Virus record (IMG/VR): IMGVR_UViG_2778261394_000010 | From: a virus | Taxonomy: Duplodnaviria > Heunggongvirae > Uroviricota > Caudoviricetes | Direction: 5' to 3' (one strand) | DNA length: 48,921 bases | In this document: positions 1 through 48,921 of the stretch, one piece after another | How the letters are laid out: each line of letters starts with the position of its first letter | Position numbering within the stretch: position 1 is the first letter of the stretch | Notes under the pieces: model-generated | Told to the model about the DNA's origin: nothing | The model's input: the letters and a program-made list of their open reading frames with translations, nothing else | Databases searched by the model: none | Position numbers and translations under genes: made by a program

Positions 1-2670
<2,670 letters not shown>

Positions 2671-2727
2671 TCACGCTCCATAAACGACAAAACCGCCCGC
2701 AGGCGGTTTCACATAAAACATTCTGCA

Positions 2728-3399
2728 TCAGCGACCAATCACCACAACCTGACCACCGTCCCCTTCGTCTGCCGTGCTGATCTCCTGAGAAACCACGCGT
2801 GACCCCACGCGCATTTCCCCGTACAGAACAGGCAGAACATTGCCCTGGGCAACCATGTTATCCAGTGAGGAGAAATAGGTGTTCTGCTTACCGTTATCCG
2901 TTGTCTGTGTACGGGGAGTTCTGGCTTTCGGTGCCAGCATCTGCGCCACACCACCAAGTACCATACTGGCACCGAGAGAAAACAGGATACTGGTCATACC
3001 ACCGGCCCCAATGGCTGCCCCCCATGCTGCAAGGGTGGCTCCGGCAGTAAAGAATGATCCGGCAATGGCGGCAGCCCCCAGAACAATCTGGAATACGCCC
3101 CCTGACTTGGCCCCGGCGACTCTGGGAACAATATGAATCACAGCGCCGTCAGGCAGAACCTCATGTAACTGCGCCGTCAATCCGGACGTGCTGACGTCCC
3201 GCCCGGAAATCCGTACCTGATACCAGCCGTCGCTCAGTTTCTGACGAAACGCCGGGAGCTGTGTGGCCAGCGCCCGGATGGCTTCAGCCCCCGTTTTCAC
3301 ACGAAGGTCGATGCGGCGGCCAAATCGTTGTAAATCCCCGTAAAGGCAGATGCGCGCCATGCCCGGTGACGCCAGAGGGAGTGTGTGCGTCGCTGCCAT
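2728..3399 (-). CDS. I: Tail assembly protein I
   Basis: 223-aa ORF MAATHTLPLASPGMARICLYGDLQRFGRR… matches lambda gpI in length and sequence; overlaps K 3' end as in lambda. Confidence 0.9.
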   Translation of the reverse strand: MAATHTLPLASPGMARICLYGDLQRFGRRIDLRVKTGAEAIRALATQLPAFRQKLSDGWYQVRISGRDVSTSGLTAQLHEVLPDGAVIHIVPRVAGAKSGGVFQIVLGAAAIAGSFFTAGATLAAWGAAIGAGGMTSILFSLGASMVLGGVAQMLAPKARTPRTQTTDNGKQNTYFSSLDNMVAQGNVLPVLYGEMRVGSRVVSQEISTADEGDGGQVVVIGR

Positions 3400-4040
3400 T
3401 TGTCGGTATACCTCTCTCGTTTGCTCAGTTGTTCAGGAATATGGTGCAGCAGCTCGCCGTCACCACAGTAAATGGCGGCATGATTCGGCACCGATGAACC
3501 AAAACAGCACAGCAGCACATCGCCCGGCTGTGCCGCTGACAACGGCACCTGATACAGCCCTGTGGCCTCCAGATTATCCAGATAGAGATTCTGGCCGTGA
3601 CGCCACCAGTCATCCCCGCGATGAAAATTCGGCATCTCAATCCCCGCCAGATGATAAGCATCCCGGAACAGCGTGTAACAGTCCGTCACCCCGTGCTCAA
3701 AGCGCCGCCCGGTGAGATGCGGCACACAGCGGAACTTATGAATCGCCCCCCGGCAGACCAGCAACCACGGCAAATCACTCTGCACCTGCAGCCGCCGGTC
3801 AGCCTCACTCAGCCAGGGCAGACCACCGGGGTGGCTGTGGACCAGCGCCACAATCTCACCCTGCATTTCTGCCTGCAGCCAGTCCTCCGGAGCCATCCGG
3901 AAATAATCCTCCGGCTCACCGGAAATATTCACGCAGGGAAAATATCTTTCCCCCTCCGGCGTTCTCACCACGAAGCCGCACGACTCCGCTGGCGCACATC
4001 GCCGGGCGTGCGCCAGAATCGCTGATTCTGTCTCTGTCAT
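3297..4040 (-). CDS. K: Tail assembly protein K
   Basis: Internal ATG at 4038-4040 gives MTETESAILAHARRCAPAESCGFVV…, lambda gpK-like; starts 5 nt after the L stop. Exact start relative to the lambda annotation is uncertain. Confidence 0.8.
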   Translation of the reverse strand: MTETESAILAHARRCAPAESCGFVVRTPEGERYFPCVNISGEPEDYFRMAPEDWLQAEMQGEIVALVHSHPGGLPWLSEADRRLQVQSDLPWLLVCRGAIHKFRCVPHLTGRRFEHGVTDCYTLFRDAYHLAGIEMPNFHRGDDWWRHGQNLYLDNLEATGLYQVPLSAAQPGDVLLCCFGSSVPNHAAIYCGDGELLHHIPEQLSKRERYTDKWQRRTHSLWRHRAWRASAFTGIYNDLAAASTFV

Positions 4041-4044
4041 GGGA

Positions 4045-4743
4045 TTACTGCGAAAGTTTGTTAATGGAAAGGAAGCCGCCAAAGTTGCCGACGTTATTGC
4101 GGAACTTACAGCCACTCAGGCATTTGCTGCATTTATCCTTCGTGATATCGGACGTCGGCTGGTCATATTCATCCGCGACAGCCGGACCGCTATAACCGCA
4201 CTCGTCACCGCGATAGGTCCAGGTGCAGGTGTTGGCCAGCATGATACGTCCCGGAAAAACAGCGCCATCCGTTTCCGTCGGCGTGGACAGTACAAAGGAG
4301 GCACTCACCGCGCTCAGTTCGCTGCACTGCTCGATGCGCCAGCGGCTGATCACCTCCTGCTCCGGATCGGCGTCACTGTTTCCGTTGACGAAGTTCACCG
4401 CATCCAGAAAACGGGCGTAAACCTTACGCCGGACCACCGTTCCGCCGACCAGACTCTGCAGATCTTCCGCCATCCCGGTGACCATACCGTACAGGTTAGA
4501 AACCGTCAGCGTGGGGCGCGTACTGGTGCCTTTGCCATTCAGTTCAAAACCGCTCCCCTGAATGGGATACGGCTGATACTGTCGCCCCTGCCAGGTGACC
4601 GGCTCACCTTTTTCGTTCTGCTCATTACAGAAAAAATAACGTTCTCCACCGACCTCTGTCAGGTCGATTTCCCAGAGCACCACGCTGGCCGACTGCTCCG
4701 CACGGGTGCATTCATTCAGTGTTTCCTGCCGGATATCCTGCAT
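4045..4743 (-). CDS. L: Minor tail protein L
   Basis: 232-aa ORF MQDIRQETLNECTRAEQSASVVLWEIDLTEVGGERYFFCNE… matches lambda gpL. Confidence 0.92.
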   Translation of the reverse strand: MQDIRQETLNECTRAEQSASVVLWEIDLTEVGGERYFFCNEQNEKGEPVTWQGRQYQPYPIQGSGFELNGKGTSTRPTLTVSNLYGMVTGMAEDLQSLVGGTVVRRKVYARFLDAVNFVNGNSDADPEQEVISRWRIEQCSELSAVSASFVLSTPTETDGAVFPGRIMLANTCTWTYRGDECGYSGPAVADEYDQPTSDITKDKCSKCLSGCKFRNNVGNFGGFLSINKLSQ

Positions 4744-5072
4744 CAGTTCACCACCTGTTCAAACTCTGCGCTGAACTCAACACGCAGCATACTGACCCGC
4801 GACGACCATTTTGCGCAGGTCACCTTTATCTGCCGCCACTCATAAGGCGGCGTCCACAGAAAGGATTTCCAGCCCCCGTGCTCTTCCAGAAACGACTCCA
4901 GTACCGTGGCCTCCTCACGGGGGACAGAAAGCGTCACGCTGTACGTTTTCAGGTTGGCATTCAGCCCGGCAGGCGCTCGCTGGGAATAGCCATCACCAAA
5001 GCGCACCTTTCTTACAGAAGGGGCCGAAGCCACATCCATACCGGGTTTCACTTTCCAGCGGAAGGTCTTCAT
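4743..5072 (-). CDS. M: Minor tail protein M
   Basis: 109-aa ORF MKTFRWKVKPGMDVASAPSVRKVRFGDGYSQRAP… matches lambda gpM; overlaps the L start. Confidence 0.92.
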   Translation of the reverse strand: MKTFRWKVKPGMDVASAPSVRKVRFGDGYSQRAPAGLNANLKTYSVTLSVPREEATVLESFLEEHGGWKSFLWTPPYEWRQIKVTCAKWSSRVSMLRVEFSAEFEQVVN

Positions 5073-7630
5073 CGTCCACCTCCGGAGAACAGGCCACCAT
5101 CACGCATCTGTGTCTGAATTTCATCACGGGCACCCTTGCGGGCCATGTCATACACCGCCTTCAGAGCAGCCGGACCTATCTGCCCGTTCGTGCCGTCGTT
5201 GTTAATCACCACATGGTTATTCTGCTCAAACGTCCCGGACGCCTGCGACCGGCTGTCTGCCATGCTGCCCGGTGTACCGACATAACCGCCGGTGGCATAG
5301 CCGCGCATCAGCCGGTAAAGATTCCCCACGCCAATCCGGCTGGTTGCCTCCTTCGTGAAGACAAACTCACCACGGTGAACAATCCCCGCTGGCTCATATT
5401 TGCCGCCGGTTCCCGTAAATCCTCCGGTTGCAAAATGGAATTTCGCCGCAGCGGCCTGAATGGCTGTACCGCCTGACGCGGATGCGCCGCCACCAACAGC
5501 ACCGCCAATGGCGCTGCCGATACTCCCGACAATCCCCACCATTGCCTGCTTAAGCAGAATTTCTGTCATCATGGACAGCACGGAACGGGTGAAGCTGCGC
5601 CAGTTCTGCTCACTGCCGGTCAGCATCGCCGCCATATTCTGTGCAATACCATCAAAGGTCTGCGTGGCTGCACTTTTTACCTGCGACATACTGTCCGTGG
5701 CGCTCTCTTCCCACTCACTCCAGCCGGACTTCAGGCCTGCCATCCAGCTCCCGCGAAGCTGGTCTTCAGCCGCCCAGGTCTTTTTCTGCTCTGACATGAC
5801 GTTATTCAGCGCCAGCGGATTATCGCCATACTGTTCCTTCAGGCGCTGTTCCGTGGCTTCCCGTTCTGCCTGCCGGTCAGTCAGCCCCCGGCTTTTCGCA
5901 TCAATGGCGGCCCGTTTTGCCCGTTGCTGCTGTGCGAATTTATCCGCCTGCTGCGCCAGCGCGTTCAGGCGCTCCTGATACGTAACCTTGTCGCCAAGTG
6001 CAGCCAGCTGGCGTTTGTACTCCAGCGTCTCATCTTTATGCGCCAGCAGGGATTTCTCCTGTGCAGACAGCTGGCGACGTTGCGCCGCCTCCTCCAGTAC
6101 CGCGAACTGACTCTCCGCCTTCCACAAATCCCGGCGCTGCTGGCTGATTTTCTCATTTGCTCCGGCATGCTTCTCCAGCGTCCGGAGTTCTGCCTGAAGC
6201 GTCAGCAGGGCAGCATGAGCACTGTCTTCCTGACGATCGCCCGCAGACACCTTCACGCCGGACTGTTTCGGCTTTTTCAGCGTCGCTTCATAATCCTTTT
6301 TCGCCGCCGCCATCAGCGTGTTGTAATCCGCCTGCAGGATTTTCCCGTCTTTCAGTGCCTTGTTCAGTTCTTCCTGACGGGCGGTATATTTCTCCAGCGG
6401 CGTCTGCAGCCGTTCGTAAGCCTTCTGCGCCTCTTCGGTATATTTCAGCCGTGACGCTTCGGTATCGCTCTGCTGCTGCGCATTTTTGTCCTGTTGAGTC
6501 TGCTGCTCAGCCTTCTTTCGGGCGGCTTCAAGCGCAAGACGGGCCTTTTCACGATCATCCCAGTAACGCGCCCGCGCTTCATCGTTAACAAAATAATCAT
6601 CCTTGCGCAGATTCCAGATGTCGTCTGCTTTCTTAAACGCAGCCTCTGCCTTAATCAGCATCTCCTGCGCGGTATCAGGACGACCAATATCCAGCACCGC
6701 ATCCCACATGGATTTGAATGCCCGCGCAGTCCTGTCTGCCCAGGTCTCCAGCGTGCCCATGTTCTCTTTCAGGCGGCGGGTCTGGTCATCAAACCCTTTC
6801 GTTGCGGCCTCGTTCGCCGCCTGCAATGCCCCGGCTTCATCGCCGGAACGCTGCAACTGAGCAACATACGCAATCTGCTCCGCCGTCACGTTATGGAACT
6901 GGCGTGCCATCACCGTCAGCCCCGACGTCGGGTCTGTGGTCAGCTTCCCGAAGGCTTCAGCGACCTTGTCCACCTCCACGCCGGATGCAGAGGAGAAACG
7001 CGCCACACTCTGGCTGATGGACGCAATCTGAGCCTCACCGCTTACCCCCGCCTTAACCAGTGCGCTGAGTGACTCGCTGGTCTGGTTAAACGTCAGCCCT
7101 GCCGCCTGCCCGGCTCTGGACAAGACCAGCATACGATCTGCCGTCAGTCCCGCCTGATTGCCGGAAAGGACCAGCGTTTTGTTGAAATCGGACAGGGTTG
7201 AGTTGCCCTGATACCAGGCATACGCCAGCGCACCGGTCGCCACCGCCAGCGAGGTGGCCCCCACCATCGGCAGGGTGATCGCACCGGCAAGCCCCCTGAA
7301 CATGGGGATCATCCCGCCGAAGGAGTCCTTCACCTGCCCCCCCTGTTGCAGCAGGATCAGCCACGGACTTTGCCCGCCTGCAAGCTGCGTGGCCACGTCG
7401 GTGAACTGTGCAGGCAGCATACGCATGCCGGCTTTATACTGCCCGACGGAAATCCCCGCTTTCTGTGCAGCCAGCGCCTGTCGGCTCAGCGACTGTTCAA
7501 CGACTGCCGCTGTTTTTTTCGCATCACTTTCCGTACCGAAAAAATGACGCCTGACTCTGGCCATCTGCTCGTCAAATCTGGCCGCATCCAGACTCAAATC
7601 AACGACCAGATCGCCTACCGGTTCAGCCAT
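5069..7630 (-). CDS. H: Tail tape measure protein H
   Basis: 853-aa ORF, coiled-coil rich, with the glycine-rich segment GGAVGGGASASGGTA; same length and position as lambda gpH. Confidence 0.95.
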   Translation of the reverse strand: MAEPVGDLVVDLSLDAARFDEQMARVRRHFFGTESDAKKTAAVVEQSLSRQALAAQKAGISVGQYKAGMRMLPAQFTDVATQLAGGQSPWLILLQQGGQVKDSFGGMIPMFRGLAGAITLPMVGATSLAVATGALAYAWYQGNSTLSDFNKTLVLSGNQAGLTADRMLVLSRAGQAAGLTFNQTSESLSALVKAGVSGEAQIASISQSVARFSSASGVEVDKVAEAFGKLTTDPTSGLTVMARQFHNVTAEQIAYVAQLQRSGDEAGALQAANEAATKGFDDQTRRLKENMGTLETWADRTARAFKSMWDAVLDIGRPDTAQEMLIKAEAAFKKADDIWNLRKDDYFVNDEARARYWDDREKARLALEAARKKAEQQTQQDKNAQQQSDTEASRLKYTEEAQKAYERLQTPLEKYTARQEELNKALKDGKILQADYNTLMAAAKKDYEATLKKPKQSGVKVSAGDRQEDSAHAALLTLQAELRTLEKHAGANEKISQQRRDLWKAESQFAVLEEAAQRRQLSAQEKSLLAHKDETLEYKRQLAALGDKVTYQERLNALAQQADKFAQQQRAKRAAIDAKSRGLTDRQAEREATEQRLKEQYGDNPLALNNVMSEQKKTWAAEDQLRGSWMAGLKSGWSEWEESATDSMSQVKSAATQTFDGIAQNMAAMLTGSEQNWRSFTRSVLSMMTEILLKQAMVGIVGSIGSAIGGAVGGGASASGGTAIQAAAAKFHFATGGFTGTGGKYEPAGIVHRGEFVFTKEATSRIGVGNLYRLMRGYATGGYVGTPGSMADSRSQASGTFEQNNHVVINNDGTNGQIGPAALKAVYDMARKGARDEIQTQMRDGGLFSGGGR

Positions 7631-8461
7631 ACCGGACTCCTCCTGCGATCCCTTCTGATACTGTCATCAGCATTACGTCATCCTCCGTCATGTCCGCCAC
7701 ATCCGGGGAAGTAGGGATAACTTCATTCCCGTCCGGGCCAAAGCGGACACCTCCGGCAAGCCCTGCCGCTTTCTGCATCAGCACATCATCTTCAGGCTCT
7801 TCGTCAGCCTCGCGCCGGTTCAGCAGACTGAAATCCAGCGGATGCATATCCGGATCGCTGAAAAACAGGCTGAGTACGGTGTACGTCAGCCCGGAAAAGT
7901 GCATATCCAGCAGAACATCATGAAAATAATGGGTACTGTAAAAGCGGTGCCAGTCGGCATACTCCGTGGATGACATCCCGGCAAGCATGGCACGCCAGTC
8001 GGGTCGCCCCATCTCGCGCGCCAGTTTCAGGGCAAAACTCAGCTCACCGTCGAACACTTTCCCGCAGAAACAGGCTCTGCAGGCCCGGCGTCCTCTGCCT
8101 GATCAGGGGCATCATTCACCACAAACTCATACATTCCGGACAGCCGGTACACCACGTTTTCAGCATGAGAAATTGCCTCCGTGGGCCAGGTGGTAAGCAC
8201 TTCCTGCTCAATCTGTTTAACGGCTTCATTCATGGACGGCATCTGCGTCTTCTGCGGATGGTTATGCCAAAGGGACATCGCCACCAGAAACGCGCCGGTT
8301 CTGATGGCGTCTTCCACAGTAAACTTCCGGTTGCTGTCTGACTCCGCCTGTTCTGCCTGCCGTTTCATCAGGGCGAGATGCTCAATGCGCTGCAGGGCTG
8401 ACAGTTCAGAAAGCGTGACGGTCACACCGTTATGTTCAAATGATTCGGTTTTCAGGAACAT
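7623..8461 (-). CDS. T: Tail assembly chaperone G-T, product of programmed -1 ribosomal frameshift (G frame to 8057, then T frame to 7623)
   Basis: T-frame ORF 7623..8057 (VFDGELSFALKLAREMGRPDWRAMLAGMSS…) has no independent start and overlaps the G 3' end; the slippery heptamer sits at the overlap, as in lambda G-T. Confidence 0.8.
8039..8461 (-). CDS. G: Tail assembly chaperone G
   Basis: 140-aa ORF MFLKTESFEHNGVTVTLSELSALQRIEHLALMKR…AGKCSTVS matches lambda gpG. Confidence 0.92.
   Translation of the reverse strand: MFLKTESFEHNGVTVTLSELSALQRIEHLALMKRQAEQAESDSNRKFTVEDAIRTGAFLVAMSLWHNHPQKTQMPSMNEAVKQIEQEVLTTWPTEAISHAENVVYRLSGMYEFVVNDAPDQAEDAGPAEPVSAGKCSTVS
8057..8063 (-). promoter_or_regulatory. 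Slippery heptanucleotide G GGA AAG for the G/G-T -1 frameshift
   Basis: Minus-strand sequence GGGAAAG lies in G codons 134-135 (Gly-Lys), five codons before the G stop; plus strand reads ctttccc. Confidence 0.8.
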
Positions 8462-8476
8462 CGCTGACTCTCCGGA

Positions 8477-9217
8477 TTAACTGGCGGTGACGGTAATTTC
8501 TGCAACCGCAGCAAACTCACCATTACCGGATACAACCGGAATGTTGACCTTGCCTGCAGCAACGCCGTTCACGGTGATGGTCATACCACTGACCGACACG
8601 GTGGCTTTTGTTTTATCCGCAGACACCGCACGAAAGCTCTTGTCGGTTACGCCCTCCGGCTGGAAGGCCACGGTCAGCGTGGTGCTCTGCCCTTTCACCA
8701 CCGAGGTGCTGGCAGGCGTCACGGTCATGCCGGTTGCCGCTGTTACCGTGCTGCGATCTTCTGCCATCGACGGACGTCCCACATTGGTGACTTTCACCGT
8801 GCGGGTGATCACTTCCTTCGCCGTCACCGCCTTACCGATACTGCTGACCCAGCCACGGAACACATCGACCGTGCCGTTCGGGAAGCGGATTTTATAGGCA
8901 CGGGTATCACCTTCATTAAACCACGCCAGCAGCGCCTGCTGCCCCTGCTCTCCGGGCATCCACGCCAGCGTGAAGCTGGTATCTCCGGCGGATTTCTGAC
9001 CCTGCCCGGTCGCGGTCCAGTCCGCATCTTCATCATCGAGATAACTGTCGTCATAGGACTCAGCGGTCAGTTCGCCGGGCGTCAGGTCTTTAACTTTAGC
9101 CAGACGCGACCAGTCAACGTCTGAAAGCGGGTTCGCATAAGGGTCGCCGCTCCCGTTATAAACCCACAGGGTGGTTCCGGCACCTTTCACCGGCATTGTA
9201 GGATTTGGTACAGGCAT
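8477..9217 (-). CDS. V: Major tail protein V
   Basis: ATG at 9215-9217 gives [20 protein letters not shown]…, 246 aa, matching lambda gpV; the ORF track extends 10 codons upstream to an earlier Met. Confidence 0.92.
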
Positions 9218-9224
9218 AGCGTCC

Positions 9225-9620
9225 TCACATTTCATAGGTAATGACATAAGTCAGATCGGCAGAACTCCACAGGCCCGCATCATCGTCGCGCCGGTAGTCA
9301 TAGCCGCTGGCCACCATACTGGTGATCAAATCTGACAGTGCCGGGATATCGCTCATCACCGGATAAATCCGGGACTCCATCCACGCATCCAGCTCTGAAT
9401 CCGGCACCTGAGCAGGCAGGAAAACTTCGATATGCAGCTCCGCCTGCCAGGTATCGCTGTCCAGCTCTTCGCCCGTGTATTCAGCGCCGGTGAGATAAAC
9501 GGCAACTGCCGGAAAATCCGCCTCATCAAAAACAGCGGGGCGACCATCAAAAAACGTCGTCCCGGTGTCATGCTTCTCCAGTGCATCCAGTACGGCTGCA
9601 CGGAGTTCAGTATGTTTCAT
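9225..9620 (-). CDS. U: Tail terminator protein U
   Basis: 131-aa [23 protein letters not shown]… matches lambda gpU. Confidence 0.92.
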
Positions 9621-10195
9621 CGCTTTATTACCATCCTCAGTTGATGCTGCAGCGCATAGCCCAGCTCTTTCGGAAGACGCTCACGCCGTATCCGCTCAAT
9701 ATTCTGTTTAAACGCCGTGGTCAGCGGCACCGCCATCGGGATTTTCACCACATCAATGGGGTAACGATTTTTCCCGGCCACACGCTGCATGACATGCCAG
9801 CGGCCATTTTTCAGTTGCTGAATAAACGCGCCGGGAATACGACGGTTTCCCACCACAAGCACGCTGCCGCCACCTTTCAGGGCTGAACGCTGCCCCTTTT
9901 TACGACGCCTGCGTCGGGACAGGACAATCCGCGCGTTACCCAGCTTTATTACGGGCAAATCCCCCCGGTTAACCTTGATTTTGGCCTGCGGATTTTTGAC
10001 CGTGGCCCTTTTCAGCCTGGCCCTTTCCTTTACCAGTTTCCGGCGTACCTTTGTCTCACGGGCAACCTGTGACGCCGACTGCGATATCGCGGATGAAGCA
10101 ACGCGGTTAATGGCCATTGCGGCGGCACCGGGCACCGCCGTTCTGCTGATACGGCTGAGGTTTTCAACGGCCTGCTCAAGACCTTTTATGGCCAT
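9617..10195 (-). CDS. Z: Tail completion protein Z
   Basis: 192-aa ORF MAIKGLEQAVENLSRIS… with an RRRRRKKGQR stretch, matching lambda gpZ. Confidence 0.92.
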   Translation of the reverse strand: MAIKGLEQAVENLSRISRTAVPGAAAMAINRVASSAISQSASQVARETKVRRKLVKERARLKRATVKNPQAKIKVNRGDLPVIKLGNARIVLSRRRRRKKGQRSALKGGGSVLVVGNRRIPGAFIQQLKNGRWHVMQRVAGKNRYPIDVVKIPMAVPLTTAFKQNIERIRRERLPKELGYALQHQLRMVIKR

Positions 10196-10206
10196 ACATC
10201 CCCCTT

Positions 10207-10560
10207 TCAGCGGCGACGGTTAACGGCAGGCGGTACGCCCCGCCCAAGCCAGAGATGACAGCTTCCGCCATCATCCGGCGAAATCCGATCTACCCAGAAA
10301 TTTTCCTCACCGATGGTCAGCGTGTCTCCACGCCGCAGCTGCCGCACCTCATCAGTCCGGACAAACAGGGACGGGCTGGAGCCTTCAACGCGCACGCCCT
10401 GTCCGGCATAGCTGATATTTTCAGGGTCATCAAAAACACCACGTATCACCGCACCTGACTGCTCACCGGATGTAATGGTGGCTGACGTTCCCATGTACCC
10501 GCGTATCGTTTCATCGGCGCGGGCAATGGCAGCATCGAACAGGTTATCGAAATCAGCCAC
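10207..10560 (-). CDS. FII: Head-tail connector protein FII
   Basis: 117-aa ORF MADFDNLFDAAIARADETIRGYMGTSATITSG… matches lambda gpFII. Confidence 0.92.
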   Translation of the reverse strand: MADFDNLFDAAIARADETIRGYMGTSATITSGEQSGAVIRGVFDDPENISYAGQGVRVEGSSPSLFVRTDEVRQLRRGDTLTIGEENFWVDRISPDDGGSCHLWLGRGVPPAVNRRR

Positions 10561-10571
10561 AGCGCCTCCCG

Positions 10572-10970
10572 TTATTGCATTCTGGCCAGGCCGCGCTCTG
10601 TCATTTCGGCTGCCACACCGGCAGAGACACGAAACGCCGTTCCCGGCAGCACAAATGCCACAGGTTCATCCCGCGTGGCGTGAAGTGCATCAGTATGCAG
10701 CTTCACCAGTGCCACGACCGTGACCAGTTCAGACGTATCCAGAATCACGGTATCCGGCTGCGCTGATCCCACCTCATTTTCATGTCCGGTCAGCACATTT
10801 TCCCGGCTGAGAGGGGTGTCCTGACCGGCAGTTTCATCCGTGTCATCAAGCTCCTCTTCCAGCTCTGCCACACGGAGCGCCAGTTCTTCTTTCGTCCCCC
10901 TCAGGCTGACATCACGGTTCAGTTGTTCACCCAGCGAGCGGAGACGGGCAATCAGTTCATCTTTCGTCAT
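10572..10970 (-). CDS. FI: DNA-packaging / head assembly protein FI
   Basis: ATG at 10968-10970 gives MTKDELIARLRSLGEQLNRDVS…, 132 aa, lambda gpFI; 41-nt gap to the E stop as in lambda. Confidence 0.9.
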   Translation of the reverse strand: MTKDELIARLRSLGEQLNRDVSLRGTKEELALRVAELEEELDDTDETAGQDTPLSRENVLTGHENEVGSAQPDTVILDTSELVTVVALVKLHTDALHATRDEPVAFVLPGTAFRVSAGVAAEMTERGLARMQ

Positions 10971-11011
10971 GGACTCCTCCACAGAGAAACAATGGCCCCG
11001 AAGGGCCATGA

Positions 11012-11802
11012 TTACGCCAGTTGTACGGACACGAACTCATCAGGGTCAGCCAGCAGCATCAGCGGTGCTGACTGAATCATGGTGAACTCACGCGCCGGAT
11101 CGCCGGTGGTCACCCAGTTTTTCGGGTAACGGGCAGAGGCGTTAATGCCTTCGCGCTGTGCGTCCGCATCCTGAATGCAGCCATAGGTGCGCAGACCGCG
11201 TGCCTGAGTGTTCCCCAGCACCATCGTGTTGTCCGGCAGGAAGTTCTTTTTGACGCCGTTTTCCACGTACTGTCCGGAATACACGACGATGGCCACATCG
11301 CCATACATCCCCTTATAGGACACCGCTTTACCTAGGTCTTTCACCGCTGTCTCCAGCTCGGAATTAGAGCCACGACGGGTATCCAGCTTTTCCTTGACGG
11401 CTTTGAAGGAACGGAACAGCGCCCAGCCTTTCGGATCAAACACGATGATATTCACCACACCGCTGGCGTTCAGCGCGTAGGCTTCGATATCGTCGGTCGG
11501 GTCATACGTGGACTTGTCACGCTTGCTCCACTCCGTGCCGCCGGACTGCGTGATGTTATTCTCCTCACTGCGGCCCATATCCACCTCAACCGGATCGAAG
11601 GCTTCACCGGTCATGGTGTATTTGCCCTTAAGCACGGCAGAAACTGCCTGCATCTCTTCGACCTGAGCAATGGCCAGCTCTTCGTCACGCATGTTCTGCA
11701 TGATGATGCGACGGCGGCGGTAAGCCGGGTCCGCCAGATTCTGCGGATCTTCATCCGGCAGGCGACGCAGGGTCATCTGCGGATTCACTTCATGCTTCGG
11801 CT
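11012..11802 (-). pseudogene. E: Major capsid protein E, 3' fragment (codons ~83-341), separated from its 5' part by the inserted element
   Basis: Frame reads …PKHEVNPQMTLRRLPDEDPQNLADP… to the normal E C-terminus (…DEFVSVQLA); an in-frame TAG immediately upstream at 11801-11803 marks the insertion junction. Confidence 0.9.
11793..11802. repeat. Left junction core of inserted element (TGCTTCGGCT; rc AGCCGAAGCA)
   Basis: Identical 10-mer recurs at 22723..22732; E-derived sequence is continuous across the two copies once the intervening 10.9 kb is removed. Confidence 0.85.
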
Positions 11803-11874
11803 ACATGAGTCAAATATGAAAGGAACTGAATGATTTTTAATGAAATAAATGGCTCTCTCTATCAAAATACAGCT

Positions 11875-11900
11875 AAAAAGCAATACACGTAGCAATACAG
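11875..11900. repeat. 26-bp terminal direct repeat, left copy (aaaaagcaatacacgtagcaatacag)
   Basis: Near-identical copy (aaaaagcaatacaagctgcaatacag) at 22570..22595 just inside the right junction; contains tandem GCAATACA half-sites. Confidence 0.6.
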
Positions 11901-11929
11901 CGCTTCGCAAAGGTATGTCACTATATCTA

Positions 11930-12865
11930 CTAGTGCCAACCAGAATACGAATATCTTTGCTTTGCTTCTTCTGGGCTCATACCCACTAGTAAAGATACTA
12001 ATTCAAAGTCAGGTTGTGGAATTGGAATCAATGCAGCCAAATATGCTGGCTTATTGAGAACAATTGTTGATAATTTAGCTTTATTCACCTTAGATAACTC
12101 AATATTACTTTCCGCCACCTTCGGGAACTCCATAATAAATGAATTAATTTCCCTTATGAGATAATCGATCAACGCCACTATACTTTCTGTCAAATCAATA
12201 TATTTTGACAACTCACTAGCACCAATTTCTTTCTTTATTTCATCCAATTTAATTTCAAACACTGGCTTGTCTTTACTGGCAATATTAGACAAACGTTTCT
12301 TTAAATCTGAATCAAGCTGATTCCTGACAATTAAACTTTTCAAAACAAAATTATAATTAAACAAAAAAGCATCAATTCGAGCAATATTCCTCCATGAGTT
12401 TCCAATTTCTTCATCTGACGGCATAATAAGTTCATGTTTTAGTATCTTGTACTTAATAAAAAAAACAAACCTCTCAAATAGAGATTTATTAGCTGTGGGT
12501 ATCTTTTTTATAAATGAAAGACGGCTAATATCGTAATTCACCTCCCCGGCGTTAAATAAAAATTCATTTATTGCCAGCGCTCTTAATATCGGATTTCTAG
12601 ATCTCAAACCAATATAACTACTTTTAATTCCCACAAGTGTATTTATCATCTGAAAAGAAACCATCATAAGCGTATTAGCAGAATTAAATTTCTCCGTTTC
12701 TATTTTAATCTTCTCTTGCCTATTATTGATGTAATAAGCAGTTAAGCCTCCCATAAGCGCCGATAAAAAAGATAATGCAATAGGGAATACATAATCTTTT
12801 GTATAATCAACATCTGCTTTCAACATTAGTATTGCTTTAGCAATCAAAACTGCATCAGGGGTCAT
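11930..12865 (-). CDS. Hypothetical protein, AT-rich cargo gene with a predicted N-terminal transmembrane segment
   Basis: Long ORF with low-GC codon usage unlike its neighbours; hydrophobic stretch YVFPIALSFLSALMGGLTAYYI; no recognisable motif. ATG at 12865 preferred over the TTG at 12895 used by the ORF track. Confidence 0.5.
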   Translation of the reverse strand: MTPDAVLIAKAILMLKADVDYTKDYVFPIALSFLSALMGGLTAYYINNRQEKIKIETEKFNSANTLMMVSFQMINTLVGIKSSYIGLRSRNPILRALAINEFLFNAGEVNYDISRLSFIKKIPTANKSLFERFVFFIKYKILKHELIMPSDEEIGNSWRNIARIDAFLFNYNFVLKSLIVRNQLDSDLKKRLSNIASKDKPVFEIKLDEIKKEIGASELSKYIDLTESIVALIDYLIREINSFIMEFPKVAESNIELSKVNKAKLSTIVLNKPAYLAALIPIPQPDFELVSLLVGMSPEEAKQRYSYSGWH

Positions 12866-13565
12866 GTTAGAGCCGTCATTAAAAATTAAACACAATACCC
12901 ATAAAATATAACAGCTTATTGTTTAGAAAAGCAATATCATACACTCTATGATAAGCGTAATATCTGACAGGCATGGTGTGTTACGACACTTAATTAAACG
13001 TAATTTGCTAAAATTTTACACACAGAATCACACCTGGCTCTAACTCTCCTTTCATTACAATTGTAAGCATACAATTATCCTACCAGAACTTTATTGTTGA
13101 GCTCTCCCTTTTGAGCCCATCCCATAATGAATTGACGAAAGAACCGTATCTGTGGAGTAATCATTTCTGCGCGGTTCTATGTCGAAGACAAAATGTGGTA
13201 TGCGCATCTAGTCAGAGGGAAAGCAATTTTTCAGGGAAATATCATCTCTACATGGTTAAGACAACCAGAAGAAGTTATCAAGCAAGTTGGGTATGAAGAT
13301 TTTCCTATAATAGTAACGAAACGGGTTTCACCTGAGCGGTTGTGTTCGATCCGCCACAATACGCATAGGATGCCCTGTAATCCGTATTCTGCTTACTCAA
13401 CAGCTTACCAGCAGGACTCGTAAGGCTGTTGCGATAGTGCAGAAGTAGGCCACGACCATAAAGTGAAGCCAGTGGCGCGTTATCGACTACTTTAGTGTAG
13501 AGCCTGATTTCAACGCAAGCATGAGAGTTTTTTCTGGCGATAGGCCGTGACAAACAGCAACAAAA

Positions 13566-13766
13566 TCAGAGAAAGGAAACGGCAGAGGCCAAAAAGCCCG
13601 TTTTCAGCGCCTGTCATTTCCTTTCTTTTCAGAGGGTATTTTAAATAAAAACATAAAGTTACGGCGAAGAAGAACGGAAACGCCTTAAACCGGAAAATTT
13701 CCATAAATAGAGAAAAACTGCGCGCCTGACGCCCCGTAGCCTGTCAGATCGCCGGAAAGGACCCGC
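13566..13766. other. cos-like site of the inserted element, homologous to the helper cos region but with a diverged cosN 12-mer
   Basis: About 200 bp aligns without gaps to helper 28935..29133 (most positions identical by eye); the cosN position reads cgcctgacgccc (13723..13734) against helper aggtcgtcgccc. Confidence 0.8.
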
Positions 13767-13790
13767 CAGCCAGAGCGGGCCCTAATTTCA

Positions 13791-14174
13791 TCAACCAATC
13801 AGCTTATAGCGACCATCCCGTGCATTGCGGCGTACACGCTCAATCTTGAGGCATAGCGCCGCATCTGGCTTTTTTGGGACAGGTACGCGGCAATATTCAG
13901 AAGCGCGAGGAATATTATTTATCCAGTCGATCACTTCACTTAAATACCAGGCCTTACGCCCTTCCGTAACCTGCACACGCTCCGGGAACTCTCCACTAGC
14001 CTCAAGGTTTAGCAGTGTACGCCGACTCAGGGTTGTAATTTCCATCACCTGATTCATATCAACAAGGCGCTCGCTTAAACACATTTTGTCAGCGATAGCT
14101 TTTAATTCCTCTACAGCTGGATTCGGGTACATCATTTCGGCAATTGGCTTAAGGTCATTGTAATCATTCTGCAT
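13791..14174 (-). CDS. HTH protein with an AlpA/MerR-like C-terminal half, function unknown (regulator or packaging-specificity factor)
   Basis: 127-aa ORF; segment EITTLSRRTLLNLEASGEFPERVQVTEGRKAWYLSEVIDWI resembles AlpA-family HTH; strong SD AAGGGGG; immediately downstream of the D-like gene and upstream of the cos-like site. Confidence 0.55.
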   Translation of the reverse strand: MQNDYNDLKPIAEMMYPNPAVEELKAIADKMCLSERLVDMNQVMEITTLSRRTLLNLEASGEFPERVQVTEGRKAWYLSEVIDWINNIPRASEYCRVPVPKKPDAALCLKIERVRRNARDGRYKLIG

Positions 14175-14185
14175 TGTATCCCCCT

Positions 14186-14527
14186 TTACACACGAGCCAG
14201 CGGCTGAACAGAAATACCTGAGCCAACAAACGCGGCAACCTTTGCCGACAGTTCTCTTACAGACTCAGGCCAGTTCAGAGCATCAACATTTAAAACACCT
14301 GTCTTATAAACCTGTGCCTGTGTTTTTTTCGCTGTGTCGATTTGTACAGCGGAAACATAAACCGCTTTGCCTGCGCTCGTTCCATCCCATACCACTAGCG
14401 CACCAGTTGCATCTTCCTGCATCAGTGGCGTAAACGCAGGTATTACCCCTTTATTGGCTGAAAATATCCCCAGCGTAGTAACCAGTGCTTCAGTGCCAGA
14501 CATGAGTTCAGTGTAATGAGTAGCCAT
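14186..14527 (-). CDS. Head decoration protein, diverged gpD homolog carried by the element
   Basis: 113 aa; …AFTPLMQEDATGALVVWDGTSAGKAVYVSAVQ… parallels lambda gpD …[35 protein letters not shown]…; strong SD AAGGGGGAG. Confidence 0.7.
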   Translation of the reverse strand: MATHYTELMSGTEALVTTLGIFSANKGVIPAFTPLMQEDATGALVVWDGTSAGKAVYVSAVQIDTAKKTQAQVYKTGVLNVDALNWPESVRELSAKVAAFVGSGISVQPLARV

Positions 14528-14536
14528 TGCTCCCCC

Positions 14537-15577
14537 TTAGCCAATGCGAACGGTAACAAAACGATTGATGCGGGCCGGTATTGGCTGTGGTGCTGAATGT
14601 GTCTGCACATATTCAATAGCCGGATCACCAGGCACAATATAGTTTTTCGGTGCAAGTTCGGCTTTAGTCAGCCCCATTCGGATTAGCTCCGGATCCTGAA
14701 TACCGCCATAGGCGACAATCCCCTGAAGAGCCGTATTGCCAAGCACCATCAAATCAGGATCAAGGAAATGTTTTTCAGTTCCGTCCTCGTCGGTATAACG
14801 CCCGCTGTATACAACAATCGCAACATCGCCCATATACCCTTTAAAACTCACCGAATCACCAAGGTCTTTAAGGGCCGTTTCCAGTTCGGAATTAGAACCA
14901 CGACGGGTATCCAGAGCCTCTTTTATCGCTCTGAATGAACGGTATTTCTTCCATACATTACCGCCCATAATGATGATATTAGTGACGCCCTCACTAAATT
15001 CTGCGTAGCTCTCAATATCATCATTTGGATCAAAAGTTTCTTTATCCTTACCTGACCACTCAGCACCGCCAGACTGAGTGATGATATTTTGTGGTTTAAT
15101 ATTCCAGTCCAGCTCATAACGTTCAATACCATCGCCCTCAATGATATTTTTCCCCGTTGTGATTGCCTGAACGGCAAGCCATTCAATACGTGCACGAATA
15201 GCTTTAGCCTGATTTACAATCGCCTGTTTAACTTTAATATTACGCGCTCCAAAAGCATTGTATTGCTCAGGTGATACACCAGCAGGGCGCACAGCTAACT
15301 TATTTGGATCAATGCTGCTTTTCGGCTTCATATAGCCTGGACGAATTGTTTTTGATTCGTACCCTTCGTCACGTGAAACTTTACTACCCACCATAGGAGA
15401 ACAAAACGCTGCAATTGGGATATTTGGATCGTCGATTGTATCAAGAATAATATCGCGCGATTCAAACATTACCGAGCGAGTAAAAAACAAACTGGTAAAC
15501 AACGCATTTAGTTGTTTTTGTACATCTACAGCATTAACCACCTGTACAAGCTGGGTAGGCGAATATAAATCAACCAT
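14537..15577 (-). CDS. Major capsid protein, diverged gpE homolog carried by the element
   Basis: 346 aa from ATG at 15577 (SD AAGAGGA); shares ITQSGG.EWS, TRRGSNSELET and GDVAIVVYSG motifs with lambda gpE but is clearly diverged; earlier in-frame starts at 15583 and 15598 are possible. Confidence 0.85.
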   Translation of the reverse strand: MVDLYSPTQLVQVVNAVDVQKQLNALFTSLFFTRSVMFESRDIILDTIDDPNIPIAAFCSPMVGSKVSRDEGYESKTIRPGYMKPKSSIDPNKLAVRPAGVSPEQYNAFGARNIKVKQAIVNQAKAIRARIEWLAVQAITTGKNIIEGDGIERYELDWNIKPQNIITQSGGAEWSGKDKETFDPNDDIESYAEFSEGVTNIIIMGGNVWKKYRSFRAIKEALDTRRGSNSELETALKDLGDSVSFKGYMGDVAIVVYSGRYTDEDGTEKHFLDPDLMVLGNTALQGIVAYGGIQDPELIRMGLTKAELAPKNYIVPGDPAIEYVQTHSAPQPIPARINRFVTVRIG

Positions 15578-15749
15578 ACGCATCCTCTTTGCATTCATTA
15601 AAAATAATTGTGGATATATGCTATCACCGATATTTGTCATGCGAATACATGCAACCGAGTGCAATGTTGTATAAAGTTTTGGGATGACAACTTCAGCACG
15701 GATAATTAGTGTTAATATCTTCACTCCCTTTGGTCTGGATTTATGTAGC

Positions 15750-15790
15750 ATGCCGGAAAATTTATTTTTTTTCCGGCCTTTTTTATTGGC
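15750..15790 (+). terminator. Hairpin with flanking T-tract (gccggaaaa…ttttccggc + ttttttatt)
   Basis: 9-bp perfect stem followed by a T-run on the plus strand, between the SSB and capsid genes; may act in either direction given the flanking A/T tracts. Confidence 0.4.
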
Positions 15791-15795
15791 AATAT

Positions 15796-16245
15796 TTAAA
15801 ACGGAATATCATCTCCCCATTGCTCATTATCTCCCACTGGTGGATGGCTTCCTTGCTGATCTGCCTGTTGTTTTGCTCTGTTCAGTGCGTCAGTAGCCTG
15901 ACCCTGTTGATCTTTTTTGCCGCCCGGTCGCACCGTTCGCGCACTGATTACGCTGTCTGCGATAACCTGCCAGCCCTGCCGCGTTTCACCGTTCTGTCCA
16001 GTCCACTGGCTCACCTGCATATTACCCGCCACGCTCAGGAGTTCGCCTTTGTGATGCTTTGCCAGCGTGTCGGCTTGTCTGCCAAACGCCAGCACAGATA
16101 ACCACATCGTCGCCGTTCCGTCATCTGCCTGGCTGCATGGCAAAGATACCGCCATCCGTGCCAGTGTCATGGGTGTTCCCTTGCTGGTATGTTTTACCTG
16201 TGGGTCGTCCACCAGCCGCCCGTAAGCTGCTATTTGCGCCGTCAT
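15796..16245 (-). CDS. ssb: Single-stranded DNA-binding protein
   Basis: 149 aa with Gly/Gln-rich linker and acidic C-terminal tail ending DDIPF, the SSB hallmark. Confidence 0.85.
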   Translation of the reverse strand: MTAQIAAYGRLVDDPQVKHTSKGTPMTLARMAVSLPCSQADDGTATMWLSVLAFGRQADTLAKHHKGELLSVAGNMQVSQWTGQNGETRQGWQVIADSVISARTVRPGGKKDQQGQATDALNRAKQQADQQGSHPPVGDNEQWGDDIPF

Positions 16246-16256
16246 GCTGCCTGCTC

Positions 16257-16499
16257 TCAGGACTTAATATTGATGGTTGTCACTTCCTCCGCTTCGGCAA
16301 TCTCCCGTTCGGTCAGCGTGGCAAAGTTTGCAGCCGCCGTTGTCATGAATGCGCTTATCAGTTCGGGATGTGCTTTCGCGTATCCTTCCCCGGCGTTGCG
16401 GTCTATTGCCTTAATCGCCACCCTTAGCCAGTGTTCAGCCATATCAAGGGCGCGGTAATGTGGCTTTATATGTTTGTTCAGTTTTCCTGATGTGTGCAT
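16257..16499 (-). CDS. Hypothetical protein
   Basis: 80-aa ORF between the iteron origin and ssb, co-oriented with the replication operon; no motif recognised. Confidence 0.4.
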   Translation of the reverse strand: MHTSGKLNKHIKPHYRALDMAEHWLRVAIKAIDRNAGEGYAKAHPELISAFMTTAAANFATLTEREIAEAEEVTTINIKS

Positions 16500-16546
16500 T
16501 TTTATTTTTACCCCCTCGTTTAAAAAGTTTTTTGTGCACCACCACC

Positions 16547-16777
16547 TTGTCTACCTTGTCTACCTGATTAGTTATCAGGCCAGTAATGGCGCGGGTTTCA
16601 GGGAGGTAGACAGCCCCAAATAGCTGTCTACCTCATCTCTACCCGTCTCCTTACCTGTCTACAAAAATGGGTAGATAAGGTAGATAACAGGTAGACAGTG
16701 AAAAATAGTTATCTACCTGCATTAATACATTGAAATAAAAGCATTTTATTTCAGTCAGGTAGACAAGGTAGATAACC
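16547..16777. repeat. Iteron cluster, putative replication origin of the element
   Basis: At least 12 copies of GGTAGAYA / TRTCTACC in both orientations, some tandem (ggtagataaggtagataacaggtagacag), with AT-rich spacers, immediately downstream of the primase-helicase gene. Confidence 0.7.
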
Positions 16778-16788
16778 ATTGCCATTTT

Positions 16789-18540
16789 TTATAAAAACGC
16801 ATCGCAATCATCAGTAGTCGTTGCGTTGGTCTGCGTGACTCCCTTAACTTTTCGCGTAATATATTCATATCCGTAAACTTTCGCCGCTGACCTCATAGCC
16901 TTTCCGAACTCATTCACGCTCAAACATTTCCCCTTTCCTGTATATGCCATGAAGGCCATATAGACACGGTAAAGGCTGTTTCTGGTCGTGTACTTCACGG
17001 TGTCACCACCACCGCCCATCATTAGCCCACGAGCTTCCTCCAGAAACTCCAGCGCCGCGCAAAGCTCAACAACCGGATCCGTTTGCTGCTTTATTGCCAG
17101 AGCTTCATCACCGTCACGCTGTTCCAGTAATAAAGCCCGTGCCTTTTCAGGGTCAGCAAAATTAGCCAGCAAGCGGCGGATAATTACGGGGATTTCTGCC
17201 GCTATCTTTTCCGGTAATTCCTTGTCTTTTTCGTCCTCCCTTACAATGTTGTCGAACCGGAAAATCACCCGACGGCGTGACACACCTCCGGCCCGTTCGG
17301 TAAAGATCATCGGGTCGTTATTGGTTGCCAGTACCACCGCCCTTATTATCGTCGTGAATCGCTTCTCATATTTCGGGTTAATTTCAACGGGATCGCCTCC
17401 CGTGATTTTCTTGATGCCCGTGCCTTCCCCCGTATATTTCGGCTGATCGGCAAGGACGATAAGACGACTCCCGACAACCTGCGCACGCCCTCCTGCATCA
17501 TCGAGTGATGTCATCTCTGCGCTTACGGTGTTCTGTTTGCCAGCAAGCAGGGTGGCAATATGGGTAAATGTACTCTTACCGCTTCCCCCGTCTCCGGTGG
17601 CCTCAATGAACATCTGCCAGTCGTACCGGTTCGCCATAATCATGTACAGCGCGGCACATATACGCATCATCTTGCGCGGGTCTTTTCCGGCTGCGTGCTC
17701 AAGCCATTTATGAAAGTTTGGCGCGTTATCGCGGATGTTCTCCCCTGGTGCTGGTGGCGTGTACTCAATGCCGTTGTGCGTGGTGATCCAGTTCTCCGGC
17801 GTGTGCGGGGAAAATTCCCCCGTTTTCAGGTCAAGCGCACCATTGGCGAACGGCAGCAAATCGCCGGACGGCTCGCCCATTGGTTCGGCAATAACTTTTA
17901 ACGCTTCAACGGCGTTATTGATCACGCGTTTGCTGAAAGTGGCCCTGTGCTCTGAATAGATCGCCACCATTTCGCGGCTCAGCTCCATTGTGCTGATCGG
18001 ACACCATACCCCGCCGCGCCATACGTGAACGATTTCACTTTCCGGATGCACACAAACGCCATCAAAGCGCTCGGCAAGCAGCTGCGCGCGCTCACTGTCT
18101 GCCATCTGTGAAAGTTGCGCCTTTTGCTTCGTCGGAAGATTAAGCACCAGGCTTTCCCCACGCTCGCATTCCTCTTTGAGTCGCGGCAACTGGTCGGATA
18201 AATCCACTGGGCTGGTGTCAGTAATCCCCGCGTATTCGTGTACGGTCTTCACTCCAGCCACAGCCAGTAACGTAACAATCTGCGTCATGCTGTGCTCTGT
18301 GATATGTCCTGCGCGGTAAACACGCACACACTGACGATCTTCATCAATGATCCGGTAATCGGTGATGTTTTTCAGTTGCTCATCAGCCAACACGACAGGC
18401 GGCACATCGTCGGCGGCAATATGTTTACCCGCCCATTCCTGCCACTCTTTCGCATGGCTCCACGCATCACTACCTGCAAAGATGATTATCTCTGTCAGTC
18501 TGTCGCGTGGCTGTTTTTTTAAGTTCGGTGCCAGTTTCAT
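16789..18540 (-). CDS. Primase-helicase replication protein (P4-alpha / D5-like, SF3 helicase)
   Basis: 583 aa; Walker A GDGGSGKST followed by a D5_N/SF3-like region (…IVLADQPKYTGEG…LATNNDP…); adjacent to the iteron origin. Confidence 0.85.
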   Translation of the reverse strand: MKLAPNLKKQPRDRLTEIIIFAGSDAWSHAKEWQEWAGKHIAADDVPPVVLADEQLKNITDYRIIDEDRQCVRVYRAGHITEHSMTQIVTLLAVAGVKTVHEYAGITDTSPVDLSDQLPRLKEECERGESLVLNLPTKQKAQLSQMADSERAQLLAERFDGVCVHPESEIVHVWRGGVWCPISTMELSREMVAIYSEHRATFSKRVINNAVEALKVIAEPMGEPSGDLLPFANGALDLKTGEFSPHTPENWITTHNGIEYTPPAPGENIRDNAPNFHKWLEHAAGKDPRKMMRICAALYMIMANRYDWQMFIEATGDGGSGKSTFTHIATLLAGKQNTVSAEMTSLDDAGGRAQVVGSRLIVLADQPKYTGEGTGIKKITGGDPVEINPKYEKRFTTIIRAVVLATNNDPMIFTERAGGVSRRRVIFRFDNIVREDEKDKELPEKIAAEIPVIIRRLLANFADPEKARALLLEQRDGDEALAIKQQTDPVVELCAALEFLEEARGLMMGGGGDTVKYTTRNSLYRVYMAFMAYTGKGKCLSVNEFGKAMRSAAKVYGYEYITRKVKGVTQTNATTTDDCDAFL

Positions 18541-18836
18541 TTTTTGCCCCTGAATGCGTTAATCATGCTTTTCATTTTCTGGATGTTTCCCCGCGCTTTT
18601 TCCCTGCTGATGGGCTTACTGCGGGGTGCGGCATATACCAGGGAAAAATCACGCCGGAACTGATAAACAGGCATCACGCAGTCATAGCTATACCCCTCAC
18701 GACGGTAAGTGATGCGCCGTTCTGCCACGCCTTTAATCGTTACCGTGCCGCCGTATTTATCGCGGTAAATATCGCCGTTCATAAATTCAGGCCGAGCGGG
18801 GCCGCTGGCAATAAAGCCAGAATTTTTCATTTCCAT
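18537..18836 (-). CDS. Hypothetical protein
   Basis: 99-aa ORF whose stop overlaps the primase-helicase start (4-nt overlap), suggesting translational coupling. Confidence 0.4.
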   Translation of the reverse strand: MEMKNSGFIASGPARPEFMNGDIYRDKYGGTVTIKGVAERRITYRREGYSYDCVMPVYQFRRDFSLVYAAPRSKPISREKARGNIQKMKSMINAFRGKK

Positions 18837-18853
18837 ATTATTTATTCCTCGAC

Positions 18854-19075
18854 TTAACTCGACTTATTTGATAGCAGGGCACTATTTATTGCGTCATTGA
18901 GTTTTTCTGCTGCTTCATCAATAAGTGACAACAGGCCATAAGCAATATTTGCATCTTCATTGTCATTTATGCAATCAAGCCACATATTTAATATTGCTTT
19001 TGCTGAATTATTTAAAGTTAATGAACTTTCTGCACATGCTAACAATTTAAAAAAGACTTCCCGTTCTGTATTCAT
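18854..19075 (-). CDS. Hypothetical small protein (AT-rich)
   Basis: 73-aa ORF in the same operon; low GC. Confidence 0.3.
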   Translation of the reverse strand: MNTEREVFFKLLACAESSLTLNNSAKAILNMWLDCINDNEDANIAYGLLSLIDEAAEKLNDAINSALLSNKSS

Positions 19076-19267
19076 TTAATCCCCCACCAGCTTACTTTCT
19101 TCCTCAATCAAAAAACTAGCGACACTTCCCGAAAGACGCGCCAGTAGGCTCGCCAGTGCGGATATATCAGCATCTGTAATTTTGTTCGGGTATACCTCAA
19201 GAAGGCGGCAAATAATTTCTGTCTGGTGCGCACGTTCAGCGGCTTCGTGTAATGTGATTTCCTGCAT
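19076..19267 (-). CDS. Hypothetical small protein
   Basis: 63-aa ORF tightly packed between neighbours. Confidence 0.3.
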   Translation of the reverse strand: MQEITLHEAAERAHQTEIICRLLEVYPNKITDADISALASLLARLSGSVASFLIEEESKLVGD

Positions 19268-19452
19268 TAATGCACCTCTTTTAATTCATACACTGCTGAA
19301 ATAATGACTTGTGATAAGCCATATTCTGATGATTCGCTTCTCACCGCAGCAATAGCCGTCTGAACATTAACAGCCTTCACATTCTGAGCGATACCAATTG
19401 TGTGGCCTATTGGGTTAACAGCTCGGGCAAATACACGGAAGGTTTTAAGCAT
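19267..19452 (-). CDS. Hypothetical small protein, first gene of the element's leftward operon
   Basis: 61-aa ORF directly downstream of the divergent control region. Confidence 0.3.
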   Translation of the reverse strand: MLKTFRVFARAVNPIGHTIGIAQNVKAVNVQTAIAAVRSESSEYGLSQVIISAVYELKEVH

Positions 19453-19832
19453 GACTCACTCCCTGGCGGATTTTTGCAGCGAATACAGCAACACAACCGG
19501 ACGGGCAACGGCTACGCGCTTCGCGTTCCGTCCAGGCGGTTACGTGGATGATTTGAGATTCTCCGGCACTCAGTGCCAGAAAACGCCACACAAAGGCCGT
19601 TTGTGTGTGTACAAGGTGTGGTATATGATTTACAGCAACCATAACGGCTCCTAGTTTACGTTGTTGGTTAGACGCCCCGTATGTGTTCCCAGCACTGCGG
19701 GGCGTTGCTCTTTGTATTTCAACAATCCTTTCGGTGTGTTTCATGTTATGAGCGCATGAAACACACGTCAAGGCTTTTTGTATTTCTTTTTTTGTGTATA
19801 CTGAAACACACCGATGATTAGGAGTTTCAGAA

Positions 19833-20138
19833 ATGGCAACGGCTAACAAAAACGCAAAATCACAACTGACAACTGTCAGAGTCCCACTAGATGTTATGCA
19901 AGGGATGGAATCCGTTAAGCTGGACGGTGAAAGCAATGCCGGATTTATCGTAACCGCCATGCGCGGTGAAATCGCCCGCCGCCAGGCAGAAGGAAGCGGA
20001 GAAAATCCCCTCGTGTCTTCACTGGATACCTTAGCTAAGGTCGAACAAATCGGCATCAAGGCAGCGGAGGAAATCGGGCAACTCGTAGCCGTCGCTCGTG
20101 AAGAACTCCAGCGGCGTAAAGCCAAAGAATCTGAATAA
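19833..20138 (+). CDS. Putative regulator of the element, fold not assigned
   Basis: 101-aa ORF with strong SD AGGAG, transcribed divergently from the replication/capsid operon across a structured intergenic region. Confidence 0.4.
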   Translation: MATANKNAKSQLTTVRVPLDVMQGMESVKLDGESNAGFIVTAMRGEIARRQAEGSGENPLVSSLDTLAKVEQIGIKAAEEIGQLVAVAREELQRRKAKESE

Positions 20139-20488
20139 TTAGTATCAGCGCCGTGATGTGAGTAACTACGGCGCATTGCTATGTAAATACTGGCAATAAA
20201 CAGAAAAGGTAGTTCTACTCCGAATAATTTTATCTGACACTACTCCTGAACTAACATGCGCTTATCTTACAGGATATAAATATAAATCCATAAAATCACG
20301 ATTAAATAAAGTCGCTCCAAACATAAACCACACCCAACGCTTAACAAGATAGCAACAAACAGGTAAATAACTTGCAGAAATATTTATCGCAAGGATTATC
20401 ATTATTAATGACAAATCACTTTACCAAGTCATTCCCCTCTCTTATCATAAAGAGAAAGTAATAAATAAGTTAAGGGAGTTAGAATGCT

Positions 20489-21025
20489 ATGAATCTAAAA
20501 AAAATAGCCACAAACACAAAAAACAAGATAACAGAAACATTTAATAAACTTATATTAGAGGCATCTAAAACCCCCACACAAGATGAAATTAAAATACTTG
20601 AGAGAAGGAGTAAGAAGTTTAATTACTCCTTTTTCTCATACGCAGTCACAGGAGCTATAATAGTTTTTTGCTCTCAACCATTAATTAAATACGCAAACCC
20701 AATACTTATTTTATTGAGTGGTCTGTTACTGTCTATCATCATTATCATTCTCAGAATGATTTATATTTCACAAGCGAATGCATCATGGACAACCAAAAAA
20801 CGCTCACATGTACTAGTTCATTTTCTTTCTGCATGTTTCATAGCATCAACATTGACGTTGCTATATCAGGCTTACGATAATAACATCACACACAAATTGT
20901 ACTGTAAAAATATACAACAACTTATTGAAAAAAGGATAGAAACAGAAAAAAACATCAGCATATTCAGTGGGATGCAATGCACCCCGGTATATGATTACTC
21001 TTTATTTGGATTTAATCTCTTATAA
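20489..21025 (+). CDS. Hypothetical membrane protein, AT-rich cargo gene
   Basis: 178 aa with hydrophobic segments (AVTGAIIVFCSQPLI, ILILLSGLLLSIIIIIL); very low GC; followed by a perfect 13-bp inverted repeat. Confidence 0.5.
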   Translation: MNLKKIATNTKNKITETFNKLILEASKTPTQDEIKILERRSKKFNYSFFSYAVTGAIIVFCSQPLIKYANPILILLSGLLLSIIIIILRMIYISQANASWTTKKRSHVLVHFLSACFIASTLTLLYQAYDNNITHKLYCKNIQQLIEKRIETEKNISIFSGMQCTPVYDYSLFGFNLL

Positions 21026-21034
21026 AGAATGTTA

Positions 21035-21068
21035 TTACTGATTTGAGTACAAATTCTCAAATCAGTAA
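21035..21068. terminator. Perfect 13-bp inverted repeat (ttactgatttgag / ctcaaatcagtaa), probable bidirectional terminator
   Basis: Lies between the convergent cargo gene (+) and the AlpA gene (-), flanked by A/T runs. Confidence 0.5.
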
Positions 21069-21094
21069 TTCATAATATTTTATTCTGAGATAAT

Positions 21095-21331
21095 TTAAAC
21101 TACCCACTCACCTCGAATCCATGCCTGCACTTCTGAAAGACGATATGCAACAGCAGTGGAACCAATCTTGATCCGCTTAGGAAATTTTCCTTCCTTCTCC
21201 AGCTTCCAGCGTGTGCTGTTCGCAAGAGTGGTTAGCTCCCGACATTCTTTCTCACGGATCATTCGGTCAATGTTAGGAATGTACTCCAGACCCTTTTTAT
21301 CAACAATTGCCATTTTTTTCATGTTAACCAA
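21095..21331 (-). CDS. alpA: AlpA-family HTH regulator / excisionase-like protein
   Basis: 78 aa; ELTTLANSTRWKLEKEGKFPKRIKIGSTAVAYRLSEVQAWI fits the AlpA/Xis HTH_17 pattern; immediately downstream of the integrase. Confidence 0.75.
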   Translation of the reverse strand: MVNMKKMAIVDKKGLEYIPNIDRMIREKECRELTTLANSTRWKLEKEGKFPKRIKIGSTAVAYRLSEVQAWIRGEWVV

Positions 21332-22559
21332 CCTTTTGTTTGAGGATTGTCACTTTTGAATCAGCACCTGCGATGCTATTGAGATATGTAGTCCAGAGTT
21401 CCAGAGCATCCAGTTTTTTAGCCATAAACTTACTCCGGTTGTAAACACCTGCCACGCCAGGTAGCGCATGGCCTAACAGTTGTTCTACTACATAAAATTC
21501 AACACCGAGATCACTTAGATGAGTAGATAGCGTTCTTCTAAGGTCGTGTAGTGACCATTGTTTTTCATGGCCCAAACGTTTACCGATTTTCCCCCCAATC
21601 TTGCTTACGCTTTCTCTAATTCGCAGACTTCCCAGCACATAACCAGTATGTTTTGTCTCTTCGTGAACATCCGTTACCCACTGTCGTAGAATTTCAGGTA
21701 CTGGTCTGACGATTTCAACACCAGTTTTTGAGTGATCTTTTGGTACAGTCCAAACCCAACTTTCGAGATCCCATTCGCTCCATTCTGATAATCGGGCTTC
21801 ACTCATTCGACATCCAAATACTGTACAAAGCACAAACATTTTTCGCGTGTATTCAGACATTAGTTTTAAATCAGGCTCGACAAAAATTGCCTTCCAGAGC
21901 TGGCCGAGTTCGGCTTCATCCAGAACCCGATCCCGCTTACCTGCAATCTGCCCCACATCACTCATGCGCAAATCCTTTAAAGCATCACACGTCGCGTACT
22001 GGCGTACCCGACAAAAACGAAGAGCTAATTTAGTGTCAGAAAAAACATACGCCGCCATAACTGGTGCATTACGTTTAATTCGGTCAAAACAGTCCAGCCA
22101 TTCATATAGGTGAGTGTCATTTACGGGCAAATGACCGATATAGGGAAAGATATGCTTTCGAAATCTGCCAAGCGTTACAGCATGAGTTTTACGACGCACC
22201 TTACAGTAATTTTCATACCAGTAATTTAGTGCATCCTCCACTGTAACCGGCTTTAAGCGTTCTTCAGCCTGAATCTTAATCTGGATACGCGGATCACGTT
22301 TGTCAGCCAACCAACCACGGCACTCGTCGCGCTTTTCCCTTGCCTGTTTGAGTGACATATCAGGATATTTACCCAACGTTAGCCAGACCGGAGCAGCCCG
22401 GCCACCTGCTAACCTGTAGAAGAAAACAAAGCTCACAGCCCCTTTAGTACTCACACGAATAGAAAGCCCCTTTCCATCAGCAATGGTGATCTGCTTTTCT
22501 CTGGGTTTCCCCAGATATCCTTTAAGCGCTTTGTCGCTCAGTTTGTTCTCGCCAGCCAT
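21324..22559 (-). CDS. int: Tyrosine integrase (P4-type) of the inserted element
   Basis: ATG at 22559 gives MAGENKLSDKALKGYLG…; C-terminal catalytic region with …HDLRRTLSTHLSDLGV…LLGHA…; about 160 bp from the right junction core. Confidence 0.9.
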   Translation of the reverse strand: MAGENKLSDKALKGYLGKPREKQITIADGKGLSIRVSTKGAVSFVFFYRLAGGRAAPVWLTLGKYPDMSLKQAREKRDECRGWLADKRDPRIQIKIQAEERLKPVTVEDALNYWYENYCKVRRKTHAVTLGRFRKHIFPYIGHLPVNDTHLYEWLDCFDRIKRNAPVMAAYVFSDTKLALRFCRVRQYATCDALKDLRMSDVGQIAGKRDRVLDEAELGQLWKAIFVEPDLKLMSEYTRKMFVLCTVFGCRMSEARLSEWSEWDLESWVWTVPKDHSKTGVEIVRPVPEILRQWVTDVHEETKHTGYVLGSLRIRESVSKIGGKIGKRLGHEKQWSLHDLRRTLSTHLSDLGVEFYVVEQLLGHALPGVAGVYNRSKFMAKKLDALELWTTYLNSIAGADSKVTILKQKVG

Positions 22560-22569
22560 TTTTAGCCCC

Positions 22570-22595
22570 AAAAAGCAATACAAGCTGCAATACAG
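22570..22595. repeat. 26-bp terminal direct repeat, right copy
   Basis: aaaaagcaatacaagctgcaatacag, matching the left copy at 11875..11900 at 24 of 26 positions by eye. Confidence 0.6.
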
Positions 22596-22722
22596 AGATG
22601 ATTGCAACACACAGATAACGAGGAAAATTCAGTGAAAGCACCAGATAAACTTATTCTTTATTATCAAAAGATTAAGTGTAAAAACCAGCAACTACACGAA
22701 AGCCTCAGAAAGCCATGCTAAG

Positions 22723-22732
22723 TGCTTCGGCT
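22723..22732. repeat. Right junction core of inserted element (TGCTTCGGCT)
   Basis: Second copy of the 10-mer; on the minus strand E reads …GTC AAG CCG AAG CAC and then diverges into element sequence (LAWLSEAFV stop). Confidence 0.85.
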
Positions 22733-22967
22733 TGACGTATCCCGGCGTAAATTCAGAGGTGGAGCCGCCACGGGAACGGATAACCTCACCGGAAACAATC
22801 GGCGAAACGTACAGCGCCATGTTTACCAGTCCCGGAATTTGTGAGAGATAGACTTTCTCCGTGGTGAAGGGATAGCTCTCACGGAAAAAGAGACGCAGAA
22901 ACAGCGGATCAAACTTAAATTTCTGCTCATTTGCCGCCAGCAGTTGGGCGGTTGTGTACATCGACAT
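22723..22967 (-). pseudogene. E: Major capsid protein E, 5' fragment (codons 1-82)
   Basis: ATG at 22967 gives MSMYTTAQLLAANEQKFKFDPLFLRLFFRESYPFTTEKVYLSQIPGLVNMALYVSPIVSGEVIRSRGGSTSEFTPGYVKPKH, the lambda gpE N-terminus, then runs into the element. Confidence 0.9.
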
Positions 22968-23022
22968 AAAAAAATCCCGTAAAAAAAGCCGCACAGGCGG
23001 CCTTTAGTGATGAAGGGTCAGG

Positions 23023-23355
23023 TTAAACGATGCTGATTGCCGTTCCGGCAAACGCGGTCCGTTTTTTCGTCTCGTCGCTGGCAGCCTCCGGCCAGAGCAC
23101 ATCCTCATAACGGAACGTGCCGGACTTGTAGAACGTCAGCGTGGTGCTGGTCTGGTCAGCAGCAACCGCAAGAATGCCAACGGCAGCACCGTCGGTGGTG
23201 CCATCCCACGCAACCAGCTTACGGCTGGAGGTGTCCAGCATCAGCGGGGTCATTGCAGGCGCTTTCGCACTCAATCCGCCGGGCGCGGTTGCGGTATGAG
23301 CCGGGTCACTGTTGCCCTGCGGCTGGTAATGGGTAAAGGTTTCTTTGCTCGTCAT
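23023..23355 (-). CDS. D: Head decoration protein D
   Basis: [52 protein letters not shown]…, 110 aa, lambda gpD. Confidence 0.92.
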
Positions 23356-23364
23356 AAACATCCC

Positions 23365-23970
23365 TTACACTGGTGTGTTCAGCAAATCGTTAACGGCATC
23401 AGATGCCGGGTTACCTGCAGCCAGCGGTGCCGGTGCCCCCTGCATCAGACGATCCAGCGCAGTGTCACTGCGCGCCTGTGCACTCTGTGGTGCTGCGGCC
23501 AGAATGCGGCGGGCCGTTTTCACGGTCATACCGGGGGTTTCTGCCAGCACGCGTGCCTGTTCTTCGCGTCCGTGAGCCTCCTCACAGTTGAGGATCCCCA
23601 TAATGCGGCTGTTTTCTGCCGCAACCGCTGCGGTGATCTGCGCGTTCACGTCCGGCTGCGCCGCGCTGGCGTTCTCGCCCTCCGTCGCTGGCACCACGTC
23701 AGTAACGTCAGCCTGCGAAGCAGTGGCTGAAACAGTTGTTGATTGAGTCTCTTTGGTCATTCGCCCTCCTGAGAGACGGGATTTACGTGCATCCAGTGCA
23801 TCACGCATGACGGTGATCGCATCGGTGCTGTTAACAAGTTCATCAGCCAGTCCGGCATCAATGGCCTCCTGACCGCTGTACACTGCAGCCTCGGTATCCA
23901 GCACAGCCTGCACGGACAGGCCGGTATATGCCGACACCTTCTGCGCAAACATCTGGCGGGTTGCGTCCAT
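23365..23970 (-). CDS. Nu3: Scaffolding protein Nu3 (in-frame internal start within C)
   Basis: ATG at 23968-23970 (MDATRQMFAQKV…) at the position expected for lambda Nu3, sharing the C reading frame and stop. Confidence 0.7.
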   Translation of the reverse strand: MDATRQMFAQKVSAYTGLSVQAVLDTEAAVYSGQEAIDAGLADELVNSTDAITVMRDALDARKSRLSGGRMTKETQSTTVSATASQADVTDVVPATEGENASAAQPDVNAQITAAVAAENSRIMGILNCEEAHGREEQARVLAETPGMTVKTARRILAAAPQSAQARSDTALDRLMQGAPAPLAAGNPASDAVNDLLNTPV

Positions 23971-24664
23971 CCGGGACTGCAGTGTCTCCCGGACGTCATC
24001 CGGAAGATGGCTGTAGGGGTTGCCATCCACCTTATGGCTGCCGCTGTAAATCAGCGTGATTTCCACACCCTGTTTCTCCAGCGCAGCACCGTAATTACTG
24101 TGAGCCATCATGACGCCGATGGAGCCTGTCCGGGCGGTCTGCGTGACCAGACGCCGGGAGGCGGCACTGGCAAGCAACTGACCTGCACTGCAGTTCATGT
24201 CGTTGGCAAGCGCCCATACCGGTTTTATGTCACGCACACGGGCGATGATGTCAGCGCAGTCAAATGCCCCCGCCACCATCCCGCCGGGCGTGTCCATATC
24301 GAGCAGAATGCCATCCACCATCGGATCGCTGGCAGCCTGTTGCAGACGGGCGATAATGCCGTTGTAACCGGTCATCCCCGAGTACGGCTGCAGCGCCCGC
24401 GTCCGGCTGACCAGCGTGCCGGACACCGGCAGCACGGCGATGCCGTTCATGACCTGATAACTGCGGGCCTGTCGTGGTCCGTCATCATCACCGGATAATG
24501 CCAGCGTCGCGAGTGCCTCCTGGGCAGTCAGGCTGTCGCCGGACACCGCATCCGTCAGGCGGCTGATCCCAAGCTGGCCTGCAAGCGCACAAAAGAAAAC
24601 CCGCGCATAGGCGGGTTCAAGCATCAGCGGCTCATTAAAGGCCATGCTGGCAATATGCGGGAGA

Positions 24665-24684
<20 letters not shown>
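23365..24684 (-). CDS. C: Head assembly protease / minor capsid protein C
   Basis: 439 codons from GTG at 24684 (VTAELRNLPHIASMAFNEPLMLEPAYARVFF…), lambda gpC; 20-nt overlap with the B 3' end as in lambda. Confidence 0.9.
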
Positions 24685-28365
<3,681 letters not shown>

Positions 28366-28391
<26 letters not shown>

Positions 28392-28911
28392 TCAGCAACC
28401 CCGGTATCAGTTCATCCAGCGCGGCTGCTTTGTTCATGGCTTTGATGATATCCCGTTTCAGGAAATCAACATGTCGGTTTTCCAGTTCCGGAAAACGCCG
28501 CTGCACCGACAGGGGGATCCCGTCGAGAATACTGGCAATTTCACCTGCGATCCGCGACAGCACGAAAGTACAGAATGCGGTTTCCACCACTTCAGCTGAG
28601 TCTCTGGCATTCTTCAGTTCCTGTGCGTCGGCCTGCGCACGCGTAAGTCGATGGCGTTCGTACTCAATAGTCCCTGGCTGGAGATCTGCCTCGCTGGCCT
28701 GGCGCAGTTCTTCAACCTCCCGGCGCAGCTTTTCGTTCTCAATTTCAGCATCCCTTTCGGCATACCATTTTATAACGGCGGCAGAGTCATAAAGCACCTC
28801 ATTACCCTTGCCACCGCCTCGCAGAACGGGCATTCCCTGCTCCTGCCAGTTCTGAATGGTACGGATACTCGCACCGAAAATGTCAGCCAGCTGCTTTTTG
28901 TTGACTTCCAT
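28366..28911 (-). CDS. Nu1: Terminase small subunit Nu1
   Basis: 181-aa ORF MEVNKKQLADIFGASIRTIQNWQEQGMPVLRGGGKGNEVLYDS…, lambda gpNu1; cos lies immediately upstream. Confidence 0.95.
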
Positions 28912-29135
28912 TGTTCATTCCACGGCCAAAAACAGAGAAAGGAAACGACAAAGGCCCAAAAGTTCGTTTTCAGCACCTGTCGTTTCCTTTCTTTTCAGGG
29001 GGTATTTTAAATAAAAACATTAAGTTACGACGAAGAAGAACGGAAACGCCTTAAACCGGAAAATTTTCATAAATAGCGAAAACCCGCGAGGTCGTCGCCC
29101 CGTAACCTGTCGGATCGCCGGAAAGGACCCGCAAA
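28912..29135. other. Helper phage cos region (cosB - cosN - cosQ); cosN 12-mer at 29089..29100
   Basis: Sequence is the reverse complement of the remembered lambda genome ends; cosN reads aggtcgtcgccc, one position different from lambda aggtcgccgccc; the Nu1 start abuts the cosB side. Confidence 0.85.
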
Positions 29136-29299
29136 ATGATAATAATTATCATCTACATGTCACAACGTGCATCTACGCCATCAAACCACGTCAAATAATC
29201 AATTATGACGCAGGTATCGTATTAATTGATCTGCATCAACTTAACGTAAAAACAACTTCAGACAATACAAATCAGCGACACTGAATACGGGGCAACCTC

Positions 29300-29494
29300 A
29301 TGTCAACGAAGAACAGAACCCGCAGAACAACAACCCGCAACATCCGCTTTCCTAACCAAATGATTGAACAAATTAACATCGCTCTTGAGCAAAAAGGGTC
29401 CGGGAATTTCTCAGCCTGGGTCATTGAAGCCTGCCGTCGGAGACTAACGTCAGAAAAGAGAGCATATACATCAATTAAAAGTGATGAAGAATGA
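29300..29494 (+). CDS. ylcI: Small DNA-binding-like protein (YlcI-like)
   Basis: 64-aa ORF MSTKNRTRRTTTRNIRFPNQMIEQINIALEQKGSGNFSAWVIEACRR…; position and sequence recall DLP12 ylcI near cos. Confidence 0.55.
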   Translation: MSTKNRTRRTTTRNIRFPNQMIEQINIALEQKGSGNFSAWVIEACRRRLTSEKRAYTSIKSDEE

Positions 29495-29658
29495 ACATCC
29501 CGCGTTCTTCCCTCCGAACAGGACGATATTGTAAATTCACTTAATTACGAGGGCATTGCAGTAATTGAGTTGCAGTTTTACCACTTTCCTGACAGTGACA
29601 GACTGCGTGTTGGCTCTGTCACAGGCTAAATAGTTTGAATGATTAGCAGTTATGGTGA

Positions 29659-29865
29659 TCAGTCAACCACCAGGGAATAATCCTTCATATTATTATCGTG
29701 CTTCACCAACGCTGCCTCAATTGCTCTGAATGCTTCCAGAGACACCTTATGTTCTATACATGCAATTACAACATCAGGGTAACTCATAGAAATGGTGCTA
29801 TTAAGCATATTTTTTACACGAATCAGATCCACGGAGGGATCATCAGCAGATTGTTCTTTATTCAT
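29659..29865 (-). CDS. ybcW: Hypothetical protein (YbcW-like)
   Basis: 68-aa ORF between ylcI and ybcV, as in the DLP12 gene order. Confidence 0.5.
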
Positions 29866-30108
29866 TTTGTCGCTCCATGCGCTTGCTCTTCATCTAGCGG
29901 TTAAAATATTACTTCAAATCTTTCTGTATGAAGGTTTGAGCACGTTGGCCTTACATACATCTGTCGGTTGTATTTCCCTCCAGAATGCCAGCAGGACCGC
30001 ACTTTGTTACGCAACCAATACTATTAATTGAAAACATTCCTAATATTTGACATAAATCATCAACAAAACACAAAGAGGTCAGACCAGATTGAAGCGATAA
30101 AAACGATA

Positions 30109-30561
30109 ATGCAAACTACGCGCCCTCGTATCACATGGAAGGTTTTACCAATGGCTCAGGTTGCCATTTTTAAAGAAATATTCGATCAAGTGCGAAAAGA
30201 TTTAAACTGTGAATTGTTTTATTCTGAACTAAAACGTCACAATGTCTCACATTATATTTACTATCTAGCCACAGATAATATTCACATTGTGTTAGAAAAC
30301 GATAACACCGTGTTAATAAAAGGACTTAAAAAGGTTGTAAATGTTAAATTCTCAAGAAATACGCATCTTATAGAAACGTCCTATGATAGGTTGAAATCAA
30401 GAGAAATCACATTTCAGCAATACAGGGAAAATCTTGCTAAAGCAGGAGTTTTCCGATGGGTTACAAATATCCACGAACATAAAAGATATTACTATACCTT
30501 TGATAATTCATTACTATTTACTGAGAGCATTCAGAACACTACACAAATCTTTCCACGCTAA
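30109..30561 (+). CDS. ybcV: Hypothetical protein (YbcV-like)
   Basis: [47 protein letters not shown]…; first ATG in frame at 30109, alternative at 30151. Confidence 0.55.
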
Positions 30562-30851
30562 ATCATAACGTCCGGTTTCTTCCGTGTCAGCACCGGGGTG
30601 TTGGCATAATACAATACATGTACGCGCTAAACCCTGTGTGCATCGTTTTTAATTATTCCCGGACACTCCCGCAGAGAAGTTCCCCGTCAGGGCTGTGGAC
30701 ATAGTTAATCCGGGAATACAATGACGATTCATCGCACCTGGCATACATTAATAAATATTAACAATATGAAATTTCAACTCATTGTTTAGGGTTTGTTTAA
30801 TTTTCTACACATACGATTCTGCGAACTTCAAAAAGCATCGGGAATAACACC

Positions 30852-31145
30852 ATGAAAAAAATGCTACTCGCTACTGCGCTGGCCCTGCTTATTACAGGAT
30901 GTGCTCAACAGACATTTACTGTTCAAAACAAACAGACAGCAGTAGCACCAAAGGAAACCATCACCCATCATTTCTTCGTTTCTGGAATTGGGCAGAAGAA
31001 AACTGTCGATGCAGCTAAAATTTGTGGCGGCGCAGAAAATGTTGTTAAAACAGAAACCCAGCAAACATTCGTAAATGGATTGCTCGGTTTTATTACTTTA
31101 GGCATTTATACTCCGCTGGAAGCGCGTGTGTATTGCTCAAAATAA
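30852..31145 (+). CDS. bor: Bor lipoprotein (serum-resistance moron)
   Basis: 97 aa with lipobox LLITGCAQ; matches lambda Bor; between cos and Rz on the opposite strand, as in lambda. Confidence 0.9.
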   Translation: MKKMLLATALALLITGCAQQTFTVQNKQTAVAPKETITHHFFVSGIGQKKTVDAAKICGGAENVVKTETQQTFVNGLLGFITLGIYTPLEARVYCSK

Positions 31146-31176
31146 TTGCATGAGTTGCCCATCGATATGGTCAGCT

Positions 31177-31650
31177 CTATCTGCACTGCTCATTAATATA
31201 CTTCTGGGTTCCTTCCAGTTGTTTTTGCATAGTGATCAGCCTCTCTCTGAGGGTGAAATAATCCCGTTCAGCGGTGTCTGCCAGTCGGGGGGAGGCTGCA
31301 TTATCCACGCCGGAGGCCGTGGTGGCTTCACGCACTGACTGACAGACTGCTTTGATGTGCAACCGACGACGACCAGCGGCAACATCATCACGCAGAGCAT
31401 CATTTTCAGCTTTCGCATCAGCTAACTCCTTCGTGTATTTTGCATCGAGCGCAGCAACATCACGCTGACGCATCTGCATGTCAGTAATTGCCGCGTTCGC
31501 TAGCTTCAGTTCTCTGGCATTTTTGTCGCGCTGGGCTTTGTAGGCGATTGCGTTATCACGGTAATGATTGACCGCCCATGACAGGCTGACGATGATGCAG
31601 ATAATCAGAGCGGATATAATCGCGGTTACTCTGCTCACTGTTGCCCCCAC
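31177..31650 (-). CDS. Rz: Inner-membrane spanin Rz
   Basis: N-terminal TM segment ([18 protein letters not shown]), coiled-coil body, C-terminal …YINEQCR; overlaps the endolysin 3' end. Confidence 0.85.
31236..31418 (-). CDS. Rz1: Outer-membrane lipoprotein spanin Rz1 (embedded in Rz, +1 frame)
   Basis: 60-aa ORF with lipobox LVVVGC and a proline-rich mature part ([15 protein letters not shown]), entirely inside Rz. Confidence 0.8.
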
Positions 31651-32132
31651 AAACAGACTTCACGCTCAATCTCACGACGAGTCATCAGGCCTTTCCATTG
31701 CTTACCGCCAGCGTATGTCCAGCGACGCAGCTGATCACATGCGCCTTTGATATCGCCCTGGTTTATTTTGCGAAGAAGCGTCGATGTTCTAAAATTGCCA
31801 GCACCCACGTTGTAAACGAATGAGTAAAGAGCGCCGCGCGTTGTTTCCGGTATATCGACTTTGATATACGGGTTAATTTGTCTGGCGACAGTGGCAAGGT
31901 CTTTATTCAAGAGTGCTTTGCATTCTGCTTTGGTATACGTTTTACCGAGCATGATGTCTTTTCCGGTGTGTCCGTGACATACAGTCCATACACCAACAAT
32001 ATCTTTGTATGGTATGTAGCTGACACCTTCCAGACCATCGTTACCACTTGGGCCAGTGATTAACACTGATGCTATAGCAATTGCTCCGCCACCAATAGCA
32101 GCAGCAACGGCTTTTCGTAATGATGGAGGCAT
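31635..32132 (-). CDS. R: SAR-endolysin (phage 21 R-type lysozyme)
   Basis: 165 aa; N-terminal signal-anchor-release segment [20 protein letters not shown] followed by a T4-lysozyme-like domain. Confidence 0.9.
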
Positions 32133-32347
32133 TATTCACCTCTCGCAGCCTTGCGCTTATCTTCTTTAATCTTGAAATAAAGGTTTGTCAGGTACGTCAG
32201 CAGGCCAAATACCAGGCTACCCAGCACACCTATTGCTGCCCACTGTGAGGGAGTGACTTTATCGAGCAGCTGTAAAAACCAGTAACCGGCACTACCTGCT
32301 GAGGTGCCATAGGCGACTCCAGTTGTTAACTTATCCATGAATTTCAT
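32132..32347 (-). CDS. S: Pinholin S (phage 21 S-type), dual-start motif
   Basis: [26 protein letters not shown]… with two TM segments; Met-Lys-Phe-Met dual start like S21; the ORF track extends further upstream. Confidence 0.85.
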
Positions 32348-32935
32348 AACCCCACCTCGCAGACAAAGCGGGTGTAAATTGAGGGAATACAACGTATCGC
32401 AAAAAAGCAGAAACGTAACTGACTCCGAGTCAGTGAATAACTCAGGTATTGAGTTATCAGCTAATATCGAGACTCAAAAAATGGAAAAACCAGCTCGACG
32501 GCGGGTTTAAGCTGTGTGACGAAGTAACCACTCTTAACAGCATAACCAATTTTTTACGTACGTAAACCACTGAATGATATTTATGAGAATGCTACCGAGT
32601 GTTCAAAACATCACCACAAATACATAAGAAAACCTCAACAAATAACCAATAAATAATTTCCAGTGTTATTTTTAGCTGGTTTAAATTAAACAGACGAATT
32701 ATAGAACCACCATAAATAACAGCCATTAATATAAATTAGCTAATAGATTTATTTTTGTTCAAATAAGAGCCATAAATAGATTTCGATAGAAAAAGTTCAG
32801 ATAAAAATAGAGATCTACTTCACAAATTAAATGAGAAACTAAAACTTACATCTTGAAATAATCACATTGATTAGATGAATATTTATCGCGCAGTGACATC
32901 ATTTTTTAATAATAGTTCAAAAAAAAGGGCTCACG

Positions 32936-34033
32936 ATGAAAAAATTAACAGTGGCAATTTCTGCTGTAGCTGCATCAGTACTGATGGCGATGTCTGCTCA
33001 GGCAGCTGAAATTTATAATAAAGACAGTAACAAGCTGGATCTGTACGGGAAAGTTAATGCCAAGCACTACTTTTCCTCTAACGATGCAGATGATGGTGAT
33101 ACTACTTATGTTCGTCTGGGCTTCAAAGGCGAAACCCAAATCAACGATCAGCTGACTGGTTTCGGTCAGTGGGAATATGAATTCAAAGGCAACCGCGCTG
33201 AATCTCAAGGTTCCTCCAAAGACAAAACCCGTCTTGCATTTGCAGGCCTGAAATTCGGTGACTACGGCTCAATCGATTACGGCCGTAACTACGGTGTAGC
33301 ATACGACATCGGTGCGTGGACTGACGTTCTGCCAGAATTCGGTGGCGATACCTGGACCCAAACAGATGTGTTCATGACTGGTCGCACCACAGGTGTTGCA
33401 ACCTATCGTAACAACGACTTCTTTGGTCTGGTTGATGGTCTGAACTTTGCTGCTCAGTACCAAGGCAAAAACGATCGTAGCGATTTCGATAACTACACCG
33501 AAGGTAACGGTGATGGCTTCGGTTTCTCTGCTACCTATGAATACGAAGGATTCGGTATCGGTGCAACTTATGCGAAATCTGATCGTACCGACACTCAAGT
33601 TAATGCAGGGAAAGTTCTTCCTGAAGTATTTGCTTCCGGTAAAAATGCAGAAGTTTGGGCCGCAGGTCTGAAATATGACGCTAACAACATTTACCTGGCC
33701 ACTACCTATTCTGAAACCCAGAATATGACTGTATTTGCTGATCACTTCGTTGCTAATAAAGCTCAAAACTTCGAAGCTGTTGCACAATATCAGTTCGATT
33801 TCGGTCTGCGTCCGTCCGTTGCTTACCTGCAATCTAAAGGTAAGGATCTTGGAGTATGGGGCGATCAGGACTTAGTCAAATATGTTGATGTAGGTGCAAC
33901 CTATTACTTCAACAAAAATATGTCTACTTTCGTTGATTACAAAATCAACCTGCTTGACAAAAATGACTTCACTAAAGCACTCGGTGTAAGCACTGATGAC
34001 ATCGTTGCTGTAGGTCTGGTTTACCAGTTCTAA
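32936..34033 (+). CDS. Outer-membrane porin (NmpC/Lc/OmpC family, prophage moron)
   Basis: 365 aa with signal peptide (…[12 protein letters not shown]), trimeric-porin motifs and C-terminal …VGLVYQF; between Q and S on the opposite strand, as for nmpC in DLP12. Confidence 0.9.
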
Positions 34034-34171
34034 TCTGATTACGAAAAAGATATGTTGCGGGAGGCTTTGCCTCCCCAACATATAAGTGGCTCCCTCAAGC
34101 CACTTCCTTTAGGAGCACAACCTTGCTTCTAACTATATAAACCTTCTGTTATATATTACCCTTTATTTTTG

Positions 34172-34195
34172 GGGGCGTTGCAACGCCCCATTTTT
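34172..34195 (+). terminator. Rho-independent terminator downstream of the porin gene
   Basis: GC-rich hairpin ggggcgttgcaacgcccc followed by atttttaataattttt. Confidence 0.6.
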
Positions 34196-34222
34196 AATAA
34201 TTTTTAGTAAACAATTGGCATA

Positions 34223-34606
34223 TTAATTAGAGTTATTAACAACGATATCCATCTCTAACCGGATATCTAATGCCATTAACATCCCTTCAATTATGCCCTC
34301 AGCCTTCTGTAACCTTTTCCCGATATAACCATCAGAGCAGCAATGCTTACCTGCTAGTGACATGAATGTCATACCGACTACATAATAATCTACTAATAAA
34401 TCGTGCAAATCGCTGTTGTTCTTTTTCAGACGGGCCATGCACCCGCAAATGATCATCGCGTCATCGTCACAACATTGCGGGCGAGATTTTACTTTTGAAG
34501 GAATTAATCCCTTAAAACCGGCGGCAATGGACGACCAGGTCACATCTTCATGATTATTAGCCGCCCACGCTCCCCAACGCTCAAGAACCATCTGAATATC
34601 ACGCAT
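34223..34606 (-). CDS. Q: Late antiterminator Q (QuuD/phage-82 type)
   Basis: ATG at 34606 gives [31 protein letters not shown]… with Cys-rich region [12 protein letters not shown]…CCSDGY; QuuD-like. Confidence 0.85.
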
Positions 34607-34691
34607 CAACTTACTCCACAAAAATCAGACCAGAACGCCAATTACAAGCAAAAATCAACAAAACAGTATTAGTTGATTGTTATCTCTGACT

Positions 34692-34829
34692 TCATACTCC
34701 TGCTCCTGTCAGGGTTTTGGCGTAATTCTTCAGTATTCGGTAATCGGTCAAAACAGAACCGGGGAAACGATATAAGCGCAGACGCCCCCAGCGGTGGCGA
34801 AGAAGTTCTGCCATATTAAACTCAAACAT
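34692..34829 (-). CDS. ylcG: Small protein YlcG-like (45 aa)
   Basis: Minus-strand translation [45 protein letters not shown]; below the ORF-track cutoff; between rusA and Q. Confidence 0.55.
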   Translation of the reverse strand: MFEFNMAELLRHRWGRLRLYRFPGSVLTDYRILKNYAKTLTGAGV

Positions 34830-35191
34830 CATTCATTCCCCATTTCGGTGATGGTCAGTTCCAGCCTCCCACCTTTGGTAACAGGCATCTTCACAACGCG
34901 GTAATCAACGACCTGAGCATCATCCAGCCAGAAACCTGCTTTAGTGAGTGCGTCAAAAGCGGCTTTTTGCAGATTATCCAGGTCACGGCGACGGCGATCC
35001 GGCATGTGGCACTCAATGCGGATTTTCACAGGCATAGCCAGGCCGATATCCAGCATTGCGTTTTTAATGATTCGGGCGACGTTATCGCGGTATGCCTGCC
35101 CCTCTGCGCTGACGTGCGTGCGCCCGCGATTATGGCGGTAATAGCGATTATTGCTCGGAGGCCAGGGTAATGTGATACTGTAGGTATTCAC
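34829..35191 (-). CDS. rusA: Holliday-junction resolvase RusA
   Basis: 120-aa [42 protein letters not shown]…DDAQVVDY…, RusA family. Confidence 0.9.
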
Positions 35192-35478
35192 GCCTTAATA
35201 ACCCCCTCTTTCAGCCAGATAACCTGTGTTCTCGCCATACCTTCCAGCGCGCATTCTTTTGCATATGCAGCATCGACAAAATGTGTGCGGCGGTCGATTT
35301 CGTCGTGGCAGGCAGAACATGCAATGGTGGCAATCAGGTCTGGCGGTTTGATACCGGTACCGCACAATCCAGCCAGCCGGATATGTGCCAGTACAGACGT
35401 TTCAGAATTGCCATTACATACGCCAGGGATTCTTACCTGGCATTCCCGACCACGCGCTGCTTTTCTCAAATCAGCCAT
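35188..35478 (-). CDS. ybcO: YbcO-like protein (DUF1364, putative nuclease)
   Basis: ATG at 35478 gives [37 protein letters not shown]…; Cys/His-rich. Confidence 0.75.
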
Positions 35479-35641
35479 GATTCCTCCTTGCTGCCAGTCG
35501 CAACCATTTTTTATCAACCAGGCTAGCGGTATATCCGAGTAGTGTTGGTATTTCGGATGGCTTCGGCTCAGGCTTACGCTTACGACGATTTGATACTCTG
35601 TAGATGTGTCCGTTCATGACACGAATAAGCGGTGTAGCCAT
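35471..35641 (-). CDS. ninE: NinE-like small protein (56 aa)
   Basis: Minus-strand translation [56 protein letters not shown]; overlaps the ybcO start (ATGGCTGA); below the ORF-track cutoff. Confidence 0.65.
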   Translation of the reverse strand: MATPLIRVMNGHIYRVSNRRKRKPEPKPSEIPTLLGYTASLVDKKWLRLAARRNHG

Positions 35642-36096
35642 TACGCCTCCTGCTTGTCACGGAGCTGCTGGAACTCGCAGCTCTGCGGAATAGTCAGATG
35701 GCAACCAATATTCATCGCCCAGGCTTCAACCTTACACAGGAAGACATACATCTCTCCGGTATCAAGATCGGAGGTATGGCGTAACGACTGGATAGTGGTG
35801 ATATCACCGGTTACGACATCAACCAGGTCTTTGGTTTCATAACCGAGATATGTGTGTTTGAGAGCATCTTTTACCCAAGCTGGAGTGGCGAACGTTTTAC
35901 CCCTGCTGATGAGGTATTCACTGATTTCGCTGTACCACATGTGGCTGAGTGCATTCTGGGAAAGACTGCGTCTCTCGCGCCACGGTTTAAGCACCATGCG
36001 AAAGCATTTGCCTTCCTCCAGATAAGGCTGGATCTGCTGGCCGATAGCGGTGAAGTTGCCGCGATGTAATTTGATGCCGTCTTGTGGGAGGTTCAC
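35641..36096 (-). CDS. ybcN: NinB/Orf-family recombination mediator (YbcN-like)
   Basis: 151-aa ORF; [12 protein letters not shown] segment parallels lambda NinB RSLDQNRKLWACL; standard nin-region position. Confidence 0.75.
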
Positions 36097-36285
36097 GCTT
36101 CACCTCCGCAGAGGTCAAACGCTGGATGCAAAAAATCGCAGGTGCATTTCTGCATCTGTGACAGCAAAAGAGAGTTTAGATTGTATGTGCGCATAAACGT
36201 CCCCGTTTAGCGCAGAAGTCACCGATGTTGTTCAGGCTCCGGTGACATTATTATTGCTGGTTGATTATGGAAAATCAAAGGTAGA

Positions 36286-36768
36286 TTAATTTAATAATCC
36301 TTGGAGAAATCTCACGCACCACCTCAATAGTTGCGCTTGCTCTTGAGAATCAACAAAAAGATAAGCGTCTTTATTTCCGTGGAAAAGGTTATTTCTTATC
36401 CTTATAACTATCTTTAATACTGTAGACATGGTGTTTAGATCTGTTGCTGCGTCATTTTGAAGTCCATTAACTATTCCCCGCCTATCTCTCTCTCGACCGA
36501 CACAGAGGGCGTCAAGTCTTTCCTGCGCATCCCCGTTCAAAATGTATCTCTGCTTAAAATCGTGAAAAAGTTCGTTGGGCACCTTTATCCCGGCGTCAAG
36601 TAACGTTCGCGCATAATTTAAACTGTCTTCCCCCTAAGCAAAGCCACCAAAAAAACTTTGCTCGACCCTAGGAAAAATCATGCAGAATTGAAGATAAACA
36701 TCAATCAGTTCATCAGATGGAGGCTCCGATAAATTAAGTAACCGCTGCAGTCCTTCTGCACTTATCAT
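36286..36768 (-). pseudogene. Nin-region gene of unknown function interrupted by an in-frame amber codon (TAG at 36634..36636)
   Basis: ATG at 36768 with SD GGAAGGTG opens a frame of about 160 codons ([44 protein letters not shown]-stop-GEDSLNYARTLL…QGLLN) broken once by TAG; the listed 98-aa ORF is only its downstream part. Confidence 0.5.
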
Positions 36769-37024
36769 TTTTCACCTTCCTGCTTAAGATGTCGAGGAGC
36801 GGATGCCTTGGGCAGCGCGATGCTCTGCTCGCGGTAATGTCGTGGCCGCTCCAAAAAATAGTCCCGCAAATGCTCAGGCTGCTCACGCATCACCGCTTCG
36901 GCAATAACCGGTATATTAAGGCGCTCTTTGTAGGTAACTCAGGAGACAGCAAGGTCAACGTTAACCTTCTCGCGCTCTTCTTGTGTTTTAGCGGCAATAT
37001 TCCGCTTCGACATGGCGTTACGTT

Positions 37025-37777
37025 TTACTCCTTTTTGGGTGCATACACGTTGTTTATCCGTTCAATATGAATAGTTACATCCGGGCTTTCTAAGAATAAG
37101 AAGTCAATCAAATGACCAATGAGAATGCAGGCATCATTAATAGAGGACCTTGTGACTTTAATCCCTCCATGACTGCCGTGATTCCCCAACCACTTTAACG
37201 CCATGAATGCATCTTTATTTGATCCCAGTTTATCTGAATAATTTGTGATTCTTTCATGCGTAGAAAGACGTATTATCTTGCCTTTAACTGTTTTCTCTCT
37301 TGGTACATCAAGACTATCAAGCATCATCTCCAGTATGGTTCTCATGGTGTTCACCGCTGAAGCTGGGTGCGAGGGGATCAGAGCTGATACTTCCGCCAAG
37401 AGATCAGCTATATCTTCAGGGCACTTTTCAGGAAACAGGAATAGAGGAAGTGGTGGATAGAAATACTTAGGACGGAAACCAGAAACATACCAACGCTCCG
37501 TCATTTCGTCATTGAAGCATTCTACAGCAACAACCTGCCCAGACAAAGCAACATTCTCCTGACAGGCTTGGCGGGTACAGCGCAGCACGCAACTGAATAC
37601 TCCTCCCGACATTTCCTCATCAAACCATACTTCATCTCTAAACTGAGTTGTTGCGCTTGAATCAGTTTCTACAAAACTATCAGCGACAATCTCCAGTGTT
37701 TCATTCATACAGTTCGGGCAGCGCCAAGCTGGTGCGTCATTTCGTTTAAACGTGGCATACAGTAATTTAGGATCCAT
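37025..37777 (-). CDS. Hypothetical protein (250 aa), possible DUF4145-like moron in the ren/nin hotspot
   Basis: N-terminal Cys pairs (CPNC…C…C) and a C-terminal WLGNHGSHGG segment; GC composition differs from flanks; family assignment is from memory only. Confidence 0.45.
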   Translation of the reverse strand: MDPKLLYATFKRNDAPAWRCPNCMNETLEIVADSFVETDSSATTQFRDEVWFDEEMSGGVFSCVLRCTRQACQENVALSGQVVAVECFNDEMTERWYVSGFRPKYFYPPLPLFLFPEKCPEDIADLLAEVSALIPSHPASAVNTMRTILEMMLDSLDVPREKTVKGKIIRLSTHERITNYSDKLGSNKDAFMALKWLGNHGSHGGIKVTRSSINDACILIGHLIDFLFLESPDVTIHIERINNVYAPKKE

Positions 37778-38065
37778 GTTTTTTTCTCCGTGCTTAACGT
37801 TTTTGGTTGCGTTAACACTCTATAGGATTTTGCAGCCTTTACTAGTTCATACCCAACCGGTCTTAGTAGGCATATTGAATTACAATCAGCTAATTAAGTT
37901 CCTCTACATCGAGGGTATAGTCGCATCAGCAACACGGAACTCGCGCTCAAATTCTGCAAGATCCTGCTCAAGTGCAACGTAGTCTTCGCAACACAACCAT
38001 GACGCCCTCAGCACTCTCTACCACATCGCAATGGCACGAATACCCACACACTCATAACGTTTCGC

Positions 38066-38359
38066 TTATACCCCTACCCCCCCCAAAAACATCAATACCC
38101 GTTTCATCACGGCACTCTGGCGACACTCCTTGAAAATCAGGTTCGTGCTCACCTTTCCTTCCCGCTCCTCCCTGGTAGCGAACCGGTAATACACCTTTCG
38201 CCAGACCTTGCCATCAACGACCAGGATTCCTGCCCGTGCCATTTTGGCTGCTGCCTGATTGATGCTGGTTACAGTCACGCCTGTTGCCGCAGCTACATCC
38301 GGCGCGCAGAAAGTCCGGTGCGTTTTCAGGTAGTGAAGAATTGCCTCTTTGCCTGTCAT
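38066..38359 (-). CDS. ren: Ren exclusion protein
   Basis: 97-aa ORF MTGKEAILHYLKTHRTFCAPDVAAATGVTVTSINQAAAKMARAG… matches lambda Ren; overlaps the P stop. Confidence 0.85.
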   Translation of the reverse strand: MTGKEAILHYLKTHRTFCAPDVAAATGVTVTSINQAAAKMARAGILVVDGKVWRKVYYRFATREEREGKVSTNLIFKECRQSAVMKRVLMFLGGVGV

Positions 38360-39057
38360 ACACTGGCTCCTTTCAGTCCGAACTTAGCTTTGATTTCTGC
38401 GATCTTCGCCAGAGCCTGAGCCCGGTTAAGTGGTCTACCGCCCATGACAGGAAGTTGTTTTACTGGTTCAGGTATAGCCTCACCACGGTTAATTCGTGCG
38501 GTCATACAGGACAGTTCATCGGCAGCCTTGCGCCGTAATTCCGCGTCAGTCAACGCATTGGCCCGCATGTTCTGATACAGGTTGGTAACCAGCCAGTAGT
38601 GCGCGTTTGATTTCCACGGATAAGACTCTGCATCCGGATACAGCCCGCGCTTCCGGCAATACTCGTAAACCATATCAACCAGCTCGCTGGCGTCTGGCAG
38701 CCCGGCGGTAACGGATGCTTCTTCCCGGCACCAGGCGACAAACTGCCCGGGTGATGGCAGGAATGGTCGATTCTGCCGACGGGCTACGCGCATTCCAGCG
38801 TTAACCTGTTCCATTGTGGTGATCCCGTTTTCCCGGAAAGCCAGAACCCACTGGCGGCGAATTTCGTTCAGTTCGTTCTGGTCACGGTTAGCCAGGCTCG
38901 CAGGGAAAGTTGCCAGCAACTGGCTGAATACACCGTTGATGATCTGCGCTACCTGCTGTACCTGCGGCTTTTCGTCGTACTGTTCCGGCATGTTGTTGGC
39001 GATCCGACGCATCTGCTCACGGTCAAAGTTAATCATCTGTGCGGCGATGTTTTTCAT
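38356..39057 (-). CDS. P: Replication protein P (DnaB helicase loader)
   Basis: 233-aa ORF MKNIAAQMINFDREQMRRIANNMPEQYDEKPQVQQVAQ…, lambda gpP. Confidence 0.95.
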   Translation of the reverse strand: MKNIAAQMINFDREQMRRIANNMPEQYDEKPQVQQVAQIINGVFSQLLATFPASLANRDQNELNEIRRQWVLAFRENGITTMEQVNAGMRVARRQNRPFLPSPGQFVAWCREEASVTAGLPDASELVDMVYEYCRKRGLYPDAESYPWKSNAHYWLVTNLYQNMRANALTDAELRRKAADELSCMTARINRGEAIPEPVKQLPVMGGRPLNRAQALAKIAEIKAKFGLKGASV

Positions 39058-39983
39058 AGATCCACCCCGTAAATCCAGTCTGTGTTTGTCAGGTCGAGTT
39101 TTGATTTTCCGGCTGTCACGCCAGCCTGTTGTTTGTTACGGTTGATTTCGAGTTGGGTCCACTTGTCGCGAAGTTTGGCCGGGCTCAGCACGTTACCAGA
39201 CCAAAAGTTGTCCTGGCATGCCCAGCGGAACAGCACGCACATGTCGCGGTGGTTACGTCCGTCACGTTCACGCATCAGGCGGATATCGTTAGCCCATCCT
39301 GCAAAATTCGGTTTTCTGGCTGATGGCGCGATGGTCTTCACCATGTCAAACATCCACTCTGCGGCGGTCAGGTCTTCTGCTGTCCCCCACTTGCTGCCGC
39401 TCTGAATTGCAGCATCTGGTTTCACCACAGGAAGATCGTTTTCTGATTGGTCAGAGGATTCGCCAGAATTCTCGGACGAAAAAGGTTTTATATTGTCTTT
39501 TGTTAGTTTGTCTTTTGTGTTTACCTGATTCGGGTAAACGCCTTTACCTGATTTGGGTAAACTTTTCTTACCTGATTCAGGTAAATTTACCTCTTTCAGG
39601 TAAACTTTATTTTTCTTACCTGATTCGGGTAATGTTGACCATTCACTGACCACATTATTAATGCCGATATTCCGCCCGCTCTGAATAAAAATCCCACGCT
39701 TTACCAGAATACTTTTTGCAGCAGAACACTTGTGCGGCAATATCCCGGTTAATTCGGAAAGTTGCTCGTTGCTAACCCAATCCTGTTTTTTATTAAAGCC
39801 ATATGTTTTGCGCATGACAGCCAGAAAGACCAGAAGCTGGTGCTGTGTTAATCCGGCCAGCATCACAGCTTCCAGCAACTCATTTGCAATGCGCGTATAA
39901 CCATCATCGAGATCTGCCACGCGCCGCTCCTTTTGTGCCTCATCCGGCACTGGAAAATTGAATATCTCAGCAGTGTTTGCCAT
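39054..39983 (-). CDS. O: Replication initiator O (lambda O family; central region diverged, contains the ori)
   Basis: ATG at 39983 with SD GGAGG gives MANTAEIFNFPVPDEAQKERRVADLDDGY…; conserved O N-terminal and P-interacting C-terminal parts; iterons inside the gene. Confidence 0.85.
   Translation of the reverse strand: MANTAEIFNFPVPDEAQKERRVADLDDGYTRIANELLEAVMLAGLTQHQLLVFLAVMRKTYGFNKKQDWVSNEQLSELTGILPHKCSAAKSILVKRGIFIQSGRNIGINNVVSEWSTLPESGKKNKVYLKEVNLPESGKKSLPKSGKGVYPNQVNTKDKLTKDNIKPFSSENSGESSDQSENDLPVVKPDAAIQSGSKWGTAEDLTAAEWMFDMVKTIAPSARKPNFAGWANDIRLMRERDGRNHRDMCVLFRWACQDNFWSGNVLSPAKLRDKWTQLEINRNKQQAGVTAGKSKLDLTNTDWIYGVDL
39521..39633. repeat. Helper replication origin: four to five ~19-bp iterons within O
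   Basis: ttacctgattcgggtaaac, ttacctgatttgggtaaac, ttacctgattcaggtaaat, tacctctttcaggtaaac and ttacctgattcgggtaat, adjacent to an AT-rich stretch, as at ori-lambda. Confidence 0.75.
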
Positions 39984-40069
39984 AATTCCTCCCGCAATGA
40001 GTGTGTTACGATTTGCACCTGAAAGTCGGTTCTGTTCGCGCAGACCGGCTTTCGCCATTTCCGAACCTG

Positions 40070-40615
40070 TCATATTGCCCCCAGCATGGTGGTGACCATC
40101 GCCATCAGTGGACCAGCCAGATCCGGGTCCACACGAAACATCGACACAATGCCTTCACTCATCTCCTTCAGTTTCTGGTGGCGTGGTGCGTTGAGAATGA
40201 CAGCCTGTTTTGCCTCACTGAGTTCCTTTTCCATTTCAGCCAGCCGAGCCATGTAGCTATCCTGCTCAACCAGGTGGCCGCGATATTCCAGCGGTAGTAC
40301 CGCCAGAATTGCCGGGGTCAGTTCACGCACGTTATTTCGGTATTTTTCAGAATCGAATTTGTTATCGAGGAAGCGGAACAGCTTCTGGCGTGCACGACTG
40401 ACATCATCAGGGAAATCGATGGTGCCGCCGCCCTGCTCCCGATACTCATTCACAATGAGTGCGGCAACAACATCCTGATTATCTGCAGCCGACCAGGCGC
40501 GAACGGCATCACGGATTTTTTCGTGGCCTGGCGCCTGTTTTGTTTGAGAACGATTTATCACCGCAGTCGGGCTAAATCCGCTAGTCTGTTGGTATGTAAG
40601 TGGTTGCATAGTCAT
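40070..40615 (-). CDS. Hypothetical protein in the cII position (YdaT-like)
   Basis: 181-aa ORF directly downstream of the cro-like gene and upstream of O; family assignment is from memory only. Confidence 0.45.
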   Translation of the reverse strand: MTMQPLTYQQTSGFSPTAVINRSQTKQAPGHEKIRDAVRAWSAADNQDVVAALIVNEYREQGGGTIDFPDDVSRARQKLFRFLDNKFDSEKYRNNVRELTPAILAVLPLEYRGHLVEQDSYMARLAEMEKELSEAKQAVILNAPRHQKLKEMSEGIVSMFRVDPDLAGPLMAMVTTMLGAI

Positions 40616-40639
40616 TGCCTTATCAGTTAACGCCGCAGT

Positions 40640-40873
40640 TTAGGCGGCAGAATTACTCGCGTTAAACAATGGTGCGAGGTCGGGACGAATATCTGCTGGT
40701 TTAATCTTTCCACCAGTGGCTGAGACAATTTTCATTACATAGCGGGCATCAATTCCGCCACCGTGTAGCCAACGCCAAACTGTGGGTTGGGCTACACCGC
40801 ATAGATCTGCCAGTCGTTTTTGACTACCTGTAATACTGATTGCGAGTTGAATGGTTTGATTTGTCATTATCAA
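40640..40873 (-). CDS. cro: Cro-like HTH repressor (YdaS family)
   Basis: 77 aa; LADLCGVAQPTVWRWLHGGG HTH; divergent from the cI-like gene across an operator region. Confidence 0.7.
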   Translation of the reverse strand: MIMTNQTIQLAISITGSQKRLADLCGVAQPTVWRWLHGGGIDARYVMKIVSATGGKIKPADIRPDLAPLFNASNSAA

Positions 40874-40977
40874 TTCCTATTGGTATTGCAATGAATGAAT
40901 AATAGCAATGCGTATTAACCCAAGCAATAGCAAAACGTGTTTTGACCATCAATACGCAAGCGTATAAATTAAAACTT
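40874..40977. promoter_or_regulatory. OR-like operator / divergent promoter region between cro and cI
   Basis: Repeated operator-like elements sharing a TAGCAAT / CAATACG core (attgcaatg, atagcaatgcgtat, caatagcaaaacg, caatacgcaagcg); the same motif family recurs at OL (43540..43600). Confidence 0.5.
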
Positions 40978-41670
40978 ATGAAAAAAGAAACTCTTGCTGA
41001 TCGCTTAAACCTAGCGATGGAACAATCTGGAATGTCTCAAGGCGCTCTTGCAAAGGCGTCTGGCGTAGCTCAACCCACAATCTGGAGACTGACAAGCGGC
41101 AACGCGCGCGGCTCAACAAAAATTGTTGAAATAGCTAATGCATTGGGTGTTCGAACAGAATGGCTCTCATCAGGCATAGGCCCGATGAGAAATGACGGTC
41201 AACAATCAGGGAAGCCTGCTGTCAGCCATTCCAAATACTTCAAAATTGACGTTCTTGATATAGAAGTCAGTGCCGGGCCGGGTGTAATCAACCGTGAGTT
41301 TGTAGAAGTTCTACGCTCGGTTGAGTACTCGTTTGACGATGCTCGTCACATGTTCGATGGCAGGAAGGCAGAAAATATCCGCATCATTAACGTGCGTGGT
41401 GACAGCATGTCAGGAACGATCGAACCAGGTGATCTGCTGTTCGTTGATATCACGGTTAAATCTTTCGACGGTGATGGTATCTATGCGTTTCTGTACGACG
41501 ACACAGCCCATGTAAAGCGTCTGCAAATGATGAAGGATAAGCTGCTGGTTATCTCTGATAACAAGAGCTACTCACCGTGGGACCCGATCGAGAAAGACGA
41601 GATGAACCGGGTGTTCATCTTCGGTAAGGTTATTGGGAGCATGCCGCAGACGTATAGGAAGCATGGGTAG
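40978..41670 (+). CDS. cI: CI-like repressor (HTH plus S24 LexA-type peptidase domain)
   Basis: N-terminal HTH (LADRLNLAMEQSGMSQGALAKASGVAQPTIWRL) and C-terminal S24 motifs (GDSMSGTIEPGDLLFVD…VKRL); start 40978 preferred over 40942, which overlaps operator repeats. Confidence 0.8.
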   Translation: MKKETLADRLNLAMEQSGMSQGALAKASGVAQPTIWRLTSGNARGSTKIVEIANALGVRTEWLSSGIGPMRNDGQQSGKPAVSHSKYFKIDVLDIEVSAGPGVINREFVEVLRSVEYSFDDARHMFDGRKAENIRIINVRGDSMSGTIEPGDLLFVDITVKSFDGDGIYAFLYDDTAHVKRLQMMKDKLLVISDNKSYSPWDPIEKDEMNRVFIFGKVIGSMPQTYRKHG

Positions 41671-41716
41671 CGGATTAGCTAATCATTATGATGTTGTTCA
41701 AATTTAAGAGGTCCGC

Positions 41717-42565
41717 ATGTCTTCGATTTGGGGAAAAAAGTTGATGACGAAAGAACAAGAGCCAAACACTGATGAAGTGAAACCAGAGCAAGGAAGTTTG
41801 TTTGAATTAGAATTTCATGAATATACACCTTCAAGCTTAGGCACTGCACACCTTTCTGGTTTCGCTATTGCCACTGATGAAATGGAATATGCAGTTAAAA
41901 GCATGCGTTCCACCCCACCTTTTCCTGTACAAAACCCAACTCAAGTACCGGCAGCGGAATGGTTTTGCACAAATTTAGCTGAAAAATGCGGCATCGCTAC
42001 ACCTGTGTGCAAAATTCTCAAGTGTATTGCTAATGGGGAGTATGTTTTTGGCTCTCGCATAGAGTTTTCAGCCTGGAAATCTGGTCTCAATAGTCCTCAA
42101 TGGATAAATTTGCTCTCAAATGCTTCTGAATCCTTAAAGAAGCAACTCTGGGCAATTTATGCATTTGATCAGTTTGTATATAACATTGACAGACACCTCA
42201 ACAACTACTTATACATGGAAAACACCCGAGGCAATGTTATAGTTAAAACATTCGATTTTAGTCTAAGCTCTTTTGTTATAGGCTGGCCACGAAATACCCC
42301 TCATATACTACCAACAGACTCCAGTACAACAACAAACTGGACGATTGCTAAACAATTCATTGGCGACACTGATGATCTGAGAAAGTGCGCATTATCTGTC
42401 CTTGACAAAATTGAAAAAATTGGAGTTGAGACTATATCTGATATACTTAACTCTATGCCTGAAGCATGGATGCCACCAATGCATAAGGAGTATTTTTTGA
42501 AGTGGTGGGACAGCGAGGAGCGAATCGATAGGCTAAATGCCATAAGACTGGAGATAACATCTTGA
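41717..42565 (+). CDS. Kinase-fold protein (HipA/CtkA- or PI3/4-kinase-like catalytic loop), first gene of an immunity-region module
   Basis: 282 aa; catalytic-loop-like YNIDRHLNNYLY (D-R-H-x-N-N) followed by FDFSLSSF; co-transcribed with cI at the lambda rexA position. Confidence 0.5.
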   Translation: MSSIWGKKLMTKEQEPNTDEVKPEQGSLFELEFHEYTPSSLGTAHLSGFAIATDEMEYAVKSMRSTPPFPVQNPTQVPAAEWFCTNLAEKCGIATPVCKILKCIANGEYVFGSRIEFSAWKSGLNSPQWINLLSNASESLKKQLWAIYAFDQFVYNIDRHLNNYLYMENTRGNVIVKTFDFSLSSFVIGWPRNTPHILPTDSSTTTNWTIAKQFIGDTDDLRKCALSVLDKIEKIGVETISDILNSMPEAWMPPMHKEYFLKWWDSEERIDRLNAIRLEITS

Positions 42566-43368
42566 AAACTTTCAAATACAGCTTAATCAGAGTTACACCG
42601 AACTTAGAGAAAGGTGAAACGATTAACGTTGGTTTGATCGTTTACCATGACTCTGACATAGACGTACGTATGCTCAATTCAGTTTCAAAACTTAAAGCGA
42701 TTGACAAAGATCTTACCTTAGATTACTTAGAGGATCTTTCAACCTCGCTTTTTGATTTGTCACAAAAAATCAACAATGCTGAACTTCTTCCTTGTCTTTT
42801 TAAGGGAGCATTATCGTTATCGTCATTTGGCATGTTCACTCTTCAAGCCAACGAAGATTACGAAGCTAAAGTTACTGATCTAATGAATCGGTTAGTAAAC
42901 CCACAAAAACAACCACATAAGCAGTTGAAAAAAAAGGTTTTTTCTGAATTAAAATCCACCTTTATACAACATGGAATTTTCAGTAAGTATTTTGAAGATC
43001 TTTCCCAACATAAAATCGTAGCTAATTATCCAATTAGTAATGAAGAAGGGTTAGTTGCAGATTTTTTGTTAAAAAATGGCAAATACCATCTTACAGAAAC
43101 ATTAGATTTTCGTTCTGAAAATATAAAAAAACAAATGGGTGAAGCTGCGATAAGTGTTTTAACAATTACTAAAGCCTACGAATTATACAATTCAAATATT
43201 GATTCATTTGTAATTTTTGCCGCTGAAACGACAGCACAAGAAAAGTCAGCAAAACAGCAGCTAAATCTACTGGAAAAACACGCTGATAATCTTATCAACG
43301 CATATAGCAAAGAAGACATGCGTTCATATTACGAAAAGATGCTGAATGCTGCCTCTATGTTACAGTAG
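42562..43368 (+). CDS. Hypothetical partner protein, translationally coupled to the kinase-fold gene
   Basis: 268 aa; TTG start overlapping the upstream stop (cTTGA); N-terminus YSLIRVTPNLEKGETINVGLIVY may resemble DUF3037-type proteins (from memory, unverified); AT-rich. Confidence 0.4.
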   Translation: MKTFKYSLIRVTPNLEKGETINVGLIVYHDSDIDVRMLNSVSKLKAIDKDLTLDYLEDLSTSLFDLSQKINNAELLPCLFKGALSLSSFGMFTLQANEDYEAKVTDLMNRLVNPQKQPHKQLKKKVFSELKSTFIQHGIFSKYFEDLSQHKIVANYPISNEEGLVADFLLKNGKYHLTETLDFRSENIKKQMGEAAISVLTITKAYELYNSNIDSFVIFAAETTAQEKSAKQQLNLLEKHADNLINAYSKEDMRSYYEKMLNAASMLQ

Positions 43369-43394
43369 AAAAAACTGACTAATTTAATTAATAA

Positions 43395-43421
43395 CCCGGC
43401 CACCGTGCCGGGTTTTCTTTT
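43395..43421 (+). terminator. Rho-independent terminator ending the cI operon
   Basis: Hairpin cccggc-caccgt-gccggg followed by ttttctttt. Confidence 0.65.
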
Positions 43422-43539
43422 GTCCCCTCCCCTCATCACACACCGCTCAAAAAACCACCACACCACTGCTTCAGTTATCGCTATGCGATGCAAGTCACAA
43501 AATTAATTCTTTTTGCTATCAAACATTTAATATCAAAAC

Positions 43540-43600
43540 ACATCAACCAATAGCAATAAGTATTGATATCACCAATAGCAATAGCTATTATCACCATATC
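43540..43600 (+). promoter_or_regulatory. pL-like promoter with OL operators
   Basis: -35 TTGATA (43564..43569), 17-bp spacer, -10 TATTAT (43587..43592), embedded in repeated caatagcaat operator-like motifs shared with the OR region. Confidence 0.55.
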
Positions 43601-43664
43601 GCAACAACACAACGATACGGCAACCACCTGATTCACCGTTGCGATGACCGCTTAGATCCGCAGC

Positions 43665-44075
43665 TTGAATTTCAGCAGGCTCCGGGGAGTGCGAGGGGTG
43701 AAGCGGACGCGTGAACGTCGGTGTGACCAGCTGAAATCAACACAACACTTTATACCTCAGTCGCTTCAACGAGGCGGCTTAGTTATGACAACCGGCGGCC
43801 ATCCACCGCCTGAATACGCGCAGAAGTCTCTATATGTTCAGCAGCCCAGTTTACGGGCAGGAGTTTTTATGGTTCATCAACATTACGGAACGCAGACCGT
43901 TAATCGCGGCGCGGTCATGCCAGGAATGCTGGTCAAACACAAAGATGGTACCTGGACTGCATCAGCTAATTTACGCGGACGGCTTTATCTGCATCGCGGC
44001 ATCGAGCGCACTTATACCCGTGATTTGCTCGTGGAAGTTTTTCTCGACGGACGCGGTAACGGCCTGAATCACTAA
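43665..44075 (+). CDS. Hypothetical first gene of the pL operon; Arg-rich N-terminal motif if a non-ATG start is used (possible N-like protein)
   Basis: Open frame from 43665 (TTG); GTG at 43698 or ATG at 43780 are alternative starts; the upstream part encodes RLRGVRGVKRTRERR, reminiscent of N-protein arginine-rich motifs. Confidence 0.35.
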   Translation: MNFSRLRGVRGVKRTRERRCDQLKSTQHFIPQSLQRGGLVMTTGGHPPPEYAQKSLYVQQPSLRAGVFMVHQHYGTQTVNRGAVMPGMLVKHKDGTWTASANLRGRLYLHRGIERTYTRDLLVEVFLDGRGNGLNH

Positions 44076-44151
44076 CCCCCCTTTCCTGTTTTCCTAATCA
44101 GCCTGGCATTTCGCGGGCGCTATTTTCACAGCCATTTTCAGGAGTTCAGCC

Positions 44152-44448
44152 ATGAACGCTTATTACATTCAGGATCGTCTTGAGGCTCAGAGCTGGGCGC
44201 GTCACTACCAGCAGATCGCCCGTGAAGAGAAAGAGGCAGAACTGGCAGACGACATGGAAAAAGGCCTGCCCCAGCACCTGTTTGAATCGCTATGCATCGA
44301 TCATTTGCAACGCCACGGGGCCAGCAAAAAAGCCATTACCCGTGCGTTTGATGACGATGTTGAGTTTCAGGAGCGCATGGCAGAACACATCCGGTACATG
44401 GTTGAAACCATTGCTCACCACCAGGTTGATATTGATTCAGAGGTATAA
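44152..44448 (+). CDS. gam: Gam (RecBCD inhibitor), short form
   Basis: 98 aa [56 protein letters not shown]…, lambda GamS. Confidence 0.9.
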
Positions 44449-44453
44449 AACGA

Positions 44454-45239
44454 ATGAGTACAGCACTCGCAACGCTGGCAGGGAAGCTGGCTGAACGTGT
44501 CGGCATGGATTCTGTCGACCCACAGGAACTGATCACCACTCTTCGCCAGACGGCATTTAAAGGCGATGCCAGCGATGCGCAGTTCATCGCATTGCTGATC
44601 GTCGCCAACCAGTACGGCCTTAATCCGTGGACGAAAGAAATTTACGCCTTTCCTGATAAGCAGAACGGCATCGTTCCGGTGGTGGGCGTTGATGGCTGGT
44701 CCCGCATCATCAATGAAAACCAGCAGTTTGATGGCATGGACTTTGAGCAGGACAATGAATCCTGTACATGCCGGATTTACCGCAAGGACCGCAATCATCC
44801 GATCTGCGTTACCGAGTGGATGGATGAATGTCGCCGCGAACCATTCAAAACTCGCGAAGGCAGAGAAATCACGGGGCCGTGGCAGTCGCATCCCAAACGA
44901 ATGTTACGGCATAAAGCCATGATTCAGTGTGCCCGTCTGGCCTTCGGATTTGCTGGTATCTATGACAAGGATGAAGCCGAGCGCATTGTCGAAAATACTG
45001 CATACACTGCAGAACGCCAGCCGGAACGCGACATCACTCCGGTTAACGATGAAACCATGCAGGAGATTAACACTCTGCTGATCGCCCTGGATAAAACATG
45101 GGATGACGACTTATTGCCACTCTGTTCCCAGATATTTCGCCGCGACATTCGTGCATCGTCAGAACTGACACAGGCCGAAGCAGTAAAAGCTCTTGGATTC
45201 CTGAAACAGAAAGCCGCAGAGCAGAAGGTGGCAGCATGA
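44454..45239 (+). CDS. bet: Bet (Red-beta single-strand annealing protein)
   Basis: 261-aa [40 protein letters not shown]…, lambda Bet. Confidence 0.95.
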
Positions 45240-45916
45240 CACCGGACATTATCCTGCAGCGTACCGGGATCGATGTGAGAGCTGTCGAACAGGGGGATGA
45301 TGCGTGGCACAAATTACGGCTCGGCGTCATCACCGCTTCAGAAGTTCACAACGTGATAGCAAAACCCCGCTCCGGAAAGAAGTGGCCTGACATGAAAATG
45401 TCCTACTTCCACACCCTGCTGGCTGAGGTTTGCACCGGTGTGGCTCCGGAAGTTAACGCTAAAGCGCTGGCCTGGGGAAAACAGTACGAGAACGACGCCA
45501 GAACCCTGTTTGAGTTCACTTCCGGCGTAAATGTTATTGAATCCCCGATCATCTATCGCGACGAAAGTATGCGCACCGCCTGCTCTCCCGATGGTTTATG
45601 CAGTGACGGCAATGGCCTTGAGCTGAAATGCCCGTTTACCTCCCGGGATTTCATGAAGTTCCGGCTCGGTGGTTTCGAGGCCATAAAGTCGGCTTACATG
45701 GCCCAGGTGCAGTACAGCATGTGGGTGACGCGAAAAGATGCCTGGTACTTTGCCAACTATGACCCGCGTATGAAGCGTGAAGGCCTGCATTATGTCGTGG
45801 TTGAGCGGGATGAAAAGTACATGGCGAGTTTTGACGAGATGGTGCCGGAGTTCATCGAAAAAATGGACGAGGCACTGGCTGAAATTGGTTTTGTATTTGG
45901 GGAGCAATGGCGATGA
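45236..45916 (+). CDS. exo: Exo (lambda exonuclease)
   Basis: 226-aa [47 protein letters not shown]…, lambda Exo. Confidence 0.95.
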
Positions 45917-46074
45917 AGCATCCTCACGATAATATCCGGGTAGGCACGATCACTTTCGTCTACTCCGTTACAAAGCGAGGCTGGATATTTCCCGGCCTTT
46001 CTGTTATCCGAAATCCCCTGAAAGCACAGCGGCTGGCTGAGGCGATAAATAATAAACGGGGGCTGTATGACTGA
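45913..46074 (+). CDS. Small hypothetical protein (53 aa) coupled to exo
   Basis: ATG overlaps the exo stop (ATGA); [53 protein letters not shown]; its stop overlaps the methylase start. Confidence 0.4.
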
Positions 46075-46624
46075 TTTCACCGGAAGCAATACTCCTGCCG
46101 AACATCGCGACAGCTGGCGCACACCACCAGAGATTTTTGCTGCGCTTAATGCAGAGTTCGTTTTTCAACTTGATGCTGCCGCCAGCGAAAAAAACCGACT
46201 ATGTCGGCTTTTTATCTCACAGGAGCAGAACACATTAACCACTTCATGGCCTGAAGCAATGGGATATGCCTCTGGTTATGTCTGGTTGAATCCACCATAC
46301 AGCAATATTTCCCCTTTTGTGAAAAAGGCAGCCACTGAAAACAAATTCAGTAGTGTGGGATGTGTAATGTTATTGCCTGCTGACACATCTGTCGGATGGT
46401 TTCATGAAGCGATACAAACCGCCAGTGAGGTCAGATTCATCACGGCAGGACGACTGGCATTTATTAACCCACTCACTGAGAAACCCGTCAGTGGAAATAA
46501 TAAAGGCTCGATGCTCATTATCTGGCACCCATACCCCCGTACACACTGCCACTTTACGACCGTTGATCGTGGAGAGTTGATGGCGTTCGGCTCAAGGATT
46601 CTTGCCCGTCGGGAGGCTGCATGA
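46067..46624 (+). CDS. DNA N6-adenine methyltransferase (phage Dam-like, orphan)
   Basis: 185 aa with catalytic NPPY motif (YVWLNPPYSN); no adjacent restriction endonuclease gene. Confidence 0.8.
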   Translation: MTDFTGSNTPAEHRDSWRTPPEIFAALNAEFVFQLDAAASEKNRLCRLFISQEQNTLTTSWPEAMGYASGYVWLNPPYSNISPFVKKAATENKFSSVGCVMLLPADTSVGWFHEAIQTASEVRFITAGRLAFINPLTEKPVSGNNKGSMLIIWHPYPRTHCHFTTVDRGELMAFGSRILARREAA

Positions 46625-46700
46625 CAACCACGGAATGCATTTTTCTGGCAGCGGGCTTCATATTCTGTGTGCTTATGCTTGCCGACATGGGACTTGTTCA

Positions 46701-46916
46701 ATGACACCTCAGCAGGAAAACGCCCTTCGCAGCATTGCCCGTCAGGCTAATTCTGAAATCAAAAAAGCCAGACAGCAGTTTCCGGATAAAAACGTCGATG
46801 ACATTTGCCGTAGCGTACTTAAGAAGCACCGCGAAACGGTAACGCTGATGGGATTCACACCGACTCATTTAAGCCTGGCGATCGGCATGTTAAACGGCGT
46901 CTTTAAGGAACGGTGA
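46701..46916 (+). CDS. Hypothetical protein
   Basis: ATG at 46701 gives MTPQQENALRSIARQANSEIKKARQQFPDKNVDDICRSVLKK…; the ORF track starts it at an upstream Met overlapping the methylase gene. Confidence 0.4.
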   Translation: MTPQQENALRSIARQANSEIKKARQQFPDKNVDDICRSVLKKHRETVTLMGFTPTHLSLAIGMLNGVFKER

Positions 46917-47014
46917 ACATGAAAAGCAAAATCATCAGGGAGCTACAGGCTCCTTTTTTATTGTTCGCATTCATCCTCAAGCGTATTAACCAACAATTCA
47001 GGGATTAATGGAAG

Positions 47015-47233
47015 ATGGCAGACATCATTGATTCAGCATCAGAAATCGAAGAATTACAGCGCAATACAGCAATAAAAATGCGTCGTCTGAACTACCAGAC
47101 TGTATCCGCAACTCATTGTTGTGAGTGTGGCGATCCGATAGATGAGCGAAGACGCCTGGCTGTTCAGGGTTGTCGGACTTGTGCAAGTTGCCAGGAGGAG
47201 ATCGAACTTAAGAACAAACAATGGGGACTGTGA
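47015..47233 (+). CDS. TraR/DksA-family C4 zinc-finger protein
   Basis: 72 aa with C-x2-C-x17-C-x2-C (CCECGDPIDERRRLAVQGCRTCASC). Confidence 0.75.
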   Translation: MADIIDSASEIEELQRNTAIKMRRLNYQTVSATHCCECGDPIDERRRLAVQGCRTCASCQEEIELKNKQWGL

Positions 47234-47280
47234 TGGCCTCAAAGCAGCAAATTTCAACATCGTCCAACTGAGGTGTAAAA

Positions 47281-47559
47281 ATGTTCAGAATCATTTTTCC
47301 TAACACCTGGTACGTCGACCACCACGGCACTCCCTGCAAAATCCTGCGTTCTACCCACAACAAAGTTCACTACATCCGAAAAGGCAGAACATGTATCGCC
47401 AGCATGTTCCGCTTTAATCATGACTTTGAACCTGTGAATAAAGCTGATGCAGATCGGATAGCAGAAGAGATCGAAACGGCAGAACACATTAAGAAGTTAC
47501 GTGACATGCGTTCAAAAAGCAGAGGTAACCATGGAATCATACAGCCTCACACTCGATGA
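47281..47559 (+). CDS. Hypothetical protein
   Basis: 92-aa ORF between the TraR-like gene and xis; no motif recognised. Confidence 0.35.
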   Translation: MFRIIFPNTWYVDHHGTPCKILRSTHNKVHYIRKGRTCIASMFRFNHDFEPVNKADADRIAEEIETAEHIKKLRDMRSKSRGNHGIIQPHTR

Positions 47560-47902
47560 GGCCTGTCAGTTTCTTAAGATATCCAGACCAACCGCCACCA
47601 ACTGGATACGAACAGGCCGCCTACAGGCAACACGTAAAGATCCAACCAAGCCAAAATCTCCTTACCTCACAACACGGCAAGCCTGCATTGCGGCGCTTCA
47701 GTCTCCGCTGCATACTGTCCAGGTGAGCGCGGGTGATGGCATAACAGAGGAAAGAAAATGTCACTCTTCCGCAGAAATGAAATATGGTATGCCTCGTATT
47801 CGCTCCCGGGCGGGAAACGAATTAAGGAATCTCTTGGCACAAAGGACAAGCGGCAAGCTCAGGAGTTGCACGACAAGCGAAAAGCAGAACTCTGGCGAGT
47901 AG
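47531..47902 (+). CDS. xis: Excisionase-like protein
   Basis: ATG at 47531 (SD AGAGGT) gives [36 protein letters not shown], an Xis-type HTH; directly upstream of and overlapping int. The long overlap makes the 3' end uncertain. Confidence 0.5.
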
Positions 47903-48921
47903 AAAAGCTAGGGGATTTACCTGATGTCACTTTTGAAGAGGCCTGCCTAAGATGGCTTGAGGAAAAAGCTGATAAAAAATCTCTCGATTCAGATAAAAGC
48001 CGGATTGAGTTCTGGCTTGAACATTTTGAGGGTATAAGGCTTAAAGATATCTCGGAGGCAAAAATTTACTCTGCTGTAAGCAGAATGCATAACAGAAAGA
48101 CGAAAGAAATATGGAAACAGAAAGTTCAGGCCGCCATCAGGAAAGGTAAAGAACCGCCTGTTTATGAACCAAAGCCAGTATCAACTCAGACAAAGGCAAA
48201 GCATCTTGCCATGATAAAGGCCATTCTCCGTGCTGCAGAACGCGACTGGAAGTGGCTGGAAAAAGCGCCTGTCATCAAGATACCAGCGGTCAGAAACAAG
48301 CGAGTCAGATGGCTGGAAAAGGAGGAAGCAAAACGCCTTATTGATGAGTGCCCCGAACCACTGAAATCTGTCGTCAAGTTTGCGCTGGCAACTGGTCTGA
48401 GAAAGTCGAACATCATAAATCTGGAATGGCAACAAATCGACATGCAGCGACGAGTTGCCTGGGTGAATCCAGAAGAGAGCAAATCAAACCGCGCCATTGG
48501 TGTGGCGCTGAACGATACCGCCTGTAAAGTGTTGCGTGATCAAATAGGCAAGCATCACAAATGGGTGTTTGTACATACCAAGGCGGCTAAGCGAGCAGAT
48601 GGAACATCAACGCCTGCGGTCAGGAAGATGCGCATCGACAGCAAGACATCATGGCTATCAGCTTGTCGTCGTGCAGGAATTGAAGATTTCCGTTTCCATG
48701 ACCTCAGACACACCTGGGCAAGCTGGCTGATTCAGTCAGGCGTCCCATTATCAGTGCTTCAGGAAATGGGCGGATGGGAGTCCATAGAAATGGTTCGTAG
48801 GTATGCTCACCTTGCGCCTAATCATTTGACAGAGCATGCGAGGAAAATAGACGACATTTTTGGTGATAATGTCCCAAATATGTCCCACTCTGGAATTATG
48901 GAGGATATAAAGAAGGCGTAA
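47758..48921 (+). CDS. int: Prophage tyrosine integrase (DLP12 IntD-like); stop codon is the last triplet of the window
   Basis: 387-aa [45 protein letters not shown]… with catalytic [11 protein letters not shown]…GGWES…VRRYAHL motifs. Confidence 0.9.

Follow-up and report, generated by a model that had tools for sequence, protein, structure and literature searches.

The window (the whole stretch of DNA that was analysed, 48,921 nucleotides) carries at positions 20489-21025 a gene for a predicted membrane protein of 178 residues, which lies inside a PICI of the helper-embedded kind (HE-PICI), between a regulator gene and the convergent genes alpA and int. The features of the element and of this locus are the following:

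11793-22732, minus strand: the whole HE-PICI, ~10.9 kb, bounded by a 10-bp att block, TGCTTCGGCT, at 11793-11802 and 22723-22732.
19833-20138, plus strand: YlcI/YnfO-family gene, 101 aa, encoding a ribbon-helix-helix-like regulator (NCBIfam NF041551, E 8.5e-18; phrog_6522).
20184-21103, plus strand: variable cassette, delimited by homology breakpoints, which differs between otherwise near-identical HE-PICIs (GC 0.307).
20420-20448, plus strand: promoter-like site, -35 TTTACC, 17-nt spacer, -10 TATCAT (consensus scan, 9/12 matches).
20472-20478, plus strand: Shine-Dalgarno-like AAGGGAG, with the ATG 10 nt further on (read from the sequence; invariant in the allele alignment).
20489-21025, plus strand: membrane-protein gene, 178 aa, ATG start.
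20723-20848, plus strand: mosaic patch, about residues 79-120 (end of TM2, loop 2 and start of TM3), which splits the E. coli alleles into two groups.
21034-21069, no strand: perfect inverted repeat of 14 bp with an 8-nt loop (arms 21034-21047 and 21056-21069), between the convergent membrane-protein gene and alpA.
21095-21331, minus strand: alpA, convergent with the membrane-protein gene (Pfam Phage_AlpA, E 3e-15).
21324-22610, minus strand: HE-PICI tyrosine integrase (Pfam Arm-DNA-bind_3 and Phage_integrase), present in RefSeq as a 411-aa form (strain 104).

The PICI splits a lambda-like capsid gene E, whose N-terminal part lies at 22692-22994 and whose C-terminal part lies at 11012-11788; int and alpA share their strand with gene E. 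The element is an HE-PICI of the E:Phage_cap_E:80 group, an already known type that was described by Tommasini, Mageeney and Williams in 2023 with Eco567.11capE, at site E:Phage_cap_E:80 (PMC10111431). Common to both elements are the integrase, alpA, the primase, their own E-like and D-like capsid genes and the 10-bp att block within E. The prototype strain NRG857c carries an allele of the membrane-protein gene that is 88% identical to ours, and its 11capE has the same configuration as the element in the window. The region after alpA was named the 'Bro zone', holding DNA-interactive proteins and immunity RNAs, and the account of Eco567.11capE mentions neither this membrane protein nor defence cargo (PMC10111431), whereas here the slot is occupied by a membrane-protein gene on the opposite strand. 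Scanned against Rfam at E <= 1, the whole element gave no match, C4 and isrK included, and thus no P4-like CI, C4 or isrK RNA was detected. The regulator gene lies upstream of the membrane-protein gene, on the same strand; past it comes a GC-rich hairpin, read from the sequence at 20148-20174.

The 178-aa ORF, whose limits are exactly those given in the first-pass annotation, is a real gene under selection. When the 920-bp cassette was shuffled 5000 times with its dinucleotide content preserved, no ORF attained 178 codons (mean 56, maximum 158). Among the 26 fetched loci carrying the E. coli-type gene there were 13 distinct intact alleles, the sole disruption being an IS5 insertion (L009), and pairwise dN/dS between alleles of this type ranged from 0.17 to 0.5. 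Outside the mosaic patch the two E. coli allele groups showed 0 non-synonymous and 4 synonymous differences; within the patch dS was 0.47 and dN 0.38. The very low GC content first remarked for this gene was borne out, as both GC and GC3 of the ORF were 0.31, and the 500-nt segment 20501-21000 had a GC of 0.324 against 0.45-0.55 in the flanking backbone. The gene had also been described as transcribed opposite to the rest of the element; this holds with respect to int, alpA and the replication genes, all on the minus strand, but not for the ylcI-like regulator gene, which likewise lies on the plus strand. An antisense 50-aa ORF at 20262-20414 was considered as a small hydrophobic peptide and discarded: it would start with TTG, it lacks a Shine-Dalgarno sequence, and only one of its five polymorphisms falls at a third codon position.

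The proposal that the gene is cargo was sustained by comparison of the equivalent locus in related elements. Matches on the ylcI side stop at query positions 741-744 of 19440-20480, that is, at 20180-20183, and in elements devoid of the gene the alpA/int matches begin at query positions 9-10 of 21095-22610, at ~21103, which sets the breakpoints of the cassette at ~20181-20184 and ~21103. An int/alpA pair at least 95% identical to that of the window was found in ~179 complete E. coli genomes, in which the slot has four alternative occupants. The membrane-protein gene is the commonest int-proximal one, present in 67-68 genomes (~38% of the E. coli carriers) and missing from ~60% of the elements; elsewhere 37 genomes have a TIR/PDC-S35 protein in the same slot (PADLOC E 7e-67), 33 have a DUF2971 protein, 4 another hypothetical protein, and still others carry different genes. 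Remote relatives are likewise single-gene morons in prophages and satellites. It is therefore accessory cargo, showing presence-absence polymorphism between conserved flanks, and not a conserved core gene whose known role lies outside defence.

Two HE-PICI relatives, one from Kosakonia sp. S29 (L034) and one from a viral contig (L035), hold divergent homologues at the same position (33-37% identity); the family therefore recurs in this slot and is not a one-off there. Between the window and these two relatives the integrase is 88-92% and AlpA 91-93% identical, compared with only 33-37% for the membrane protein. By these alignments the protein diverges fast against a stable satellite backbone, with intragenic mosaicism as well.

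This recurrent placement could also be taken as a sign that the protein serves the life cycle of the satellite itself, either by timing helper lysis in a holin- or antiholin-like manner or by keeping out further helper copies or rival satellites. Divergent homologues hold the same position in related HE-PICIs with different replication modules, where they come first among the rightward genes and diverge from the icd-like early operon; elements of this type lean closely on helper late functions (PMC10111431), and one member of the family had a holin/antiholin match in PHROGs, a very weak one (E 0.029). That match, however, is at noise level, and the satellite cycle can do without the gene, as ~60% of the elements with the same int/alpA pair lack it. 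Moreover, the family has members in ordinary prophages, and others in chromosomal islands that have no satellite, and a late-stage role is disfavoured because the gene is antisense to helper late transcription. We consider a life-cycle role the least probable of the alternatives weighed here.

The 3' end of the element is polymorphic too, with a 321-aa unknown protein in the window and GmrSD_N+HEPN genes or a TIR protein elsewhere. Immune-system hotspots of P4-like satellites were reportedly the subject of Rousset et al. 2022. PICIs are reported to have immune systems at their 5' or 3' ends (PMC11364771, which cites Fillol-Salom et al. 2022 for the accessory immune hotspots of PICIs). Our element resembles these hotspots in that polymorphic slots lie at the int-proximal (5') and 3' ends of a Gram-negative PICI, and in that TIR, GmrSD_N+HEPN and PADLOC candidate families are found among the alternative occupants. 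In contrast, the membrane-protein gene matches no known or candidate defence model, and a search of its product against PADLOC-DB v2 (5027 models) returned 0 families at E <= 1. It also differs from the other occupants of its slot in opposing the int-alpA operon, whereas these run in the direction of alpA and either overlap its end or abut it.

Several traits expected of an autonomous transcription unit were seen in the cassette, namely a GC content of 31% against ~50% in the flanks, the opposite orientation and a hairpin that travels with the gene. The candidate promoter at 20420-20448, a consensus match only, is unchanged in four E. coli alleles, and the start codon lies ~40 nt downstream of it. 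At the other end of the gene the first-pass annotation had placed a perfect 13-bp inverted repeat acting as a terminator; the repeat is present and perfect, although its length is 14 bp. Its RNA fold has an energy of -21.2 kcal/mol on the plus strand (z = -5.4) and of -18.2 kcal/mol on the minus strand (z = -3.6). The terminator label is plausible, but the stem has only 4 G-C pairs and the consensus scan found 21034-21069 terminator-like solely on the minus strand, that is, for alpA. The repeat is a putative bidirectional transcription stop. The hairpin core ACTGATTTGAG..CTCAAATCAGT was found in 26 gene-carrying loci, including L035, whose protein is 32-33% identical, and was missing from L002-L005, which lack the gene; the hairpin thus travels with the membrane-protein gene. 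An integron attC-like identity of this hairpin was rejected, as the RYYYAAC/GTTRRRY ends are absent on reading the sequence.

Scans of the single protein sequence with the Pfam, PHROG, PADLOC and NCBIfam models yielded only sub-threshold hydrophobic noise (DUF443, 19 bits with a cut-off of 26; cola_mem, 13.7 with a cut-off of 150), and when 17 family members were scanned in the same way, the matches were scattered over single members and pointed to no consistent family. A sequence profile search of the PDB returned 0 matches at E <= 1, and Foldseek gave no informative fold against the PDB (best E 2.3) or viral models (best E 0.43). Neither the protein nor its phage-moron homologue P0020 had a tblastn match in 50,697 sequenced phage genomes; therefore, the family is not known from any laboratory-studied phage. 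Likewise without match were a blastn search of the cassette against plasmids and a literature search by RefSeq protein accessions.

On the other hand, an exhaustive HMMER search against 1.84 billion representatives retrieved 11 matches, and a profile search extended these to 106 clusters of proteins of 140-220 aa, none with a functional name and nearly all unnamed or 'hypothetical'. Two motifs, QP..(F/Y)..P and C...Q...F....C, characterize the family. Judged from these sequence relationships, the protein is not an orphan and belongs to an unnamed family, which in the neighbourhoods examined (see below) lives mainly on mobile elements.

The first-pass annotation had counted two or three hydrophobic helices. 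Kyte-Doolittle hydropathy found three, at residues ~47-66 (moderate), ~71-93 (strong) and ~107-127 (moderate), in agreement with an AF2 model built on the family alignment (pLDDT 86; helices 31-68, 71-94 and 101-147), which replaced a single-sequence AF2 model (pLDDT 63). The predicted layout of the protein is as follows:

Residues 1-46: predicted N-terminal cytoplasmic helices, with 11 K/R.
Residues ~47-66 and ~71-93: predicted TM1 and TM2, joined by the loop QPLIKYANP (63-71).
Residues 94-106: predicted K/R-rich loop 2, with 3 K/R and 0 acidic residues.
Residues ~107-127 and the ~50 that follow: predicted TM3, then a C-terminal domain with invariant C139, Q143, F159 and C164.

The invariant residues of loop 1 and the C-terminal domain are thus P64, P71, C139, Q143, F159 and C164. 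The protein is predicted to be an inner-membrane protein with three TM helices, and the hydropathy, the charge bias and the Cys pair together predict a cytoplasmic N-terminus and a periplasmic C-terminus; among alphaproteobacterial members, loop 2 has only a weak charge bias. Loop 1 and the Cys-pair domain most likely lie on one face of the membrane, the periplasmic one, and the C139/C164 pair most likely forms a disulfide.

We examined 13 neighbourhoods of family members. Eight are prophages or satellites (the window, L034, L035, L012/L013, L042/L043, L045, L047 and L048/L049) and the remaining ones are variable or island-like chromosomal regions. The family genes are single and often on the opposite strand, forming AT-rich morons in AT-poorer hosts, and in all gammaproteobacterial cases the gene is AT-rich with respect to its own locus. 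In two siphophage-type prophages they are opposite-strand morons amid head genes. No partner gene recurring across the examined contexts was found. A conserved two-gene system with an upstream protein of 225-266 aa was entertained and dismissed, since the L045/L046 neighbour turned out to be a tandem family paralogue and the other neighbours were unrelated.

Some contexts lie near toxin or secretion loci. In Pantoea a family gene is located downstream of a T6SS cluster (tssF/G/J), the L036 member has an Imm42 gene two genes away, and at L011 a pyocin S gene with a Cytotoxic domain lies at 3.5 kb. Pore-forming colicin immunity proteins are inner-membrane proteins of ~110-180 aa with 3-4 TM helices, and our protein resembles them in size and number of TM helices. 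These observations would fit an orphan immunity gene, carried on mobile elements, against a membrane-acting bacterial toxin such as a pore-forming bacteriocin or a T6SS effector delivered to the periplasm. However, toxin genes were never adjacent to the family gene in the examined contexts and no cognate toxin recurred, prophages or satellites account for the majority of the neighbourhoods, as counted above, and no Pfam colicin or bacteriocin immunity family appeared among the matches of the 17 members. An immunity function is in our opinion improbable, if slightly less so than a life-cycle role.

Other contexts bear on the suggestion, already made at first pass, that the protein is an abortive-infection effector. 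Such a protein would stay inert in the inner membrane until a phage cue opens or oligomerises it, and would then depolarise the membrane and kill the cell before progeny are made, like RexB or the 2TM/4TM proteins that serve retrons and CBASS as effectors. Our membrane protein is small and polytopic, its slot otherwise holds a TIR-type candidate defence gene (PDC-S35), and toxin-antitoxin modules often lie beside family members: BrnT/A, RelE and Gp49/HTH modules adjoin the gene in Sphingomonas and other prophages. Furthermore, a type XI retron RT-protease gene of P. mandelii (PADLOC E 1e-174) is followed, after 49 bp and on the same strand, by a distant homologue. This retron adjacency, however, was seen in only 1 of the 13 neighbourhoods; in the closely related homologue P0021, also from Pseudomonas, the upstream gene is a different one and there is no RT, and no RT is present in the window either, so that an accessory component of type XI retrons was discarded as the identity of the family. 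In any case, the literature describes type XI retrons as fusions made of a single gene, with no accessory protein (PMC7736814). More generally, no sensor partner recurs, the conserved residues lie opposite the K/R-rich cytoplasmic side, where the sensor of an intracellular phage product would be expected, and RexB similarity is absent. Abortive infection is thus unlikely in our view, although it is the strongest of the alternatives.

The first-pass annotation had named superinfection exclusion as the other option. The SieA protein of P22 is an inner-membrane protein of 162-164 aa with three predicted TM helices, which is expressed from the prophage and alone blocks DNA injection (PMC10883804). 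It resembles the 178-aa protein in size, in the three predicted TM helices and in having no signal peptide. By analogy, the arrangement of the two genes may also be alike, as SieA is a lone, self-sufficient gene with its own promoter amid the late/structural genes of a temperate element. The likeness does not extend to sequence: hhalign of the family profile (16 sequences) against P22 SieA gave a probability of 0.13% over 4 aligned columns, the SieA C-terminal motif FxRYPxEAxxFNK is absent from our protein, and the 17 members had no consistent PHROG match. In addition, the SieA motif is predicted to be cytoplasmic, whereas the conserved loop and Cys-pair domain of our family are predicted to face the periplasm. 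Three more membrane proteins from exclusion systems of temperate coliphages, lambda RexB, lambda SieB and HK97 gp15, are also small and prophage-expressed, and the hhalign probabilities against them were 0.09%, 0.05% and 0.48%, respectively. The four-TM RexB requires RexA, and no rexA-like neighbour is present here; gp15, a classic moron that brings its own terminator, has only 62 aa.

Together, these data lead us to favour, with a rough probability of 40%, the view that the gene product is a periplasm-facing inner-membrane protein that is expressed during lysogeny and excludes superinfecting phage, in a manner analogous to that of SieA. The promoter-like site, the ORF and the co-travelling hairpin would make up a self-contained moron cassette in the accessory slot beside alpA. 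The gene opposes both the satellite int-alpA operon and the helper late transcription running through the satellite, and from this opposed orientation expression is expected in the resting lysogen and not during induction. The putative periplasmic face of the protein, with the QP..(F/Y)..P loop and the two-cysteine C-terminal domain, would then interfere with the DNA-delivery apparatus of an incoming phage or, alternatively, with an inner-membrane component used by that apparatus. As a result, the lysogen, with its helper and satellite, would be shielded by superinfection exclusion, which is how SieA works despite its unrelated sequence. We infer, rather than observe, the topology, the timing of expression and the exclusion function. 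As far as sequence can tell exclusion from abortive infection, we lean towards exclusion at the envelope because there is no conserved partner gene and the conserved face is putatively periplasmic. More tentatively still, the family might constitute a new superinfection-exclusion family, unrelated to SieA, Imm and gp15, in which a disulfide-stabilised periplasmic face would block phage genome entry; the family would diversify rapidly in an arms race with ejection or tape-measure proteins.

The satellite itself and the presence of defence cargo at fixed satellite hotspots were already known. What our work adds is that the commonest int-proximal slot occupant of the prototype HE-PICI represents an unnamed family of ~100 clusters with a clear signature, which the PADLOC and DefenseFinder catalogues currently miss. 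If its function were another one, e.g. toxin immunity, these hotspots would carry more than anti-phage genes. If it is an exclusion protein, it would be a new family among the few understood envelope-level phage blocks in Gram-negative bacteria, and would provide a handle on the inner-membrane or periplasmic step of DNA delivery that is targeted.

The window is a lambdoid prophage in which the major capsid gene E is split in two, and the satellite that carries the target gene lies between the halves:

22692-22994, minus strand, N-terminal 100 codons of E
11012-11788, minus strand, remainder of E
11793-22732, satellite of 10.9 kb between the E halves
11793-11802 and 22723-22732, satellite borders, 10-bp flanking repeat (att core) TGCTTCGGCT

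Read along the minus strand, the satellite begins with the integrase and AlpA genes, followed by the target gene and, likewise on the plus strand, a gene for a YlcI/YnfO-like regulator; its middle comprises an Icd-like gene, three small ORFs, a DUF4222 gene, a D5-type primase gene and SSB, and it ends with capsid (E-like) and decoration (D-like) genes of its own, another AlpA-like gene and an AT-rich gene for a 321-aa protein. This element is a helper-embedded PICI of the site type E:Phage_cap_E:80, which Tommasini, Mageeney and Williams have described (PMC10111431). The satellite type and the hotspot concept are already known. Neither the target gene nor any defence cargo is discussed in that report (PMC10111431). 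The prototype of the site type, Eco567.11capE (NRG857c 11capE) of E. coli NRG857c, our locus L007, has a target-gene allele of 88% identity. The prophage sequence of the window has additional AT-rich stretches (30001-30500, 32501-33000 and 42001-43500; GC 0.31-0.38), which may be further morons.

The first-pass annotation had described a very AT-rich gene for a 178-aa protein with two or three hydrophobic helices, transcribed opposite to the rest of the element, and these features were borne out:

20489-21025, plus strand, target ORF, ATG start, 178 codons
20420-20448, plus strand, promoter-like site found by sequence scan (TTTACC, 17 nt, TATCAT)
10 nt before the ATG, plus strand, Shine-Dalgarno AAGGGAG, read from the sequence

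The GC content of the ORF is 0.31, against 0.45-0.55 in the surrounding backbone, and int and alpA are on the minus strand, while the YlcI/YnfO-like regulator gene is likewise on the plus strand. When the 920-bp cassette was shuffled 5000 times with its dinucleotides preserved, the longest ORF across all frames had a mean length of 56 codons and a maximum of 158; since 178 codons were never reached, the reading frame did not arise by chance from base composition. Hydropathy analysis showed three hydrophobic segments, at about residues 47-66 (TM1), 71-93 (TM2) and 107-127 (TM3). Residues 1-46 are basic (11 K/R), the loop between TM2 and TM3 (loop 2) is also basic (KKR, no acidic residues), and charges are balanced in the tail, which has about 50 residues. 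A two-codon mini-ORF (ATG-CTA-TGA, 20484-20492) lies directly upstream, and its stop overlaps the ATG of the target ORF. In the Rb-23 allele ATA stands in place of the mini-ORF's own ATG; the mini-ORF is therefore not conserved, and it is probably without significance.

A perfect 13-bp inverted-repeat terminator had also been proposed downstream of the gene. The repeat is real and perfect, but it is 14 bp long:

21034-21047 and 21056-21069, arms of the inverted repeat, 8-nt loop, between the target gene and alpA

Its folding energies on the two strands were -21.2 and -18.2 kcal/mol (z = -5.4 and -3.6 relative to shuffled sequence), and only four of the stem pairs are G-C. Judged from its sequence, it is likely to be a bidirectional transcription stop; it stands as a putative terminator only, a simple scan having returned a terminator-like score on the alpA strand alone. 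The hairpin core ACTGATTTGAG..CTCAAATCAGT was present in all fetched loci with an E. coli-type gene and missing from four helper-embedded PICIs that lack it, indicating that the hairpin belongs to the cassette and not to the backbone. The core (window 21037-21066) was identical in the related satellite L035 (8491-8518), despite a protein identity of only 32-33%, so that it is better conserved than the coding sequence. The candidate explanations are a constrained terminator and a recent recombination at the 3' end.

Target-gene DNA was found in 68 of 5426 complete E. coli genomes, always on the chromosome and, in the records inspected, adjoining alpA; the int-alpA pair occurred at ≥95% identity in about 179 genomes. 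Homology to relatives without the gene ends at ~21103, in the last codons of alpA, and at ~20181-20184, just past a GC-rich hairpin 3' of the ylcI-like gene. Other genes occupy the same slot:

37 genomes, a TIR protein of the PADLOC candidate family PDC-S35 (E 7e-67)
33 genomes, a DUF2971 protein and a SWIM zinc-finger gene
4 genomes, a 265-aa hypothetical protein, a HicB-like gene and a SWIM gene

All of these run in the same direction as alpA; among the occupants examined, only the target gene is convergent with it. The far (3') end of the satellite, which we compared with L001 (3171-4887) and L006 (2815-3957), is a second polymorphic site:

11930-12895, minus strand, window, AT-rich 321-aa protein (phrog_21267, unknown function)
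strains 104 and NRG857c, GmrSD_N(DUF262) and HEPN genes
IAI39 and Rb-23, 380-aa TIR protein (TIR and DUF3298)
13791-14174, minus strand, second AlpA-family protein of 127 aa (Pfam E 7.6e-9; phrog_2790), adjoining this site just downstream of the satellite capsid and decoration genes

The 321-aa protein has one hydrophobic segment near its N-terminus and no Pfam or PADLOC match. Immune systems have been reported at the 5' or 3' ends of PICIs (PMC11364771). Together with the polymorphism of the slot, this justifies the label of cargo; the gene is not a conserved core gene of the element, and a role in the satellite life cycle is the least probable of the functions weighed here.

A word-indexed search matched only E. 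coli sequences (88-100% identity). The protein is not an orphan: an exhaustive HMMER search of 1.84 billion representatives yielded ten remote relatives (24-37% identity, 113-175 aa), and a profile built from them retrieved 106 clusters at E <= 1e-3, none with a functional name, in which the named organisms were Pseudomonas and Sphingomonas and the remainder metagenomic. No member had a consistent Pfam or PHROG family, and there was no PDB sequence match and no fold match above noise; the gene represents a new, uncharacterised family. The signature comprises TM1, Q-P-L-x-[KR]-[FY]-x-x-P, TM2 and TM3, followed by N-[DS]-x-x-C-x-x-[IL]-Q ... F-x-x-[LM]-x-C-[RT]-P-Q; across 17 diverse members P64, C139, Q143, F159 and C164 are invariant, and P71 is nearly so. 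All invariant residues are located in the TM1-TM2 loop (loop 1) and the C-terminal tail, whereas the N-terminus (10 to 73 residues long) and loop 2 are poorly conserved. AlphaFold2, run with the family alignment, gave a confident all-helical model (pLDDT 86, pTM 0.60; helices 3-26, 31-68, 71-94, 101-147 and 152-161).

The family is sparse and patchily distributed. A gammaproteobacterial-clade member was present in only three of 185,579 species-representative genomes; neither the sequenced phages of INPHARED nor the PLSDB plasmids contained the gene. Eight of 13 neighbourhoods examined are prophages or satellites, and the others are parts of the chromosome that are variable or island-like:

L034 (Kosakonia sp. 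S29) and L035, related cap_E helper-embedded PICIs with 33-37% identical homologues at the same position and on the same opposite strand
two different siphophage-type prophages, family gene inserted on the opposite strand between a Mu-F-like head gene and the head gene that follows
three prophages of high-GC hosts (two Sphingomonas; L045 not assigned), family gene beside BrnT/BrnA, Gp49/HTH or PadR-RelE modules
L010 8303-10447 (P. mandelii, AZQQ01000096.1), family member on the same strand as a type XI retron RT-protease fusion (PADLOC E 1e-174) and 49 bp downstream of it
L036 7189-8516 (metagenome contig Ga0209281_1000627), also L037 and L038, family member divergent from a 200-aa tyrosine-recombinase fragment
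Pantoea, family member near smpB, with a T6SS cluster on one side and an HNH gene on the other
L011 and L039/L040, Pseudomonas-type contexts with uninformative neighbours

In L034 and L035 the integrase and AlpA are 88-92% and 91-93% identical to those of the window; the homologue is the first rightward gene, divergent from the Icd-like early operon, and an extra unknown cargo gene separates it from alpA. The L045 prophage contains two tandem paralogues (5223-6429) followed by a BrnT/BrnA toxin-antitoxin pair, the upstream one (225 aa) ending in the family motif ...RC.N.Q....F.ALGCRP.G. The L036 family member has umuD/umuC on its downstream side and an Imm42 gene on its upstream side. This arrangement resembles an integron or a small island, but no attC-like ends were seen. 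No partner gene recurred across the 13 neighbourhoods. We consider toxin immunity an improbable function, if slightly less so than a life-cycle role. The retron adjacency is a single case, and type XI retrons have been described without an accessory gene (PMC7736814); DUF4238 and Fic genes also lie nearby. An abortive-infection effector, one of the two functions first suggested for the gene, is unlikely too, ranking marginally ahead of toxin immunity. In all gammaproteobacterial cases the family gene has a GC content of 0.27-0.39, against 0.47-0.56 for the locus.

Among 26 fetched loci with the E. coli-type gene we found 13 different intact protein alleles and one disruption, an IS5 insertion in E. 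coli 1218KP (L009 6483-7894) that cuts the gene after ~117 native codons (annotated product, 130 aa). Pairwise dN/dS was 0.17-0.52. The two main allele groups differ almost wholly in one sharply bounded patch at ~residues 79-120 (window ~20723-20848), spanning the end of TM2, loop 2 and the start of TM3 (dS 0.47, dN 0.38), with four synonymous and no non-synonymous differences outside it. This distribution indicates recombination with a diverged allele, suggestive of gene conversion, together with strong constraint on the N-terminal part, loop 1 and the C-terminal domain.

Any protein with three TM helices has its first loop and its C-terminal tail on one side of the membrane. In the enterobacterial members the charge bias points to a cytoplasmic N-terminus and loop 2, and the invariant cysteine pair would fit a periplasmic disulfide; we infer from this that the conserved face is probably periplasmic. 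Helper late transcription has been argued to propagate through the satellite (PMC10111431). The target gene is antisense to this transcription and to int-alpA, and its product would thus be expected in the resting lysogen. A defence role is plausible from these features, and superinfection exclusion at DNA entry, to which we assign a probability of roughly 40%, would be the best fit: a single-gene, lysogen-expressed inner-membrane protein whose conserved periplasmic face would act against the superinfecting phage at the DNA-entry step. This preference is based on the single gene, its expected expression in the lysogen, the predicted periplasmic face, the moron positions in prophages and satellites, and a divergence much faster than that of the backbone. 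The best-studied analogue is P22 SieA, a protein of 162-164 aa with three predicted TM helices that is sufficient alone and whose exclusion is overcome by changes in the ejection proteins (PMC10883804). The likeness is a design analogy only, as profile comparisons of the family with SieA, RexB, lambda SieB and HK97 gp15 were all null.

In summary, this new family probably does a known kind of job, an outcome that would not surprise a specialist, and the target gene represents a worthwhile and cheap experimental target.

Follow-up and report, generated by a model that had tools for sequence, protein, structure and literature searches.

The window, a stretch of 48,921 nucleotides of Caudoviricetes DNA, carries between its cI-like repressor gene and its OL/pL region a two-gene cassette (genes A and B) that probably constitutes a divergent, kinase-dependent anti-phage system of the HipAD (DS-6/PDC-M66) class, carried as cargo expressed in the lysogen. 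This function is transferred by analogy from relatives at only about 21% identity. The kind of system, a HipA-like kinase with a DUF3037 protein, has already been described and validated, and the window pair is a very divergent member of it, not a new system. A first-pass annotation of the open reading frames had called the module uncharacterised, a description overtaken by the appearance of a family of HipA-like/DUF3037 pairs in the literature of 2025-2026. The same annotation had proposed a candidate exclusion or abortive-infection cassette, possibly kinase-based, at the rexAB position, which is in keeping, by analogy, with the HipAD architecture of the pair and with the presence of HipA and HipD in the same slot of phage PhiR5_1.

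Layout of the locus from cI to OL/pL

Gene A and gene B follow the cI-like gene on the same strand and end at an intrinsic terminator ahead of OL/pL, with the lengths and the TTGA overlap that had been read from the sequence beforehand (Table 1). The TGA stop codon of gene A (42563-42565) overlaps the TTG start codon of gene B (42562-42564), and each gene has its own Shine-Dalgarno sequence: AAGAGG, 5 nt ahead of the ATG of gene A at 41717, and GGAG, 7 nt ahead of the TTG of gene B. Neither a terminator nor a promoter is predicted in the gap of 46 nt between cI and gene A, and the cI-like repressor gene (for which PGAP gives the start as 40978) is presumed to be the first gene of a pRM transcript. 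The strong, G+C-rich hairpin and T-run of the terminator are found at 43393-43414, 25 nt past the stop codon of gene B. A pL-like promoter (TTGATA-17-TATTAT) is predicted at 43563-43591, amid AATAGCAAT-type repeats at 43549-43597 (OL) that match those at 40901-40949 (OR). The kil, gam, bet and exo genes lie downstream of the cassette on the + strand. An Rfam scan of 40500-44500 detected no RNA families, a match to mir-7940 (E 0.097) being noise.

Table 1. Features of the immunity region of the window, from OR to the pL-like promoter.
Feature	Position	Strand	Remarks
OR operator region, between the cro-like gene and cI	40864..40949	.	AATAGCAAT-type repeats common to OL
cI-like repressor (HTH and S24 peptidase)	40942..41670	+	ORF; PGAP: XRE family regulator / S24 peptidase
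Swappable cassette	41671..43386	+	no DNA similarity to PhiR5_1; both flanks 91-96% identical
Gene A, 282 aa, ATG start	41717..42565	+	short HipA_2/CtkA-fold Ser/Thr-type protein kinase (predicted); presumed toxin/effector
Gene B, 268 aa, TTG start	42562..43368	+	DUF3037 and restriction-endonuclease-like domain; presumed antitoxin/sensor
Intrinsic terminator closing the cI-A-B unit	43393..43422	+	hairpin AACCCGGCCACCGTGCCGGGTT, then TTCTTTTG
OL operators and pL-like promoter	43546..43597	+	promoter prediction; operator repeats match OR

PGAP begins gene A at an in-frame ATG (41744), which gives a protein of 273 aa. Among homologues the first 26 residues of the longer form vary, and the structural model shows them as disordered; the exact start is therefore uncertain. 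It is the sole soft point of the observation and has no bearing on function. Both genes are AT-rich relative to cI, as had been noted earlier: gene A and gene B have 40.0% and 33.5% G+C, respectively, whereas cI has 47.2% and the window as a whole 49.6%, and their G+C contents at third codon positions (GC3) are 36% and 29%, against 51% for cI. Over this stretch, the window has the same sequence as a prophage of E. coli strain A11 that adjoins tRNA-Arg and fimZ.

The kinase and its DUF3037 partner

Both proteins could be placed by the means that the first-pass annotation had proposed, profile searches and structure prediction, which gave matches to HipA_2 (gene A) and DUF3037 (gene B) above the cut-offs and confident models of both. 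The product of gene A scores 28.3 bits against Pfam HipA_2 (PF20613), for which the cut-off is 27, a thin margin of 1.3 bits, and 25.1 bits against HipA_C, under the cut-off of 30.5. In its AlphaFold (AF2) model (pLDDT 86, pTM 0.83), K61 closes the third strand (beta-3), E81 lies on the next long helix (C helix), the segment from D158 to N163 forms the catalytic loop, and D180 occupies a DFG-like position. The motifs IDRHLNNY (residues 157-164) and FDFS (residues 179-182), which had been picked out before, contain the last three of these. All five residues of this catalytic set (K61, E81, D158, N163 and D180) are invariant in an alignment of 27 sequences extending down to 32% identity, as are D151, N156, R159 and H160.

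When the model was compared with the PDB by Foldseek, CtkA was the top match (E 1e-7), followed by HipA, HipT, type II PI4K (PI4KII) and CotH, and ordinary eukaryotic-type kinases matched weakly, much as the earlier guess of a HipA/CtkA-like or PI3/4-kinase-like protein had anticipated. Judging by the predicted structure, gene A thus encodes a small protein kinase of the HipA/CtkA fold, in which the catalytic set is complete and does not vary. A sequence-profile search of PDB chains with gene A returned nothing significant (HipA and HipT structures appeared at E about 0.9), and weak matches to NleH in searches of this kind were dismissed as noise. For both proteins, NCBIfam held nothing meaningful, and PHROGs gave strong matches to phrog_3162 and phrog_5137, which are families of unknown function.

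Residues 6-64 of the gene B product match Pfam DUF3037 (PF11236) with 38.5 bits (cut-off 22.6), and each of the 26 members of its family also matches DUF3037. The model (pLDDT 86.5) consists of two domains with a disordered linker between them (residues 115-122): the DUF3037 domain, at about residues 1-112, and a restriction-endonuclease-like fold, at about 125-268. Within the family, H150, G163, A166, N172, G173, H176, E179 and D182 are invariant, and an acidic residue is conserved at position 167. The canonical (D/E)xK triplet is absent. The earlier statement that the second gene has no recognised catalytic motif falls short in that the protein combines DUF3037 with a nuclease-like domain that has invariant acidic and histidine residues. 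Foldseek matches of gene B include inactive nuclease-like domains, such as those of ERCC1 and FAAP24. Sequence-profile searches of PDB chains, with the whole protein and with the C-terminal domain alone, yielded no significant match, and weak Pfam matches to Macro and DUF496 (E 0.05-0.08) were put down to chance. When 1.84 billion representatives were searched with a profile of the C-terminal domain, 339 clusters (at 50% identity) matched. Almost all of these are about 270 aa long and have the domain at about 125-270; it is therefore almost always paired with the N-terminal domain.

Relationship to HipAD, HipBA and RexAB

PADLOC has the combination of a HipA-like kinase and DUF3037 as its candidate PDC-M66. 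A HipA-like/DUF3037 pair located beside Retron-Sda1 defends on its own; it loses defence upon deletion of the kinase and becomes toxic upon deletion of the DUF3037 gene (PMC12548924), the kinase acting as the toxin and the DUF3037 protein as its antitoxin. The window pair is likewise a two-gene HipA-like/DUF3037 cassette, although it has no associated retron. Another pair, DS-6 of E. coli ECOR (WP_000389051.1 and WP_000210934.1), was validated as a defence system by DefensePredictor; mutation of a key predicted catalytic residue of its kinase abolished defence (the mutant is D139A; the supplement includes its strain and plaque assays), and an A-B complex was predicted by AlphaFold3 (PMC13092281). 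According to the DefensePredictor authors, Brenes and Laub 2025 had come upon DS-6 independently and gave it the new name HipAD; HHpred related the C-terminus of HipD to DUF1829 with a low probability of 0.78 (PMC13092281).

HipAD/DS-6 and the window pair have several features in common. In both, a short HipA_2-type kinase precedes a DUF3037 protein some 270 aa long, in the order A then B and with an overlap of 4 nt (2415-2418 in DS-6; 42562-42565 in the window), and the slot (cI, A, B, terminator, OL/pL) is identical in the sibling phage PhiR5_1. By hhalign, DS-6A aligns with the gene A family over 172 columns (96.8% probability, E 2.9e-10), with D158 aligned to D139, and the DS-6B family aligns with the gene B family over 133 N-terminal columns (95.9%, E 5e-9).

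The differences are nevertheless considerable. Gene A is about 21% identical to DS-6A (BLASTP, 117 residues, E 0.014), carries 30 additional N-terminal residues, which are modelled as disordered, and is named 'hypothetical protein' by PGAP, whereas the HipAD kinase is named 'HipA family kinase' and DS-6A scores 258 bits against HipA_2. The C-terminal half of gene B is not detectably related to that of HipD (hhalign <1%), and an HMM of the window-type C-terminal domain exceeds 3 bits on none of the 28 DS-6B relatives; the two domains may nevertheless share a fold. In PADLOC, where the figures for the window genes are matches to single protein models, gene B scores 31.7 bits against PDC-M66B (E 2.6e-8, profile positions 1-204 of 281), compared with 57 bits for DS-6, and gene A has a marginal 15.8 bits against PDC-M66A (E 1.5e-3), compared with 53 bits for DS-6A; the best PADLOC match of gene A is to PDC-M03A (26.8 bits).

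With its cluster of H150, H176, E179, D182 and the acidic residue at 167, the C-terminal domain of gene B could be catalytic rather than regulatory. Its restriction-endonuclease fold, this invariant His/Glu/Asp cluster and the lack of sequence relationship to the domain of HipD may even speak for more than a simple toxin-antitoxin pair in this clade: the domain could cleave nucleic acid, or sense it, in concert with the kinase, giving a kinase-nuclease defence with a trigger, target and phage range unlike those of HipAD; such a reading is doubtful. Unlikely, too, is a reversal of roles, in which the nuclease domain would be the effector, acting on phage or host nucleic acid, and the kinase would be a sensor or a switch operating by phosphorylation, the whole still serving defence, though not by a HipA-toxin mechanism. 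The same invariant cluster lends it some weight, but gene B has no canonical (D/E)xK and its structural matches include the inactive ERCC1 and FAAP24, while the phenotypes of the retron-linked relative, toxic without its DUF3037 gene and defenceless without its kinase, point to the kinase as the toxic effector (PMC12548924), and the catalytic mutation in the kinase abolishes DS-6 defence (PMC13092281). With a HipAD-type system as the preferred reading, the nuclease-like domain would probably be a sensor or DNA-binding part, not the killer, and since it is unrelated in sequence to the C-terminal domain of HipD, the sensing or neutralising part may work differently.

A kinase fold and catalytic loop are common to gene A, the kinases of the type II toxin-antitoxin systems HipBA and HipBST, and the H. 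pylori kinase CtkA (Foldseek E 1e-7 to 1e-5 against CtkA, HipA and HipT), and the logic of a toxic kinase restrained by a partner is likely shared with HipBA and HipBST. Membership in classical HipBA or HipBST was nonetheless rejected: there is no HTH in either protein, and thus no antitoxin of the HipB type, nor is there a HipS; the partner gene is downstream, not upstream; at 282 aa, versus about 440 aa, gene A lacks the large N-terminal subdomain of HipA; and HipA_C is under its cut-off.

In lambda, the position between cI and OL/pL is occupied by rexAB. The window pair resembles RexA and RexB in its position and strand, in its presumed co-transcription with the repressor gene and in its putative role as a two-gene exclusion system, but not in sequence or fold; in the literature, Rex is described as acting via a membrane ion channel, not a kinase. 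Homology to RexAB was rejected, with no Rex match for either protein in PADLOC, Pfam, NCBIfam or PHROGs.

The individual steps by which a HipAD-type system might operate in the window phage are less certain than the overall reading. In the lysogen, the pair would be co-transcribed with cI from pRM, up to the terminator before OL, and the product of gene B would bind that of gene A and keep the kinase inactive in the manner of an antitoxin. Infection by another phage would free or activate the kinase, which would then phosphorylate an essential host target, by analogy with HipA, whose target is GltX, and HipT, whose target is TrpS, or possibly a phage target. The resulting growth arrest would abort the infection and so protect the lysogen population.

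Exchange of cassettes in the slot and distribution of the pair

Comparison with phage PhiR5_1 delimits the cassette sharply. The gene order of PhiR5_1 is cII, cro, cI, HipA, HipD, kil, gam, bet, exo, and a tblastn search with DS-6A found 100% identity in this phage, in which the two genes are annotated 'HipA toxin' and 'HipD antitoxin'. By blastn, the window is 95% identical to PhiR5_1 across ren-P-O-cII and 91% identical over the 3' part of cI as far as the stop codon (window position 41669); there is no similarity across 41670-43386, and 95.7% identity resumes at 43387, just ahead of the terminator stem. The cassettes thus exchanged are 1717 nt long in the window and 1724 nt long in PhiR5_1, and the exact breaks at the cI stop codon and at the terminator indicate that they are alleles of one locus. 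The terminator is invariant in PhiR5_1 and PhiR47_2 when both are aligned with the window. The cI protein of the window is 82% identical to that of PhiR5_1, with a different HTH region, and the OL/pL block also differs, which is consistent with the different HTH of cI. The same slot contains GevT/GevA in PhiR47_2 and another two-gene pair in PhiR68_2. The cI-to-OL slot is a defence hotspot in this lambdoid phage group.

Homologues at E ≤ 1e-3 number 53 for gene A and 44 for gene B, and are found in Klebsiella, Enterobacter, Yokenella, Erwinia, Proteus, Morganella, Providencia, Xenorhabdus, Pectobacterium, Gilliamella, Vibrio, Gallaecimonas and Pokkaliibacter. The identities in the two lists drop in parallel, from Klebsiella relatives to Vibrio and other distant ones, and in all five of the distinct homologue contexts examined, A is adjacent to an overlapping B in the same order; the numbers of homologues and the kept adjacency show that the genes are real. 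Close homologues of the pair are situated between cI and N in Proteus lambdoid prophages with three different downstream pL operons. Elsewhere, the pair lies between replication genes and an integrase in a Vibrio prophage, adjoins recBCD in Gallaecimonas, adjoins an IS1595 element on a metagenomic contig, and is near a Bro-N gene in Pokkaliibacter. The variety of these contexts marks the pair as an autonomous mobile cassette that is not bound to one phage position; it recurs in the cI-adjacent slot in the window and the Proteus prophages. A single protein of 541 aa (P0339) fuses HipA_2, DUF3037 and a C-terminal domain of the gene B type, which argues for a physical partnership of A and B.

The HipA fold of gene A, the toxicity that follows DUF3037 deletion in a TA-like relative (PMC12548924) and the occurrence of the pair outside prophages, beside recBCD or an IS element, would also suit a plain toxin-antitoxin module for addiction or persistence, contributing to prophage stability or to host physiology (growth arrest, antibiotic tolerance) with no anti-phage role. 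This is quite unlikely, however, given that related pairs, where assayed, do give protection against phages (PMC12548924, PMC13092281), that the slot, which is the lambda rexAB position, carries HipAD and GevTA as alternative defence cargo, and that the window pair has neither a HipB-like HTH antitoxin nor an autoregulatory operator.

Of 5426 complete E. coli genomes, 24 carry the window-type cassette, always on the chromosome and at least 99.5% identical, and 284 carry HipAD. Neither gene A nor gene B was found in 50,697 deposited phage genomes by megablast and tblastn, the flanks alone being matched. The accessions WP_000846934 and WP_231217097 are named in no paper found, nor in the part of the DefensePredictor supplements that was covered. 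The rarity of the cassette in E. coli, together with a relative (P0022) that is frameshifted and truncated, with its catalytic loop mutated to NIDCH, might suggest decaying or neutral cargo, functionless at present in this prophage. That explanation is very improbable: both frames are intact in AT-rich sequence, coupled and each provided with a Shine-Dalgarno sequence; the 24 E. coli copies are nearly identical; the catalytic residues are invariant across genera; and A and B remain paired across a range that extends from Enterobacterales to Vibrio and Gallaecimonas.

What emerges for this lambdoid group is a cI-to-OL slot in which whole defence cassettes are swapped with exact junctions at the cI stop codon and the terminator, and in which the window cassette represents a second, very divergent HipA-like/DUF3037 lineage. 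This lineage was missed by standard annotation, being hypothetical to PGAP, weakly matched in PADLOC and absent from deposited phages. The window cassette and HipAD, as two distant versions in isogenic phage backgrounds, offer a convenient comparison for the study of specificity. The kinase core and the DUF3037 domain are candidates for the essential parts of such systems, and the variable C-terminal domain is a candidate for the determinant of specificity; the nuclease-fold domain may sense phage, and the different C-terminal domain of gene B might work differently from that of HipD.

An apparent fusion and a decayed copy of the gene pair

The kinase gene (A) and its DUF3037 partner (B) have homologues in which the two are apparently joined. 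P0339, a 541-aa metagenomic representative found in database searches, carries the HipA_2 kinase, DUF3037 and the restriction-endonuclease-like C-terminal domain of the window type in a single polypeptide and is, judging from its sequence, an apparent natural fusion. P0022, a homologue of 326 aa encoded on a 1.28-Mb NCBI genome contig and closest in similarity to the Klebsiella homologue, is the A-B pair in decayed form. Its N-terminus is truncated, its catalytic loop is altered to NIDCH, and a frameshift joins A to B, leaving the remainder of B out of frame.

Other candidate cargo, and the gene at the cII position

The pair that occupies the cI-to-OL slot of phage PhiR68_2 (see table) is probably another defence cassette. 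Elsewhere in the prophage, the DUF4145-domain gene, which adjoins a pseudogene for the theta subunit of DNA polymerase III, may be a further cargo or defence gene. For the gene at the cII position, the function assigned by PGAP conflicts with that in the PhiR phage records.

Coordinates of the slot, candidate cargo and immunity-region features
Feature	Location	Strand	Remarks
Overlapping gene pair, 341 aa + 149 aa	L015 (phage PhiR68_2) 2050-3505		unannotated; third pair in the cI-to-OL slot
DUF4145-domain gene	window ~37025-37777 (L001 1426-2178)	minus	between ren and nin region
Gene at cII position	window 40070-40615	minus	PGAP: YdaT-toxin-domain protein; PhiR phage records: cII
cro gene, OR, HTH half of cI	window 40611-41113		replaced relative to PhiR5_1
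OL operator block	window 43505-43600		replaced relative to PhiR5_1

The pL leader and the flanks of the putative defence cassette

The interval between pL and kil (window 43598-43868) contains no gene for an N-like antiterminator, and an Rfam search of this leader stretch found no RNA family. The sibling lambdoid phages PhiR5_1 and PhiR47_2 are likewise without N, whereas the Proteus prophages with close homologues of the A-B pair have an N_peptide gene at the corresponding position. By alignment, the post-pL leader of approximately 270 nt is nearly identical among the window, PhiR5_1 and PhiR47_2.

Sequence comparison with PhiR5_1 further distinguishes replaced from conserved parts of the immunity region: replacement has affected the OL operator block as well as cro, OR and the part of cI that encodes the HTH, whereas the terminator, the pL leader and the S24-encoding half of cI are kept at 91-96% identity. 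Immunity specificity was thus exchanged as two separate patches, one on each side of the putative defence cassette.

Follow-up and report, generated by a model that had tools for sequence, protein, structure and literature searches.

The left early operon of the lambdoid prophage analysed here most probably works without an N protein. It runs from pL through an untranslated leader of about 270 nt into a KilR-type kil gene and on to gam, bet and exo, and the arginine-rich 'motif' that had been taken as N-like is an artefact of the leader; we put the probability of this reading at roughly 0.78. The window, by which we mean the whole stretch of 48,921 nt that was analysed, is a lambdoid prophage whose plus strand corresponds to the leftward direction of lambda. 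The prophage is of the Perceval / CP-933P-like kind, with an immunity region consisting of cI, a Cro-like protein and a YdaT-type 'CII'. Its nearest sequenced phages are Perceval (Bievrevirus), 4A7, Lambda_4C10, 1W/3W and the PhiR series, with 90-97% identity over 43395-44160. The features of the two early operons are as follows.

34223-34621, minus strand: Q-family antiterminator (Pfam Phage_antitermQ, E 1e-53)
40070-40615, minus strand: gene for the YdaT-type 'CII'
40640-40873, minus strand: Cro-like gene
40942-41670, plus strand: cI, with HTH and S24 peptidase domains
41717-43368, plus strand: two accessory genes (HipA-like / DUF3037) downstream of cI
43393-43414, plus strand: intrinsic terminator ending the cI / HipA-like / DUF3037 transcript, upstream of pL
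43548-43565 and 43573-43590, plus strand: oL operators overlapping pL, motif CAATAGCAATANNTATTG
43563-43591, plus strand: pL, a sigma-70 promoter, TTGATA-17-TATTAT (10 of 12 in the promoter scan), with the -35 element TTGATA at 43563-43568 and the -10 element TATTAT at 43586-43591
43665-44075, plus strand: 136-codon ORF, a composite of leader and kil and not a gene
43869-44075, plus strand: kil, 68 aa, KilR/phi80-type FtsZ inhibitor by homology (PHROG_294, NF008465, Rac KilR)
44152-44448, plus strand: gam (Pfam Gam, E 3.4e-65)
46937-46955, plus strand: intrinsic terminator upstream of a traR-like gene, xis and int (8-bp stem and T6, fold z -2.7)

Beyond the accessory genes the plus strand carries, in order, a strong terminator, a promoter, kil-gam-bet-exo and further on xis-int, while the minus strand also carries rusA, ninB, ren, P and O. 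The terminator at 43393-43414 has an 8-bp stem (6 G-C) followed by a T-run and folds at -14.2 kcal/mol (z -3.3). The operator motif CAATAGCAATANNTATTG occurs nine times in the window against 0.47 expected, a count reached by none of 100 shuffles, and is confined to the promoter region and the cI-cro intergenic region; since the promoter at 43563-43591 shares its operators with the cI-cro region, it was assigned as oL/pL. The operon then reads pL, leader of about 270 nt, kil (43869-44075), gam, bet and exo, with kil in first place downstream of pL. From pL to the start of gam at 44152 is about 560 bp, compared with about 2.4 kb in lambda, and the minimal pL operon of the original prediction, with some 550 bp between a pL-like promoter and gam, was thus borne out both by the operator-flanked promoter and by the Pfam match of gam. 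The order and direction of cI, accessory genes, oL/pL and kil-gam-bet-exo are shared with lambda, as is a Q-type late antiterminator, but N, nutL, tL1, ral, sieB, ea10 and cIII of lambda are all missing here.

The same prediction had seen no recognisable kil in this operon, whereas the 3' half of its single ORF turned out to be Kil. The predicted 68-aa product matched PHROG_294 ('Kil protein for bacterial septation inhibition') with an E value of 1.3e-37 over residues 1-68, and NCBIfam NF008465, the Rac KilR family, with an E value of 1.8e-17 over profile positions 1-70 of 73, the latter match lying under the curated equivalog cut-off. BLASTP against Rac KilR of K-12 gave 36% identity (E 9e-13), residue 1 aligning to residue 1, and the Kil homologues of phi80 and HK639 are 38-41% identical to this Kil. 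No similarity was found to the 47-aa Kil of lambda, with which the protein is not homologous, and it is because of this lack of relationship that a reader working from lambda missed the gene.

The start of kil could be placed by several independent alignments. Position 1 of the NF008465 profile aligns to the Met at 43869, which is Met69 of the 136-codon ORF; the family matches of that ORF as a whole set in at the same residue (residues 69-136); and the Kil homologues found by tblastn in HK225, mEp237, SEN34 and Klebsiella phages also align from residue 1. The PHROG_294 profile runs 12 positions upstream of this Met. A Shine-Dalgarno sequence, AGGAG (43859-43863), stands 5 nt before ATG 43869. 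In four E. coli genomes PGAP places a CDS of the same 207 nt and annotates nothing upstream of kil, and the gene adjoins gam, bet and exo on their upstream side, an arrangement found likewise in PGAP-annotated relatives. Among 94 distinct variants the polymorphic sites of kil fall on the three codon positions as 4/8/25, a third-position excess of the sort that purifying selection on a protein leaves. On the evidence of these alignments we assign 43869-44075 to kil, starting at ATG 43869, and family membership predicts that its product blocks cell division through FtsZ. The protein once proposed as N-like thus matches a non-N family, and its start lies downstream of the arginine-rich segment, further downstream even than the ATG that had been named as the first of the ORF. 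That ATG had been given as 43780 and is in fact at 43785.

The 136-codon ORF exists because this variant has no stop between the leader and kil. As had been described, it includes an arginine-rich stretch, RLRGVRGVKRTRERR, near its 5' end, and a GTG at 43698 is preceded at a distance of 8 nt by GGAG (43686-43689). The stretch is encoded by the G-rich centre of the leader (43677-43721), where 13-17 of every 30 nt are G. Its composition is not exceptional for this DNA: translation of the window in six frames gives RERR seven times, and eight clusters in other frames are richer in Arg and Lys than the stretch in the leader. The likeness to an N motif is accordingly not beyond chance.

The behaviour of the region among relatives was followed in leader variants collected from IMG/VR contigs and E. 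coli genomes and anchored on a downstream 26-mer, which gave 121 copies, 94 of them distinct. Across these variants the arginine-rich frame (43698-43784) has polymorphic sites distributed as 8/5/5 over the codon positions, with no third-position excess, and the following segment (43785-43868) as 2/2/2. An in-frame change of CAG to TAG at 43758 is present in 34 of the 94, a 5-nt duplication of TCAAC inserted after 43736 in five, and a 1-nt deletion at 43790 in three; the frame that fuses the arginine-rich stretch to Kil is intact up to kil in only 51 variants and is broken off after 20-29 codons in 39. Conservation upstream of the putative GTG start equals that downstream of it, and no annotated CDS was found under the leader match in RefSeq (PGAP). 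The leader thus evolves as non-coding sequence, and its G-rich part yields the arginine-rich 'motif' only by chance when translated.

These data bear directly on the proposal of a divergent N/nut pair, according to which a protein started at GTG 43698 would bind a non-canonical boxB in the leader and antiterminate early transcription. The proposal draws on the GGAG at the proper distance, on the resemblance of KRTRERR to the lambda N motif TRRRERR, on the presence of ATG in place of the GTG in 13 of the 94 variants and on a site immediately downstream of pL, which is the place of N in lambda. However, the stretch is no rarer than chance would have it in this window, the frame shows no third-position excess and is interrupted after 20-29 codons in the 39 variants mentioned above, and all 13 variants with ATG belong to the haplotype truncated at 20 codons. 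The rest of the frame is Kil, which in its homologues is a free-standing 68-aa protein. Searches of Pfam, PHROG and NCBIfam gave no N family match for either the 136-aa ORF or the 29-aa arginine-rich segment, and BLASTP against lambda N produced no alignment of that segment. Together with the failure to find boxA or boxB in either operon, and with the want of space for nutR, both of which are taken up below, these results make a divergent N extremely unlikely.

A second coding possibility is a translated arginine-rich micropeptide of 20-29 aa, (M/V)KRTRERRCDQLK..., with a role other than that of N, for example in Rho protection or RNA binding. The short ORF from 43698 is intact in all 94 variants, its start codon, Shine-Dalgarno sequence and first 13 codons being preserved throughout; its commonest internal polymorphism (43703, G/A) is synonymous, as are 4 of its approximately 8 common polymorphisms, and GTG is changed to ATG in 13 variants. 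Conservation is nevertheless just as strong upstream of the start and so is not specific to the ORF, and the codon-position polymorphism is flat at 8/5/5. The C-terminal half is variable, of unequal length and frameshifted in five variants, the Shine-Dalgarno sequence is weakened from GGGGAG to GGGAAG in six, and the peptide has no family match. We therefore regard a functional micropeptide as unlikely.

The prophage was also searched for the other components of known antitermination systems. No ORF of either early operon matched the N, Nun or cIII families, the other ORFs being assigned elsewhere, and the cIII family had no match on any plus-strand ORF between pL and int. In the scans for nut sites, which covered canonical forms, neither a boxB-like hairpin (stem of at least 4 bp, GNRNA loop) nor a boxA with at most one mismatch was found in the plus-strand leader or in 39900-40950 of the minus strand; the only boxA-like match in 43400-44200 falls within the coding sequence of kil (44007). 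Only 24 nt separate cro from ydaT, and there is therefore no room for nutR. For put, a covariance model was built from HK022 putL, HK022 putR and HK639 putL, which themselves score 70-98 bits. It gave no match in the leader up to E 10, its best match in the window (E 0.9) lying elsewhere. Against Rfam 15 the window as a whole gave nothing at gathering score, and 43300-44200, searched at E values up to 10, gave only chance-level matches (E about 1 or more). By these searches the signatures of N, nut and put are absent from the prophage, in which the Q-family protein is the sole antiterminator. The original prediction had found no N, no cIII and no canonical boxA/boxB nut site, all of which agrees with the present results; it had then offered either a divergent N/nut pair or a lack of N-type antitermination, of which the first is not supported, the protein being Kil, and the second is supported by the absence of N, Nun, cIII and boxA/boxB.

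The terminator scan points in the same direction. No intrinsic terminator was found between +1 and kil, and no convincing one on the minus strand between pR and Q, so that an N protein would have nothing obvious to override early. The only convincing intrinsic terminator inside the pL operon is that at 46937-46955, and it may simply be the end of the early-left unit. Early leftward transcription is thus probably N-independent.

The leader itself can be divided as follows.

43598-43631, plus strand: 5' end of the pL transcript, CA-rich and G-poor, varying between immunity types
43632-43737, plus strand: conserved non-coding leader core with G-rich centre at 43677-43721 (95-100% identical among 94 variants)
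43738-43750, plus strand: C-rich, G-poor polymorphic spacer of rut-like composition (9-11 C and 2 G per 30 nt)
43751-43787, plus strand: hairpin H1 (RNAalifold and covariation)
43794-43810, plus strand: hairpin H2 (GGCGG / CCAUCCA loop / CCGCC), in the near-invariant block ATGACAACCGGCGGCCATCCACCG (RNAalifold)
43844-43858, plus strand: small hairpin H3 (GCCC/GGGC) before the kil Shine-Dalgarno sequence (MFE fold)

A search of 5426 complete E. coli genomes found the leader (43598-43790), at 95-99% identity, in 2223. Homology mostly begins exactly at the predicted +1 (query position 59, that is 43598); upstream of it stand at least three operator/promoter regions unrelated to one another, or immunity types, and in one group the junction is at 43632. 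In the leader-bearing genomes examined the architecture is always cI, variable accessory/defence genes, pL, leader, kil, gam, bet and exo. The composition of the leader is tripartite, a CA-rich and G-poor 5' end (11-12 C and 4 G per 30 nt in 43598-43631) being followed by the G-rich centre and by a second C-rich, G-poor tract (43728-43767, with 2 G per 30 nt). The spacer is the most polymorphic part of the leader and is the site of the TCAAC duplication, and the segment 43785-43868 is the least polymorphic of the whole region, below even kil. The YdaT operator, TTGATTN6AATCAA, is absent from the leader.

Within the 5' end, positions 43602-43613 are perfectly complementary to the GcvB seed. The leader had been suspected from this CA-rich end to be the anti-GcvB sRNA AgvB, an identity that was rejected on the location of AgvB at the PR' moron site (PMC4104026).

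Folding of the leader by minimum free energy gave z-scores that were not significant (+0.26, -0.45 and -1.13). An alifold analysis of 32 distinct sequences of the core (43632-43737) yielded no compensatory pairs, the variation being too little to test structure; the only changes were single ones compatible with wobble pairing, and one predicted pair would be lost by the G-to-A change at 43698.

The 3' part of the leader (43751-43810), on the other hand, forms a two-hairpin RNA module. RNAalifold predicted both H1 and H2 from 17 diverse copies. In H1, 97.6% of cells are paired, against 29-53% in slid controls, and seven pairs have changes on both sides; double-change cells number 35 compared with 9.6 in shuffles, none of 500 shuffles reaching the observed value. 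Within E. coli, pairing is kept in six of seven polymorphisms inside H1, and the frequent C/T site at 43758, the source of the TAG codon, is an internal mismatch of the hairpin. H1 is thus an RNA hairpin maintained by compensatory change. At the place of H3, relatives have different self-complementary arms, namely GCGC/GCGC, GCC/GGC and GCCGA/TCGGC, as judged by eye and unscored.

The module is found in other phages and genera as well. From 43750 onward the leader is 72-86% identical to HK225, phi80, HK639 and Enterobacter phages, and H1 is common to phi80, HK639, HK225 and P22-like and Enterobacter/Citrobacter prophages. A 24-mer of the module recurs without change in 17 species-representative genomes, from Enterobacter, Citrobacter, Scandinavium and Huaxiibacter, and the 24-mer block is present also in phi80, HK639, HK225 and BHUENT6; a diverged copy stands in the P22-like Salmonella phage S9-5, before a small, possibly c3-like, ORF and kil. 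The resemblance to phi80, HK639 and HK225 thus extends over an H1-AUG-H2 arrangement upstream of the kil cluster, with a central block of at least 24 nt identical or one base off and with compensatory changes in the H1 stem. The module corresponds to the 'tL1 region' of phi80 record M11919 and is annotated as 'terminator' in HK639. It lies directly after a hairpin and T-run in 20 of the 22 relatives listed, one relative being cut at a contig end. In phi80 it follows an intrinsic terminator and an ORF called N, and in HK639 an intrinsic terminator, a put-like RNA and two ORFs, whereas in this prophage a non-coding segment of 150 nt is all that separates it from pL. An interpretation of the module as a post-N tL1 region was dropped, the upstream ORFs in the 22 relatives being diverse and none of them, by eye, having an arginine-rich N-like N-terminus.

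The AUG inside the module raised the question of a longer Kil, of 97 aa, started at ATG 43785 (MTTGGHPPP...), in which case the module would be coding. This ATG is in frame with kil and stop-free in 91 of the 94 variants, the PHROG_294 profile reaches upstream of the Met as mentioned above, and some phage annotators do call long 'Kil' ORFs, such as the 139 aa in Perceval. Against this, in phi80, HK225, HK639, BHUENT6 and others the frame opened by this ATG closes after roughly 20 codons or continues into unrelated genes; these relatives read the conserved block GAAGTCTTG in three separate frames, and every change observed in the first codons is either non-synonymous or a frameshift. Moreover, the H1 stem pairs both GAGG and the AUG at 43785, and both NF008465 and KilR begin at Met 43869. 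A 97-aa isoform is consequently very unlikely, and a uORF (MTTGGHPPP, from AUG 43785) acting as a conserved stalling peptide was rejected on the same changes and the same reading in three frames.

With a leader that is non-coding, it could also be envisaged that the RNA itself replaces N, either as a processive antiterminator or by opposing Rho, with no sequence relationship to put. The leader is strongly conserved and in every immunity type begins at about +1 of pL, the phage lacks N, and an intrinsic terminator lies downstream, before xis and int. There is a precedent in putL, which is likewise promoter-proximal (PMC9378689), and like the put RNAs of HK022 and HK639 the leader is a non-coding RNA close to the promoter of the leftward early operon, in a lambdoid phage without conventional N. 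It differs from them, however, in having no match in sequence or structure and no second copy in the pR operon, where the cro leader and the cro-ydaT gap are too short for a counterpart. Neither the put covariance model nor Rfam finds anything, no structure emerged from folding of the 5' core, and the part whose structure is proven (H1/H2) occurs also in phi80 and HK639, which have N or put of their own. Replacement of N by the RNA is accordingly improbable. The same low probability attaches to the broader claim that the leader belongs to a new class of cis-acting RNA, a functional analogue of put/nut, with the arginine-rich mini-ORF alternatively or additionally translated and involved. Were it true, a new RNA class would let common N-less E. 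coli prophages transcribe their early-left operon past Rho-dependent or intrinsic terminators.

Returning to the N-less operon with an untranslated leader, among the closest known parallels is Rac, likewise an N-less lambdoid prophage with an immunity region of the RacR/YdaS/YdaT type, whose kilR encodes a homologous Kil of the same length class, alignable from residue 1. Rac kilR is silenced by NusG/Rho-dependent termination (PMC5793797), and its 5' UTR contains the Hfq-associated sRNA KilS (PMC8175672), so that kilR stands behind a long untranslated region yielding an sRNA (PMC8175672) and the present kil behind a leader of about 270 nt. The two differ in that ydaG, ydaF and sieB lie between the repressor gene and kilR in Rac, while kil here comes first after pL; furthermore, no similarity to the leader was found in KilS or elsewhere in the region upstream of Rac kilR.

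Given the toxicity of Kil and the silencing of Rac kilR through Rho/NusG-dependent termination, the structured leader may act in cis as a gate on kil. Rho could load on the two C-rich, G-poor tracts and bring about attenuation, or translation or mRNA processing could be controlled at H1-H3, and both routes could act together; Rho-dependent terminators would be invisible to the sequence tools used here. We place a gating role of the leader, by Rho loading and/or control at H1-H3, at about even odds.

The KilR-type Kil and N-less lambdoid prophages with an immunity region of the RacR/YdaS/YdaT type, namely Rac and CP-933P (PMC9986795), are both already known, and in this respect the finding is an ordinary one. 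It does correct a mis-called 'N-like' or long 'Kil' ORF, which appears in several deposited phage records with 139 aa or even as a 'membrane carboxypeptidase', and it means that N/nut is lacking from a prophage family that about 40% of complete E. coli genomes carry. To judge from Rfam and a literature search, the H1/H2 module and the conserved 5' core are undescribed, which offers a modest lead. The analysis has as a by-product brought out an unannotated leader RNA whose conservation exceeds that of kil, with a hairpin clearly covarying across several enterobacterial genera, and this leader is a concrete and testable candidate for gating Kil expression during prophage induction.

At its extreme 5' end, the predicted pL transcript carries CAACAACACAAC (window 43602-43613), a perfect 12-nt complement to nt 72-83 of GcvB, the R1 seed. 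The extended duplex between leader and GcvB R1, falling within 43598-43657, was predicted at -33.7 kcal/mol as against -22.0 +/- 3.6 for shuffled sequences, none of 200 being as strong. Just one more 12-mer of such complementarity to GcvB is present in the window. The leader site is variable, with A43606G found in 15 of the 94 variants, and one leader type is without it. Thus, CA-richness may suffice as an explanation of the complementarity.

Further polymorphism was found in the leader's C-rich tract, where a 5-nt tandem duplication of TCAAC at 43736/43737 is carried by E. coli TUM17668 and four other IMG/VR variants; in TUM17668, kil and gam are deleted as well. Deposited phage records disagree on the leader-kil region, and among those compared (Perceval 6258-6677, phages 1W/3W and SEN34) it is given as a 139-aa 'Kil', as a 'hypothetical protein' or as a 'membrane carboxypeptidase'. 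The long ORF call in these records is likely to be an over-extension across the leader.

Upstream of pL, the following features were located around the immunity genes and the ninB side:

40615-40645, - strand: hairpin GCCGC-CUAAACU-GCGGC, overlapping the cro stop codon
41717-42565 and 42562-43368, + strand: two-gene cassette of HipA-like kinase and DUF3037 genes (Pfam HipA_2, kinase)
36261-36278: perfect copy of TTGATTN6AATCAA, the published YdaT operator, within the gap that precedes the ninB-side genes
40856-40873: copy of the same operator with 1 mismatch, overlapping the cro start

The hairpin has almost the same sequence as the stem of the 'GCCGCCTAACCAGCGGC-T6' terminators, which stand ahead of the H1 module in phi80 and Enterobacter; however, it is without the T-run that these terminators possess. 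The two-gene cassette lies between cI and pL, the position of rexAB, and shows a weak match (E 1.5e-3 and 2.6e-8) to PDC-M66A/B, which PADLOC lists as a candidate defence system. Relatives hold different cargo (SIR2, ASCH or DUF7946) at the same spot. In contrast to CP-933P, where the YdaT operator is found at the ydaS/ydaT junction, the two copies here occupy the ninB-side gap and the cro start.

Just past Q and antiparallel to it lies a porin gene, placed as nmpC is in DLP12, and followed by a terminator:

32936-34033, + strand: gene for a porin of the OmpC/NmpC type (Pfam Porin_1, E 2e-156)
34172-34189: strong terminator after the porin gene

Finally, HK639 and phi80 (comparison loci L002, 1242-1300, and L003, 600-680) have in common the pL-proximal leader start CCATCGAAACGAAACATCGA.AGCTGAG.GAAGTTAGCCAGCGGCG, past which they diverge, HK639 leading into a put-like RNA and phi80 into its 'nutL' region. 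This is a further case of a conserved promoter-proximal leader module fused to differing downstream cassettes.
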